A DNA stretch of 64,000 bases from Macrostomum hystrix. Lineage: Eukaryota > Animalia > Platyhelminthes. The notes under the pieces are model-generated. The model ran no database searches, had not been told where the DNA came from, and saw nothing but the letters and a program-made list of their open reading frames with translations. Positions 1 through 64,000 of the stretch are shown here, piece after piece (within the stretch, counting starts at the first letter, position 1; each line of letters begins with the position of its first letter). The stretch is taken from NCBI GenBank assembly GCA_950097015.1, contig CATNEN010000018.1, positions 1 through 64,000 of the forward strand. The letters are read 5' to 3'. Position numbers and translations under genes: made by a program.

Positions 1-1554
1 TCTCTTCTCCTCTTCTCTTCTTCTTTCCCTTCCCTTCTTCTTTCCCCTTCTCTTCTCTCCTCTTCTCTTCTCTTCTTCTCTTCTTTCCCCTTCTCTTCTC
101 TCCTCTTCTCTTCTCTTCTCTTCTCTTCTTTTCTTCTCTTCTTTTCTTCTCTTCTCTTCTCTTCTTCTCTTCTCTTCTCTTCTCTTCTTTTTTCTTCTCT
201 TCTTCTCTTCTCTTCTCTTCTCTTCTTTTTTCTTCTCCTCTTCTCTTCTCTTCTCTTCTCTTCTCTTCTCTTCTCTTCTCCTCTTCTCTTCTCTTCTCCT
301 CTTCTCTTCTCTTCTTCTCTTCTTCTTTCCCTTCCCTTCTTCTTTCCCCTTCTCTTCTCTCCTCTTCTCTTCTCTTCTCTTCTTCCCTTCTCCTCTTCTT
401 CTCCTCCTCTTCTCTTCTCTCTTCTTCTCTTCTTCTCTCCTCTTCTCTTCTCTTCTCTTCTTTTCTTTTCTTCTCTTCTTTTCTTCTCTTCTCTTCTCTT
501 CTTCTCTTCTCTTCTCTTCTCTTCTTTTTTCTTCTCTTCTTCTCTTCTTCTCTTCTCTTCTTTTTTCTTCTCCTCTTCTCTTCTCTTCTCTTCTCTTCTC
601 TTCTTCTCTTCTCTTCTCTTCTCTTCTTTTTTCTTCTCTTCTTCTCTTCTCTTCTCTTCTCTTCTCTTCTCCTCTTCTCTTCTCTTCTTCTCTTCTTCTT
701 TCCCTTCCCTTCTTCTTTCCCCTTCTCTTCTCTCCTCTTCTCTTCTCTTCTCTTCTCTTCTTTTCTTCTCTTCTTTTCTTCTCTTCTCTTCTCTTCTTTT
801 TTCTTCTCTTCTTCTCTTCCCTTCTCTTCTCTTCTCTTCTCTTCTCTTCTCTTCTCTTCTTCTCTTCTCTTCTCTTCTTTTCTCTTCTCTTCTCTTCTCT
901 TCTCTTCTCTTCTCTTCTTCTTTCCCTTCCCTTCTTCTTTCCCCTTCTCTTCTCTTCTCTTCTTTTCTTTTCTTCTCTTCTTTTCTTCTCTTCTCTTCTC
1001 TTCTTCTCTTCTCTTCTCTTCTCTTCTTTTTTCTTCTCTTCTTCTCTTCTCTTCTCTTCTCTTCTTTTTTCTTCTCCTCTTCTCTTCTCTTCTCTTCTCT
1101 TCTCTTCTTCTCTTCTCTTCTCTTCTCTTCTTTTTTCTTCTCTTCTTCTCTTCTCTTCTCTTCTCTTCTCTTCTCCTCTTCTCTTCTTTTCTTCTCTTCT
1201 CTTCTCTTCTCTTCTTCCCTTCTCCTCTTCTTCTCCTCCTCTTCTCTTCTCTCTTCTTCTCTTCTTCTCTCCTCTTCTCTTCTCTTCTCTCCTCTTCTCT
1301 TCCCTTCTCTCCTCTTCTCTTCTCTTCTCTTCTCTTCTTTTCTTCTCTTCTTTTCTTCTCTTCTCTTCTCTTCTCTCCTCTTCTCTTCTCTTCTCTTCTC
1401 TTCTCTTCTCTTCTTCTCTTCTCTTCTCTTCTCTTCTTTTTTCTTCTCTTCTTCTCTTCTCTTCTCTTCCCTTCTTCTTTTCTCTTCTCTTCTCTTCTCT
1501 TCTTCCCTTCTTCTCTTCTCTTCTTCTCTTCTCTTCTCTTCTTTTCTTCTCTTC
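1..1554 (+). repeat. Polypyrimidine low-complexity tract, mainly (TCTTC)n, ending in CAG at 1554-1556
   Basis: Essentially only C/T for 1.55 kb. It ends ...cttctcttcAG about 150 bp upstream of the ankyrin ATG. A paralogous tract lies at 40850-41790. Confidence 0.97.
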
Positions 1555-1704
1555 AGCTCAGCAGCCAATGAGACTCCTGCAGCTATGAACGATTCTGGTT
1601 GGCTGCTGCGGACTGAAAAAGCATTGTCTTAAACCTACTCGACCTCATTTACTCGACTCGACCTCATTTACCACTTTCCCAAACCACAACCAGACACCTG
1701 CAAA

Positions 1705-2993
1705 ATGTTTCCCTTACTCACAATACTCACCGCTGTCCTCCTGTACCTCATGAACTCACTTCATTCCTCACACCACCGAGAAGACGCACAAGAACTCACC
1801 GACCAGGACCTCCTCGCAGCCATCAGAGACGACCGAGTGGAACCCGTTCAGCGATTCATTAACAGCGGCGGCAGCCTCGATACCTTCATCGCCTATGCTG
1901 ACTCATTCTTTACTCCAGCAATGCTCGCTTGCCGATTCGGAAGACATGAAATTCTCCTGAGACTCATCCGAGCCATTGCAGATGTAGATAAGCAGAACTG
2001 GAGAGGGGCGACAGCATTGCATATTGCATCAGCATATGGTCACCACCGACTGGTGAAATCACTCATCAAAGCACGAGCCGACGTCAATCTTCAAGAAAAT
2101 ACTGGCGCCTCACCTCTCTACATTGCATCACAGCAAGGCCATAACGACGTCGTCCACTCACTCATCAAAGCACGAGCCGACGTCAATCTTCAAGATAATA
2201 CTGGCGCCTCACCTCTCTACATTGCATCACAGCAAGGCCATAACGACGTCGTCCACTCACTCATCAAAGCACGAGCCGACGTCAATCTTCAAGAGAAAGT
2301 CATTGGCGCCTCACCTCTCTACATTGCATCACTAAATGGCCATAACGACGTCGTCCACTCACTCATCAAAGCACGAGCCGACGTCAATCTTCAAGAGAAA
2401 GTCATTGGCGCCTCACCTCTCTACATTGCATCACTAAATGGCCATAACGACGTCGTCCACTCACTCATCAAAGCACGAGCCGACGTCAATCTTCAAGATA
2501 ATACTGGCGCCTCACCTCTCCACATTGCATCACTAAATGGCCATAACGACGTCGTCCACTCACTCATCAAAGCACGAGCCGACGTCAATCTTCAAGATAA
2601 TACTGGCGCCTCACCTCTCTACATTGCATCACAGCAAGGCCATAACGACGTCGTCCACTCACTCATCAAAGCACGAGCCGACGTCAATCTTCAAGATAAT
2701 ACTGGCGCCTCACCTCTCTACATTGCATCACAGCAAGGCCATAACGACGTCGTCCACTCACTCATCAAAGCACGAGCCGACGTCAATCTTCAAGATAATA
2801 CTGGCGCCTCACCTCTCTACATTGCATCACAAAATGGCCACCTCAGTGTTGTCGAGTCACTCATGAAGGTCGTTCATAGCCCCGACTTGCTGACAGCTGC
2901 TCTGCGAATCGCCACGGAAGTTGGCCATGACCCAGTGGTTGACCTGCTGAGCCCTGGATCATCCGCGCCATTGCCTGAGGAGAAGCAAAACAG
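1705..2993 (+). CDS. Ankyrin-repeat exon (predicted exon 1 of ANK-cGLR fusion gene A); unspliced ORF ends at TAG 2995-2997 (430 aa)
   Basis: Hydrophobic N-terminus MFPLLTILTAVLLYLM. About 10 ankyrin repeats, 8 of type (D/E)NT/EKVI-GASPLYIAS-xx-GHNDVVHSLIKARADVNLQ. Ends in the phase-2 donor AACAG|GTAGGA. Confidence 0.92.
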
Positions 2994-3480
2994 GTAGGAG
3001 CTCCTGTTTCTTGTAAAAGTCACCTGAACAATCATAGATACTTCGGATTCTCTGAGTATTCAGACTCCAAATCTGATAGCTGAAGTTCGGAACTGATTGT
3101 TTTTGTGTTATTGTGTTATTGTTTTCTTGTTTTATTGTTATTGTTAAGGTTCTCACGAATACCTGCTGCTTTTACTTCGCATTGTTAAGAGCTGGCGAAT
3201 TTATAGCCAAAAGCCTCGAATTCACAACAATGACCACTAGGAGTAAAATAACGGAAAACTACGATAATAGTTAATAAATATGTCTGCTTGCGCCGAAGAT
3301 TATACCACAAGGATAGGAAATTGTTAGTGGCGCTGGTGTGCCGCCGGCCCTAGTTAGCAGTGGCGCCCTCAGAAGGCGAAAGACAGAACTTCCTAGTAGT
3401 TCTTATTGTCAATGCCTCTTTAGCCACAGACAGCAGACTCCACTTCAAAATTCTCAGTTTATGATTCGGATTTGATTGTG

Positions 3481-3663
3481 GAGGATTCAATATTACAGGC
3501 TTGGGATTCAATATTACAGGTTTGAGATTCAGTATTACAGGTTTGAGATTCAGTATTACAGGTTTGAGATTCAGTATTACAGGTTTGAGATTCAATATTA
3601 CAGGTTTGGGATTCAATATTACAGGTTTGGGGTTCAGTATTACAGGCTCGGGATTTAATATTA
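3481..3663 (+). repeat. 21-bp minisatellite (AATATTACAGGTTTGAGATTC), left part, interrupted by the LTR element
   Basis: 7-aa periodic spurious ORFs. The array resumes at 16120 and is uninterrupted in copy B at ~43165-43612. Confidence 0.95.
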
Positions 3664-4268
3664 TGATGTGGAGTGTACTTCGGAATCGAGTGGGGTTGTG
3701 AGCCAGCCAAATTTTTCCATTTTTTTAGCAAGTTAATAATCGCGACCCACATAGCAGCTGGCCGCAGAACACCATCATTAATCTTAGGGCCAGACTTGGG
3801 GCGGAGGTGAATTAAGTAGCCGCCGATTCCCTTTGTCTCGGATCTGTCTAGTCCCCTGTAGGAGTGACTGATCGCGGAAATAGCAATACTGTATGGACTA
3901 GTTTAGGTTATAATTCTCCTCCAAACCGCGATCAGATTGTCGGGATCACTCATGCGTTTAGAGTGAGCTTTAATTCTTCATGTCCCTCTTCTTTACTGTA
4001 ACCCGAGCCGAAGCTCGATTATGACCTTTCCCCCTTTAGATACATGTAACGACACTATAGGCAGGTCGGCGCCTGCGCTTCCCATATCCCGGCGGGATCA
4101 CAATCATTGGCCGACTGCCGGCAGACGCTCCTAGTGGGGCATCTGGCGATTCTCGCCGTCGCTTCAGTGGGCAATTGGGGTGGCATAATGCCGACCCGAT
4201 TCCTCGCTGACAGGCTGGCGAGCATGTGGGTTATTTTGATGAATGCGAGGTTGGCGGAGCTGCAGGAC

Positions 4269-4276
4269 TATTTAAG
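4269..4276 (+). promoter_or_regulatory. Putative LTR TATA box (TATTTAAG)
   Basis: GGACTATTTAAG is conserved in all three LTR variants (also 45758 and 59270) while the flanks diverge. Confidence 0.6.
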
Positions 4277-4791
4277 AGAGCGCGCTGCGCTGCCCCTAGG
4301 ACAACCTTCCCAGGACACCTTTTCCTTTTTTCCGGGAGCCTTTCCCGGCAACCTACCTTCGAACCTACCTTCCACCGACCTTCCCCCGGACCTACGTGTC
4401 CGCCCTTACAACCTTTTTCCCTTGTCCGGTCCCGGAACTCGGTCCGTGGACTCTCCCCCTTCTAGGCTAGCACCTAGTCCCTGAGCCTAAGGCTCCAGAT
4501 CATAGCAGCAGGCAACTACCTGCTAGTGCCCTTAAGCGCAAGCCACCTCTTTAGGTGCGCTCCAAATTGAGCCTTGAGCTCCCTGCAGTCTGGCCCCTTG
4601 CCAACTGTACTTAGCAATTCCTCACCTCTCCTCCCGTTCATTTGCATTCCCCCGCGAGATCGACGGCCTGCAGCCTGTCAACCAGCGTATTCAGATAAGT
4701 AACCCGCGCAGCGGACTGTTATTGCTATCCCTAAGGGATTTACTATTTAGCTAGTGGGTAAAAGGGCAAGGGCAGGGATTTGATTTAGCCT

Positions 4792-4797
4792 AATAAA
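4792..4797 (+). promoter_or_regulatory. Putative LTR polyadenylation signal AATAAA
   Basis: TAATAAA is conserved at the equivalent position in the solo LTR (~46245) and E3 (~59734), followed by T-rich sequence. Confidence 0.55.
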
Positions 4798-6059
4798 ACT
4801 ATTAATTCACCGCTTATCTAATTTATTGGGCAATTTAATAACAACTTAAATCCTTTTTACTATGCATTTCACTTTCTCTTATTTTATCGTTAGACAGCCC
4901 TCGATCATGAGTGGCTAACTTATTAGGGGGATGGGCTCTGGCGATGCCTAGCTGAAAGCTGCGGCAGGAGGATAACTGTGAGCGCGCATGAAAGTAATAA
5001 GGAGCTAGGGATTTGCGAGTAAAATGCGGAGCGTAGCATGTGTTTCTCTGCTAGGGGTGGGGGAATTCCTTGGCGGGTTTTTCCTCTCTTTCTGGCAGAT
5101 CAAGGAGTGCGTGTCAACCTCCCTTGTCAATTAATGTTTCCCTTCTGTTCCCCGCCTCTCGCTGCCGCCGCCATGGGAGCGAGGGGTGTGATCTAATAAT
5201 CACCGCTTGCATAATCACTCAGCCAGTGTTCTGCTCAATCTCTCCTGCCTCTGATTTCCTCATCTCACACAGATTCGGATTTGCTAGTTATTTAATGTGT
5301 AGGCTGCAATCTAATGTAAGGAATGTGTCTAATGTCTCATGAGTAGGATTCTGGCTATGGATTTCTCATTCGGGTTCGGAGTACCACCTTTCTAGACCAC
5401 TGTAGCGCAGTTTCAGGAATCCCCTTGTGAGGCGTGACTCGATCCATTCTGGGGTTCTCACCCTAGTCTAAAACGGAAGTTACAGAATGCTCTATTTTTC
5501 GGCTTGTCTAAGATCTGTGTGACAAACTGGGAGCTGCGAGCTCCGGGGACCCAAGTTCCCAAATGTCTGCGGTGGCAACGCAGGCGCATTGGGTGGTGGC
5601 GCTACCTTCGATCATTATCCGCTTTGCCGATAGCCTTTCCGCATTTCTAAGACAAGAGCCTAGGCCGAGTCGACCACTGCTACCAAAGTTGGGAGTCAGT
5701 TACGAACATGCTACTGATGACAGTAGGCTATCTAGCCCTGTCCTATTCGCTTGCGGGTAGTCCGACATCTATTTAGACTTTTAGCCGGTTTCGAGCACTG
5801 CTTGGGGTGGGCACGGCAGTCATGCCTGTGGCCTATGGGTTGGGTGGGACTGGCCAGCCTGAGGCCAATAGGACCACTCACTTGCATCCTTTGTACCGCC
5901 TCATCTCTCCCTTCATCTCTCCCTTCATCCCTCCCTTCGTCATCCCTCTCTGCGACAACTCGCGGCAGCAGCGATCGACCTCCGACTCCATCGTCGTTTT
6001 CCACACTCCTATCTTTCATGAGGGCGGTCATCGGCTAGCAAAGACCCGCACTATTTCAA

Positions 6060-6077
6060 TGGTGGCAGCGGTGGGAT
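6060..6077 (+). other. Primer-binding site complementary to the tRNA-Leu 3' end
   Basis: TGGTGGCAGCGGTGGGAT starts 1 nt after the LTR. It is the reverse complement of ATCCCACCGCTGCCA+CCA, the 3' end of eukaryotic tRNA-Leu(AAG/TAG). Confidence 0.88.
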
Positions 6078-7360
6078 CTAGAAATGGCGCGAAACGAACT
6101 TGAATTTCAATTATTAGTTTAGCGCCGCAGATTTCTGTGGTAGCTTGCCGAAAGGGCTCCTTCTGGATTTCATTTTCCGTATGCCGAAATCTTATCTCAG
6201 TTCTAGTGACTGTCAATTAATTTCCGAACAGTTGCAATTTGGTTTCAATTTAATTTAGGCTTTTGTTAGAGTTTCCAAAATTCTGATTAGTGACTTTCTA
6301 CTATGAGTAGGCTGTGTGAGCGGACTTCATGCTAGAGTGTCTTCGGGTTAGTGGCTGCTGCAGGAGTCGGGGACTGTCTGTGGGGTTTTCCCGCGTGATT
6401 GATCTGGGAGGGGCCATTCTTAACGAGGGACCGGGCAACGCTTTCGGCCTTCTAACCGAGCGAGGGGAGCCCCCGGCAATGCAGCCGGGAATCGATGACT
6501 CGCTGAGCACCGGGGATTGGTTCTCTTGGGCAGCATGCAGGCCTGCTTACGTGTACCTGATTCTGAAAGTGTCACATAGCTTTGACCAAGTCTGACTTTG
6601 GTGGGGAACAGTTAGGGAGGTGGGACTTCTGAGGGAGGTCTAGCGACCCCCGTGCCCGCCTCTCGAAACTGCCTACTTCAAGTATGGGCTAGAATTCGGT
6701 CGGCACGTTTTTCTAAGAGATTCTTTGAGGGGTTTTCTAAATGGGGTAGCCAGGCTTTAGCCATGGACTCCTATCCGAGCGAGATCCCAGGTATATCCCC
6801 CCTGGGCTTCCCAGTCTCGTTAATCGCGAGGGGGGCCCCCGGCAATGCAGCCGGGAACCGATGACTCCCTGAACGAGTCGGGGATTATCCCTTCTCTGAG
6901 TATCTTATTGAGGCGTGTACTTTCCAAGGTAGGGTGATAGGCTGTTGCAGGCGCAAGCTTGCAGTAGTACTGACCCCGCCGTACCTATAGTGCAACAGTC
7001 CGCTATAGGGTTGCAGAACGAGTGCTAAGTTAAAACCTAGACTTCTATGTCCCAAACTTAAGTGCGCGCAAACAGTTGTCAGTAGCCAAGGCTGGAAGCA
7101 AAGCTAGCCAGGGCCCTGGGCCCTTTTCTCTCTCACTGATCTTTGATCCTTTTTGCGGTAGGGTTGCTCTCTAGGAGTAGGGAATTCGCCGCATCATTAA
7201 CCAGGGCTGGATTTGACAGCTCAGGCTCGTTTCTTTTCCCCCCTGCACGATCTCCAGTCGTGATCTGTGTTTTCCTTTTCCTCCCCTCCCCCATTGTTGC
7301 ATTAGCGACAGACCCCCCTCTTTTTCATTCGCAAAACCCTCATCCCTCTTTTGGCCGAAA

Positions 7361-10300
7361 ATGTCCGACCAGGAGGATGAGGTCGTCGAGGTGATCGGCG
7401 CCCCCCGTCCAACCAAAAGTAGGGCTGCCTCCGCAGAAAGGTGCCAGGAAAGGCGCCCTCTGCCTGCAACTGCAGCCCCGGGTACTCCTAGAACGGACCC
7501 GTGGGAGGTCCATCGGTGCCTCCTCGAACTGCTGCAGTCCGTAAGGTCCGACTTGCAATCGCTTAACGGCCCGGTGTACTCCCCGGTGTTGCGGCACTCG
7601 GTGGCCACCCAGACGGAAGGTGAACGACCGCAGGTGGTCAGGCCGGCGTATGGTTTCCGAATCCCGGTAGAGCCATTCGACCAAGGTCGCTCCGACATTG
7701 CCTCTTGGATGCTTCGACTGGAGGCAAAGTTTCAATTTGAGGAGGTCACCGACGATAGGGCCAGGAATGTGACCTGTTACAGCCTGTTGCCGGAAGAGAT
7801 GCAGTTAGAAAGTCTCCTGACGATTGACTTTGATGGCCCCTTTCAGCAGTTCCGGGCCAGGTTGCTAGACGGCTGTCTGGATTCCAGGTTGCCGGTAACT
7901 AAGAGGCGCACGGTAGAGCGACTGCAACCACGTTCGGGGGAGGCTCCCGAGGTGTTCTTAGTGCGGCTGAGGAAGCTCGTGGAGTGGGCTTATGCTGACT
8001 ATCCAGAGGACTGGCGGCAGAACGAGCTCAAACGGCTCTATCTACAGAACGGCCACTTCGATTCCAAATTCGCTTTTGAAGCGTTCTCGGCGAGGGACTG
8101 GACCCCGGAGGGCACGGTGTTTGAGCAGCGGAGGTCCGAGGAGGCTGACCGCGTCGCGCACGAGATTGAAAGCGAGCAACTAAGTTCAGCCTCCGAGGAC
8201 GCTTCGCTGTATCAGAGCTGTGCGTCCCCAGTGGGCAGCCCTCCTCGAGCCGCGGTCAGGGCGGTAGAGGCGGCAGACGAAGCTGGCCCCGCAGAATTCC
8301 GAAATGGAGTGGAGAAGGTGGGAGTCGGATCCCAACTAACGGCTGAACAGGAAAGGCAGCTGGGAGACTTGTTGCGGGCCAACGCCGACCTGTTCGCCGA
8401 CCAGGAGGAGGACCTGACGGTCACGACAGTGGTCCAGCATGAGATCACGCTGACCGACCCCCGGCCCGTGAAGTCGGCGCCGCGGAGGATTCCTCAGGCC
8501 TACCTCGAGGAGGTGCAGCAGATGGCCAGGGAGTGGTTGGAGACAGGGAAGGCCAGTCACTCGGCCAGTCCTTACTGCTCGCCGCTGGTGCTGGTGAAAA
8601 AGAAGGACGGCTCCCTCCGCGTCTGCATTGACTATAGGGAGCTCAACGAGCGGAGTGTGTCAGAGGTCACACCGCTGCCGCGCATCGACGAACTGCTGGC
8701 ATCGTTGCATGGGTCCTCCTATTTCACCACCCTGGATCTCCGCAGCGGGTACCACCAAGTGCCTATGCATGAAACTTGCAAACCATACACCGCATTCGCC
8801 GTCCCGGGAGTCGGGTTACTGCAGTGGAATGTGATGCCATTCGGGCTGAAGGGCGCACCAAGCACGTTCTCTCGTTTGATGAACCTGGTGCTGGCCGGCG
8901 TGCCGCAGCATGAGGCCATGGCGTACATCGACGACGTCATCGTGCACTCTGCTACCTTCGAGGAACACCTAGTCCGGCTCCAGAAGACATTCGACCGTCT
9001 GCGGGCGGCTAACCTGAAGATGAAGCCGTCCAAGTGCTTCCTTGCACAGCCCGAGATCTCTTTCCTAGGGCACACGGTGTCGGGAGCGGGCATCGCGACG
9101 GACCCTCATAAGACATGTGCGCTGTCCACGTGGCCACGACCGCGTACAGCCACCGACGTCCGCTCATTTTTAGGCGCGGTGGGCTACTACCGTGATTTCG
9201 TGCCGGAGTACAGCTGCCTCTCGGCGCCTCTTTGCGAACTCACCAAAAAGGGCCTTGTGGATGTGGAGCCCCTCTGGGACGACCGGCACGAGACCGCGTT
9301 CGAAGAACTGAAGGCGCGGATGGTCGAGGCGCCCGTGCTGGCCCACCCAAGTTTCGAGAAGGGCGCAGGGCGTTTCATACTCGACTGTGACGCCAGCCTG
9401 GAGTCCTTGGGGGCGGTGTTGAGCCAAGAACAGCCGGACGGGACGGAGAGGGTCTTGGCCTATGGCAGTAAGGCATTGTCCGCATCTCAGCGGAACTATT
9501 GCGTCACAAAACTAGAAATGCTGAGCCTCGTGTACTTCACCAGGAAGTACAGGTATTACCTACTGGGCCGCCGGTTCCTGGTCCGAACCGACCACAGCTC
9601 CCTCCAGTGGCTGAGGAGCTTTAAGGAGCCAACTGGCATGTATGCTCGGTGGGTGCAGCACCTGTCGCTATACGACTTCGACCTGGAGTATAGGAAGGGC
9701 AGCCTCCATACCAACGCCGACGCATTGAGTCGCCGGCCTAGACAGAGACACGGAGATTGCCCCGTTTGCCGGCCGTTGGAGCCCGGCAGTGAGGAAGAGA
9801 GTGAGGACGAAGGCGTGGTGGTAAACGCCGTCGCGGCGCAGGCAGTCATGGAACCGCCGCTGCAGCCCGAGGAATTGCTGGCCCAGCAGGTCGCCGACCC
9901 GGTGATCCATTGGATACTGCAAGCTAAGGTCAACGGTTTGGCCGCCCCAGACCCGGCCGCGGTCCCGGAGTTGAACGCCAAGCAGAAGGTCGCTTTGAAG
10001 AAGCTGTTGCCCTACTGGGACCTCTTGAGGGTGGAGGAGCAGCTGCTCAAAATCCAGGTGCACGCTCCCCCCCGGCCGCCGCTGTGGCTGCTCCCAGCAA
10101 GCCTCGACGAACAGGCTTTCCACTCGTGCCATAACGGGAGCTTAGCCGGGCATTTCGGGCGTCAAAAGACCCTGGCGCGTGTCGCCCAGCGGTTTTGGCG
10201 ACCAGGACTCCGCGCTTCGATGCAGAAGCTGTGCGCGCAGTGCCACGCCTGCCTGTGCAGCAAGAAGGGCCGCAGAGCTCAGGCTCCGCCGCAGCCATGG

Positions 10301-11506
10301 GAGAAAAGTCCGAAGTTCTCACGGATCCACCTAGACTTTGTCGGTCCCCTCGGCCGCGGCGGTCAGAGCATCCTCACGATCGTGGATAGCTACTCCGGCT
10401 GGGTCGAGGCGTTTCCTGTGGCCAACCAAACCGCTAAGGCAGTCACGAGGATCCTGTCCACAGAGTTCATCCCACGGTTCGGGGTGCCCGATTGGATCCA
10501 CAGTGACCAGGGCGCTCAATTCGAGTCGAGCCATTTCCGCGACTTTTGTCGGAAGCTGGGCATACGGAAGACCAGGACCACGCCCTACCACCCACAAGGC
10601 AACGGCATGGCGGAATCCCAGCACCGCACCCTGAAGGCACTGTTGACAACGGCCGTGGGCCGACACCACGAGAAGTGGAAGGCTCACCTGGGCGCTTGCC
10701 TTGCCGCCATGAGGTCCGCCGAACACTCCTTGACCGGATTTTCACCATTCTTCTTGGTGTATGGGCAGGAAGCCCGGCTGCCCGTAGACGTGGCACTGGC
10801 CGCGCCGGCCGAAGCACCTGCGCCCCATCATTACGCGGAGCAGCTCTTGCAGAACCTGGAGGAGGCTCAAGTGCAGCTGCAGGAGCAATTTAACCAGAAG
10901 CTCCAGGCGCAGGCCCGAATGGGGGACAGGCAACGAAAGACGGAGCTCGAGGTAGGGGCCGTTGTGTACCTGGCCCGCCATCAGATCGAAGGCTGGGAGA
11001 TTCCCAAATTTCACCAGGCCTACTCGGGACCATGGAAGGTGGTCGCGAAGCCGGGCGTGTCGATTTACGACGTCGCGCCGGTGACCCCGCAGCCCGGCCG
11101 ACAACAGACGTACCGGGTGCACCGCGACAACTTGCGAGCTGTTCCCAAGGAGGCCGGGGAAGTCCGACCAACCCAGGAGGCGGGCGAGAGGCAACCAAGG
11201 CAGGTGCAGCGTGGGCCCGGGCGGCCGCCCGTGAGGCCCAGGCCAGCCTCACCCCCGCCGAGGATGTTGAGGGCGGAAAGCGAGTCCGAGGACCAGTGGA
11301 GCGACGGCTCCTCTGACTCCGAGGAAAGCTGGTTGGGCCCCGAGGAACCGCCGCCGCAAAGAGTGGACGAGGGTCCGCGAGTGTTGAGGCCCCGGAATGG
11401 CATCCGACCCCCCGAGCGCTGGGGCTATGTCCGGAGGATTCTCCTCGGTGAACCCGAGTCCGACCCGGAGTCCTGGGCGAGGACCAACGGCCACGACCCG
11501 GGCTAG
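7361..11506 (+). CDS. gag-pol: Single-ORF Gag-Pol, 1381 aa: capsid-like gag, RT, RNase H, integrase with GPY/F; no recognisable protease or CCHC knuckle
   Basis: RT motifs VKKKDGSLRVCIDYRELN, LDLRSGYHQV, MPFGLKGAP and YIDD. RNase H motifs LDCDAS and TDHSSL. Integrase HHCC (H..GHFG..CAQCHAC), IHLDF, HSDQG, NGMAE and YSGPW. Confidence 0.96.
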   Translation: MSDQEDEVVEVIGAPRPTKSRAASAERCQERRPLPATAAPGTPRTDPWEVHRCLLELLQSVRSDLQSLNGPVYSPVLRHSVATQTEGERPQVVRPAYGFRIPVEPFDQGRSDIASWMLRLEAKFQFEEVTDDRARNVTCYSLLPEEMQLESLLTIDFDGPFQQFRARLLDGCLDSRLPVTKRRTVERLQPRSGEAPEVFLVRLRKLVEWAYADYPEDWRQNELKRLYLQNGHFDSKFAFEAFSARDWTPEGTVFEQRRSEEADRVAHEIESEQLSSASEDASLYQSCASPVGSPPRAAVRAVEAADEAGPAEFRNGVEKVGVGSQLTAEQERQLGDLLRANADLFADQEEDLTVTTVVQHEITLTDPRPVKSAPRRIPQAYLEEVQQMAREWLETGKASHSASPYCSPLVLVKKKDGSLRVCIDYRELNERSVSEVTPLPRIDELLASLHGSSYFTTLDLRSGYHQVPMHETCKPYTAFAVPGVGLLQWNVMPFGLKGAPSTFSRLMNLVLAGVPQHEAMAYIDDVIVHSATFEEHLVRLQKTFDRLRAANLKMKPSKCFLAQPEISFLGHTVSGAGIATDPHKTCALSTWPRPRTATDVRSFLGAVGYYRDFVPEYSCLSAPLCELTKKGLVDVEPLWDDRHETAFEELKARMVEAPVLAHPSFEKGAGRFILDCDASLESLGAVLSQEQPDGTERVLAYGSKALSASQRNYCVTKLEMLSLVYFTRKYRYYLLGRRFLVRTDHSSLQWLRSFKEPTGMYARWVQHLSLYDFDLEYRKGSLHTNADALSRRPRQRHGDCPVCRPLEPGSEEESEDEGVVVNAVAAQAVMEPPLQPEELLAQQVADPVIHWILQAKVNGLAAPDPAAVPELNAKQKVALKKLLPYWDLLRVEEQLLKIQVHAPPRPPLWLLPASLDEQAFHSCHNGSLAGHFGRQKTLARVAQRFWRPGLRASMQKLCAQCHACLCSKKGRRAQAPPQPWEKSPKFSRIHLDFVGPLGRGGQSILTIVDSYSGWVEAFPVANQTAKAVTRILSTEFIPRFGVPDWIHSDQGAQFESSHFRDFCRKLGIRKTRTTPYHPQGNGMAESQHRTLKALLTTAVGRHHEKWKAHLGACLAAMRSAEHSLTGFSPFFLVYGQEARLPVDVALAAPAEAPAPHHYAEQLLQNLEEAQVQLQEQFNQKLQAQARMGDRQRKTELEVGAVVYLARHQIEGWEIPKFHQAYSGPWKVVAKPGVSIYDVAPVTPQPGRQQTYRVHRDNLRAVPKEAGEVRPTQEAGERQPRQVQRGPGRPPVRPRPASPPPRMLRAESESEDQWSDGSSDSEESWLGPEEPPPQRVDEGPRVLRPRNGIRPPERWGYVRRILLGEPESDPESWARTNGHDPG

Positions 11507-13705
11507 GGAGAAGTAGTTTCCACTGCGGGCGCCCCAGAGCGCTCACTCGGCCGTGCTAGGCGACCAAGCCCCACTGGAATTTCGTGGCAAAGCCCCCGCC
11601 CTTCCGTTACTTCTCCCCTTTAGTAAAATGCGCACTCTGCACTTTTTGCTCCTTTTCTCCTATTGTGCACGCCTTCCTTTTTCATCAAAGCCGCCTTGGC
11701 ACAAAAATCTCATAAAAATTCTTATAATTTAGCCAGAAACCCAAAAACATACCTAGTGGGGTGAAATTCCCCTAGTACTTTTTCGCATGAGATGCCTATC
11801 TAAATGTAGCAATCTAGGGCATGCACCTTCTTTTCTCAAAGAGCATTTTACTTTTATTCGCACCACATCATGCATGGCACCTTTGCCTTATCTTGCTTCA
11901 TATTGGTGGGTCTGTGGGAGTTCAATTTAGGACAACTTCTAACTTAGGAGGGACACCAACCCGCTAAAGTGAGCGGGGTGGTATGCCATGGGAAATTCTA
12001 TGTTTCTTTAAGGGAGGGAAGGCGGTTTCAAATCAAAAAGGCCATCTCGGCGCCAAACCCTCTTAAAAACTCATATAAACTAATCAAAATCCAAAAAAAC
12101 ATACTTAGTGGGGTGAAACTCCCCTAGTACGAATTTTCGCATGAAATATTTTCGTAATAACTGCCGCAAACTAGGGTTCGCACCTACTTTTCGCAAACTT
12201 GCTTATCTTACATGTTCTCTATGCTTGGTTTCGGGAGTTTAGCTAAACCGGCTTCTATTTAGGGGGTATACCAACCCGCTAAAGTGAGCGGGGTGGTATG
12301 TTTCGGGAGTTTTTTTCTTAATGTTTGTTTAAAGAGTGGGCGGTTGTGAATCAAGAGGCCGGTAGGATCAGGTATTCAAATTCTAGGGGAGACAATCTGG
12401 CTGTTTCAATGAGCGACAGATTTCAAAATGATAATTTTTCTTTTGTTAGGGCTAGAAAAGACAAAAAGAAACATTATTTGGGGAGCCAGAAGTTAGCAGC
12501 TGGGCATTCAAATCTAGGTACCTAGGCGGGGACAGAATAGTGTTGAAAATGGCAGTCTAGATAATTTCCAATTTAACCGATCTCTAACCAGGGCAGGGTT
12601 TTTCACAGTTTCGGGTCAGGGTCAATTTCATTTTTTTGGATAATTAGGCGTGCCGTGGGTAGGGGGGGACTCTGGTTATTCTAATTCTTATGCAATAACC
12701 CTCGCAATTATCCTTAATAACCGGCCTTGGGGGGCCGAGTAGAAGTCAAATAACTCACCTTTCTTCTTCAGACTGCGGCTGGGCCATAGCACAAGGAGCA
12801 GAGCACGTATTTAGCTAATCGGGCGACGCAGGCTAGGTGGCGATTGCAGGCAAGCTAGCGGTAGTTTAGGTGTTTGTTTGGGAGATAAAGAGGCTTGAGG
12901 TTAATGGGGCGTCAAGTGTTTGCTTTTATAGGGCTAATTTAGGGAGACGTGGCGGTCTAACCGCCAGCCAATGGGAGCAAAGTGGGAATTCCGGGCAGGA
13001 CCAGTTTAGGGGGCTCATGGTAACAGTTTAGTTGTTGGGGCCCTGACCTTTTCGGTGAGGAGACACCTCGGCCGGCAACAGCATCACAAGCGGCCTGAGC
13101 AGCGGTTTCCCCAGCTGCGACCAGCTGCAGCGCCGATTGGGCCGCGCGCAACGGCTAGGCAACCGGCCCGACGAGAATTTTCGGGCCCGGCCAGCTGAAA
13201 ACACCTGGGCGCGCGGCGAATCAGAGGCTACCACGGCCCGGCAACGGAATCGGGAAGGCGCGAACGGACCGACCAACCCGGAGCCACCTGGGGAAGAGCA
13301 CGGCCGGACCCTCGGACTTAAGGAGAAAACGGCCGGAGCCTCCCGGGATTGCGCAACCGAGACCAAGCCGGGCAGGGAAAGACGGGGACAGCTGCAGCCA
13401 CCTGGAGGAGAAGGCGAGCCGGGACACGGCACCCCGGGACAGCGAGAACAACTCTAACTCAGCCGGAATGCGCACCCACCTCCCCTCAGGACTCTATCCC
13501 TTAGTCGCTAGGGGCGCCGACCTTTTACACTCTCGCACAAAATCTATTTATAGCAGTATTGTTACGTACGATAACTTAGGATTTCTTCTCTAGCGGTTTT
13601 CTTCTTAGGATTCTTTACGGTATGCAGTAGGGTAATGTAAGTTTTTGCCCCCTCGATTCGCGGGACACCCCACTACTAACAGTAAGCACGTAAGTGTCTT
13701 ACGTG

Positions 13706-13724
13706 AAAGTGAGCAAGGGCGGTG
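13706..13724 (+). other. Polypurine tract of E1
   Basis: AAAGTGAGCAAGGGCGGTG directly abuts the 3' LTR. It is preceded by the perfect inverted repeat CACGTAAG-tgt-CTTACGTG (13687-13705). Confidence 0.7.
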
Positions 13725-16119
13725 TGATGTGGAGTGTACTTCGGAATCGAGTGGGGTTGTGAGCCAGCCAAATTTTTCCATTTTTTTAGCAAGTTAATAA
13801 TCGCGACCCACATAGCAGCTGGCCGCAGAACACCATCATTAATCTTAGGGCCAGACTTGGGGCGGAGGTGAATTAAGTAGCCGCCGATTCCCTTTGTCTC
13901 GGATCTGTCTAGTCCCCTGTAGGAGTGACTGATCGCGGAAATAGCAATACTGTATGGACTAGTTTAGGTTATAATTCTCCTCCAAACCGCGATCAGATTG
14001 TCGGGATCACTCATGCGTTTAGAGTGAGCTTTAATTCTTCATGTCCCTCTTCTTTACTGTAACCCGAGCCGAAGCTCGATTATGACCTTTCCCCCTTTAG
14101 ATACATGTAACGACACTATAGGCAGGTCGGCGCCTGCGCTTCCCATATCCCGGCGGGATCACAATCATTGGCCGACTGCCGGCAGACGCTCCTAGTGGGG
14201 CATCTGGCGATTCTCGCCGTCGCTTCAGTGGGCAATTGGGGTGGCATAATGCCGACCCGATTCCTCGCTGACAGGCTGGCGAGCATGTGGGTTATTTTGA
14301 TGAATGCGAGGTTGGCGGAGCTGCAGGACTATTTAAGAGAGCGCGCTGCGCTGCCCCTAGGACAACCTTCCCAGGACACCTTTTCCTTTTTTCCGGGAGC
14401 CTTTCCCGGCAACCTACCTTCGAACCTACCTTCCACCGACCTTCCCCCGGACCTACGTGTCCGCCCTTACAACCTTTTTCCCTTGTCCGGTCCCGGAACT
14501 CGGTCCGTGGACTCTCCCCCTTCTAGGCTAGCACCTAGTCCCTGAGCCTAAGGCTCCAGATCATAGCAGCAGGCAACTACCTGCTAGTGCCCTTAAGCGC
14601 AAGCCACCTCTTTAGGTGCGCTCCAAATTGAGCCTTGAGCTCCCTGCAGTCTGGCCCCTTGCCAACTGTACTTAGCAATTCCTCACCTCTCCTCCCGTTC
14701 ATTTGCATTCCCCCGCGAGATCGACGGCCTGCAGCCTGTCAACCAGCGTATTCAGATAAGTAACCCGCGCAGCGGACTGTTATTGCTATCCCTAAGGGAT
14801 TTACTATTTAGCTAGTGGGTAAAAGGGCAAGGGCAGGGATTTGATTTAGCCTAATAAAACTATTAATTCACCGCTTATCTAATTTATTGGGCAATTTAAT
14901 AACAACTTAAATCCTTTTTACTATGCATTTCACTTTCTCTTATTTTATCGTTAGACAGCCCTCGATCATGAGTGGCTAACTTATTAGGGGGATGGGCTCT
15001 GGCGATGCCTAGCTGAAAGCTGCGGCAGGAGGATAACTGTGAGCGCGCATGAAAGTAATAAGGAGCTAGGGATTTGCGAGTAAAATGCGGAGCGTAGCAT
15101 GTGTTTCTCTGCTAGGGGTGGGGGAATTCCTTGGCGGGTTTTTCCTCTCTTTCTGGCAGATCAAGGAGTGCGTGTCAACCTCCCTTGTCAATTAATGTTT
15201 CCCTTCTGTTCCCCGCCTCTCGCTGCCGCCGCCATGGGAGCGAGGGGTGTGATCTAATAATCACCGCTTGCATAATCACTCAGCCAGTGTTCTGCTCAAT
15301 CTCTCCTGCCTCTGATTTCCTCATCTCACACAGATTCGGATTTGCTAGTTATTTAATGTGTAGGCTGCAATCTAATGTAAGGAATGTGTCTAATGTCTCA
15401 TGAGTAGGATTCTGGCTATGGATTTCTCATTCGGGTTCGGAGTACCACCTTTCTAGACCACTGTAGCGCAGTTTCAGGAATCCCCTTGTGAGGCGTGACT
15501 CGATCCATTCTGGGGTTCTCACCCTAGTCTAAAACGGAAGTTACAGAATGCTCTATTTTTCGGCTTGTCTAAGATCTGTGTGACAAACTGGGAGCTGCGA
15601 GCTCCGGGGACCCAAGTTCCCAAATGTCTGCGGTGGCAACGCAGGCGCATTGGGTGGTGGCGCTACCTTCGATCATTATCCGCTTTGCCGATAGCCTTTC
15701 CGCATTTCTAAGACAAGAGCCTAGGCCGAGTCGACCACTGCTACCAAAGTTGGGAGTCAGTTACGAACATGCTACTGATGACAGTAGGCTATCTAGCCCT
15801 GTCCTATTCGCTTGCGGGTAGTCCGACATCTATTTAGACTTTTAGCCGGTTTCGAGCACTGCTTGGGGTGGGCACGGCAGTCATGCCTGTGGCCTATGGG
15901 TTGGGTGGGACTGGCCAGCCTGAGGCCAATAGGACCACTCACTTGCATCCTTTGTACCGCCTCATCTCTCCCTTCATCTCTCCCTTCATCCCTCCCTTCG
16001 TCATCCCTCTCTGCGACAACTCGCGGCAGCAGCGATCGACCTCCGACTCCATCGTCGTTTTCCACACTCCTATCTTTCATGAGGGCGGTCATCGGCTAGC
16101 AAAGACCCGCACTATTTCA
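13725..16119 (+). repeat. E1 3' LTR (2395 bp)
   Basis: Copy of 3664-6058. No difference was found in the segments compared by eye. Confidence 0.96.
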
Positions 16120-16420
16120 ATTACAGGTTTGGGATTTAATATTACAGGTTTGGGATTCAATATTACAGGTTTGGGATTCAATATTACAGGCTCGGGATTT
16201 AATATTACAGGTTTGGGGTTCAGTATTACAGGTTTGGGATTCAATATTACAGGCTAGGGATTTAATATTACAGGTTTGAGATTCAATATTACAGGCTCGG
16301 GATTTAATATTACAGGCTCCGGATTTAATATTACAGGTTTGGGGTTCAATATTACAGGTTTGGGATTAAATGTTACAGGTTCGGGATTAAATGTTACAGG
16401 TTTGAGATTCAATGTTACAG
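16120..16420 (+). repeat. 21-bp minisatellite, right part
   Basis: ATTACAGGTTTGGGATTTAAT units resume in register after the TSD. Confidence 0.95.
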
Positions 16421-16562
16421 AAATATTGGATTTAGATTTCTTAAAATTGACACATTCTGGCTGTTTAGTGTATTATTCGCAACAAATCTGCCTACTAATC
16501 TCTTAAAATTCATATATTTTTCTCATTCCTCGTTTCAGCTGTAGTTTTAGTTTCAATCCCAG

Positions 16563-16654
16563 TGAAACTCAGCACTGCCGCCTCCTCTCACCCTTCAGAG
16601 CCTCCCAGCCTCACTGAACCTCAGCACTGCCGCCTCCTCTCACCCTTCAGAGCC
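16563..16654 (+). repeat. 52-bp repeat (2 units), each containing a 3' splice-site-like CCTCCTCTCACCCTTCAG
   Basis: Unit ACTGAAACTCAGCACTGCCGCCTCCTCTCACCCTTCAGAGCCTCCCAGCCTC. Copy B has 7 units. Confidence 0.9.
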
Positions 16655-17000
16655 GCACCCAGCGACGCAGAGCTGAGCCAGCAGCTGCACTCCAAGCTCT
16701 CTCAGTCGGGATTCGTGGACTCCAGAGCCGCCTTGCAGATCGCTGTGGCTGACGTCTTGCAGGATGTCCTCAGGAAGAGATGGAACTTTAAGAACTGGTT
16801 CGCTGTGGGCAGCTTCTCTGAGGCCTGGGGCAACAGCCTGGTCTCTCTGGATGGCAGAACTGACATCGACTCTGACATCGATGTTATTCAGCTGATTCCA
16901 GGAAGGCCGATTCACCCGAGAGATGTGTGCGAGTGCGACCGAGTGGAGGCTGCTCAGACAGTGGAGCTCAGCAATGGCCACATCCTGAGCTCCGGATTCG
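16651..17000 (+). CDS. Predicted exon 2 of gene A: N-terminal part of the Mab-21/cGAS-like NTase
   Basis: WFAVGSFSEAWG...DIDSDIDVI carries the hGS and DxD NTase motifs. Phase-2 acceptor CCCTTCAG|A at 16650/1. Phase-1 donor TTCG|GTGAGA at 17000/1. Confidence 0.82.
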
Positions 17001-18151
17001 GTGAGAATTTCCTGTCAGAGACTGTCGGGATGGCTGGGACAAGAATTGAACATGAGTTTGGCTTGCTCATCTTCTTTGGCTTTCTAAAGCAAACAACAAA
17101 CAAGGAAAGCAAACAAATGTTCAGTCCAGGTTTGAAATGCAGAGCCAGAGCAAGAAATTTCCCAGCAAAAATGTAAACCCTGATTTTTCTTTCGGCGCGC
17201 TTCCTCTGGGAACCAAACAGAGGCTTAGCGCTCCTCGCTCAGTGTACTCAGTGAATAGTGATGCTATATTATGTATTCATTGTACATCCTGATATTTATA
17301 AGCCAAAATCTAATTTCCTATATTCGCTATTAACTGTTAGTTAACTAGCAATGTAAGCCCATCTTCGGGGAGCCCAGACGATTCAATCAAGTTTCTCTTT
17401 GTTTCTTAGGCTCGCAATACTTTCACAGTCACAGGTGTGCAAAATTACAGTTTTTGAGGTGACCGCCCCAGTCCATGGACTGAACCGTTGTACACAGCTT
17501 TTGGAAGCGTCGTACAAACGCTACGGCTGGGCCATTGCAAATTTCGGTTATTTCTATTATATTATATTCTATTGCCGCTTTTACAGAATTAGTTTTCTGT
17601 GATTCTGAAATTATGCCAATCAATGTCCATTGATTTTCAACAATATTCCGAACAGCCAATTCTAACTAGCCATATAGTAGCTAGTTATCCAGTAGACAGG
17701 AAAATTATCCTAATTTATGTGGGCGGGAAAACCCCCGCCGCAGGAAAATCCCATCGAATTTCCAGTCCAGATTTGAATCTCGGCCTGAGGGAACGATGCT
17801 TGTCCAAGAGCTGGAATCATAACCTCGTATTTATTCAGCTCAGCCAGCTGAAGGTTACAGTAGAAATTTGAGGGGGCTGGTGACTCCCCAGTACAAAGAC
17901 TGAAGAGCTGTATACAGTACTCACAAAATACTCATAAGAAACTAAAGAAGCAAGGAAGAATTGAAAATAATCGTGCACGTGCTGCCCTCCGTAGGGGGCA
18001 AAAGTTTCTAGTCTGCACTAAATTTTCATATAAATCGCAGCTACAAACCATCTTTGCACAATTTTTTTATATTATCGAGAAATAGTTCTGTGTCTATCAA
18101 CTTGAAATCTGATGGCCTTTTGCATATTTCTTGCATTTCCTTTTTCTCCAG

Positions 18152-19887
18152 CTTCCAACCCAGCCTCCACTCAAGATGGCTCCGCCCTGAGACCGTCTGT
18201 GGACGAAGTCACCGCCCGCCGCCTCTGCCGCTACCCTCCCATCGCGCCGCTGCAGCCACCAAGAGTCTCCAACTCCAACATCCCCCAGTCCGTGCTGCAG
18301 TCGCTCCAGCGAGACCTCACCTCTGCCTCATCGCCCTGTCACGTGGTGCACGCAGCTCCTCCCGGAATGGGGGGCCAGCAGCTCCGAGTGAGCAGCAGCT
18401 TCCTGGAGAGGCGACTGCTGCGGAGTCTCAGCACTCTGCAAGGCCAGCTGTTCGTCACACTCAAGTGGCTGCTGAAGAAGAAAATCTCAAACGTCGGCTT
18501 CAAGTCCTATCACGCAAAGACCGTCACGTTCCGAATGCTGGAGGAGACACCTGCTGAGCAGTGGAAGCCGGAGAATCTCGTGACTCTCACGACACGCTCG
18601 CTGCAGATTTTGCTTGACGGTGTGGAGAGCGGCTGCAGATCAGACACACCTGACGGTCGGATCCTGGAGCACTTCTTCCTGAGCGATGCCGCTGTGTACC
18701 TGAAGGGCTTGAAGTCAGCTGAGAGAGTGAGCGAAGCGTTGAATCGGGCAGCCGGCGCATTGAGAGACGCCATGGCTGAGCTGCCTCAGCTGCTGCTGCA
18801 GTTCGAGGACAGTCTGCGACCCGTCACCGACTCGGGCCGATTCCACTTCCAACCGTTCCTCATCCTGCCTCTACTCAATGACCGACCCGTGTCAGAAGCC
18901 AAGACATGCGAGTTCCACGAGATCTACGACATCGTGAGAGAGTCCGTGCTTCGTCTGTCCGATGGAGACCGCAGCCCGCAGTCCCGAGAGAGTCTCGCAG
19001 AGCTGATCAACAAACTGCCAGACTGCGCCCGATCAGCGCGAGAGTCTCTCAGAGCGCTGGCCTGCCTGAAGTTCGGCGACAGACGCACTGCTGAAAAAGT
19101 TGTGAGCGACTGCGGGCCGTTCAGTGCGAGCAGAGGCATCGATTGGGGAGCTGAGAGGTCGGCGAGTGAGGCCACTGCGGACTTTGTGTGGCAGCACCTG
19201 AAGAGCCGAGACTCCGCCTGGAAATTCTGCTTGGAGTTTGACGAGCGACCGAAGCTGCCGATTCAGCACGAAGTCTTTGCCGACTGCTTTCCGCTGCAGA
19301 TGATAAACTACAGCACATACTTCTACCTGAACTTTGATGCTCTGCTGCGGGCTCTTTGCAATGAGCTGACAGTAGCAGGAGACCGGAGCGATCAGGACTG
19401 GATCCGGGATGTGGCTCAGAGGGAGGATGCGGATGAGCAGGAGCTGCTGGTGGCTGCGGCGATATGCGGAGATCTGGAGCTGCTGCGGCGGCTGCGCAGA
19501 AGAATCACTCACGAGCTGTGCCGGCTGCCAGGGTGGCTGCAGCAGAAGATTGAGAGGCTGAGCAGTCAAGGTGAAGATCGCCAAGACCAAGGTGAAGATC
19601 GCCAAGACCAAGGTGAAGATCGCCAAGACCAAGGTGAAGATCGCCAAGACCAAGGTGAAGATCGCCAAGACCAAGGTGAAGATCGCCAAGACCAAGGTGA
19701 AGATCGCCAAGACCAAGGTGAACATCGCCAAGACCAAGGTGAAGATCGCCAAGACCAAGGTGAACATCGCCAAGACCAAGGTGAAGATCGCCAAGACCAA
19801 GAGATTCAAGAGATTGAGACATCTGGCGAAGAGCCGCCGCAGCAAAAGGCAAAAAGGCTGCAGAGAAAGCGAAAATCGGTCGAGTAA
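18152..19887 (+). CDS. Predicted exon 3 of gene A: Mab-21/cGLR core and C-lobe plus repetitive acidic tail
   Basis: Phase-matched acceptor TTTTTCTCCAG|CT. VDEVTA supplies the candidate third acidic residue. [20 protein letters not shown] and LEHFFL are typical Mab-21 family motifs. Exons 1-3 total 3375 nt, an exact multiple of 3. Confidence 0.85.
19567..19797 (+). repeat. Coding 21-bp repeat, 11 x QGE(D/H)RQD
   Basis: CAAGGTGAAGATCGCCAAGAC units lie in frame. Copy B has only ~1.5 units before its stop. Confidence 0.95.
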
Positions 19888-20029
19888 AGCACCAAATATA
19901 ATCATTTTACAATCAAGTTATCATTTAGTATCAAAAGATCATTGGACCATCAAGTCGTACACTCACGAGCTGTGCCGGCTGCCAGGGTGGCTGCAGCAGA
20001 AGATTCGGAGGCTGAGATGTCAAACTAAA

Positions 20030-23000
20030 ACTTCAGGCCTGTGACAATCGAACATCAGGCCAGTGACTACCGAAATTTAGGCCAGTGACTGTCGAACTTC
20101 AGGCTCGTGCTTTGCGAGTGAGTCGTACCTCCTCAGGCCAGTGACCTTCGAACTTCAGGCCAGTGACTATCGAACTTCAGGCTAGTGACTATCGAACTTC
20201 AGGCCAGTGACTATCGAACTTCAGGCTAGTGACTATCGAACTTCAGGCCAGTGACTATCGAACTTCAGGCCAGTGACTATCGAACTTTAGGCCAGTGACA
20301 ATTGAACTTTAGGGACGTGCTAAGTGAGTGAATCCGACCTCCTCATGCCAGTGACCATCGAACTTCAGGCTCGTGCTTTTGAGTGAGTCGCACCTCCTCA
20401 GGCCAGTGACCTTCGAACTTCAGGCCAGTGACTATCGAACTTCAGGCCAGTGACTATCGAACTTCAGGCAAGTGACTATCGAAGTTCAGGCCAGTGACAA
20501 TCGAACTTCAGGCCAGTGACTATCGAACTTCAGGCCAGTGACTATTGAACTGAAGGCCAGTGACTATCAAACTTCAGGCCAGTGACCATCGAACTTTAGG
20601 CACATGCTTTATGAGTGAGTTCTACCTCCTCAGGCCAGTGACTGTCGTACTTCAGGCTCGTGCTTTGTGAGTGAGTCCTACCTCCTCAGGCCAGTGACAA
20701 TCGAACTTCAGGCTAGTGACTATCAAACTTCAGGCCAGTGACCATCGAACTTCAGGCTAGTGACTATCAAACTTCAGGCCAGTGACCATCGAACTTCAGG
20801 CCAGTGACTATTGAACTGGGAAGGCCAGTGACTATCAAACTTCAGGCTCGTGCTTGGTGAGTGAGTTCTACCTCCTCAGGCCAGTGACTGTCGTACTTCA
20901 GGCTCGTGCTTTGTGAGTGAGTCGCCATTCCTCAGGCCAGTGACCTTCGAACTTCAGGCCAGTGACTATCGAACTGAAGGCCAGTGACTGTCGAACTTCA
21001 GGCCAGTGACCATCGAACTTTAGGCACATGCTTTATGAGTGAGTTCTACCTCCTCAGGCCAGTGACTGTCGTACTTCAGGCTCGTGCTTTGTGAGTGAGT
21101 CCTACCTCCTCAGGCCAGTGACAATCGAACTTCAGGCTAGTGACTATCAAACTTCAGGCCAGTGACCATCGAACTTCAGGCTAGTGACTATCAAACTTCA
21201 GGCCAGTGACCATCGAACTTCAGGCCAGTGACTATTGAACTGGGAAGGCCAGTGACTATCAAACTTCAGGCTCGTGCTTGGTGAGTGAGTTCTACCTCCT
21301 CAGGCCAGTGACTGTCGTACTTCAGGCTCGTGCTTTGTCAGTGAGTCGCACCTGCTCAGGCCAGTGACCATCGAACTTCAGGCCAGTGACTATCGAACAT
21401 CACGCCAGTGACTGTCGAACTTCAGGCCAGTGACTATCGAACTTCAGGCCAGTGACCATCAAACTTCAGGTCAGTTACTATCCAACTTCAGGCTCGTGCT
21501 TTGTGAGTGAGTCCTACCTCCTCAGGCCAGTGACAATCGAACTTGAGGCTAGTGACTATCAAACTTCAGGCCAGTTACCATCCAACTTTAGGCACGTGCT
21601 TTGTGAGTGAGTCCTACCTCCTCAGGCCAGTGACTGTCGTACTTCAGGCTCGTGCTTTGTGAGTGAGTCCGACCTCCTCAGGCCAGTTACAATCGAACTT
21701 CAGGCTAGTGACTATCGAACTTCAGGCCAGTGACTATCGAACTTCAGGCAAGTGACTATCGAACTTTAGGCCAGTGACAATTGAACTTTAGGGACGTGCT
21801 AAGTGAGTGAATCCGACCTCCTCATGCCAGTGACCATCGAACTTCAGGCTCGTGCTTTTGAGTGAGTCGCACCTCCTCAGGCCAGTGACCTTCGAACTTC
21901 AGGCCAGTGACTATCGAACTTCAGGCCAGTGACTATCGAACTTCAGGCAAGTGACTATCGAACTTTAGGCCAGTGACTATCGAACTTCAGGCCAGTGACT
22001 ATCGTACTTCAGGCCAGTGACTATTGAACTGAAGGCCAGTGACTATCAAACTTCAGGCCAGTGACCATCGAACTTCAGGCTCGTGCTTGGTGAGTGAGTT
22101 CTACCTCCTCAGGCCAGTGACTGTCGTACTTCAGGCTCGTGCTTTGTGAGTGAGTCGCCATTCCTCAGGCCAGTGACCTTCGAACTTCAGGCCAGTGACT
22201 ATCGAACTGAAGGCCAGTGACTGTCGAACTTCAGGCCAGTGACCATCGAACTTTAGGCACATGCTTTATGAGTGAGTTCTACCTCCTCAGGCCAGTGACT
22301 GTCGTACTTCAGGCTCGTGCTTTGTGAGTGAGTCCTACCTCCTCAGGCCAGTGACAATCGAACTTCAGGCTAGTGACTATCAAACTTCAGGCCAGTGACC
22401 ATCGAACTTCAGGCTAGTGACTATCAAACTTCAGGCCAGTGACCATCGAACTTCAGGCCAGTGACTATTGAACTGAAGGCCAGTGACTATCAAACTTCAG
22501 GCTCGTGCTTGGTGAGTGAGTTCTACCTCCTCAGGCCAGTGACTGTCGTACTTCAGGCTCGTGCTTTGTGAGTGAGTCGCACCTGCTCAGGCCAGTGACC
22601 ATCGAACTTCAGGCCAGTGACTATCGAACCTCAGGCGAGTGACTATCGAACTTCAGGTCAGTGACTATCGAACTTCAGGCCAGTGACCATCAAACTTCAG
22701 GTCAGTTACTATCCAACTTCAGGCTCGTGCTTTGTGAGTGAGTCCGACCTCCTCAGGCCAGTGACAATCGAACTTCAGGCTAGTGACTATCAAACTTCAG
22801 GCCAGTGACCATCGAACTTTAGTCCAGTGACCATCAAACTTCAGGCCAGTTACCATCGAACTTTAGGCACATGCTTTGTGAGTGAGTTCTACCTCCTCAG
22901 GCCAGTGACTGTCGTACTTCAGGCTCGTGCTTTGTGAGTGAGTCGCACCTGCTCAGGCCAGTGAGCATCGAACTTCAGGCCAGTGACTGTCGAACTTCAG

Positions 23001-26000
23001 GCAAGTGACTATTGAATTTAAGGCCAGTGACCATCAAACTTCAGGCCAGTTACCATCCAACTTTAGGCACGTGCTTTGTGAGTGAGTCCTACCTCCTCAG
23101 GCCAGTGACAATCGAACTTCAGGCTAATGACTATCAAACTTCATGCCAGTGACCATCGAACTTTAGGCACATGCTTTGTGAGTGAGTTCTACCTCCTCAG
23201 GCCAGTGACTGTCGAACTTCAGGCCAGTGACCATCGAACTTCAGGCCAGTGACTATTGAACTGAAGGCCAGTGACTATCAAACTTCAGGCCAGTGACCAT
23301 CGAACTTCAGGCTCGTGCTTTATGAGTGAGTCGCCATTCCTCAGGCCAGTGACCTTCGAACTTCAGGACAGTGACTATCGAACTTCAGGCCAGTGACTGT
23401 CGAACTTTAGGCCAGTGACCATCGAACTTTAGGCACATGCTTTATGAGTGAGTTCTACCTCCTCAGGCCAGTGACTGTCGTACTTCAGGCTCGTGCTTTG
23501 TGAGTGAGTCCTATCTCCTCAGGCCAGTGACAATCGAACTTCAGGCCAGTGACCATCGAACTTCAGGCTAGTGACTATCAAACTTCAGGCCAGTGACCAT
23601 CGAACTTCAGGCTAGTGACTATCAAACTTCAGGCCAGTGACCATCGAACTTCAGGCCAGTGACTATTGAACTGAAGGCCAGTGACTATCAAACTTCAGGC
23701 TCGTGCTTGGTGAGTGAGTTCTACCTCCTCAGGCCAGTGACTGTCGTACTTCAGGCTCGTGCTTTGTGAGTGAGTCGCACCTGCTCAGGCCAGTGACCAT
23801 CGAACTTCAGGCCAGTGACTATCGAACATCAGGCCAGTGACTGTCGAACTTCAGGCCAGTGACTATCGAACTTCAGGCCAGTGACCATCAAACTTCAGGT
23901 CAGTTACTATCCAACTTCAGGCTCGTGCTTTGTGAGTGAGTCCTACCTCCTCAGGCCAGTGACAATCGAACTTGAGGCCAGTGACTGTCGAACTTCAGGC
24001 CAGTGACTATCGAACATCAGGCCAGTGACTGTCGAACTTCAGGCCAGTGACTATCGAACTTCAGGCCAGTGACCATCAAACTTCAGGTCAGTTACTATCC
24101 AACTTCAGGCTCGTGCTTTGTGAGTGAGTCCTACCTCCTCAGGCCAGTGACAATCGAACTTGAGGCCAGTGACTATCAAACTTCAGGCCAGTGACCATCG
24201 AACTGAAGGCCAGTGACCATCAAACTTCAGGCCAGTTACCATCCAACTTTAGGCACGTGCTTTGTGAGTGAGTCCTACCTCCTCAGGCCCGTGACTGTCG
24301 TACTTCAGGCTCGTGCTTTGTGAGTGAGTCCGACCTCCTCAGGCTAGTGACAATCGAACTTCAGGCTAGTGACTATCGAACTTCAGGCCAGTGACTATCG
24401 AACTTCAGGCCAGTGACTATCGAACTTCAGGCCAGTGACTATTGAACTGAAGGCCAGTGACTATCAAACTTCAGGCCAGTGACCATCGAACTTCAGGCTC
24501 GTGCTTTATGAGTGAGTCGCCATTCCTCAGGCCAGTGACCTTCGAACTTCAGGCCAGTGACTATCGAACTGAAGGCCAGTGACTGTCGAACTTCAGGCCA
24601 GTGACCATCGAACTTTAGGCACATGCTTTATGAGTGAGTTCTACCTCCTCAGGCCAGTGACTGTCGTACTTCAGGCTCGTGCTTTGTGAGTGAGTCCTAC
24701 CTCCTCAGGCCAGTGACAATCGAACTTCAGGCTAGTGACTATCAAACTTCAGGCCAGTGACCATCGAACTTCAGGCTAGTGACTATCAAACTTCAGGCCA
24801 GTGACCATCGAACTTCAGGCCAGTGACTATTGAACTGAAGGCCAGTGACTATCAAACTTCAGGCTCGTGCTTGGTGAGTGAGTTCTACCTCCTCAGGCCA
24901 GTGACTGTCGTACTTCAGGCTCGTGCTTTGTGAGTGAGTCGCACCTGCTCAGGCCAGTGACCATCGAACTTCAGGCCAGTGACTATCGAACCTCAGGCGA
25001 GTGACTATCGAACTTCAGGTCAGTGACTATCGAACTTCAGGCCAGTGACCATCAAACTTCAGGTCAGTTACTATCCAACTTCAGGCTCGTGCTTTGTGAG
25101 TGAGTCCGACCTCCTCAGGCCAGTGACAATCGAACTTCAGGCTAGTGACTATCAAACTTCAGGCCAGTGACCATCGAACTTTAGTCCAGTGACCATCAAA
25201 CTTCAGGCCAGTTACCATCGAACTTTAGGCACATGCTTTGTGAGTGAGTTCTACCTCCTCAGGCCAGTGACTGTCGTACTTCAGGCTCGTGCTTTGTGAG
25301 TGAGTCGCACCTGCTCAGGCCAGTGAGCATCGAACTTCAGGCCAGTGACTGTCGAACTTCAGGCAAGTGACTATTGAATTTAAGGCCAGTGACCATCAAA
25401 CTTCAGGCCAGTTACCATCCAACTTTAGGCACGTGCTTTGTGAGTGAGTCCTACCTCCTCAGGCCAGTGACAATCGAACTTCAGGCTAATGACTATCAAA
25501 CTTCATGCCAGTGACCATCGAACTTTAGGCACATGCTTTGTGAGTGAGTTCTACCTCCTCAGGCCAGTGACTGTCGAACTTCAGGCCAGTGACCATCGAA
25601 CTTCAGGCCAGTGACTATTGAACTGAAGGCCAGTGACTATCAAACTTCAGGCCAGTGACCATCGAACTTCAGGCTCGTGCTTTATGAGTGAGTCGCCATT
25701 CCTCAGGCCAGTGACCTTCGAACTTCAGGACAGTGACTATCGAACTTCAGGCCAGTGACTGTCGAACTTTAGGCCAGTGACCATCGAACTTTAGGCACAT
25801 GCTTTATGAGTGAGTTCTACCTCCTCAGGCCAGTGACTGTCGTACTTCAGGCTCGTGCTTTGTGAGTGAGTCCTATCTCCTCAGGCCAGTGACAATCGAA
25901 CTTCAGGCCAGTGACCATCGAACTTCAGGCTAGTGACTATCAAACTTCAGGCCAGTGACCATCGAACTTCAGGCTAGTGACTATCAAACTTCAGGCCAGT

Positions 26001-28225
26001 GACCATCGAACTTCAGGCCAGTGACTATTGAACTGAAGGCCAGTGACTATCAAACTTCAGGCTCGTGCTTGGTGAGTGAGTTCTACCTCCTCAGGCCAGT
26101 GACTGTCGTACTTCAGGCTCGTGCTTTGTGAGTGAGTCGCACCTGCTCAGGCCAGTGACCATCGAACTTCAGGCCAGTGACTATCGAACATCAGGCCAGT
26201 GACTGTCGAACTTCAGGCCAGTGACTATCGAACTTCAGGCCAGTGACCATCAAACTTCAGGTCAGTTACTATCCAACTTCAGGCTCGTGCTTTGTGAGTG
26301 AGTCCTACCTCCTCAGGCCAGTGACAATCGAACTTGAGGCCAGTGACTGTCGAACTTCAGGCCAGTGACTATCGAACATCAGGCCAGTGACTGTCGAACT
26401 TCAGGCCAGTGACTATCGAACTTCAGGCCAGTGACCATCAAACTTCAGGTCAGTTACTATCCAACTTCAGGCTCGTGCTTTGTGAGTGAGTCCTACCTCC
26501 TCAGGCCAGTGACAATCGAACTTGAGGCCAGTGACTATCAAACTTCAGGCCAGTGACCATCGAACTGAAGGCCAGTGACCATCAAACTTCAGGCCAGTTA
26601 CCATCCAACTTTAGGCACGTGCTTTGTGAGTGAGTCCTACCTCCTCAGGCCCGTGACTGTCGTACTTCAGGCTCGTGCTTTGTGAGTGAGTCCGACCTCC
26701 TCAGGCTAGTGACAATCGAACTTCAGGCTAGTGACTATCGAACTTCAGGCCAGTGACTATCGAACTTCAGGCCAGTGACTATCGAACTTCAGGCCAGTGA
26801 CTATTGAACTGAAGGCCAGTGACTATCAAACTTCAGGCCAGTGACCATCGAACTTCAGGCTCGTGCTTTATGAGTGAGTCGCCATTCCTCAGGCCAGTGA
26901 CCTTCGAACTTCAGGCCAGTGACTATCGAACTTCAGGCCAGTGACTGTCGAACTTCAGGCCAGTGACCATCGAACTTTAGGCACATGCTTTATGAGTGAG
27001 TTCTACCTCCTCAGGCCAGTGACTGTCGTACTTCAGGCTCGTGCTTTGTGAGTGAGTCCTACCTCCTCAGGCCAGTGACAATCGAACTTCAGGCTAGTGA
27101 CTATCAAACTTCAGGCCAGTGACCATCGAACTTCAGGCTAGTGACTATCAAACTTCAGGCCAGTGACCATCGAACTTCAGGCCAGTGACTATTGAACTGA
27201 AGGCCAGTGACTATCAAACTTCAGGCTCGTGCTTGGTGAGTGAGTTCTACCTCCTCAGGCCAGTGACTGTCGTACTTCAGGCTCGTGCTTTGTGAGTGAG
27301 TCGCACCTGCTCAGGCCAGTGACCATCGAACTTCAGGCCAGTGACTATCGAACCTCAGGCGAGTGACTATCGAACTTCAGGTCAGTGACTATCGAACTTC
27401 AGGCCAGTGACCATCAAACTTCAGGTCAGTTACTATCCAACTTCAGGCTCGTGCTTTGTGAGTGAGTCCTACCTCCTCAGGCCAGTGACTGTCGTACTTC
27501 AGGCTCGTGCTTTGTGAGTGAGTCCGACCTCCTCAGGCCAGTGACAATCGAACTTCAGGCTAGTGACTATCAAACTTCAGGCCAGTGACCATCGAACTTT
27601 AGTCCAGTGACCATCAAACTTCAGGCCAGTTACCATCGAACTTCAGGCTCGTGCTTTGTGAGTGAGTCGCACCTGCTCAGGCCAGTGACCATCGAACTTC
27701 AGGCCAGTGACTGTCGAACTTCAGGCAAGTGACTATTGAATTTAAGGCCAGTGACCATCAAACTTCAGGCCAGTTACCATCCAACTTTAGGCACGTGCTT
27801 TGTGAGTGAGTCCTACCTCCTCAGGCCAGTGACAATCGAACTTCAGGCTAATGACTATCAAACTTCATGCCAGTGACCATCGAACTTTAGGCACATGCTT
27901 TGTGAGTGAGTTCTACCTCCTCAGGCCAGTGACTGTCGAACTTCAGGCCAGTGACCATCGAACTTCAGGCCAGTGACTATCGAACTTCAGGCCAATGACT
28001 ATCGAACTTCAGGCTCGTGCTTTTTGAGTGAGTCCTACCTCCTCAGGCCAGTGACTGTCGTACTTCAGGCCAGTGACCATCGAACTTCAGGCCAGTGACT
28101 ATCGAACTTCAGGCCAGACCCTATTGAACTGAAGGCCAGTGACTATCAAACTTCAGGCCAGTGACCATCGAACTTCAGGCCACTGACCATCGAACTTCAG
28201 GCCAGTGACCATCGAACTTCAGGCA
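20030..28225 (+). repeat. ~8.2-kb satellite of 22-bp monomer (CAGTGACTATCGAACTTCAGGC) with interspersed TCGTGCTTTGTGAGTGAGTCCTACCTCCTCAGGC variants; 2362-bp higher-order repeat
   Basis: The rare variant AACCTCAGGCGAG occurs at 22627, 24989 and 27351. AGGCTAATG occurs at 23121, 25483 and 27845. Both are spaced 2362 bp apart. Confidence 0.95.
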
Positions 28226-28540
28226 AAGCCAGTGCTAAGTGAATTTGTTTTTGCTGTTAATCACAATGTTAAGAGCAAACCATGTGATCCCATTCAGGAG
28301 GCTCTCCTTATCAGATCCTATACCTGGATGCCGAGTCTCATCTCGAATACAAAAATATTTTCCTAAATCGTTCCCATAATCCTAAATATTAGAATACAAA
28401 TATTTCCTATAATCCAGTCCTCAAACCCAGACATCTTGGATCACCCTTTCTCTGGCTTCGTTTCCATAGAAACAAGCACTTCAGCCCCACAAATGTCATG
28501 ATAAACAATCGTCATGTATAAGAATAGATGAATGTTTGAG

Positions 28541-28936
28541 TTAGACTGTGTCTGTGTTAGACTGTGTCTGTGTTAGACTGTGTGTGTTAGACTGTGTCTG
28601 TGTCAGACTGTGTTTGTGTTAGACTGTGTCTGTGTTAGACTGTGTCTGTGTTAGACTGTGTCTGTGTTAGACTGTGTCTGTGTTAGACTATGTCTGTGTC
28701 AGACTGTGTCTGTGTCAGACTGTGTTTGTGTCAGACTGTGCTTGTGTTAGACTGTGTCTGTGTTAGACTGTGTCTGTGTTAGACTGTGTCTGTGTCAGAC
28801 TGTGTCTGTGTTAGACTGTGTCTGTGTTAGACTGTGTCTGTGTCAGACTGTGTCTGTGTTAGACTGTGTCTGTGTTAGACTGTGTCTGTGTTAGACTGTG
28901 TCTGTGTTAGACTGTGTCTGTGTTAGACTGTGTCTG
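28541..28936 (+). repeat. 16-bp tandem repeat (GTTAGACTGTGTCTGT)
   Basis: About 25 near-perfect units. The paralogous array is at ~51868-52565. Confidence 0.95.
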
Positions 28937-29342
28937 AGTTCCCCAGCCCAGATCCCTAACCCTGTTCCCAAACACTGATTCCCAACCCTAATCACCAACC
29001 CTGATCTCTAAAAGAATCTTGGCCACCAAAGGCTGCAATTCTGATACCGAAAAGATGATAAAGAAATCCAAATCCGGATTATCGAAGCGTCATCCCAAAA
29101 CCTGATCATGGCCCTCGATCCCAAATCCCCATGCAGCCTTTGAATATGTGATCAATCAAGTAGCCTATCAAACCTGATCCATCATTTTTGAGTCAGTCCA
29201 AGTCAGCTTTAATTGACACACGCATAGTTGCCATAGCAACAAGCACTCCAGCCCCCCAGAGTCCATTGGAGAAGCCGGGGAATCTTCAGTGAGTTGAGCA
29301 CTCATATCAGGCAGAGGCTTTGAGCAAATCAGGCGGCCAATG

Positions 29343-29612
29343 GGAGATGGAGACAGAGAGAATGGCAGATGGAGACAGAGAGAATGGCAGATGGAGACAG
29401 AGAGAATGGCAGATGGAGACAGAGAGAATGGCAGATGGAGACAGAGAGAATGGCAGATGGAGACAGAATGGCAGATGGAAATAGAGAATGGCAGATGGAA
29501 ACAGAGAATGGCAGACGGAGACAGAGAGAATGGTAGATGGAGACAGAGAATGGGAGATGCAGACAGAGAATGGCAGATGGAGACAGAATGGCAGATGGAG
29601 ACAGAGAATGGG
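29343..29612 (+). repeat. 20/22-bp tandem repeat (GAGAATGGCAGATGGAGACA)
   Basis: Direct inspection. Related arrays at 52568-53065 and 56290-56550. Confidence 0.95.
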
Positions 29613-30339
29613 AGGGCACAGCAGCAGCTGAGCACAATGCCAGTTAATTAAGGAGGCCGCGGTTGCGGCAAAAGCCAGTTCAAACTGCAGGGCCAAACTG
29701 AGCTGCCGTACTCACATCCCTCCCTCCCTCCGCCCTCCGCTCTGAGCAGGACTCGCGATTTCTGTACAATCCGCAGCCTCTCCTGGTGGGCCCTCCGAGC
29801 ACCGAGGCAAAGGCAAAGGCATCTCGGGCCCGCCTTCTCCGACACAATGGGCCTGTGGGACTCACCCACCTCCCTCCGCTCCGATGAGGCTGAACCGCAG
29901 TCTCTCCGCTTCTGTCCTCTCCTCTCCTCTTTATTCCCTGCTGTGAGTGCTCGACTTTAAGGGCTGGAGGGGGTCACCGCCCGATGTGAAGCAGTCCAGA
30001 TTCTGCTCATCATCGAGTTGAGCACGGTACTGTCTGAACACAATTATCCAGAGAGGCTGTAACTAAGGGGCAGCCACCCCACTCCCAGACAGAGGCATTG
30101 TGCTGAGGGGTTTATCTGAGCACAGTGAGCCTTCACAGCTTCTCAAACTGCGGCCTTAGCAGTAGACAGGCAGGCTGAGATGGGTTGAGAAGAATGGATG
30201 GGCCGCTGCTGAGTTCATGATTTTATGAGTTTGAGAACAGTCGGAGACTGCCTGCCTGCCTGTGCCAAAGCTTGTTAAGTGCTGTAGAATGCTGTGTGTG
30301 GTGATGATGAGGGGAACAATCTTCAATAAATTTTACAAC

Positions 30340-30712
30340 CCTGAATCCACAGCCCTGAATCTACAACCCTGAATCCACAACCCCGAATCCACAACCCTGA
30401 ATCCACAGCCCTGAATCCACAACCCTGAATCCACAGCCCTGACTCCACAACCCCGAATCCACAACCCTGAATCCACAGCCCTGAATCCACAACCCTGAAT
30501 CCACAACCCTTAATCCACAACCCTGAATCCACAGCCCTGACTCCACAACCCCGAATCCACAACCCTGAATCCACAGCCCTGACTCCACAACCCCGAATCC
30601 ACAACCCTGAATCCACAGCCCTGAATCCACAACCCTGAATCCACAGCCCTGAATCCACAACCCTTAATCCACAACCCTGAATCCACAACCCGGAATCCAC
30701 AACCCTTAATAC
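30340..30712 (+). repeat. 14-bp tandem repeat (CTGAATCCACAACC)
   Basis: Direct inspection. Family members at ~34945, ~39465 and ~53790. Confidence 0.93.
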
Positions 30713-31490
30713 AGAACCTAAATAAACATTCAAACCCTAGAAATTAAAATCTTTTATTTTAATCCCTTATCCCAGATCCCGAATCCTGAAGTCTGAATAC
30801 TCAACAGCTTTCTTATTCCTTACCAAATATGCTCAAATGCTCAACCATTCCACTGAAGCCTGTTCCTGAATCAAAAAAGATCCCAAACCTCGTGACCCAT
30901 CTCGAATGGGATTTGTTTAACAGGTTTATTCGCAGATTTATCAGAAAATTGCTTTCAGCAGCTGTTATCACCTGACCAAATAGCACTGGCTTATTTGCAA
31001 TGTATTTTATGTCTATGGCTAAACCTATCTAAGCAGTGTGATTTTCTCTTCACTGTCCGTCCATGCTTCAGCTCATGCGGCTGCTTAAATGTTAATTAAA
31101 CTGGCTGCTAACATTTGAGCAGTGTTGCTTTTTTATTTCAAGCAGTCTTTTCAGAAGTTGCTGATCTTTACAAGGCCAATGATTTTAGTTTTGTTTTGTC
31201 ATTGGCACAGCAGCTGCTATTGTTCAGTGAGCACCGCTACACTTGTCTCAAAGGGCAATTCTGAGCACACTGTGAGCAGTCTCAGCTGCAGCCACCCCAG
31301 CCTCCTCAGATGCGGTTCAGGAGAGCCTTTGAATTGCCACCCGAAAAAGCATTCTCAAGCAGACAATGAGTTGAGCACAGCCTAAATATATTCAGTTGTT
31401 AATGTACCAAGTTGATAATGAAATATATAAATATATCAATTTGAATACTGTTGTTATCTAATTTAAATGCCATATTCACCATGAGGCTCA

Positions 31491-31710
31491 AGTATGCTCA
31501 AGTATGCTCAAGTATGCTCAAGTATGCTCAAGTATGCTCAAGTATGCTCAAGTATGCTCAAGTATGCTCAAGTATGCTCAAGTATGCTCAAGTATGCTCA
31601 AGTATGCTCAAGTATGCTCAAGTATGCTCAAGTATGCTCAAGTATGCTCAAGTATGCTCAAGTATGCTCAAGTATGCTCAAGTATGCTCAAGTATGCTCA
31701 AGTATGCTCA
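31491..31710 (+). repeat. Perfect 10-bp repeat (AGTATGCTCA)22
   Basis: 22 identical units. The paralogous site at ~54245-54263 has about 2 units. Confidence 0.97.
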
Positions 31711-32513
31711 CTTCTTAACAATGTTACAGTAAGAATTTTCTTTGTGTTTTTTATTTGAATTCAAACGATTAACTTTGATATGGTGAATTTATCTTGCATG
31801 CTTTCATTCTACGCTTGTAATATGTAAGTCTGCTGTTTCTGTGTGAGTATTCTCATCCAGCAGGGTGGGCTGCAGTTTTGTTGTTGTTAGCAACGCTTGT
31901 GAGTAAAGATGATGATTTAAATAGAACACATTTATCTGCTTTGCATAGCTGAGATGTGCATGAGTGGCAGGTTGGCATGCAAGACAAGCTCAAAGACTGC
32001 AGGTTTGGCTGAGCATAGCTGAGATGTGCATAAGTGGCAGGTTGGCATGCAAGACAAGCTCAAAGACTGCAGGTTTGGCTGAGCATTGCTTGCGTTAGAT
32101 CGCTTTGGACAGACTGGAGTCTATTCTCAATCCAGCCTCTTCCTTCCCCTACTCTCGTCTCCGCGCAGTCCATTCCAGTCCCCGTGTTGGTCTCGGTTGC
32201 CAAGGGCCGCATATCGACCTCCTCCCTCCAGCAGGTTTGAGCAGTTTTGCACTCGGCCTGGAGCTCTCAGCGTGGCCCGCCTGACTGGCGCCCTTTGGCT
32301 GCGTTTTTACCTGCGGGAGGGTCTCATTGCTGTGCTGGGTTGGCGCCCAGATACTGAGTGTGCTCAAGTTAATTACAGCCTCAATTTCTGCTCACAGCTG
32401 GTTAATTTTTCTGTCTCTCTTCAGCTACTGTTTTGAGCTCCTTTTTGAGGCCTGACTCAACATTCTCTCTGCCGTGCTGATGCTTTAGGATTGCAAAATT
32501 GAATTCTGGGATG

Positions 32514-33420
32514 TGAGGGGAGAAACAGACAGAGGTGAGGGGAGAAACAGACAGAGGTGAGGGGAGAAACAGACAGAGGTGAGGGGAGAAACAGACAGAG
32601 GTGAGGGGAGAAACAGACAGAGGTGAGCGGAGAAACAGACAGAGGTGAGGGGAGAAACAGACAGAGGTGAGGGGAGAAACAGACAGACGTGAGGGGGAGA
32701 AACAGACAGAGGTGAGGGGAGAAACAGACAGAGATGAGGGGAGAAACAGACAGAGGTGAGGGGAGAAACAGACAGAGATGAGGGGAGAAACAGACAGAGA
32801 TGAGGGGAGAAACAGACAGAGATGAGGGGAGAAACAGACAGAGATGAGGGGAGAAACAGACAGAGATGAGGGGAGAAACAGACAGAGATGAGGGGAGAAA
32901 CAGACATGTGAGGGGAGAAACAGACAGAGGTGAGGGGGAGAAACAGACAGAGATGAGGGGGAGAAACAGACAGAGATGAGAGGGAGAAGCAGACAGACGT
33001 GAGGGGGGAGAAACAGACAGAGGTGAGGGGGAGAAACAGACAGAGGTGAGGGGGGAGAAACAGACAGAGGTGAGGGGGAGAAACAGACAGAGGTGAGGGG
33101 GAGAAACAGACAGACGTGAGGGGGGAGAAACAGACAGAGGTGAGGGGGAGAAACAGACAGACGTGAGGGGGAAGAAACAGACAGACGTGAGGGGGAGAAA
33201 CAGACAGAGGTGAGGGGGAGAAACAGACAGACGTGAGGGGGAAGAAACAGACAGACGTAAGGGGGAGAAACAGACAGAGGTGAGTGGGAGAAACAGACAG
33301 AGGTGAGGGGGAGAAACAGACAGAGGTGAGGGGGGAGAAGCAGACAGAGATGAGGGGGAGAAACAGACAGAGGTGAGGGGAGAAACAGACAGAGGTGAGG
33401 GGGAGAAACAGACAGACGTG
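32514..33420 (+). repeat. 21-23-bp purine-rich repeat (GAGGGGAGAAACAGACAGAGGT)
   Basis: Direct inspection. Related arrays at 34330-34503 and 54995-55400. Confidence 0.95.
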
Positions 33421-34329
33421 AGGACAGAAGCAGACAGAAAGCAGTCAGCAAAAAAGCGGGAAAAGGTGAGAAAAAGCCATTAGTTTTGTTTGAGCACTCG
33501 ATATTTTTTGGACTTGCAGCCTCAGAAATTATGGGGGGGCAGGTCACCACCAAAAAGCAGACTGGATTCTGCTCACATCGAGTTGAGCATGGCCCTGTCT
33601 GAGCACAATTAATCAGAGAGGCTGTAACTAATGGGTCAGCCACCCCACTCCCATCCAGAGGCATTGTGCTGAGGGTTTTCCGAGCACAATGAGCAGTCAC
33701 AGCTTCTAAAACTGCGGCCTGGGCAAGAGACACTAACTGAGTTGGGCTGAGAATGAGTTATGTATTTTATGAGTTTGAGAACATTCAAAGCTATTGTTTA
33801 GAGAGCCGCCGCTTCCTACCAGAGACCCTGTGCTCAAGGGGCTTCTGAGCACACTCAGTGCATTCTGTGGCATAGAAGCCGTGTTGCAAGCCGAGAAAAT
33901 GCGGCAGAATTTTATTAGCAGACACCGAGTTGAGCACAGTTGAGTCACTGAACTGAAGCTGAGACAGAGGTAAACTGGCTGCTCATTGTATGGGGTGCAC
34001 TGGCTCTGAGCATGGTCCGCAGTCTCTGAACAATTCGCAGCCTCTCCTGACGGCCCTCCCCGCTCGGAGGCGAAGGCGCTGAGCCCGTGGCAGCAGCGGC
34101 CGCTCGCACGTTGCCTCGCAGACTCCAGCTCGGGCCTGCCTTCTTCGACATAATGGGCCTGTGCGACTCACCCACCTCCCTCCGCTGTGATGAGGCTGCA
34201 GCTGCACTGTTCACAGACTCCACTCCTCTGCTCTCTCTATTCTCTGCTTTGACTGCTCGATTTGAGAATGGTCTCACATTGGATAAGCCGTGCAGGTGCA
34301 TTTCCACCTCAATTTCAGATTGATAGATG

Positions 34330-34503
34330 AGGGGAGAAACAGACAAAGATGGGGGGAGATACAGACAGAGATGAGGGCAGAAACAGACAGAGGTGAGGGA
34401 GAAACAGACAGAGATGAGGGGAGAAACAGACAGAAATGAGGGGAGAAACAGACAGAGATGAGGGGAGAAACAGACAGAAATGAGGGGAGAAACAGACAGA
34501 GAT
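34330..34503 (+). repeat. Short GAGGGGAGAAACAGACAGA array
   Basis: Same unit family as 32514-33420. Confidence 0.9.
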
Positions 34504-34944
34504 GTGCTGAGAACTTCCGCAGCCGTCACAGCTTCTCAAGCTTTGGCCATAGCAACGGAAAACTTTGACCACTTTGAGTACAGTTGGAGAGTGCCTGCCT
34601 GCCCCCAGTCTGCTGCGCTTCTAATTAGGGTCTGGTGACCCCCAGTCCATGGACTGAACAGCTGACAGCAAACTTTGGAAGTCGCTGGCTGCACATCTAG
34701 CCCATCTAGACTGGGTGTCTTCTCCATCTGCTCAAATCAGGATGCCAAAAAAACTGTCTAAACCTCGCGGCAGTTGATGAAAGGTTAGTGAACCTAGTCA
34801 GCTTCACTTCACGGTGTCTCAAATTTGATCCCAAATCCCGTTTCTGAACGGCAAACAAAAGCCGGCTAATCCCGAAACTCCGATAGCTGAACAGCTAACA
34901 GATTCCGAATCAGAACTCGATCTTACAGCTGGGCGAGAAACCGA

Positions 34945-35300
34945 GTGCTGAACCCACAGTCCTGAACCCACAGTCCTGAACCCACAGTCCTGAAACCACA
35001 GTCTTGAAACCACAGTCCTGAACCCACAGTCCTGAACCCACAGTCCTGAACCCACTGTCCTGAACCCACAGTCCTGAACCCACAGTCCTGAACCCACAGA
35101 CCTGAACCCACAGTCCTGAACCCACAGTCCTGAACCCACAGTCCTGAACCCACTGTCCTGAACCCACAGTCCTGAACCCACAGTCCTGAACCCACAGACC
35201 TGAACCCACAGTCCTGAACCCACAGTCCTGAACCCACAGTCCTGAACCCACAGTCCTGAAACCACAGTCCTGAACCCACAGTCCTGAACCCACAGTCCTG
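34945..35300 (+). repeat. 14-bp tandem repeat (CTGAACCCACAGTC)
   Basis: Direct inspection. Confidence 0.93.
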
Positions 35301-36079
35301 AACCCTTCAGTTCAGTAAACTTTGCTTCTAACAAGAAAGCATTGATTTCACATTTTGTATGCAAAAAATCTTTAGCGAGCGAGCGCCAGCTACCAGAGTC
35401 TTCTGTGCTCAAGAGACAATTGAGCACACTGTGAGCAGTCGAGGCTTCCCACCCAAGCCTCCCCTGATGGTTGGACCCCTCTACAGGCCGAGCAATGCTT
35501 TCTGCATCTCACGCACGGAGACGCTGTGTTGCTACCCGATGAGAAGCTGAGCACAGTTGAGCAGTTGAGCACAATGCTAATAAGTGAGGCTGTATGCAGC
35601 AATGAACTGAACTCATTGAATTGAAGGCATTGGCCAGATTCTGCTCAGCATCGAGTTGAGCACAGCAATTCCTGAGCACAATAAATCAGAGGCTGTGGCA
35701 GGGCTGGCAGCCACCCCACACAGAGCCAGAGGCATTGTGCTGAGAACATTTGGAGCACAATGAGCAGGCTCAGTTTCTCAAACTGCGATACACACTGGCA
35801 GAGATGGGCCAAGAAGACGTTAGTTGAGTTTCAGAACAGTTTGAGACTACCTGCCTGCCTTAGTCCGCTCTGCTTCTGATAATTTTCACTGCTTGGCCAT
35901 TGTTAGTGGATTGTTTGGGTAAACTTGTGAGTTGGTCCCTGATCCTAAATTAAAGATCCCAAATATCATCAAGATGAACCTCTTGCTTGGGTGGGAATTC
36001 TACTGGGTGTGGTGGCCCCCAGTCCACGGACTGAACAGCTGTACACAGCCTTTGGAAGCGCAGAGTAATAGCTGCGGCT

Positions 36080-39000
36080 GTGCCACTGGCTGCACATCTG
36101 GCCCAACTGGGCTGAGTGTCTTTTCCATGCCACTGGCTGCACATCTGGCCCAACTGGGCTGAGTGTCTGTTCCATGCCACTGGCTGCACATCTGGCCCAA
36201 CTGGGCTGAGTGTCTTTTCCATGCCACTGGCTGCACATCTGGCCCAACTGGGCTGAGTGTCTTTTCCATGCCACTGGCTGCACATCTGGCCCAACTGGGC
36301 TGAGTGTCTGTTCCATGCCACTGGCTGCACATCTGGCCCAACTGGGCTGAGTGTCTTTTCCATGCCACTGGCTGCACATCTGGCCCAACTGGGCTGAGTG
36401 TCTTTTCCATGCCACTGGCTGCACATCTGGCCCAACTGGGCTGAGTGTCTGTTCCATGCCACTGGCTGCACATCTGGCCCAACTGGGCTGAGTGTCTGTT
36501 CCATGCCACTGGCTGCACATCTGGCCCAACTGGGCTGAGTGTCTGTTCCATGCCACTGGCTGCACATCTGGCCCAACTGGGCTGAGTGTCTTTTCCATGC
36601 CACTGGCTGCACATCTGGCCCAACTGGGCTGAGTGTCTTTTCCATGCCACTGGCTGCACATCTGGCCCAACTGGGCTGAGTGTCTGTTCCATGCCACTGG
36701 CTGCACATCTGGCCCAACTGGGCTGAGTGTCTGTTCCATGCCACTGGCTGCACATCTGGCCCAACTGGGCTGAGTGTCTGTTCCATGCCACTGGCTGCAC
36801 ATCTGGCCCAACTGGGCTGAGTGTCTTTTCCATGCCACTGGCTGCACATCTGGCCCAACTGGGCTGAGTGTCTGTTCCATGCCACTGGCTGCACATCTGG
36901 CCCAACTGGGCTGAGTGTCTGTTCCATGCCACTGGCTGCACATCTGGCCCAACTGGGCTGAGTGTCTTTTCCATGCCACTGGCTGCACATCTGGCCCAAC
37001 TGGGCTGAGTGTCTGTTCCATGCCACTGGCTGCACATCTGGCCCAACTGGGCTGAGTGTCTGTTCCATGCCACTGGCTGCACATCTGGCCCAACTGGGCT
37101 GAGTGTCTTTTCCATGCCACTGGCTGCACATCTGGCCCAACTGGGCTGAGTGTCTGTTCCATGCCACTGGCTGCACATCTGGCCCAACTGGGCTGAGTGT
37201 CTGTTCCATGCCACTGGCTGCACATCTGGCCCAACTGGGCTGAGTGTCTTTTCCATGCCACTGGCTGCACATCTGGCCCAACTGGGCTGAGTGTCTGTTC
37301 CATGCCACTGGCTGCACATCTGGCCCAACTGGGCTGAGTGTCTGTTCCATGCCACTGGCTGCACATCTGGCCCAACTGGGCTGAGTGTCTGTTCCATGCC
37401 ACTGGCTGCACATCTGGCCCAACTGGGCTGAGTGTCTGTTCCATGCCACTGGCTGCACATCTGGCCCAACTGGGCTGAGTGTCTTTTCCATGCCACTGGC
37501 TGCACATCTGGCCCAACTGGGCTGAGTGTCTGTTTCATGCCACTGGCTGCACATCTGGCCCAACTGGGCTGAGTGTCTGTTCCATGCCACTGGCTGCACA
37601 TCTGGCCCAACTGGGCTGAGTGTCTTTTCCATGCCACTGGCTGCACATCTGGCCCAACTGGGCTGAGTGTCTTTTCCATGCCACTGGCTGCACATCTGGC
37701 CCAACTGGGCTGAGTGTCTTTTCCATGCCACTGGCTGCACATCTGGCCCAACTGGGCTGAGTGTCTGTTCCATGCCACTGGCTGCACATCTGGCCCAACT
37801 GGGCTGAGTGTCTTTTCCATGCCACTGGCTGCACATCTGGCCCAACTGGGCTGAGTGTCTGTTCCATGCCACTGGCTGCACATCTGGCCCAACTGGGCTG
37901 AGTGTCTGTTCCATGCCACTGGCTGCACATCTGGCCCAACTGGGCTGAGTGTCTGTTCCATGCCACTGGCTGCACATCTGGCCCAACTGGGCTGAGTGTC
38001 TGTTCCATGCCACTGGCTGCACATCTGGCCCAACTGGGCTGAGTGTCTTTTCCATGCCACTGGCTGCACATCTGGCCCAACTGGGCTGAGTGTCTGTTCC
38101 ATGCCACTGGCTGCACATCTGGCCCAACTGGGCTGAGTGTCTGTTCCATGCCACTGGCTGCACATCTGGCCCAACTGGGCTGAGTGTCTTTTCCATGCCA
38201 CTGGCTGCACATCTGGCCCAACTGGGCTGAGTGTCTGTTCCATGCCACTGGCTGCACATCTGGCCCAACTGGGCTGAGTGTCTGTTCCATGCCACTGGCT
38301 GCACATCTGGCCCAACTGGGCTGAGTGTCTTTTCCATGCCACTGGCTGCACATCTGGCCCAACTGGGCTGAGTGTCTGTTCCATGCCACTGGCTGCACAT
38401 CTGGCCCAACTGGGCTGAGTGTCTTTTCCATGCCACTGGCTGCACATCTGGCCCAACTGGGCTGAGTGTCTTTTCCATGCCACTGGCTGCACATCTGGCC
38501 CAACTGGGCTGAGTGTCTGTTCCATGCCACTGGCTGCACATCTGGCCCAACTGGGCTGAGTGTCTTTTCCATGCCACTGGCTGCACATCTGGCCCAACTG
38601 GGCTGAGTGTCTGTTCCATGCCACTGGCTGCACATCTGGCCCAACTGGGCTGAGTGTCTGTTCCATGCCACTGGCTGCACATCTGGCCCAACTGGGCTGA
38701 GTGTCTGTTCCATGCCACTGGCTGCACATCTGGCCCAACTGGGCTGAGTGTCTGTTCCATGCCACTGGCTGCACATCTGGCCCAACTGGGCTGAGTGTCT
38801 TTTCCATGCCACTGGCTGCACATCTGGCCCAACTGGGCTGAGTGTCTGTTCCATGCCACTGGCTGCACATCTGGCCCAACTGGGCTGAGTGTCTGTTCCA
38901 TGCCACTGGCTGCACATCTGGCCCAACTGGGCTGAGTGTCTGTTCCATGCCACTGGCTGCACATCTGGCCCAACTGGGCTGAGTGTCTGTTCCATGCCAC

Positions 39001-39360
39001 TGGCTGCACATCTGGCCCAACTGGGCTGAGTGTCTTTTCCATGCCACTGGCTGCACATCTGGCCCAACTGGGCTGAGTGTCTTTTCCATGCCACTGGCTG
39101 CACATCTGGCCCAACTGGGCTGAGTGTCTTTTCCATGCCACTGGCTGCACATCTGGCCCAACTGGGCTGAGTGTCTGTTCCATGCCACTGGCTGCACATC
39201 TGGCCCAACTGGGCTGAGTGTCTGTTCCATGCCACTGGCTGCACATCTGGCCCAACTGGGCTGAGTGTCTGTTCCATGCCACTGGCTGCACATCTGGCCC
39301 AACTGGGCTGAGTGTCTGTTCCATGCCACTGGCTGCACATCTGGCCCAACTGGGCTGAGT
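36080..39360 (+). repeat. 47-bp minisatellite, ~70 near-identical units (CCATGCCACTGGCTGCACATCTGGCCCAACTGGGCTGAGTGTCT[G/T]TT)
   Basis: Period of 47 nt, giving 47-aa periodicity in the minus-strand ORFs. One G/T dimorphic site and one private variant near 37535. Confidence 0.97.
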
Positions 39361-39464
39361 TGATCCATCCGTTCAAATCAGGATGCCAATCGACTAACTG
39401 AACCTTTGGATAATGAAGTTTATAAAAAGATTCTGAACCAAACAGCTGATCAAAACCCACAATC

Positions 39465-39915
39465 CTAAATCCCAATTCTGAATCCACAATCCTGAATCCA
39501 CAAACCTAAATCCCAATTCTGAATCCACAATCCTGAATCCACAAACCTAAATCCCAATTCTGAATCCACAATCCTGAATCTACAATCCTAAATTCACAAT
39601 TCTGAATCCACAATCCTGAATCCACAATCCTGAATCCATATCCTGAATCCACAATCCTGAATCCATATCCTGAATCCATATCCTGAATCCATATCCTGAA
39701 TCCATATCCTGAATCCATATCCTGAATCCATATCCTGAATCCATATCCTGAATCCATATCCTGAATCCATATCCTGAATCCAAAATCCTAAATCCGCAGT
39801 CCTGAATCCACAGTCCTGAAACCACAGTCCTGAATCCATATCCTGAATCCATATCCTGAATCCATATCCTGAATCCATATCCTGAATCCACAGCCCTAAA
39901 TCCGCAGTCCTGAAT
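39465..39915 (+). repeat. 13/14-bp tandem repeat (CTGAATCCATATC / CTGAATCCACAATC)
   Basis: Direct inspection. Confidence 0.92.
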
Positions 39916-40849
39916 CCGCGAATTTCAAAACCTAACTCAAAGCCCCAACCAAAACATTTCAACTGCTCTCCTAACAGCTCCATTTCAACCAGTGAAGCAG
40001 TGCAAACTCATTCACCATGGCAACCATCTCACACTGAGTGCATCATATTTCTGGGATCGTGAGAGCTCTCAATCAGGCTTAGGATCTGTGCTCAAAGTGC
40101 CAGAGGAGTCAGAGCTGCTGCTGCGAAAATGTGTATTAAACTGGCTTCTAACAAGAAAGCATTTGGGCTATTCTCGCGCTCTGACCATAAAAAATGTTTA
40201 ACGAACGCGCCCTAGCTACCAGAGACTCTGTGCTCAAAGGACATATGAGCACACTGTGAGCAGTCGCGGCATCCCACCCCAGCCTCCCCTGATGCGGTGC
40301 ACTCGAGTGTCTGAGCAGGCTGAGCAGTGCTCTCCGCATATCAGGCAGGGAGAGGCTGTGTTGCTGCCCGATGAAAAGCTGCAGTCTGCTTCTTTAGCAG
40401 GCAGCGAGTTGAGCACAGTTTGTTACCTGAGCACAGTGGCAAAACATCAGGCTGCATACGGTAATGAGTCGCTAACAAAACTCAGTGAATTGAAGGCATT
40501 CGGCAGCACAACGAGCGGTCAGAGATATAGAAATAAAATATGTGCTCATCTATTCTCAATGCAGCCTCTGCCTTCCCCTACTCTCGTCTCCGGGCAGTCC
40601 ATTCCAGTCCCCGTGTTGGCCTCGGTTGCCAAGTGCCGACCTCCTCCCTCCAGCAGGTTTGAGCAGTTTTGCACTCGGTCTTAAGCTCTCTTCTGTTTTA
40701 AGCTGCTTTTAATGGCTCGACTTAACTTTTTTTATGCTTTTGAGATCAGTTTGATTGCTTGTAGACAGGTCCAGGTTGTAGCATGAGATCAGATTATATA
40801 GTACACCTTGGTACCAGAGCTTATGATATGGCAAAGTCTGTTTAGTCCC

Positions 40850-41790
40850 TCCTCTTCCCTCCTCTTCCCTCCTCTCCTCTCCTCTCCTCTCCTCTCCTCT
40901 CCTCTCCTCTCCTCTTCCCTCCTCTCCTCTTCCCTCCTCTTCCCTCCTCTCCTCTCCTCTTCCCTCATCTTCCCTCCTCTCCTCTCCTCTCCTCTCCTCT
41001 CCTCTCCTCTCCTCTTCCCTCCTCTCCTCTCTTCTGCTCCTCTCCTCTCCTCCTCTTCTCCTCTCCTCTTCTCCTCTTCTCTTCTCTCCTCTCCTTTTCT
41101 CCTCTCCTCCTCTTCTTTCCTCGCCTCCTCTTCTCTCCTCTCCTCTTCTCTTCTCCTCTCATCTGCTCTTCCCTCCTCTTCTTCTCTCCTCTCCTCTCCT
41201 TTTCCCCCTTCTCCTCGCCTCTTCCCTCCTCTTCCCTCCTCTCCTCTCCTCTTCCCTTTTCTCCTCTTCTCCTCTCCTCTCCTCTTCCCTCCTCTCATCT
41301 CCTCTTCCCTCCTCTTCCCTCCTCTCCTCTCCTCTTCCCTCCTCTCCTCTCTTCTCCTCCTCTCCTCCTCTTCTTCTCTACTCTTCTCCTCTCCTTTTCT
41401 CCTCTCCTCTCCTTTACTCCTCTCCTCCTCTCCTCTCCTCCTCTCCTCTCCTCTTCCCTCCTCTCCTCTCTTCTCCTCCTCTCCTCTCCTCCTCTTCTCC
41501 TCTCCTCTCCTCTCCTTTTCTCCTCTCCTCCTCTTCTCTCCTCTCCTCTCCTTTTCTCCTCTCCTCTTCTGTCCTCCCCTCTCCTCTCCTCCTCTTCTTC
41601 TCTCCTCCTCTCCTCTCCTCTTCTCTCCTCTCCTCTCCTTTTCTCCTCTCTTCTCCTCTCCTCTCCTCCTCTTCTTCTCTCCTCTTCTCCTCTCCTCTTC
41701 TCTCACCTCCCCCCTCTCCTCTCTTCTCCTCCTCTTCCCTCCTCTCCTCTCCTATTCTCTCCTCTTCCCTCCTCTCCTTTCTTCTCCTGC
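40850..41790 (+). repeat. Polypyrimidine tract, mainly (TCTCC)n, ending ...CTTCTCCTGCAG
   Basis: Paralogue of 1-1554 with a different dominant pentamer. Confidence 0.96.
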
Positions 41791-41924
41791 AGCTCAACAG
41801 CCAATAAGCCTCCAGTAAACAAGGCTTCTGGCTGGCTGCAACGGAATGCAAAGGCAAAGTGTCTGGCTACTAAACTTTCTACCACATTTGCCACTTTCCT
41901 AACCCACAAGCAGACACCTGCAAA

Positions 41925-43012
41925 ATGTTTCCCTTACTCACAATACTCACGGCTGTCCTCGTGTACCTCATGAACTCACTTCATTCCTCACACCACCGAG
42001 AAGACGCACAAGAACTCACCGACCAGGACCTGCTCGCAGCCATCAGAGACGACCGAGTGGAGCCCGTTCAGCGATTCATTAACAGCGGCTGGAGCCTCGA
42101 TACCTTCATCGCCTATGCTGACTCATTCTTTACTCCAGCAATGCTCGCTTGCCGATTCGGAAGACATGAAATTCTCGTGAGACTCATCCGAGCCATTGCA
42201 GATGTAGATAAGCAGAACTGGAGAGGGACGACAGCATTGTGGATGGCATCACAATATGGTCACCACCGACTGGTGAAATCACTCATCAAAGCACGAGCCG
42301 ACGTCAATCTTCAAAGAAATACTGGCTCCTCACCTCTCTACATTGCATCACAAAATGGCCATAAGGACGTCGTCCACTCACTCATCAAAGCACGAGCCGA
42401 CGTCAATCTTCAAGAGAAAGTCTATGGCCGCTCACCTCTCTACATTGCAACACAATATGGCCACAAGGACGTCGTCGACTCACTCATCAAAGCACGAGCC
42501 GACGTCAATCTTCAAGAGAAAGTCTATGGCCGCTCACCTATCTACATTGCATCACAATATGGCCATAAGGAGGTCGTCCACTCACTCATCAAAGCACGAG
42601 CCGACGTCAATCTTCAAACAAATACTGGCGAGTCACCTCTCTACATTGCATCACAGCAAGGCCATAAGGACGTCGTCAACTCACTCATCAAAGCACGAGC
42701 CGACGTCAATCTTCAAAGAAATACTGGCTTCTCACCTCTCAACATTGCATCACAATATGGCCATAAGGACGTCATCGGCTCACTCATCAAAGCACGAGCC
42801 GACGTCAATCTTCAAACAAATACTGGCTCCTCACCTCTCTACATTGCATCACAAAATGGCCACCTCAGTGTTGTTGAGTCACTCATGAAGGTCGTTGATA
42901 GCCCAGAATTGCTGGAAGCTGCTCTGCGAATCGCCACGGAAGTTGGCCATGACCCAGTGGTTGACCTGCTGAGCCCTGGATCATCCGCGCCTCTGCCTGA
43001 GAAGCAGAACAG
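41925..43012 (+). CDS. Ankyrin-repeat exon (predicted exon 1 of gene B); unspliced ORF ends at TAG 43014-43016 (363 aa)
   Basis: Paralogue of 1705-2993 with 6 rather than 8 internal modules. Phase-2 donor AACAG|GTAGGA. Confidence 0.92.
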
Positions 43013-43164
43013 GTAGGAGCTCCGGTTTCTCCTGTAAAAGTCACATGAGCAATGAGATAATTTGAGACTTCGGATTCTCTGAGTAATCAGACTCGAAATC
43101 TGATAGCTGAAGTTCGGAACTGATTGTGTGTCAGTTATTGTACATATAAAATATGATTTTGGAG

Positions 43165-43612
43165 AATTCACAGGTTTAGGATTTAAAAATACAGGTTTGG
43201 GATTCAATATTACAGGTTTGGGATTTAATGTTACAGGTTTGGGATTAAATATTACAGGTTTGAGGTTTAATATTACAGGTTTGAGATTTAATATTACAGG
43301 TTTGAGATTTAATATTACAGGTTTGAGATTTAATATTACAGGTTTGAGATTTAATATTACAGGATTGAGATTTAATATTACAGGTTTGGGATTTAATATA
43401 ACAGGTTTGGAATTCAATATTACAGGTTTGAGATTCAATATTACAGGTTTGAGATTGAATATTACAGGTTTGAGATTCAATATTACAGGTTTGAGATTGA
43501 ATATTACAGGTTTGGGATTAAATATTACAGGTTTGAGATTGAATATTACAGGTTTGAGATTTATATTATAGGTTTGAGATTTAATATTACAGGTTTGGGA
43601 TTCAATATTACA
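43165..43612 (+). repeat. 21-bp minisatellite, uninterrupted (empty site for E1)
   Basis: Same unit as 3481-3663 and 16120-16420. Confidence 0.95.
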
Positions 43613-43760
43613 GAAATAAAATATTGGATTTAGATTTCTTGAAATTGGCACATTCTGTCTGTTTAGTGTATTATTCGCAAAAAATCTGCCTACTAATTTT
43701 TTCAAAAGTGATACATCTTTCACATTCCTCGTTTCAACTATAGTTTTAGTTTCAATCCCA

Positions 43761-44112
43761 GTGAAACTCATCACTGCCGCCTCCTCTCACCCTTCAGAGC
43801 CTCCCAGCCTCACTGAAACTCAGCACTGCCGCCTCCTCTCACCCTTCAGAGCCTCCCAGACTCACTGAAACTCAGCACTGCCGCCTCCTCTCACCCTTCA
43901 GAGCCTCCCAGCCTCACTGAAACTCAGCACTGCCGCCTCCTCTCACCCTTCAGAGCCTCCCAGCCTCACTGAAACTCAGCACTGCCGCCTCCTCTCACCC
44001 TTCAGAGCCTCCCAGCCTCACTAAACCTCAGCACTGCCGCCTCCTCTCACCCTTCAGAGCCTCCCAGCCTCACTGAAACTCAGCACTGCCGCCTCCTCTC
44101 ACCCTTCAGAGC
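43761..44112 (+). repeat. 52-bp repeat, 7 units, each with a CCCTTCAG acceptor-like site
   Basis: CCCTTCAG ends at ~43797, 43849, 43901, 43953, 44005, 44057 and 44109. Confidence 0.93.
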
Positions 44113-44459
44113 CGCACCCAGCGACGCAGAGCTGAGCCAGCAGCTGCACTCCAAGCTCTCTCAGTCGGGATTCGTGGACTCCAGAGCCGCCTTGCAGATC
44201 GCTGTGGCTGACGTCTTGCAGGATGTTCTCACGAAGAGATGGAACAATGACGACTGGTTCGCTGTGGGCAGCTTCTCTGAGGCCTGGGGCAACAGCCTGG
44301 TCTCTCTGGATGGCAGAACTGACATTGACTCTGACATCGATGTTATTCGGCTGATTCCAGGAAGGCCGATTCACCCGAGAGATGTGTGCGAGTGCGACCG
44401 AGTGGAGGCTGCTCAGACAGTGGAGCTCAGCAATGGCCACATCCTGAGCTCCGGATTCG
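44110..44459 (+). CDS. Predicted exon 2 of gene B (Mab-21/cGAS-like NTase, GS and DxD motifs)
   Basis: 350 nt, the same length as in gene A. WFAVGSFSEAWG...SDIDV. Donor TTCG|GTGAGA. Confidence 0.8.
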
Positions 44460-45153
44460 GTGAGAATTTCCTGTCAGAGACTGTCGGGATGGCTGGGACA
44501 AGAATTGAACATGAGTTTGGCTTGCTCATCTTATTTGGCTTTCTAAAGCAAACAACAAACAAGGAAAGCAAACAAATGTTCAGTCCAGGTTTGAAATGCA
44601 GAGCCAGAGCAAGAAATTTCCCAGCAAAAATGTAAACCCTGATTTTTCTTTCGGCGCGCTTCCTCTGGGAACCAAACAGAGGCTTAGCGCTCCTCGCTCA
44701 GTGTACTTAGTGAATAATGATGCTATATTATGTATTCATGGTACATACTGATTTTTATAAGCCAAAATCTAATATCCTATATTCGCTATAAACTGTTAGT
44801 TAACTAGCAATGTAAGCCCATCTTCGGGGAGCCCAGACGATTCAATCAAGTTTCTCTCTGTTTCTTAGGCTCGCAATACTTTCACAGTCACAGGTGTGTA
44901 AAATTACAGTTTTTGAGGTGACCTCCCCAGTCCATGGACTGAACCGTTGTACACAGCTTTTGGAAGCGTCGTACAAACGCTGTGGCTGGGCCATTGCAAA
45001 TTTCGGTTATTTCTATTATATTATATTCTGTTGCCGCTTTTACAGAATTCGTTTTCTGTGATTCTGAAATTATGCCAATCAATGTCCATTGATTTTCAAC
45101 AATATTCCGAACAGCCAATTCTAACTAGCCATATAGTAGCTAGTTATCCAGTA

Positions 45154-47487
45154 TGATGTGGAGTGTGCTGCGGGAATCGAGTGGGAGTGTGAGCCAGCAT
45201 AATTTTTCGAATTTTTAAGTGTCTAATAATTGCGACCCACGTAGCAGCTGGCCGCAAACACGATCATTAATCTTAGGGCCGGGTTTTGGGCGGCGGTGAA
45301 TTAAGTAGCCGTCGAATCCCTTCTCCCTGGATCTGTCTAGACCCCTGTAGGAATGACTGATCGCGGCCATAGCTTTTATTGTATGAGTAGTTTAGGTCAT
45401 AATTCCCCTCCAAACCGCGATCAGATATAGGGGATCACTCGGGCGTTATGAGTGATCATTAATTCTTCATGTCCCCACTTCTTTACAGTATTCGAGCCCA
45501 GCTCGACTTTATGACCTCCCTCCTTTAGATACATGTAAATGTCACTGTAGGCAGGTCGGCGCCTGCGCTTCCCATTGTCCTGGCGGAGTAACAATCATTG
45601 GCCGACTGCCGACGGCTGTTCGAGCAGAACATCTGTCGTTTCCCGCAGTCGGTTCATTGGGTAATCGGGGTGGCCATCGCCGCTTCGATTCCCCGTTGAC
45701 AGGCTGGCGCGAATGTGGGTTGCTTTGATGGATGTCGGGGTTGGCGTGCTGCAGGACTATTTAAGAAAGCGCGCTGCGCTGCCCCTAGAACAACCTTTTT
45801 CCTTCCGGAGAACCTCTTTTCTCCCGCCGGCTCTTCCCCTTCTCCCCTGCCGGACTTACCTTTGCCGGGCCGGACTCCCACCGGACCCAGAGCACCTCTC
45901 CGGACCCACGTAGGGCATAGACCCTTGAGCCTTGAGCTCCGAGCAGACAGTGCAGGCCAATTGCCTGTTCCCATTCCCTAAGCGCAAGCCACCTCTTTAG
46001 GTGAGCCCTAAATTGAGCCTTTGAGCTCCCAGTGCGTTGGCCCCTGCCAACTCGCAGAAGTTCCCTTTCTCTGTCTTACTATTTTACCCCATCCCCTTCC
46101 CCGAGATCGACGGGACTGCAGCACGCGGCCAAACGAGATCCAGCTAAGTAATCCGCGCAGCGGTTTATTATTGTTAATCCTAAGGGACATTTTACTTTTA
46201 GTTAGGCGACGCTTAGCGGGAGGGGAGCTAGAATTGTTTAGCCTAATAAACCATCTAACTTACCGCCATCACTTAACTTATTGGGCTGCTTTTAAAACCA
46301 ACTTAATTATTTTACTATGTCTCTTTTTCACCTTTATTTTATCGTTAGACAGCCTTCTATCATGAGTGGCTAATCGCCTAGGGGGGCGGGTTCTGGTGAT
46401 GCCGAGCCGAAGGCTGCGGCAGGAAGGCAACTGTCAGCGCGCATAAGAGTAATAAGGAGCTAGGGATTTGTGAGTAAAATGCGGAGTGTAGCATGTGTTT
46501 CTCTGCTAGGGGTGGGGAATTCCTTGGCGGGTTTTTCCTCTCTTCCTGGCGGATCAAGGAGTACGTGTCAAACTCCCCTGCCAATTGAGTTTCCCTTCTG
46601 TTCCCCGCCTTTCGCAACTGCCGCCACGGAAGCGAGGGCGATGATCATTTAATCTTTCGCTTGCATAATCACTCAGCCAGTGTTCTGCCTAATCTCTCCT
46701 GCCTCTGATTTCCTCATCTCACACAGACTCGGATTGCTAGTTATCTAATGTGTAGGCTGCAGTCTAATGTACCGAATGTGTCTGATGTTTCATGAGTAGG
46801 ATTCCGGCTATGGATTTTCATTCGAGTTCTGAGTACCACCTTTCTAGACCACTGTAGCGCAAATTCAGGAATCCCCTGGTGAGGCGTGTCTCGATCCATT
46901 CTGGGGTCTTCACCCTAGTCTAAAACGGAAGTTACAGAATGCTCTATTTTTCGGCTTGTCTAAGATCTGCGTGACAAACTAGGAGCTGCGAGCTCCGGGG
47001 ACCCAAGTTCCCAAATGTCTGCGGTGGCAACGTAGGCGCATTGGGTGGTGGCGCTACCCTAGATCATTTTCCGCTTTGCCGATAGCCTTTCCGCATTTCT
47101 AAGACAAGAGCCTAGGCCGAGTCGACCACTGCTACCAAGGTTAGGGGTCAGTTACGAACATGCTACTGATGACAGTAGGCTACATAGCCCTGTCCTACCC
47201 GCTTGCGGGTAGTCCGACATCTATTTAGACTTTTAGCCGGTTTCGAGCACTGCTTGGGGTAGGCACGGCAGTCATGCCTGTGGCCTATGGGTTGAGTGGG
47301 ACTGGCCAGCCTGAGGCCGAGAGGACCACTCCCTGCATCCACTGTCTCTCCCTTCATCTCTCCCTTCATCCCTCTTTCCGCGGCAACTCGCGAGACTTTG
47401 CGGTACGACTTCTGACTCTATCGCCATCCCCACACTCCTTTCCTTCACGAGGACAGATCATCGGATTGCAAACCCGCAGCTATTTCA
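45154..47487 (+). mobile_element. Solo LTR (E2, 2334 bp) of the E1 family, 4-bp TSD AGTA
   Basis: TGATGTGG...TATTTCA, with AGTA at 45150-45153 and 47488-47491. The paralogous empty site TATCC-AGTA-GACAGG is at 17686-17700. Confidence 0.96.
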
Positions 47488-47958
47488 AGTAGACAGGAAA
47501 ATTATCCTAATTTATGTGGGCGGGAAAACCCCCGCCGCAGGAAAATCCCGCCCATCGAATTTCCAGTCCAGATTTGAATCTCAGCCTGAGGGAACGATGC
47601 TTGTCCAAGAGCTAGAATCATAACCTTGTATTTATTCAGTTCAGCCAGCTGAAGGTTACAGTAGAAATTTGAGTGAGCTGGTGACCCCCCAATACAAGGA
47701 CTGAAGAGCTGTACACAGTACTCACAAAATACTCATAAGAAACTAAAGAAGCAAGGAAGAATTGAAAATAATCGTGCACGTGCTCCCCTCCGTAGGGGGC
47801 AAAAGTTTCTAGTCTGCACTAAATTTTCATATAAATCGCAGCTACAAACCATCTTTGCACTATTTTTTCCTGTTTATATTATCGAGAAATAGTTTTGTGT
47901 CCGTCAACTTGAAATCTGATAGCATTTTCCATATTTCTTGCATTTCCTATTTCTCCAG

Positions 47959-49415
47959 CCTCCAACCCAGCCGACACTCAACGAGGCTCCGCCCTGAGAC
48001 CGGCTGTGGATTACGTCACCGCCCGCCGCCTCTGCCGCTACCCTTCCATCGCGCCGCTGCAGCCACCAAGAGTCTCCAACTCCAACATCCCCCAGTCCGT
48101 GCTGCAGTCGCTCCAGCGAGACCTCACCTCTGCCTCATCGCCCTGTCACGTGGTGCACGCAGCTCCTCCTGGAATGGGGGGCCAGCAGCTCCGAGTGAGC
48201 AGCAGCTTCCTGGAGAGGCGACTGCTGCAGAGTCTCAGCACTCTGCAAGGCCAGCTGTTCGTCACACTCAAGTGGCTGCTTAAGAAGAAAATCTCAAACG
48301 TCGGCTTCAAGTCCTATCACGCAAAGACCGTCACGTTCCGAATGCTGGAGGAGACACCGGCTGAGCAGTGGAAGCCGGAGAATCTCGTGACTCTCACGAA
48401 ACGCTCGCTGCAGATTTTGCTTGACGGTGTGGAGAGCGGCTGCAGATCAGACACACCTGACGGTCGGATCCTGGAGCACTTCTTCCTGAGCGATGCCGCT
48501 GTGTACCTGAAAAGCTTGAAGTCGCCCACATCAGCTGAGAGAGTGAGCGAAGCGTTGAATCGGGCAGCCGGTGCATTGAGAGACGCCATGGCTGAGCTGC
48601 CTCAGCTGCTGCTGCAGTTCGAGGACAGTCTGCGACCCGTCACCGACTCGGGCCGATTCCACTTCCACCCGTTCCTCATCCTGCCAGTTCTTTGGCTCAC
48701 ACCTGTACCAGAAGCCAAGACATGCGAGTTCCACGAGATCTACGACATCGTGAGGGAGTCAGTGCTTCGTGTGTCCGATGGAGACCGCAGCTCGCAGTCC
48801 CGAGAAAGTCTCGCAGGGCTGATCGACAAACTGCCAGACTGCGCCCGATCAGCGCGAGAGTCTCTTAGAGCGCTGGCCTGCCTGAAGTTCGGCGACCGAC
48901 GCACTGCTGCGAGAGTTGTGAGCGACTGCGGGCCGTTCAGTGCGAGCAGAGGCATCGATTGGGGAGCTGAGAGGTCAGCGAGTGAGGCCACTGCGGACTT
49001 TGTGTGGCAGCACCTGAGGAGCCGAGACTCCGCCTGGAAATTCTGCCTTGTGTTTGACGAGCGACCGAAGCTGCCGATTGAGCACGAAGTCTTTGCCGAC
49101 TGCTTTCCGCTGCAGATGATGAACTACAGCACATACTTCTACCTGAACTTTGACGCTCTGCTGCGGGCTCTTCGCAATGATCTGACAGGAGCAGTAGACC
49201 GGAGCGATCAGGACTGGATCCGGGATGTGGCTCAGAGGGAGGATGCGGATGAGCAGGAGCTGCTGGTGGCTGCGGCGATATGCGGAGATCTGGAGCTGCT
49301 GCGGCGGCTGCGCAGAACAATCACTCACGAACTGTGCCGGCTGCCAGGGTGGCTGCAGCAGAAGATTGAGAGGCTGAGCAGTCAAGGTGAAGATCTCCAA
49401 GACCAAGGTGAATAA
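47959..49415 (+). CDS. Predicted exon 3 of gene B (Mab-21/cGLR core and C-lobe)
   Basis: Acceptor TTTCTCCAG|CC is in frame with ORF 48006-49415. [20 protein letters not shown]. Exons total 2895 nt (964 aa plus stop). Confidence 0.85.
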
Positions 49416-49669
49416 GCATTTGAGCATTCGAGTCGGAGTCAACTTGCATACCAAGAAAGAAAAACCAGTTGTGGATCCAAATGCTGCCGGTGCTGTGTGT
49501 GTTTGTGACCCTAAAGTGGATGCCAAGAAGACGATTCAACAAAAGTAAACCAGAAAACACATTTTAACAGTAATTCTATGATCGACTGCAAAGCCATGAT
49601 AAATATGGATATGAAAACGGGCCTCAAATCCTGCAGCTCCGACGCCGCCCTCCGCCATTTCCGCAATAT

Positions 49670-51640
49670 CAACATCGAACTTCAGGCTAGTGACCATCGA
49701 ACTTCAGGCTCATGCCTTGTAAGTGAGTCTTACCTGCTCAGGCCAGTGACCATCGAACTTCAGGCCAGTGACTATCAAACTTCAGGCCAGTGACCATTGA
49801 ACTTCAGGCAAGTGACCATCGAACTTCAGGCTCGTGCTTTGTGAGTGAGTCATGCCTCCTCAGGCCAATCGCCATCGAACTTCAGGCCAGTGACCATCGA
49901 ACTTCACGCCAGTGACTGTTGAACTTCAGGCTCGTGCTTTGTGAGTGAGTACTACCTCCTCAGGCCAGTGACTATCAAACTTCAGGCCAGTGACTATCGA
50001 ACTTCAGGCCAGTGATTATTGAACTTCAGGCAAGTGACCATCGAACTTCAAGCTCGTGCTTTGGGAGTGAGTCATGCCTCCTCAGGCCAGTCACCATCGA
50101 ACTTCAGGCTAGTGACCATCGAATTTCAGGCTCGTGCTTTGTGAGTGAGTCATATACCTCCTCAGGCCAGTGACTATCAAACTTCAGGCAAGTGATCATC
50201 GAACTTTAGGCTCGTGACTATCAAACTTCAGGCAAGTGATCATCGAACTTTAGGCTCGTGACTATTGAACTTCAGGCCAGTGACTATTGAACTTCAGGCC
50301 AGTGACTATTGAACTTCAGGCCAGTGACTATTGAACTTCAGGCAAGTGATCATCGAACTTCAAGCTCGTCCTTTGTGAATGAGTACTACCTCCTCAGGCC
50401 AGTGACTATCAAACTTCAGGACAGTGACTATTGAACTTCAGGCTTGTGCTTTGTGAGTGAGTCATGCCTCCTCAGGCCAGTCACCATCGAACTTCAGGCC
50501 AGTGACCATCGAACTTCACGCCAGTGACTATCGAAGTCAGTCTCGTGCTTTTTGAGTGAGTCCTACCTTCTCAGGCAAGTGACTATCGAACTTCAGGCCA
50601 GTGACTATCGAACTTCAGGCCAGTGACTATCGAAGTTCAGGCCAGTGACTATCAAACTTCAGGCCAGTAAACATCGAACTTCAGGCCAGTGACTATTGAA
50701 CTTTAGACTCGTGCTCTGCGACTGAGTCCTACCTCCTCAGGCCAGTGACTATCAAACTTCAGGCCATTGACTATCGAACTTCAGGCCAGTGACAATCGAA
50801 CTTCAGGCCAGTGACTATTGAACTTCAGGCTTGTGCTTTGTGAGTGAGTCCTACCTCCTCAGGCCAGTCACCATCGAACTTCAGGCCAGTGACTATCGAA
50901 CTTCAGGCCAGTGACTATTGAACTTCAGGCTTGTGCTTTGTGAGTGAGTCCTACCTCCTCAGGCCAGTTACCATCGAACTACAGGCCAGTGACCATCGAA
51001 GTCAGTCTCGTGCTTTGTGAGTGAGTCCTACCTCCTCAGGCCAGTGACTATCAAACTTCAGGCCAGTGACTATTGAACTTCAGGCCAGTGACCATCGAAC
51101 TTCAGGCCACTGACCATCGAACTTCAGGCTCGTGCTTTGTGAGTGAGTCCTACCTCCTCAGGCCAGTGACTATCGAACTTCAGGCCAGTGACTATCAAAC
51201 TTCAGGCCAGTGACCATCGAAGTCAGTCTCGTGCTTTGTGAGTGAGTCCTACCTCCTCAGGCCAGTGACTATCAAACTTCAGGCCAGTGACTATTGAACT
51301 TCAGGCCAGTGACCATCGAACTTCAGGCCAGTGACTATTGAACTTCAGGCTTGTGCTTTGTGAGTGAGTCCTACCTCCTCAGGCCAGTCACCAACGAACT
51401 TCAGGCCAGTGACTATCGAACTTCAGGCCAGTGACCATCGAAGTCAGTCTCGTGCTTTGTGGGTGAGTCCTACCTCCTCAGGCGAGTGCCTATCGAGCTT
51501 TAGTCCAGTGACTGTTGATCTTCAGGCCAGTGACTGTTGATCTTCAGGCCAGTGACCATAGAACTTCAGGCCAGTGACCATCGAACTTCAGGCCAGTGAC
51601 CATCGAACTTCAGGCCAGTGACCATCGAACTTCAGGCAAA
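49670..51640 (+). repeat. 22-bp satellite, shorter paralogue of 20030-28225
   Basis: Same monomer and GTGAGTGAGTC variant. It ends with the same GCAAAGCCAGTGCTAAGTGAATTT junction. Confidence 0.94.
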
Positions 51641-51867
51641 GCCAGTGCTAAGTGAATTTTTTTTTGCTGTTAATCACAATGCCAAGAGCAAACCATGTGA
51701 TCCCAAACACTCAAGAGGCTCTCCTAATCAGATCCCAAACCTGGATGCCGAGTCTCATCTCGAATACCAAAATATTTTCCTAAATCTTTCCCATAGTCCT
51801 AAATATTAGAATACAAATATTTCCAAAAATCCTGACCTCAAACCCAGACATCTTGGACCACCCTTTG

Positions 51868-52565
51868 TGTCTGTGTTAGATTGTGTCTGTGTTAGATTGT
51901 GTCTGTGTTAGACTGTGTCTGTGTTAGACTGTGTCTGTGTTAGACTGTGTCTGTGTTAGACTGTGTCTGTGTTAGACTGTGTCTGTGTTAGACTGTGTCT
52001 GTGTTAGACTGTGTCTGTGTTAGACTGTGCCTGTGTTAGACTGTGTCTTTGTTAGACTGTGTCTGTGTTAGACTGTGTCTGTGTTAGACTGTGTCTGTGT
52101 TAGACTGTGTCTGTGTTAGACTGTGTCTGTGTTAGACTGTGTCTGTGTTAGACTGTGTCTGTGTTAGACTGTGTCTGTGTTAGACTGTGTCTGTGTTAGA
52201 CTGTGTCTTTGTTAGACTGTGTCTGTGTTAGACTGTGTCTGTGTTAGACTGTGTCTGTGTTAGACTGTGTCTGTGTTAGACTGTGTCTGTGTTAGACTGT
52301 GTCTGTGTTAGACTGTGTCTGTGTTAGACTGTGTCTGTGTTAGACTGTGTCTGTGTTAGACTGTGTCTGTGTTAGACTGTGTCTGCGTTAGACTGTGTCT
52401 GTGTTAGACTGTGTCTGTGTTAGACTGTGTCTGTGTTAGACTGTGTCTGTGTTAGACTGTGTCTGTGTTAGACTGTGTCTGCGTTAGACTGTGTCTGTGT
52501 TAGACTGTGTCTGTGTTAGACTGTGTCTGTGTTAGACTGTGTCTGTGTTAGACTGTGTCTGTGTC
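51868..52565 (+). repeat. 16-bp tandem repeat (GTTAGACTGTGTCTGT)
   Basis: Direct inspection. Confidence 0.95.
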
Positions 52566-52567
52566 TG

Positions 52568-53065
52568 TGGCAGATGGAGACAGAGAATGGCAGATGGAGA
52601 AAGAGAATGGCAGATGGAGACAGAATGGCAGATGGAGACAGAGAATGGCAGATGGAGAAAGAGAATGGCAGATGGAGACAGAATGGCAGATGGAGACAGA
52701 GAGAATAGCAGATGGAGACAGAATGGCAGATGGAGACAGAGAGAATGGCAGATGGAGACAGAGAATGGCAGATGGAGACAGAGAATGGCAGATGGAGACA
52801 GAGAATGGCAGATGGAGACAGAGAATGGCAGATGGAGACAGAGAATGGCAGATGGAGACAGAGAATGGCAGATGAAGACAGAGAGAATGGCAGATGGAGA
52901 CAGAGAATGGCAGAAGGAGACAGAGAATGGCGGATGCAGACAGAGAATGGCAGATGGAGACAGAGAATGGCAGATGGAGACAGAGAATGGCAGATGGAGA
53001 CAGAGAATGGCAGATGGAGACAGAGAGAATGGCAGATGGAGACAGAGAATGGCAGATGCAGACAG
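52568..53065 (+). repeat. 20/22-bp tandem repeat (GAGAATGGCAGATGGAGACA)
   Basis: Direct inspection. Confidence 0.95.
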
Positions 53066-53789
53066 AGAAGCGGAGAGCACAGCAGCAGCTGAGCACAATG
53101 CCAGTTTATTAGGGAGGCCGCGGGTGCGGCAAAAGCCAGTTCAAACTGCAGGGCCAAACTGAGCTGCCGTACTCACATCCCTCCCTCCCTCCGCCCTCCA
53201 CTCTGAGCAGGGCTCGCGATTTCTGTACAATCCGCAGCCTCCCTGATGGCCCCTCCGAGCACCGAGGCGAAGGCAAAGGCATCTCGGGCCTGCCTTCTCC
53301 GACACAATGGGCCTGTGGGACTCACCCACCTCCCTCCGCTCCGATGAGGCTGAACCGCAGTCTCTCCGCTTCTGTCCTCTCCTCTCCTCTTTATTCCCTG
53401 CTGTGAGTGCTCGACTTTAAGGGCTGGAGGGGGTCACCGCCCGACGTGAAGCAGGCCAGATTCTGCTCAGCATCGAGTTGAGCACGGTACTGTCTGAACA
53501 CAATTATCCAGAGAGGCTGTAACTAAGGGGCAGCCACCCCACTCCCAGACAGAGGCATTGTGCTGAGGGGTTTATCTGAGCACAGTGAGCCTTCACAGCT
53601 TCTCAAACTGCGGCCTTAGCAGTAGACAGGCAGGCTGAGATGGGTTGAGAAGAATGGATGGGCCGCTGCTGAGTTCATGATTTTATGAGTTTGAGAACAG
53701 TCGGAGACTGCCTGCCTGTGCCAAAGCTTGTTAAGTGCTGCAGAATGCTGTGTGTGCTATGATGAGGGGAACAATCTTCAATAAATTTT

Positions 53790-53995
53790 ACAACCCTGAA
53801 TCCACAGCCCTGAATCCACAGCCTAAATCCACAGCCCTGAATCCACAGCCCTGAATCCACAGCCCTGAATCCACAGCCCTGAATCCACAGCCTAAATCCA
53901 CAGCCCTGAATCCACAGCCTGAATCCACAGCCCTGAATCCACAGCCCTGAATCCACAGCCCTGATTCCACAGCCCTGATTCCACAATCCTGAATT
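53790..53995 (+). repeat. 13/14-bp tandem repeat (CTGAATCCACAGCC)
   Basis: Direct inspection. Confidence 0.92.
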
Positions 53996-54994
53996 CTGAG
54001 CAGTTCTAAGCACACTGTGAGCAGTCTCAGCTGCAGCCACCCCAGCCTCCTCAGATGCGGTTCAGGAGAGCCTTTGAATTGCCACCCGAAAAAGCATTCT
54101 CAAGCAGACAATGAGTTGAGCACAGCTTAAATGTATTCAGTTGTTAATGTATCAAGTTGTTAATAAAATACATTATTATATCAATTTGAATATTGTTGTT
54201 ATCTAATTTAAATGCGATATTCACCATGAGGTTCCAATCGACATGTATGCTCAAGTATGCTCACTTCTTAACAATGTTACAGTAAGAATTTGCTTTGTGA
54301 TTTTTATTTGAATTCAAAGGATCAACTTTGATATGGTGAATTTATCTTGCATGCTTTCATTGTACGCTCGTAATATGTAAGTCTGCTGTTTCTGTGTGAG
54401 TATTCTCATCCAGCAGGGTGGGCTGCAGTTTTGTTGTTGTTAGCAACGCTTGTGAGTAAAGATGATGATTTAAATAGAACACATTTATCTGCTTTGCATA
54501 GCTGAGATGTGCATAAGTGGCAGGTTGGCATGCAAGACAAGCTCAAAGACTGCAGGTTTGGGTGAGCATTGCTTGCGTTAGATCGCTTTGGACCAGACTG
54601 GAGTCTATTCTCAATCCAGCCTCTTCATTCCCCTACTCTCGTCTCCGCGCAGTCCATTCCAGTCCCCGTGTTGGTCTCGGTTGCCAAGGGCCGCATATCG
54701 ACCTCCTCCCTCCAGCAGGTTTGAGCAGTTTTGCACTCGGCCTGGAGCTCTCAGCGTGGCCCGCCTGACTGGCGCCCTTTGGCTGCGTTTTTACCTGCGG
54801 GAGGGTCTCATTGCTGTGCTGGGTTGGCGCCCAGATACTGAGTGTGCTCAAGTTAATTACAGCCTCAACTTCTGCTCACAGCTGGTTAATTTTTATGTCT
54901 CTCTTCAGCTACTGTTTTGAGCTCCTTTTTGAGGCCTGACTCAACATTCTCTCTGCTGTGCTCATGCTTTAGGATTGCAAAATTGAATTCTGGG

Positions 54995-55400
54995 ATGTGA
55001 GGGGAGAAACAGACAGAGGTGAGGGGAGAAACAGACAGAGGTGAGGGGAGAAACAGACAGAGGTGAGGGGAGAAACAGACAGAGGTGAGGGGAGAAACAG
55101 ACAGAGGTGAGGGGAGAAACAGACAGAGGTGAGGGGAGAAACAGACAGAGGTGAGGGGAGAAACAGACAGAGATGAGGGGGAGAAACAGACAGATGTGAG
55201 GGGAGAAACAGACAGAGGTGAGGGGAGAAACAGACAGAGATGAGGGGGAGAAGCAGACAGAGATGAGGGGGAGAAACAGACAGAGATGAGGGGGAGAAAC
55301 AGACAGAGGTGAGGGGAGAAACAGACAGAGGTGAGGGGAGAAACAGACAGAGGTGAGGGGAGAAACAGACAGAGGTGAGGGGGAGAAACAGACAGACGTG
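54995..55400 (+). repeat. GAGGGGAGAAACAGACAGAGGT array
   Basis: Paralogue of 32514-33420. Confidence 0.94.
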
Positions 55401-56289
55401 AGGACAGAAGCAGACAGAAAGCAGTCAGCAAAAAAGCGGGAAAAGGTGAGAAAAAGCCATTAGTTTTGTTTGAGCACTCGATATTTTTTGGACTTGCAGC
55501 CTCAGAAATTATGGGGGGGCAGGTCACCACCAAAAAGCAGACTGGATTCTGCTCACATCGAGTTGAGCATGGCCCTGTCTGAGCACAATTAATCAGAGAG
55601 ACTGTAACTAATGGGTCAGCCACCCCACTCCCATCCAGAGGCATTGTGCTGAGGGTTTTCCGAGCACAATGAGCAGTCACAGCTTCTAAAACTGCGGCCT
55701 GGGCAAGAGACACTAACTGAGTTGGGCTGAGAATGAGTTATGTATTTTATGAGTTTGAGAACATTCAAAGCTATTGTTTAGAGAGCCGCCGCTTCCTACC
55801 AGAGACCCTGTGCTCTAGGGGTTTCTGAGCACACTCAGTTCATTCTGTGGCATAGAAGCCGAGAAAATGCTGCAGTATTTTATTAGCAGACACCGAGTTG
55901 AGCACAGTTGAGTCAATGAACTCACTGAATTGAAGGGCCATAGCAACACAATGAAGCTGAGACAGAGGTAAACTGGCTGCTCATTGTATGGGGTGCACTG
56001 GCTCTGAGCATGGTCCGCAGTTTCTGTACAATTCGCAGCCTCTCCTGACGGCCCTCCCCGCTCGGAGGCGAAGGCGCTGAGCCCGTGGCAGCAGCGGCCG
56101 CTCGCACGTTGCCTCGCAGACTCCAGCTCGGGCCTGCCTTCTTCGACACAATGGGCCTGTGCGACTCACCCACCTCCCTCCGCTGTGATGAGGCTGCAGC
56201 TGCAGCTGGAGGAGGACTCCACTCCTCTGCTCTCTCTATTCTCTGCTTTGACTGCTCGATTTGAGAATGGTCTCACATTGGATAAGCTG

Positions 56290-56550
56290 TGAATGGCAGA
56301 TGGAGACAGAGAGAATGGCAGATGGAGACAGAGAGAATGGCAGATGGAGACAGAGAGAATGGCAGATGGAGACAGAGAGAATGGCAGATGGAGACAGAGA
56401 GAATGGCAGATGGAGACAGAGAGAATGGCAGATGGAGACAGAGAGAATGGCAGATGGAGACAGAGAGAATGGCAGATGGAGACAGAGAGAATGGCAGATG
56501 GAGACAGAGAATGGCAGATGGAGACAGAGAGAATGGCAGATGGAGACAGA
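56290..56550 (+). repeat. 22-bp repeat (GAGAGAATGGCAGATGGAGACA)
   Basis: Starts at the point where homology between copies A and B ends. Confidence 0.93.
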
Positions 56551-56879
56551 GATAATGTCATGCAAAGAAAACTAAGTGGGGTCGCTGCTCAGTCAATATT
56601 TGAGATTACTTTGAGAACAGTCGGATACTGCGATTCTGACTGTCGAATACTGCGATTGGAAACGACCCCTCCAAAGCCATTGACTAATGTGGCTGATTTG
56701 TGTGGTAATTAATTAGAAATCGCAGCTCTAACCGTGGGACTAAAACCTCCTGAGTCTAGATGATTAGGCTGGAAATTAGAGCAAATTCCTGATCCTGAAC
56801 TCGATTCCTCTGATCTAACAATGTTGATCCTGAGTCTGGACACTAAAATACGAGTTCAATAACCTTCATTTTACACTGA

Positions 56880-57570
56880 TATAAACCCTGTCCTAAACCC
56901 TGCCCTATGCCTCAAGCCTGCCTTGAACCCTGTCTATACCTAAACCCTGTCATAAATCCTGCCCTAAACCCTAATCCTTGCCCTAATCCCTGCACTAATC
57001 CCTGCCCTAATCCCTGCCCTAATCCCTGCCCTAATCCGGCCCTAAACCCTGCCCTAATCCCTGCCCTAATCCCTGCCCTAATCCCTGCCCTAAACCCTGC
57101 CCTAAACCCTGTCCTAAACCCTGTCCTAGATCCTGCCCTAAACCCTAATCCCTGCCCTAATCCCTGCCCTAATCCCTGCCCTAATCCCTGCCCTAATCCC
57201 TGCCCTAATCCCTGCCCTAATCCCTGCCCTAATCCCTGCCCTAATCCCTGCCCTAATCCCTGCCCTAAACCCTGCCCTAAACCCTGTCCTAAACCCTGTC
57301 CTAAATCCTGCCCTAAACCCTAATCCCTGTCCTAAACCCTGCCCTATGCCTCAAGCCTGCCTTGAACCCTGTCTATACCTAAACCCTGTCATAAATCCTG
57401 CCCTAAACCCTAATCCCTGCCCTTATCCCTGCCCTAATCCCTGCCCTAATCCCTGCCCTAAACCCTGCCCTAAACCCTGCCCTAAACCCTGTCCTAAACC
57501 CTGTCCTAAACCCTGTCCTAAATCCTGCCCTAAACCCTGCCCTAAATCCTGCCCTAAAACCTGTCCTAAA
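56880..57570 (+). repeat. Telomere-like degenerate array, 12-bp unit CCCTAATCCCTG
   Basis: CCCTAA alternates with TCCCTG/ACCCTG. An internal block is duplicated (56907 and 57346). Confidence 0.85.
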
Positions 57571-58665
57571 TCCTATTCTAAATTCTTGCCATCACCCCGA
57601 CCCCGAGGCCAATCCTCAAGCAAAACCCGAAATCTTGTCTATTAAAGTATCAGATTCGATCACGTGAACAGGTGTGCTAATAAATAAATTGGCTAGCTGG
57701 AGCTGCAAAATGATCTGCATATTGCTAATATTATGTTAAGTTTTTTCCTAGCTTAAAAATGATAAAGTATTTGTGTCTGCCTAGTCCCTAACACAGCCAG
57801 CTATTGTCTTGAAAGCCACTGCTTCCTACCAGAGACTCTGTGCTCAATGGGGCTTCTGAGCACACTTTAAGCATTCTTTGAAAGATATTGCCGAGCGATG
57901 AAAAGCTGCAGTGGATAAGCACAATGCGAATTAGTTTGACAGGCTGTGGGGTGTGGTTAGAGCCAGTTCAAACTGGCCAAGCCACAATGCGCAGCAGCTG
58001 ACTGAGGCTTCGGCCCCATTAAACCAGCAGGTTGAATGGAGGCGGCCCTCGCAGCTGCAGAAGAGAAGCCTGGTGGGGCTGCCGCACCCACCCCCCTCCC
58101 CGCACGTGGCAGCGACTCACCCACCCCCTCCTCCCCGCACAGAGGCGAAGGCGCCAAGCACGTGGCATCCACCTCCCTCCGCATTGACGAGACACTCGGG
58201 GACGGTCTGCCTCTCCCCGACACTCTGCCTCTATTCTCTTTGTTGGCATTGAGACGCCAACCTCCAATCTGTCCCAGCCTCGGGCCCCAGAAGCCCAGAA
58301 ACTTTCTGCGAGGAAGAATGACAATGCAAAGAACAATATAAATCTAATAGAATTGGTTTGAATGCGCTAAATGCGTCTCTATTATCGCTTCCATCCTTCA
58401 ATAAACTCGAGAAAAGTAAGCCAATGGCAACCAAATTTTTCAAGCCATTGCGAGACTGTCGATAATCCTATTATTTATTATAATAACATGTAATGCTCAT
58501 GTATCTGATGTATATCTGCATTTAATTGTACTTTTACGCTTGATTAGGACAAAATAATGGAATTATACCTTTTACAGTCTTGTGTTAATGAAGATTTCAT
58601 GCACTTTTAGTCTACTTTTAGTAGCTTAAAAAATATACTCCGTTTTGCCGAAACGATGAATGGAT

Positions 58666-60871
58666 TGATGTGGAGTGTGCTGCGGGAATCGAGTGGGAAT
58701 GTGAGCCTGCAGAATTTTTCAAATTTTTAGGCAGTCAATAATTGCGACCCACCTAGCAGCTGGCCACGAAACAAGATCATTAATCTTAGGGCCGGGTTGG
58801 GGCGGCGGTGAATTAAGTAGCCGTCGAATCCCCTCTCCCTGGATCTGTTTTAGCCCCCTGTAGGAATGACTGATCGCGCCCATAACTTTATTGTATGAGT
58901 AGTTTAGGTCATAATTCCCCTCCAAACCGCGATCAGATATCGGGAATCACTCGGGCATTATGAGTGATCTTTAATTCTTCATGTCCCCACTTCTTTACAG
59001 TATTCGAGCCCAGCTCGACTTTATGACCTCCTCTCTTAGATACATGTAAATGTCACTGTAGGCAGGTCGGCGCCTGCGCTTCCCATTGTCCTGGCGGAGT
59101 AACAATTATTGGCCGACTGCCGGCGGCTGCTCGTAAAGGAGCATCTGTTGTTTCTCGCCGCCGGTTCATTGGGTAATCGGGGTGGCCATCGCCGCTTCGA
59201 TTCCTCGATGACAGGCTGGCGCGAATGTGGGTTATTTTGATGAATGTCGGGGTTGGCGTGCGGCAGGACTATTTAAGAAAGCGCGCTGCGCCGCTCCCTC
59301 TAGGACCTTCCCACCGACCTTCCACCTACCTCCTGGACCGCCCGGACCTCCTTTCCGACTCCGTTCGGACCCCGTTCGGACTCACCTTTACCACTTAGGG
59401 CTTAGAACCTCGAGCTCAAAGCTCAGCATAGCGCTCACAGGCCCATTGCCTGCGCCTGATTCCCTAACAGTGCAAGCCACCTCTTTAGGTGAGCCCTCAA
59501 ATTGAGCCTCAGAGCTCCACTGGTGCGTTGGCCCCTGCCAGCTCATAATTAGCTTTTCCCTTCTCTGCCTTTGCTATTTTGCCCTGCCCTCCCTCGAGAA
59601 CGACAGGCCTGCGGCACGCGACCGGCACTCAGATAAGTAACCCGCGTAGCGGTTTCTGATTGTTACCCCAAAGGGACTGTTCTTTTAGCTAGGCGGCACT
59701 TTAGTGGGAAAGGGCACTAGGACTTTTTGGCTTAATAAATTAGTACAACTTTAGCCAATCGTTTGATCATAGGCCAATCTTTAATAACAATTTAAATTCT
59801 TTCATTCTGCATGTTATCTTCCATGTTTATTTTATCTCTCAGACAGCCCTCAGTTATGAGTGGCTAAACTCCTAGGGGGTGGGCTCTGGTGATGCCGAGC
59901 TGAAGGCTGCGGCAGGAAGGCAACTGTACGCGCGCATAAGAGTAATAGGGAGCTAGGGATTCGCGGGCAGATGCGGAGCGTAGCATGTGCACCTCCGCTG
60001 GGGTGTGGGGGATTCCTTGGCGGGTTTTTCTCTCTTCCCAGCGGGTCAAAGGGTACGTGTCAAACTCCCTTGCCAATGGAGTTCCCCTTCTTTTCCCCCT
60101 CCTCTCGCGACTGCCGCCACAGGGGCGAGAGCGAGGATTAAATGACCTTTCGCTTGCGTAATCACTCAGTCCGTGTTCTGCCTAATCTCTCCAGCCTCTG
60201 ATTTCCTCAACTCACACAGATTCGGTTTGTTAGTTACTTAATGTGTAGGCTGCAGTCTAATGTATAGAATGTGTCTGATGTTTCATGAGTAGGATTCTGG
60301 CTATGGATTCTCATTCAAGTTCTTAGTACCACCTTTCTAGACCCCTGTAGCGCAAATTCAGGAATCTCCTTTTGAGGCGTGTCTCGATCCATTCTGGGGC
60401 TCTCACCCCAGGCTAAAACGGAAGTTGCAGAATGCCCTAATTTTCGGCTCGTCTAGATCTGCGTGATAAAGCAGGAGCTGTGTACTCCGGGGACCCAAGT
60501 TCCCAAATGCCTGCGGTGGCAACGTAGGCGCATTGGGTGGTGGCGCTACCCTCGATCATCTTTCCGCTTTGCCAATAGCCTTTCCGCAGTTCTGTGACAG
60601 GAGCCTAGACCAGTTCGACCACCGCTACCAAGGTTAGGAGTCAGTCGCGCACACACTACTGACGACAGTAGGCTGTCTAGCCCTGCCCTGTCCGATTCCG
60701 GGCAGTCCGACCCTCTTCTTAGACTTTTAGCCGGTTTCGAGCATTGCTTGGGGTAGGCACGGCGACATCTCGCGAGTTGCTAGGCGGGTATCTAATCGAC
60801 TATGTCGCCCGCCTCTGGTGATCATCTCTCATGAAGGCAGGTCAGCGGTTGCAAAACACCCACCCATTTCA
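58666..60871 (+). repeat. E3 5' LTR (2206 bp)
   Basis: TGATGTGGAG...CATTTCA, preceded by GGAT. Confidence 0.92.
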
Positions 60872-60873
60872 AA

Positions 60874-60893
60874 TGGTGGCACCAGGGTGGGAT
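60874..60893 (+). other. Variant PBS of E3 (TGGTGGCACCAGGGTGGGAT)
   Basis: Same position as the E1 PBS. The central GC is replaced by CCAG, so the tRNA-Leu match is imperfect. Confidence 0.7.
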
Positions 60894-62244
60894 CTAGAAA
60901 GGGCGCGAAACGAACTTGAAAAATTAAATTGTTAGTTTAGCGCTGCAGATTTCTGTGGTAGCTAGCCGGAAGGGCTCCTTCTAGATTTCATTTTCCGTAT
61001 GCCGAAATCTTATCTCTAAAGAGTGAATCTCAGCTCTAGTGACTGTCATTTAAAGTTCGAACAGTCGCAATCTGATTTCAATTTAATTTAGCTTTTGTTA
61101 GAATTTCCAAAATTCTGATTAGTGACTTTCTACTATGAGTAGGCTGTGTGAGCGGACTTCATGCTAGAGTGTCTTCGGGTTATGTGGCTACTGCAGGAGT
61201 TGGGGACTGTCTGCGGGGTTTTTCCTGCGTGACTGTTCTGGGCGGGGTTGGTCCAAATGCAGTAACCGGGCTTAGCCACGGACTCCTATCCGAGCGAGAT
61301 CCCGGGTGTATTCACCCTGGGCTTCCCAGTCTCGTCAATCGCGGGGGTGAGCCCCCGGCAACCCAACCGGGAAGGGCCCTCTGAGCGAATTCGGGGATTA
61401 TCCTTGCCTTGGGCGTCACGGATGGCCTGCTTGCATGTACCTGATTCTGAAGGTGCCACGTAGCTTTGACTAAGTCTAACTTAGGTGGGGAGCAGTTAGG
61501 GGAGTGGGACTATGAGGGGGTCTAACGACACCCGTGCCCGCTTCCCGAAGCTGCCGACCTTAAGGATAGGCTAGAATCCGGTCGGCACGGTGGTCTAAAT
61601 GCAGTAACCGGGCTTTGCCCCTACGGACTCCAATCCGAGCGAGGTTCCAGGCACATGAATCCTGGGTTTCACGGTCTCGTAAATCGCGAGGGGAGCCCCC
61701 GGCAATGCAGCCGGGAATCGATGACTCCCTGAACGAGTCGGGGATTATCTTTTCTCTGAGTATCTTATTGAGTCGTGTGCTTTCCAAGGTAGGGTGGCAG
61801 GCTGCTGCAGGCGCAGGCTTGTGGTGGTGCTGGCCCCGCCGTACCTATAGTGTAAAAGTCCGCTATAGGGTTGCAGAATGAGCGCTAAGTTAAAACCTAG
61901 ACTTCTATGTCCCAAATTCGAGTGCGCGCAAGCAGTTGTCGGAAGCCAAGGCTGGAAGCAAGAGCTAGCCAGGGCCCTAGGCCCTTTTTCTCTCCCTTCA
62001 TTTTACCTCTTTGGTTCTTTATCGGCCACTGCATCGCAGTGAATAAGTGCTAGGGCCGGGAACTCTCCTTGAACTTTTTGCCAGGCGACGTAAGTCAGCC
62101 GGGTTTTCTCTTTTTTTCACTTCCCACGGCCCCTGGTCGTGCGCAGAGCACTGCTCAACCCCCACCCTTCTCTTTCCCATTGTTGCAGTAGCGACAAACC
62201 CCCCATTTTTCAAAGCAAAATCCTCATACCTCTTTTGGCCGAAA

Positions 62245-62476
62245 ATGTCCGACCAGGAGGGTGAGGTCGTCGAGACAATTGGCGCCCCCCGTCCGATTGG
62301 AGGTAGGGCTGTCTCCGCGGAGAGGGGCCGGGAAAGGCGGCCTCTGCCCGAAACTGCGACCTCGGGAAGGCATCAGACCTCCCGAGCGCTGGGGCTATGC
62401 CAGAAGGATTCGTTTCCGCGAATCCGAGATCGGCTCCGAGCCCTGGGCAACATCGAGTGACGCTGACCCAGACTGA
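62245..62476 (+). pseudogene. gag-pol remnant: first ~39 codons joined out of frame to the last ~37 codons
   Basis: MSDQEGEVVETIGAPRP... matches the E1 N-terminus. In another frame GIRPPERWGYARRI...DPD* matches the E1 C-terminus GIRPPERWGYVRRI...DPG*. Confidence 0.92.
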
Positions 62477-64000
62477 GGGTAGGCAGCGCACAGCCGCGCG
62501 GGCCCAGACGCACCCACACGGTCGCGCTAGGGGACCAAGCCCTCCTCCGAATCATTTTGCTTAGCGAGCTACATCTTCTCACTAACTGTTTTTCTTTTTC
62601 GATCAAAAGCCATCTTGGCGCCAAAACTCTGCTTAAAAATCAATATAAACTAGCCAAAACCACAAAAACACACTTAGTGGGGTGAAATTACCCTTGTAAA
62701 GTTTTCGCATGAGATTTTTCGATAACTGTAGCACATTAGGGTTCGCACCTTCTTTTTCTAAACATTTAGTTCTAGTTGCACCGTTTATGTGAATGGCACC
62801 TTTTGCAGTGGCGTTTTTGCCTGGGTTGTCGGGAGTTTAGCTTGTGTCGGCTTCTATCTTAGGAGGGATACCTACCAACCCGCCAAAGTGAGCGGGGTGG
62901 TATGCATGTGGGATTTCAATGTTTGATTGGGAGTAGGCGGTTGTCAATCAAGAGGCCGACAGGGTCATATGGTTAATTCTGTGGGAGACAATCTGTTTTT
63001 CCACGAACCGCAGATTTCGAACGATTTGTGCTTCTTTTTCCTCTGGGAATAAAAAGCACATATCAGGGAAGCAGTTTTTTGCTTGCTTTGTTCAAATGGT
63101 GAGCACCTGAGCAGGGATTTTGCAATGAATCGTTCGAATAAGTAGGTCCAGATTTTCAAATATATATATATCCCAGCGGTTAGAATTGAGTTTATCCGTG
63201 GTCGCTAGGCGGTCGAAAAATTAGAGCAGCGTAAATTAGCCAAAGAACAGAACAAAGACGGAGTACGGGAATCAGTAGCGCGCATGCCGCGGCCATCAGG
63301 CCGGCCGCCACCGCCACGCCAATCGGGCTCCCCATCAGGCGCCAAGGCAGCCTCCTGCCCGGGTGGCAAATCAATGTCTGCAAAGTAAAAGTATTGGAGC
63401 GTATTAAGGAGTTATAGATGGGCAGCAATAGGTAAGGATTTCAAATGGTGGCTTATTGAGGGTAGGGCTAGGAATCAGGTCGCGTCAACTTACGAATGCT
63501 GAAAGTCACCCTCATTGAAGGCTGCGGCAGAGGATCTCTGAAAGTTAGGTGGGCGGGAAACTTGTGAGTTATTGATAGCGACGACTGCCAGCGCAGGTAT
63601 TTAGCTTTGAAGTTAAAAATTCAATCTAACTCTAATTAAAACGTCTAACAGGGTTTCTTTAGTTTAACAGTGGGCGAGGGCATCTGGGCCCGGGTAGAAA
63701 TCAATTACAGACACGAACAAGCTGGGTGTGCCAGGGGTCAGGATTAATGTCTATTCTAATAATTATGCAATAACTCTCGCAAAACCCCTTAATAACCGGC
63801 CCTGGGAGGCCGAGTAGAAGCAACAATAACTCACCTTTCTTCACCAGGCAGCTGGGCCACATTCAGGTTGTCAAACAACGGCAGCGCCGGATCGCGGGTC
63901 ATGAGCATTTTCTTTTACAGATTGTCACTGTGTTTAGAAATCAATTACTAGGATTGCAAGAGATAGCAGGCTTGAAGTTAATGGGGCGTCAAGTGTTTGT

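What the first reader, a model, noticed from the sequence alone, without database searches (positions are those of the whole stretch)
2030..2860. Ankyrin modules vary at binding-face positions, like a natural DARPin library
The framework CTCATCAAAGCACGAGCCGACGTCAATCTTCAA (LIKARADVNLQ) is identical in every internal module of both genes. Changes concentrate in the beta-hairpin (ENT, DNT, RNT, TNT, EKVI, EKVY), the residue after Gly (A, S, R, E, F) and the two residues before GH (QQ, LN, QN, QY, AY). Established: these are the concave-surface positions randomised in designed ankyrin repeat proteins. Module number also differs (8 vs 6). Copy A module 7 is a chimera (DNT hairpin + LN helix), consistent with intragenic recombination or conversion. 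Inference: the locus diversifies a recognition surface by module shuffling and replacement substitution, as variable immune receptors do.
Basis: partly seen in the sequence, partly recalled or inferred. Interest (0 to 1): 0.85.

Follow-up and report, generated by a model that had tools for sequence, protein, structure and literature searches.

The report
Hypervariable ankyrin arrays in cGAS-like genes
Two neighbouring flatworm genes join a cGAS-like enzyme to a string of near-identical ankyrin repeats that differ almost only at the residues that normally touch a ligand. Fungal immune receptors are built the same way, so these genes may be an inherited, fast-reshuffling set of sensors.

Summary
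The 33-nt framework occurs 14 times without a mismatch, 8 in gene A and 6 in gene B. Most variation among the 99/102-nt modules sits in the beta-hairpin codons, the codon after Gly and the two codons before Gly-His.

Three homologous arrays from Macrostomum lignano add 34 internal modules. There, 98% of amino-acid entropy lies at those positions, which include five of the six positions randomised in DARPins. Diversity is about 0.4 per nucleotide at hot codons and 0 at four-fold sites of the framework.

Each genome has its own fixed framework (concerted evolution). Several hot-codon states are shared between the two, and they occur in all combinations, so recombination happens inside modules.

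Both arrays are exon 1 of expressed, spliced ankyrin plus Mab21/cGAS-like genes.

This is the "high internal conservation" repeat regime known from fungal NLRs, and lately from NLRs elsewhere. Here it sits on a cGAS-like receptor, which I did not find described.

A formal dN/dS above 1 is not shown: the hot codons are saturated, with omega about 1. Nothing points to somatic diversification.

First readers of this scan noted the same pattern at seven other places in this genome.

The parts
1705..2993 (+). Gene A exon 1: N-terminal hydrophobic helix, degenerate first repeat, ankyrin array, C-terminal cap; ends at an AG|GT donor
   Evidence: ORF and Pfam Ank_2 E=3e-120. The donor is placed by homology with gene B, whose junction is seen in RNA-type contigs. 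The spliced model is in frame, 1124 aa.
2059..2831 (+). Gene A tandem array of 99/102-nt ankyrin modules. Module starts: 1996, 2095, 2194, 2293, 2395, 2497, 2596, 2695, 2794. The chimeric DNT+LN module is 2497-2595.
   Evidence: mean identity among internal modules is 90% aa and 93.5% nt
3664..16121 (+). Gypsy-type LTR retrotransposon inside intron 1 of gene A, inserted in a 21-nt minisatellite; not part of the receptor
   Evidence: LTRs 3664-6060 and 13725-16121 are 100% identical; RT/RNase H/integrase ORF at 7361-11506
16651..17000 (+). Gene A exon 2: start of the Mab21/cGAS-like part, with a Gly-Ser and Asp-x-Asp motif
   Evidence: tblastn with M. lignano P0121; the splice-site context is identical to gene B
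18152..19887 (+). Gene A exon 3: Mab-21 C-terminal domain, a further helical region, and a 7-residue acidic tandem repeat at the end
41925..43012 (+). Gene B exon 1: same layout as A with 6 framework copies. Module starts: 42216, 42315, 42414, 42516, 42618, 42717, 42816.
   Evidence: Contigs of RNA-type runs cover it and join 43012 to 44110 across a GT..AG intron. The AF2 model shows helix pairs with a 33-residue period.
44110..44459 (+). Gene B exon 2 (Mab21/cGAS-like N-terminal part)
   Evidence: joint and loose ends in RNA-type runs X2, X5, X6; tblastn
47959..49415 (+). Gene B exon 3 (Mab-21 C-terminal domain and helical tail)
   Evidence: The loose ends after 44459 match the sequence at 47959. 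Pfam Mab-21_C is weak. The spliced model is in frame, 964 aa.

Best explanation
These are germline ankyrin arrays of the 'high internal conservation' (HIC) type, and they form the probable ligand-sensing arm of ankyrin plus Mab21/cGAS-like receptor genes. Shown: frequent unequal crossing-over and short-tract conversion between the 99-nt modules keep the framework identical, even at silent sites, and change module number and order quickly. Inferred: selection keeps a small alphabet of alternative residues at the hairpin (positions 1-3, plus a one-codon insertion), at position 5 and at positions 13-14, which are the concave binding face. Recombination inside modules re-assorts these states, so each paralogue shows a different binding surface on the same scaffold. 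Inferred and untested: ligand binding by the array controls the attached nucleotidyltransferase.
For: Framework identity: 14 exact 33-nt copies; diversity at four-fold sites of framework codons is 0.000 in both data sets. Hot codons: diversity is 0.39 per nt in the window and 0.42 in M. lignano, against 0.028 and 0.003 in the rest. Alternative states differ by 2-4 nt. Position: 5 of 6 DARPin-randomised positions vary (P=0.0005 in 34 M. lignano modules; alignment). Hot positions lie before helix 1 and at its end in the model. Concerted evolution: about 10 nt of the framework are fixed differently in all window modules and all M. lignano modules. Yet the 34-residue EKVx module type, Glu(GAG) at position 5, and the CAA-AAT and CAG-CAA pairs occur in both. 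Shuffling: 17 hot haplotypes among 34 modules, with all four combinations between sites 12 and 24 nt apart. Speed: M. lignano arrays M1 and M2 sit behind 98.6%-identical upstream DNA and an N-terminus with 1 silent change in 130 codons, yet they differ in module number, order and content. Independent data: the four variants seen in the gene B array in other runs are all non-synonymous, and three are at hot codons. Gene context: spliced and expressed; Mab-21_C in 11 of 12 relatives; the family profile hits cGAS (E=1.5e-5); the top 50 fold matches are all MAB21L1, cGAS or cGLR, though weak; M. lignano relatives are listed among cGLRs by Li et al. 2023.
Against: No formal excess of replacement over silent change: crude omega at hot codons is 1.0-1.3 and the codons are saturated. 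Only 5 arrays from 2 genomes were analysed, with no population sample. Modules are not independent samples. In the window a third of the amino-acid entropy lies off the hot columns, some of it on the outer helix. Gene A's array is largely recent duplicates. The ligand, the enzymatic activity and the third catalytic residue are all unresolved: the nucleotidyltransferase core was modelled poorly (pLDDT below 50). I did not establish the window's species myself.
Confidence: 0.65

Rival explanations
1. Neutral by-product. The arrays are very young tandem amplifications, and the few variable positions are simply the least constrained surface residues of any ankyrin repeat. No selection for diversity is involved.
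For: Surface positions are the most variable in ordinary ankyrin proteins, including the divergent paralogues P0149, P0155 and P0157. Gene A contains identical duplicate modules. Omega at hot codons is not above 1.
Against: Homogenisation that wipes out all silent variation in the framework should wipe out neutral variation 10-30 nt away too. Instead the hot codons differ by 2-4 nt and reach a diversity of about 0.4. The same states and the same one-codon insertion type persist in two genomes whose frameworks have each become fixed differently.
Confidence: 0.13
2. The diversification is real but not immune. The arrays bind endogenous partners, and paralogues diverge through subfunctionalisation or reproductive conflict; the attached domain may be catalytically dead.
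For: Nothing here links the genes to infection. The third catalytic residue could not be placed, and the Pfam nucleotidyltransferase-core model did not match.
Against: The architecture and evolutionary regime match those of non-self receptors (fungal HIC NLRs, PMC4986451 and PMC13449251). Similar HIC ankyrin arrays sit on bivalve STAND/CARD proteins. The family is clustered and expanded, with omega 0.5-1 across the whole gene.
Confidence: 0.15
3. A targeted mutational or somatic mechanism (hypermutation or cassette assembly, as in Ig or VLR genes) writes the hot codons.
For: Hot codons are also diverged at third positions, as a mutational process would give. The pattern looks like a designed library.
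Against: Identical hot-codon states recur in two genomes and in many modules, so they are inherited and not made anew. No donor cassettes or flanking signals were seen. Only assembler contigs were available, and they cannot show rare somatic variants.
Confidence: 0.04
4. Assembly artefact: mis-assembled or collapsed repeats create apparent module variants.
For: 99-nt near-identical repeats are hard to assemble. M. lignano gene models skip modules (P0121 has 4 modules where the genome has 10).
Against: The same architecture is present in two independent assemblies. Contigs from separate RNA-type runs match gene B modules without a mismatch (for example 42399-42503). Both reading frames are intact.
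Confidence: 0.03

Closest known systems
High internal conservation (HIC) ANK/TPR/WD40 repeats of fungal NLRs (Podospora HNWD genes and PNP_UDP/NACHT/ANK genes; Dyrka et al. 2014, PMC4986451; Ament-Velasquez et al. 2026, PMC13449251)
   Same: Near-identical repeats; repeat-number differences; concerted evolution with repeat exchange; a handful of hypervariable positions on the inner helix and hairpin of the concave face; proposed role in fast change of binding specificity.
   Different: The signalling module here is a Mab21/cGAS-like domain, not a STAND ATPase. The host is an animal, so fungal repeat-induced point mutation does not apply. Allelic polymorphism and site-wise positive selection, shown in fungi, are untested here.
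Ankyrin-cGLR fusions catalogued among animal cGAS-like receptors (Li et al. 2023, 10.1101/2023.02.22.529553)
   Same: An ankyrin array joined to a cGLR-type domain. M. lignano members of this family appear in that paper's protein table.
   Different: In the parts I read, that survey lists the domain architecture only. I found no description of internal repeat conservation, hypervariable positions or array turnover.
Designed ankyrin repeat proteins (DARPins)
   Same: One fixed 33-residue framework, with variation at positions 2, 3, 5, 13 and 14 (alignment to 6mol_A).
   Different: These arrays are natural. Position 33 never varies and position 1 does. There is a one-residue hairpin insertion variant. 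Each site uses a small alphabet, not near-full randomisation.
HIC ankyrin arrays on bivalve nSTAND3/CARD proteins and a sponge protein (P0165, P0171, P0151, P0256, P0163)
   Same: Animal proteins whose ankyrin repeats are 70-83% identical to each other and vary mainly at positions 1-3, 5, 9 and 13-14.
   Different: Different signalling domains. Only protein sequences were examined, so silent-site homogenisation was not checked.
Lamprey variable lymphocyte receptors
   Same: A repeat scaffold whose modules carry the variable binding residues; diversity arises by combining modules.
   Different: VLRs are assembled somatically from LRR cassettes. Here all the diversity seen is germline, between paralogues.

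Membership tests
Ankyrin repeat proteins | 33-residue helix-turn-helix-hairpin repeats matching the Pfam Ank models | tested here: met
   Ank_2 E=3e-120 (A) and 7e-109 (B); PDB hits to ankyrin-1 and DARPins; helix pairs with a 33-residue period in the AF2 model
HIC (high internal conservation) repeat receptors | Repeats at least 85% identical over at least 100 residues (criterion of Dyrka et al. 2014) | tested here: met
   Gene A 90% over 233 aa; M. lignano arrays 88-92%. Gene B at 79% falls just short.
HIC (high internal conservation) repeat receptors | Repeat-number variation and repeat shuffling | tested here: met
   6 vs 8 framework copies here; 10, 11 and 16 framework-bearing modules in M. 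lignano; different order behind near-identical flanks; four-gamete violations. This was shown between paralogues only. Allelic polymorphism was not tested.
HIC (high internal conservation) repeat receptors | Few hypervariable positions on the binding surface | tested here: met
   98% (M. lignano) and 66% (window) of amino-acid entropy lies in 7 columns; 5 of 6 DARPin positions vary
HIC (high internal conservation) repeat receptors | Site-wise positive selection (omega above 1) at those positions | tested here: inconclusive
   Crude spanning-tree counts give omega 1.0-1.3 with saturation. No recombination-aware model could be run.
NLR / STAND receptors | Central NACHT, NB-ARC or other STAND ATPase domain | tested here: not met
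   No such Pfam match in any exon product. The partner domain is Mab21-like.
cGAS-like receptors (cGLR / Mab21 family) | Mab-21 C-terminal domain and cGAS-like fold | tested here: met
   Mab-21_C in 11 of 12 relatives, best E=4.6e-6, and below Pfam's cut-off for the window's own products. The profile hits cGAS chains at E=1.5e-5. The top 50 fold matches are all MAB21L1, cGAS or cGLR, but with E no better than 0.035 on a low-confidence model.
cGAS-like receptors (cGLR / Mab21 family) | Complete catalytic set (Gly-Ser loop and three acidic residues) and nucleotide synthesis | tested here: inconclusive
   Gly-Ser and Asp-x-Asp are invariant in the family alignment. The third acidic residue could not be placed because the core has pLDDT below 50. 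Activity cannot be tested with these tools.
Somatically diversified receptors (VLR / Ig type) | Differences between germline and somatic copies within one animal | not testable with these tools
   Only assembler contigs of older runs were available, and they drop rare variants

The most novel reading that the evidence does not exclude
The arrays are direct protein-binding paratopes that switch on a cGAS-like enzyme. They are polymorphic between individuals in module number and content, under balancing selection. That would give a flatworm an NLR-like, rapidly re-assorting non-self receptor repertoire wired to nucleotide second-messenger signalling, a sensing mode not yet described for cGLRs.
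Probability: 0.3. Interest if true: 0.8.

Novelty: new variant of a known kind. Interest (0 to 1): 0.6.

Why it matters
Most animal cGAS-like receptors have no known ligand, and those characterised sense nucleic acids. A clustered family in which the enzyme is fused to a hypervariable, fast-reshuffling protein-binding scaffold suggests some cGLRs recognise diverse, probably protein, ligands. It also suggests that the repeat-homogenisation-plus-hypervariable-site strategy described for fungal NLRs has been recruited by a second, unrelated class of immune signalling enzyme in animals. Macrostomum lignano, which carries close relatives of these arrays, is to my knowledge amenable to RNAi and transgenesis, so the idea could be tested there. 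The natural alphabet of residues tolerated on this very regular framework may also interest designers of repeat-protein binders.

Tried and rejected
1. Searching with exon 1 of gene B alone was swamped by generic ankyrin proteins, and the length window excluded full-length relatives. Searching with exon 3 and with a long M. lignano array worked.

2. Exact look-ups of window proteins in public assemblies found nothing, so I did not establish the window's species. The closest public proteins are M. lignano at about 70% identity, and there is no non-coding similarity to the M. lignano loci.

3. I suspected the 27-nt stretch shared exactly with M. lignano meant nucleotide-level constraint. Framework dS (0.16; 3 changes in 21 sites) is not significantly below exon 3 dS (0.37), so I dropped that idea.

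4. Classical dN/dS at hot codons is uninformative because of saturation and recombination.

5. The AF2 model of the Mab21 part was too poor in the catalytic core to place residues. The fold search on it gives only weak, though uniform, cGAS/MAB21L1 hits.

6. Logan contigs break at the 36-nt identical framework, so module order and allelic repeat number could not be read from public runs.

7. No paper on Macrostomum ankyrin-cGLR arrays was found.

Full report
**What is at the coordinates**

The window is repeat-rich animal DNA. ORF 1705-2997 (430 aa) and ORF 41925-43016 (363 aa) are strong ankyrin-repeat proteins (Pfam Ank_2 E=3e-120 and 7e-109).

Shuffled sequence gives none. Tandem Repeats Finder reports 99-nt arrays at 2059-2831 (96% matches) and 42279-42862 (90%).

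It also confirms the chimeric DNT+LN module, at 2497-2595.

**The genes**

Each ORF ends at an AG|GT donor. Downstream ORFs are homologous to spliced M. lignano proteins that run from an ankyrin array into a Mab21-like domain.

Three public runs lack depth over the introns, so they are RNA-type. Their contigs cover gene B's exons, join 43012 to 44110 across a GT..AG intron, and continue from 44459 into the sequence at 47959.

The three-exon models are in frame: A is 1124 aa and B is 964 aa.

Evidence that the second domain is cGAS-like is consistent but weak:
- Mab-21_C matches 11 of 12 relatives.
- A family profile hits cGAS chains at E=1.5e-5.
- The top 50 fold matches of a low-confidence model are all MAB21L1, cGAS or cGLR.
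- Li et al. 2023 list M. lignano members among cGLRs and note ankyrin fusions.

Gene A's first intron holds a 12.5-kb Gypsy element with identical LTRs.

The two genes belong to a tandemly duplicated unit of about 40 kb, made of gene plus satellites. Between A and B, dS is 0.03-0.07 outside the arrays.

**A larger sample**

All relatives found through the Mab21 part are from Macrostomum lignano, at 70% identity or less. I fetched two M. lignano loci. They carry three arrays of the same module family, with 10, 11 and 16 framework-bearing modules.

Among their 34 internal modules, amino acids vary only at positions 1, 2, 3, a one-codon hairpin insertion, 5, 13 and 14. The exceptions are one singleton at position 10 and one silent change at position 29. 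These columns hold 98% of the amino-acid entropy; in the window they hold 66%.

Aligned to a DARPin chain, positions 2, 3, 5, 13 and 14 are DARPin-randomised positions. That the randomised set is 2, 3, 5, 13, 14 and 33 is from my own knowledge of the Binz et al. design, and the module-to-module differences visible in that chain agree with it.

Overlap is 5 of 6 (P=0.0005 in M. lignano, 0.025 in the window). Position 33 never varies. Position 1, fixed in DARPins, does vary.

In a single-sequence AF2 model (pLDDT 67), helix 1 spans positions 7-14 and helix 2 spans 17-25. The hot positions therefore sit in the hairpin, just before helix 1, and at its end.

**What kind of variation**

Nucleotide diversity among modules is 0.39 (window) and 0.42 (M. 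lignano) at hot codons. It is 0.028 and 0.003 in the remaining codons, and exactly 0 at four-fold sites of the framework.

Alternative hot states differ by two to four nucleotides. Third positions of hot codons are as diverged as the others. A crude spanning-tree count therefore gives omega of only 1.0-1.3.

The telling contrast is with silent framework sites 10-30 nt away, which show no variation at all.

**Concerted evolution with retained states**

About 10 framework nucleotides differ between the window and M. lignano. Each difference is fixed in every module of its genome.

Yet both genomes share:
- the 34-residue EKVx module type;
- Glu (GAG) at position 5;
- the pairs CAA-AAT (Gln-Asn) and CAG-CAA (Gln-Gln) at positions 13-14.

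The framework is thus homogenised within each genome, while an older alphabet of binding-face states persists. Within the window, all A modules have Asn17 and all B modules have Lys17, so homogenisation is mostly within an array.

**Shuffling and speed**

M. lignano shows 17 hot-codon haplotypes among 34 modules. All four combinations occur between codon 1 and position 5 (12 nt apart) and between position 5 and positions 13-14 (24 nt apart). The states involved differ by 2-4 nt, so recurrent mutation is implausible.

Arrays M1 and M2 follow 98.6%-identical upstream DNA and an N-terminus with one silent difference in 130 codons. They still differ in module number, order and content.

In the positionally homologous first module of A and B, all 7 nucleotide differences are replacements, at positions 5, 9, 10 and 13.

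In other public runs, the four variants seen inside the gene B array are all replacements. Two are at the inserted hairpin codon, one at position 2 and one at position 21. Framework k-mers reach 20-40 times single-copy depth in the DNA run, so the genome holds many such modules.

**Comparison with what is known**

This is the regime described for fungal NLR repeats with high internal conservation. Those show near-identical ANK, TPR or WD40 repeats, repeat-number polymorphism, concerted evolution, and a few hypervariable positions on the concave face (PMC4986451). A 2026 study extends such NLRs to animals, plants and prokaryotes (PMC13449251).

Gene A and the M. lignano arrays meet the 85%-identity criterion. 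Gene B, at 79%, falls just short.

The genes are not NLRs, because they have no STAND ATPase. I also saw internally conserved ankyrin arrays with the same variable positions on mussel nSTAND3/CARD proteins and on a sponge protein.

I did not find this regime described on a cGAS-like receptor.

First readers of this scan noted the same pattern at seven other places in this genome. I did not check those.

**Verdict**

It overreaches on de novo replacement substitution and on the analogy with somatically variable receptors.

Still open:
- The function of the array as the sensing arm of the enzyme is inferred, not shown.
- Catalytic competence is unresolved.
- No population or tissue data were available.

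Noticed in passing
window 3664-16121: Gypsy-type LTR retrotransposon with two 2397-nt LTRs that are 100% identical and an intact 1381-aa Gag-Pol ORF. It is inserted in the 21-nt minisatellite of gene A's first intron, so the insertion is very recent. Gene B's intron has the uninterrupted minisatellite (43170-43613).
   Followed up: partly
window 1-1554 and 40849-41788: Each gene is preceded, about 150 nt upstream of its start codon, by 0.9-1.5 kb of pure pyrimidine (CT-rich) microsatellite on the coding strand. The whole gene-plus-satellite unit of about 40 kb is tandemly duplicated, with the same series of 22-, 16-, 20- and 14-nt satellites after each gene.
   Followed up: no
window 43762-44113 (and the shorter copy before 16651): The acceptor of exon 2 lies in the last unit of a 52-nt tandem repeat (6.8 copies), and every unit carries the same ...ttcag|AGCC context. 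There are therefore several potential alternative 3' splice sites, each shifting the frame.
   Followed up: no
window 44110 (run X5): One RNA-type contig reaches exon 2 at 44110 from 255 nt of unrelated upstream sequence. Either a paralogue or an alternative first exon is spliced to the same acceptor.
   Followed up: no
window 19567-19801 vs 49380-49415: Gene A ends in 11 copies of a 21-nt repeat encoding an acidic QGEDRQD heptad. Gene B has barely two copies and stops early. The C-terminal tail length is as unstable as the ankyrin array.
   Followed up: no
window 1705-1995 / 41925-42215 vs L002 10001-10291: The 97-codon N-terminal region is saturated at silent sites against M. lignano (pS 0.83), while exon 3 has dS 0.37 and the repeat framework 0.16. 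The genes therefore have mosaic histories (exchange among family members). Both species keep a hydrophobic or amphipathic N-terminal helix, possibly a membrane anchor.
   Followed up: partly
L001 10001-14625, L002 10001-29445: The public M. lignano gene models P0121 and P0122 contain 4 ankyrin modules where the genome encodes 10-11 in one open frame. The model in L002 also spans two separate genes. The annotation has collapsed the repeats.
   Followed up: partly
proteins P0165, P0171, P0151, P0256 (Mytilus), P0163 (Amphimedon): Mussel nSTAND3/CARD-ankyrin proteins and a sponge protein have internally conserved ankyrin arrays (up to 83% mean identity among 14 repeats). They vary at the same positions: 1-3, 5, 9 and 13-14.
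   Followed up: partly
window 36081-39360 and 20029-28224: A 47-nt satellite (70 copies, 98% matches) that mimics ORFs of more than 1100 codons on the minus strand, and an 8-kb 22/44-nt satellite with higher-order structure. No sign that either is coding.
   Followed up: no

Follow-up and report, generated by a model that had tools for sequence, protein, structure and literature searches.

The window, i.e. the whole stretch of 64,000 nucleotides of Macrostomum hystrix DNA analysed here (GCA_950097015.1 CATNEN010000018.1:1-64000), contains two genes of three exons each, copy A and copy B, in which an open reading frame (ORF) for ankyrin (ANK) repeats is joined by splicing to the parts of a cGAS/Mab-21-like nucleotidyltransferase (NTase) (Table 1). 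An earlier note on this DNA had proposed such single spliced genes for both copies, and its arithmetic and sequence features were reproduced. The introns are of the GT-AG type in the phases given there, the recomputed spliced ORFs amount to 3375 nt in copy A (1124 aa, with one stop only, at the end) and 2895 nt in copy B (964 aa), both intact, and the two copies share an exon 2 of exactly 350 nt. Ankyrin repeats were matched by Pfam in exon 1 at E about 1e-120 (Ank_2, 3e-120) for copy A and 1e-109 for copy B, and the array of copy A comprises about 9-10 units of 33 residues each. Exon 2 of copy A codes for the NTase spine helix, strand 1 (G-S) and strand 2 (D-I-D) and contains no Met codon, so that translation of the catalytic N-lobe requires exon 1. 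The predicted junction of exon 1 and exon 2 that is specific to copy A would read GAGGAGAAGCAAAACAG/AGCCGC and bridge an intron of 13.7 kb. A scan for promoters and terminators was set aside as irrelevant, since the consensus used is bacterial.

Table 1. Features of copies A and B and of their introns in the window (slash, exon boundary; intron sequence in lower case)
Feature	Position	Strand	Length	Description
Copy A exon 1	1705..2993	+	1289 nt	Phase-2 end AAACAG/gtaggagc; hydrophobic N-terminus (residues 1-19) and ankyrin array
LTR retrotransposon in copy A intron 1	3664..16119	+	12,456 nt	LTRs 3664-6058 and 13725-16119
Copy A exon 2	16651..17000	+	350 nt	cacccttcag/AGCCGC ... GATTCG/gtgagaat; NTase N-lobe
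Copy A exon 3	18152..19887	+		Start ttttctccag/CTTCCA; TAA stop
Copy A exon 3, first part	18152..18816	+		Variable loop, third catalytic Asp (VDEV), Mab-21 C-lobe helices
Copy A exon 3, C-terminal helical domain	18817..19566	+	250 aa	TPR-like, lineage-specific
Copy A tail	19567..19887	+		11 copies of acidic heptad QGEDRQD (21-bp tandem repeat), basic end (13 residues), stop codon
Copy B exon 1	41925..43012	+		Phase-2 end; N-terminus same as copy A; ankyrin array 2 units shorter
52-bp tandem array	43762..44113	+		Seven identical 3' splice-site motifs before/at copy B exon 2
Copy B exon 2	44110..44459	+	350 nt	NTase N-lobe with G-S and D-I-D
Dispersed repeat in copy B intron 2	45155..47477	+	2.3 kb	Loose contig ends at 45154 and 47488
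Copy B exon 3	47959..49415	+		Third Asp (VDYV), C-lobe, C-terminal helical domain; ORF stop after about 1.5 heptads

The two genes had been described as a pair of tandem paralogues. Both were confirmed, but the array to which they belong comprises at least six genes of three exons each, as four further copies with identical exon phases follow A and B on the same contig. The length of exon 1 equals 2 mod 3 in 6/6 copies despite spanning 1088 to 1676 nt, and exon 2 is 350 nt long with identical splice-site contexts in 6/6, a degree of conservation in phase and length that is more than expected by chance. Intact ORFs of 964-1158 aa were found in five of the six copies, the remaining one (copy C) being frameshifted. 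At least 94 loci resembling exon 3, mostly with open frames, are present in the 220-Mb genome. The dN/dS ratio among array copies was considered as a sign of positive selection and dropped, because substitutions are too few and gene conversion is likely. Taken together, the two loci are neighbours in a tandem array and probably belong to a strongly expanded subfamily of cGAS-like receptors (cGLRs) restricted to Macrostomum, for which ligand-triggered second-messenger signalling is proposed.

Joining of the exons and insertions in the introns

Transcript-like public contigs were available from three runs of one study, the run type of which is not on record as RNA. These contigs span exons and skip introns, and the joints 43012>44110 (GT..AG) and 44459>exon 3 start are present among them, so both junctions of the family can be seen, in the form that the earlier note had listed for copy B as regards the first. 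They are attributable to the family or to B/D/E-type copies and not to a single copy: exon 1 ends in the same sequence in B, D and E, and 6 mismatches were noted in one joined contig. In a loose contig end, moreover, exon 2 runs on into an exon 3 start of the CTTCCA type, which is common to A, C, D, E and F. The predicted junction peptides are unbroken in annotated homologues from M. lignano, which are continuous across both junctions (...KQNR/AAPSDAEL... and ...LSSGF/ASNPA...). Splice sites, conserved phases, homologue continuity and spliced contigs thus agree on one spliced gene in both copies, and ORF arithmetic, phases, contigs and homologues place ankyrin repeats and NTase in a single frame of a single transcript for the family and for B/D/E-type copies.

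The 52-bp tandem array that runs into the start of copy B exon 2 offers seven acceptors. Only the last of these acceptors (44110) keeps the frame, and use of any of the six upstream ones leads to a stop after 6 codons. This would fit ANK and Mab-21 parts that are made mainly as separate products, with the upstream acceptors giving an ANK-only protein and the fusion being a minor isoform, and contig depth is indeed low within the array (43785-43971). However, the acceptor used in the contigs seen is the frame-keeping 44110, the phase is kept in six copies, exon 2 has no start codon and fusions occur among many M. lignano gene models, which makes mainly separate products very improbable. Read ORF by ORF, these genes would be annotated as an "ankyrin protein" next to a catalytically inactive "Mab-21 protein"; the annotation is corrected here to a single ANK-cGLR-TPR-like fusion, which is what the genes really encode.

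Intron 1 of copy A had been reported to hold a retrotransposon of about 12.5 kb, which agrees with the 12,456 nt measured here. Its long terminal repeats (TG..CA) are 100% identical and flanked by the target-site duplication ATTA, and its ORF (7361-11506, 1381 aa) codes for RT, RNase H and integrase in Ty3/Gypsy order. The LTRs, the 4-bp target-site duplication and the domain order are those of Ty3/Gypsy LTR retrotransposons, from which the element differs by its unusually long LTRs of 2,395 nt. No protease domain was found by Pfam in the 1381-aa ORF. The element sits within a 21-bp minisatellite. The dispersed repeat inserted in intron 2 of copy B, in which neither a long ORF nor an LTR nor terminal inverted repeats were seen, has at least 40 full-length copies in the genome.

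An insertion of this size could disrupt transcription or splicing, in which case copy A would be decaying or silenced and the fusion mRNA would come only from other copies, e.g. B, D and E. The spliced contigs match exon-1 ends of the B/D/E type, one array member (copy C) is frameshifted already, and dN/dS of the NTase core reaches up to 1.3-1.9 in pairs that include A. Against this, the ORF of copy A is fully intact over 1124 aa, and the exon 3 start joined to exon 2 in the loose contig end is of the type that A shares with C, D, E and F. The identity of the two LTRs indicates a very recent insertion, after which decay would not yet be visible, and transposon-bearing introns above 10 kb are commonly spliced. 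We therefore consider silencing of copy A rather unlikely.

The enzyme part and the C-terminal helical domain

The proposed Pfam check gave a divided result. The ankyrin matches in exon 1 were strong, whereas Mab-21_C was obtained on exon 3 of both copies below threshold only, at 17.7-18 bits against a curated cut-off of 24.1. Exon 2 had no Pfam match, the Mab-21 N-terminal model had none in either window copy, and some homologues carry precomputed PF20266 matches. With matches absent or sub-threshold on the separate exons, membership could not be decided from Pfam alone. A family profile searched against the PDB found cGAS chains at E 7e-6.

The fold was examined on a model of the NTase part of a 69%-identical M. 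lignano homologue (P0001:271-871, 601 residues) in place of the window's own spliced protein. The top 50 Foldseek matches of this model in the PDB were all cGAS/MAB21/cGLR, at E-values so weak (6e-3 or worse) that VIA-align was needed. By VIA-align the model matched mouse cGAS (4o6a) at Z 13.3 and rmsd 4.4 over 249 residues, and mouse cGAS, MAB21L1, MB21D2 and Sp-cGLR1 scored Z 13.1-13.3 over about 250 residues, covering both lobes (model residues 1-337). Strands 48-52, 77-82 and 132-137 of the model put the catalytic residues where they are expected, in an N-lobe that is itself modelled at low confidence (pLDDT 40-60), and the loop from G-S to D-x-D exceeds that of cGAS by about 10 residues. 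In an alignment of 98 family and distant sequences, G53, S54, D75, D77 and D134 are at least 90% conserved, and both window copies have G, S, D, D and D at these positions. The hGS, the DxD and the third Asp (VDEV in A, VDYV in B) are thus intact as the earlier note had stated, and its assignment to the cGAS/Mab-21 NTase fold, here with an intact catalytic triad, is borne out as modelled through the 69%-identical homologue.

A true fusion could still be non-enzymatic, the Mab-21 fold serving as a scaffold as in MAB21L1/2 and the ankyrin and TPR-like parts making the products adaptor proteins. MAB21L1 is on a par with cGAS in the fold comparison (Z 13.2, as is the equal score of MB21D2), Pfam support is weak, the N-lobe is poorly modelled, and the 15 active enzymes of Li et al. 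2023 (PMC9980059) include none from a flatworm. The full triad is nevertheless retained in the window proteins and in at least 90% of the 98 sequences, unlike in Mab21L1/2/3, which have no predicted functional active site (Li et al. 2023, PMC9980059), and without catalysis it would be difficult to account for residues kept so constant among at least 90 paralogues that diverge rapidly. A non-enzymatic role appears improbable.

Directly after the enzyme lies a conserved helical TPR-like domain of 250 aa, modelled with a pLDDT of 90.6, which was missed in the first reading of the sequence. Its comparison by Pfam, PDB profile, Foldseek, VIA-align and ESM Atlas gave no specific relative and at most a generic TPR/HEAT-like helical-repeat resemblance: 53 members scanned against Pfam gave no specific family, Foldseek against the PDB generic helical repeats at most, a wide VIA-align search a best Z of 7.6 (background), and the ESM Atlas TM values below 0.5. 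The TRIF N-terminal domain, found by PDB profile at E 0.46-1.1, was taken as a chance match.

Proposed function and relation to known systems

Each mRNA joins three exons that code for a hydrophobic N-terminus with a variable ankyrin array, for the catalytic N-lobe, and for the rest of the enzyme with the C-terminal parts, i.e. the third Asp, the Mab-21 C-lobe, the 250-aa TPR-like domain and a variable acidic tail. In the mechanism that we propose, the protein would be inactive at rest. Its trigger would be a ligand, though probably no long nucleic acid, that acts via the ankyrin array, a putative protein sensor, and/or via the C-terminal helical domain, and this contact would switch on synthesis of a nucleotide second messenger, which may be a cyclic dinucleotide. 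A divergent family of STING-like receptors, encoded at other places in the genome, might then sense the messenger.

A candidate for such a family comprises about 12 STING_LBD-like loci. The Pfam match to STING_LBD (E 1.4e-5, 25 bits) lies just below the 27-bit cut-off. A profile of 10 paralogues had STING as its best match in the PDB (8efm, E 1e-3), the match covering chiefly the first LBD helix, and NEMO coiled-coil chains also matched the later part of the profile (E 0.011-0.028). No homologous protein was found at E <= 0.001 in a word-index search, a result that carries little weight.

It is conceivable, and we suggest it tentatively, that the Macrostomum ANK-cGLRs amount to a large repertoire of receptors, encoded by at least 90 loci and diversifying fast, in which the ankyrin and/or TPR-like domain senses proteins or other non-nucleic-acid ligands and a co-expanded divergent STING-like family signals. 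The members of this possible repertoire would vary in the number of ankyrin repeats, in binding-face residues and in hypervariable patches of the NTase. If true, the repertoire would be set in a phylum whose members mostly are reported to have lost cGLR signalling. M. lignano is amenable to RNAi and transgenesis. With this array and an expansion across the genome, Macrostomum lends itself to the question of which non-nucleic-acid ligands cGLRs sense, which the published screen did not answer.

The earlier note had asked whether the architecture was already catalogued, and it is. The catalogue of Li et al. 2023 (PMC9980059) has a domain class of ANK-cGLR fusions. Several such proteins of M. lignano are tabulated there (including PAA86972.1, PAA45980.1, PAA58690.1, PAA68676.1 and PAA68216.1), NTase parts from this species were cloned for screening, and flatworms are absent from the 15 enzymes that were characterised in detail. 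Architecture and Macrostomum family have therefore been known since 2023, and copies A and B are new members. Their nearest database proteins are all from M. lignano, at most 69-72% identical, and a literature search found no dedicated study on Macrostomum and cGAS or Mab-21. With the catalogued fusions they share an N-terminal ankyrin array and a cGAS-like NTase in one polypeptide, and the NTase of PAA86972.1 (Table S3, PMC9980059) has the motif GSFxEAWGNSL...D.D.DV in common with the window copies, which places them in the same family. They differ from these as new paralogues or orthologues that have a hydrophobic N-terminus as well as an acidic tail of heptads, and Li et al. 2023 (PMC9980059) give no account of the tandem array, of the C-terminal helical domain or of a ligand or product in flatworms.

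With vertebrate cGAS, Drosophila cGLR1 and coral Sp-cGLR1, the family shares the bilobal Mab-21 NTase fold (Z 13, by way of the homologue model), the G-S, the [D/E]x[D/E] and third acidic residue, and the C-lobe helix motif Y-H-x-K-T, whereas identity is only about 13-18% and the loop from G-S to D-x-D is longer. The pI of the NTase core is about 7.2 in the window family, in contrast to the values above 8.5 of nucleic-acid-sensing cGLRs (Li et al. 2023, PMC9980059). Compared with the characterised cGLRs, the window proteins add both an ANK and a TPR-like domain to the enzyme.

Gene models and evidence for one fused protein

Both gene models were rebuilt from the window, and all numbers and motifs of the earlier note, in which ankyrin (ANK) and Mab-21 reading frames were spliced into one gene in each of two tandem copies (A and B), proved correct. 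The exons add up to 3375 nt in copy A (1289 + 350 + 1736; 1124 aa) and 2895 nt in copy B (1088 + 350 + 1457; 964 aa), every intron has GT..AG ends in near-identical donor and acceptor contexts in the two copies, and the sole stop in each spliced frame is the terminal one. Of the two domains proposed for an HMM check, Ank_2 was strongly matched by exon 1, which encodes the ankyrin array (Pfam, E 3e-120 and 2e-109), and Mab-21_C was matched by exon 3 only below threshold (17.7-18 bits vs a cut-off of 24.1); the Pfam search gave no match for exon 2.

Four independent lines of evidence (homologues, splice phases, the lack of an independent start and public contigs) support the interpretation of copies A and B as ANK-cGAS-like receptor (cGLR) fusions. 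Annotated M. lignano proteins are continuous across both junctions (...RPAPSDNDLSQQLH... and ...GHVLSPGYASRPA...), and M. lignano is also the source of every significant database relative of exon 3 (top identity 69%). The phase comparison was extended over the following 140 kb, which carry four further array copies. The length of exon 1 is 2 mod 3 in 6/6 copies despite a range of 1088-1676 nt, all six have an exon 2 of exactly 350 nt and the same splice-site contexts, and five of them have intact ORFs of 964-1158 aa. The remaining one, copy C, has the longest ankyrin exon of the array (1676 nt); it has lost 1 nt near the start of exon 3 (GCCCTAGACC vs GCCCTGAGACC), which breaks the frame, and is probably a young pseudogene. 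Given that exon 2 is without any Met codon and that the "591-aa ORF" that exon 3 gives on its own begins inside the intron and is missing the G-S and D-x-D strands, a separate active Mab-21 protein is not possible.

Public contigs from three runs of one study, whose run type is not on record as RNA, were aligned over 42850-48450. They cover the exons, with depth near zero at 43411-43784, 44533-44719 and 47525-47898 and residual intron depth of no more than 3.6 (one run, in the same intron 5' of 43411-43784) and 0.27 (up to 44906), which is RNA-like behaviour. The predicted junction from 43012 to 44110 (GT..AG) was present in one contig, in two others, which begin at exon 2, the 16 overhanging nt match the end of copy B exon 1 exactly, and the predicted joint from 44459 to the start of exon 3 was also found. 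Since copies B, D and E share an identical exon 1 end and one joined contig has six mismatches, this evidence applies to the family and to B-type copies rather than to one locus.

Features and their coordinates (window positions unless a contig is named)
Feature	Coordinates	Strand	Remark
Copy A exons	1705-2993 / 16651-17000 / 18152-19887		rebuilt from window sequence
Copy B exons	41925-43012 / 44110-44459 / 47959-49415		rebuilt from window sequence
Four further array copies (starts)	C18:85292, 103996, 129848, 181914		downstream, same contig
Copy C	G000:C18:85292-90940		outside window
Hydrophobic N-terminus	1705-1761, 41925-41981		first 19 residues
Variable patches, copy A	16780-16800, 18165-18215		
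Variable patches, copy B	44236-44262, 47972-48015		
C-terminal domain	18817-19566		250 aa
Heptad-repeat tail	19567-19801		
LTR retrotransposon	3664-16119		copy A intron 1; 12,456 nt
ORF of LTR retrotransposon	7361-11506		1381 aa
Dispersed repeat	45155-47477		intron 2, copy B only; 2.3 kb, sharp ends
52-bp tandem array, copy A	16561-16650		repeats exon-2 acceptor motif, x2
52-bp tandem array, copy B	43762-44113		repeats exon-2 acceptor motif, x7
CT-rich microsatellite regions	1-1704, 40849-41924		5' of each gene
Satellite arrays	20029-28224, 28540-35305, 36081-39360, 49674-57582		
STING_LBD-like ORF	L001:997-2010 = G000:C2:9104028-9105038	-	near-threshold Pfam match

Nucleotidyltransferase core and flanking parts of the protein

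Searched against the PDB, a profile of the nucleotidyltransferase (NTase) and C-terminal region matched cGAS chains (E 7e-6) along the conserved helix of the C-lobe. An intron splits the catalytic core, so the closest M. lignano homologue (P0001:271-871) was folded instead (mean pLDDT 75.7, pTM 0.75; N-lobe loops low, 40-60). On this homologue the Mab-21 part was modelled with the cGAS/Mab-21 fold: all 50 best Foldseek matches, although weak, were cGAS, MAB21L1 or cGLR, and VIA-align gave Z 13.1-13.3 to mouse cGAS, MAB21L1, MB21D2 and coral Sp-cGLR1 over about 250 residues and both lobes. The hGS, DxD and third Asp motifs, earlier described as intact, are indeed carried by both window copies; an alignment of 98 sequences, about 29 distant Mab-21 proteins among them, shows at least 90% conservation of G53, S54, D75, D77 and D134. 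In the homologue model G-S follows strand 1, strand 2 opens with D-x-D and the third Asp also lies in a strand, a predicted placement that is the canonical arrangement.

Amino-acid differences between the array copies cluster at three places of the NTase core: the end of the spine helix (RKRWNFKNW vs TKRWNNDDW), the loop ASNPAxTxxG before the third Asp, with more loop variants in the public contigs, and the residue directly after this Asp (VD-E/Y/Q/R-V).

The domain after the Mab-21 C-lobe is conserved family-wide; a high-confidence model made on the window sequence itself (pLDDT 90.6, pTM 0.90) shows it as mostly helical and TPR/HEAT-like. No specific relative was found by Pfam, PDB sequence profile, Foldseek, VIA-align or ESM Atlas (best scores Z 7.6 in the exhaustive VIA-align search and TM below 0.5 in ESM Atlas). 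The tail consists of an acidic heptad, QGEDRQD, encoded by a 21-bp tandem repeat with 11 units in copy A and about one in copy B. Repeat number ranges from about 1 to 11 across the array, and the extreme C-terminus also differs, a basic end being limited to copies A and D.

A hydrophobic stretch of 19 residues (MFPLLTILTAVLLYLMNSL; Kyte-Doolittle 1.85) opens the protein; it is conserved in 6/6 array copies and not clearly present in the closest M. lignano homologue. Its hydrophobicity would suffice for a membrane anchor or a signal peptide, a surprising feature in an ankyrin-cGLR protein; besides these two, a start codon further upstream is a candidate explanation. The ankyrin array may have a "protein-sensing" role, a reasonable inference.

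Introns and surroundings of the genes

The 12.5-kb retrotransposon said to lie in copy A intron 1 (13.7 kb) was recovered as an LTR element with 100% identical LTRs of 2,395 nt, ends of TG..CA and a duplicated ATTA target, inserted in a 21-bp minisatellite that is also present in copy B. In its ORF Pfam matched RT, RNase H and integrase and gave no match for protease. The dispersed repeat occurs in at least 40 full-length copies across the genome (82-96% identity) and is covered by public contigs; neither a long ORF nor LTRs nor terminal inverted repeats were found in it.

The 52-bp array lies directly 5' of exon 2, and the seven acceptor motifs of copy B are identical. The frame is kept by the last acceptor alone, which is the one used in the public contigs; those upstream add 52n nt and lead to a stop after 6 codons (RASQPH-stop), and their use would thus give an ANK-only product.

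A CT-rich microsatellite (1.5 kb in copy A, 0.9 kb in copy B) lies 5' of each gene and is followed in both by a conserved stretch of about 150 nt with CAGCCAAT, up to the ATG, a possible promoter element or trans-splice acceptor region. Satellite DNA, in arrays with repeat lengths of 22/44, 16, 22, 14 and 47 bp, fills nearly all of the space between the copies; the same order recurs after copy B, indicating that the satellites belong to the duplication unit.

Family, candidate receptors and published cGLRs

At least 94 exon-3-like loci, mostly open frames, were found in the 220-Mb genome, including the array on this contig and a cluster on C3 (10.2-11.9 Mb). Among 1.84 billion representative proteins searched, 84 matched at E < 1e-30, and the named ones looked up were all from M. 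lignano; beyond these, matches were to the Mab-21 core only. Points worth keeping are the phase-conserved array of at least six copies, the C-terminal domain, which is lineage-specific, the variable NTase patches and a candidate STING-like family.

A genome search with Pfam STING_LBD gave one near-threshold locus on contig C2 (25-25.6 bits vs a cut-off of 27; ORF E 1.4e-5), which starts GEAFAWNFAFTFLRLILPKL, near in sequence to the first helix of the STING ligand-binding domain. Its family has about 12 loci (C2 8.97-9.08 Mb, C7, C39 and C38), with seven paralogues clustered on C2. A profile of ten paralogues had STING as its top PDB matches (best 8efm, E 1e-3) and, in its later part, matched NEMO coiled-coil chains at E 0.011-0.028. 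The family is a candidate receptor counterpart of the expanded cGLR family.

No dedicated Macrostomum cGLR study was found in the literature. Whether the ANK-cGLR architecture is already catalogued, a question the earlier note had left to a search, is answered by the tables of Li et al. 2023 (PMC9980059), which contain both the architecture and the Macrostomum family: Table S2 has Ank_2 matches in M. lignano PAA86972.1, PAA45980.1, PAA58690.1, PAA68676.1 and PAA68216.1, and Table S3 has M. lignano NTase parts cloned for the screen. In that study 87% of cGLRs were single-domain and some had ankyrin or TPR modules, cGLRs were absent from most Platyhelminthes, and the 15 enzymes characterised in depth came from insects, anemones, molluscs, hydras and corals. 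Nucleic-acid-sensing cGLRs were there linked to a pI >8.5, whereas the NTase core here has a pI of about 7.2. Compared with the M. lignano ANK-cGLRs of the same study, the window copies have the same architecture and belong to the same family, of which they are additional members.
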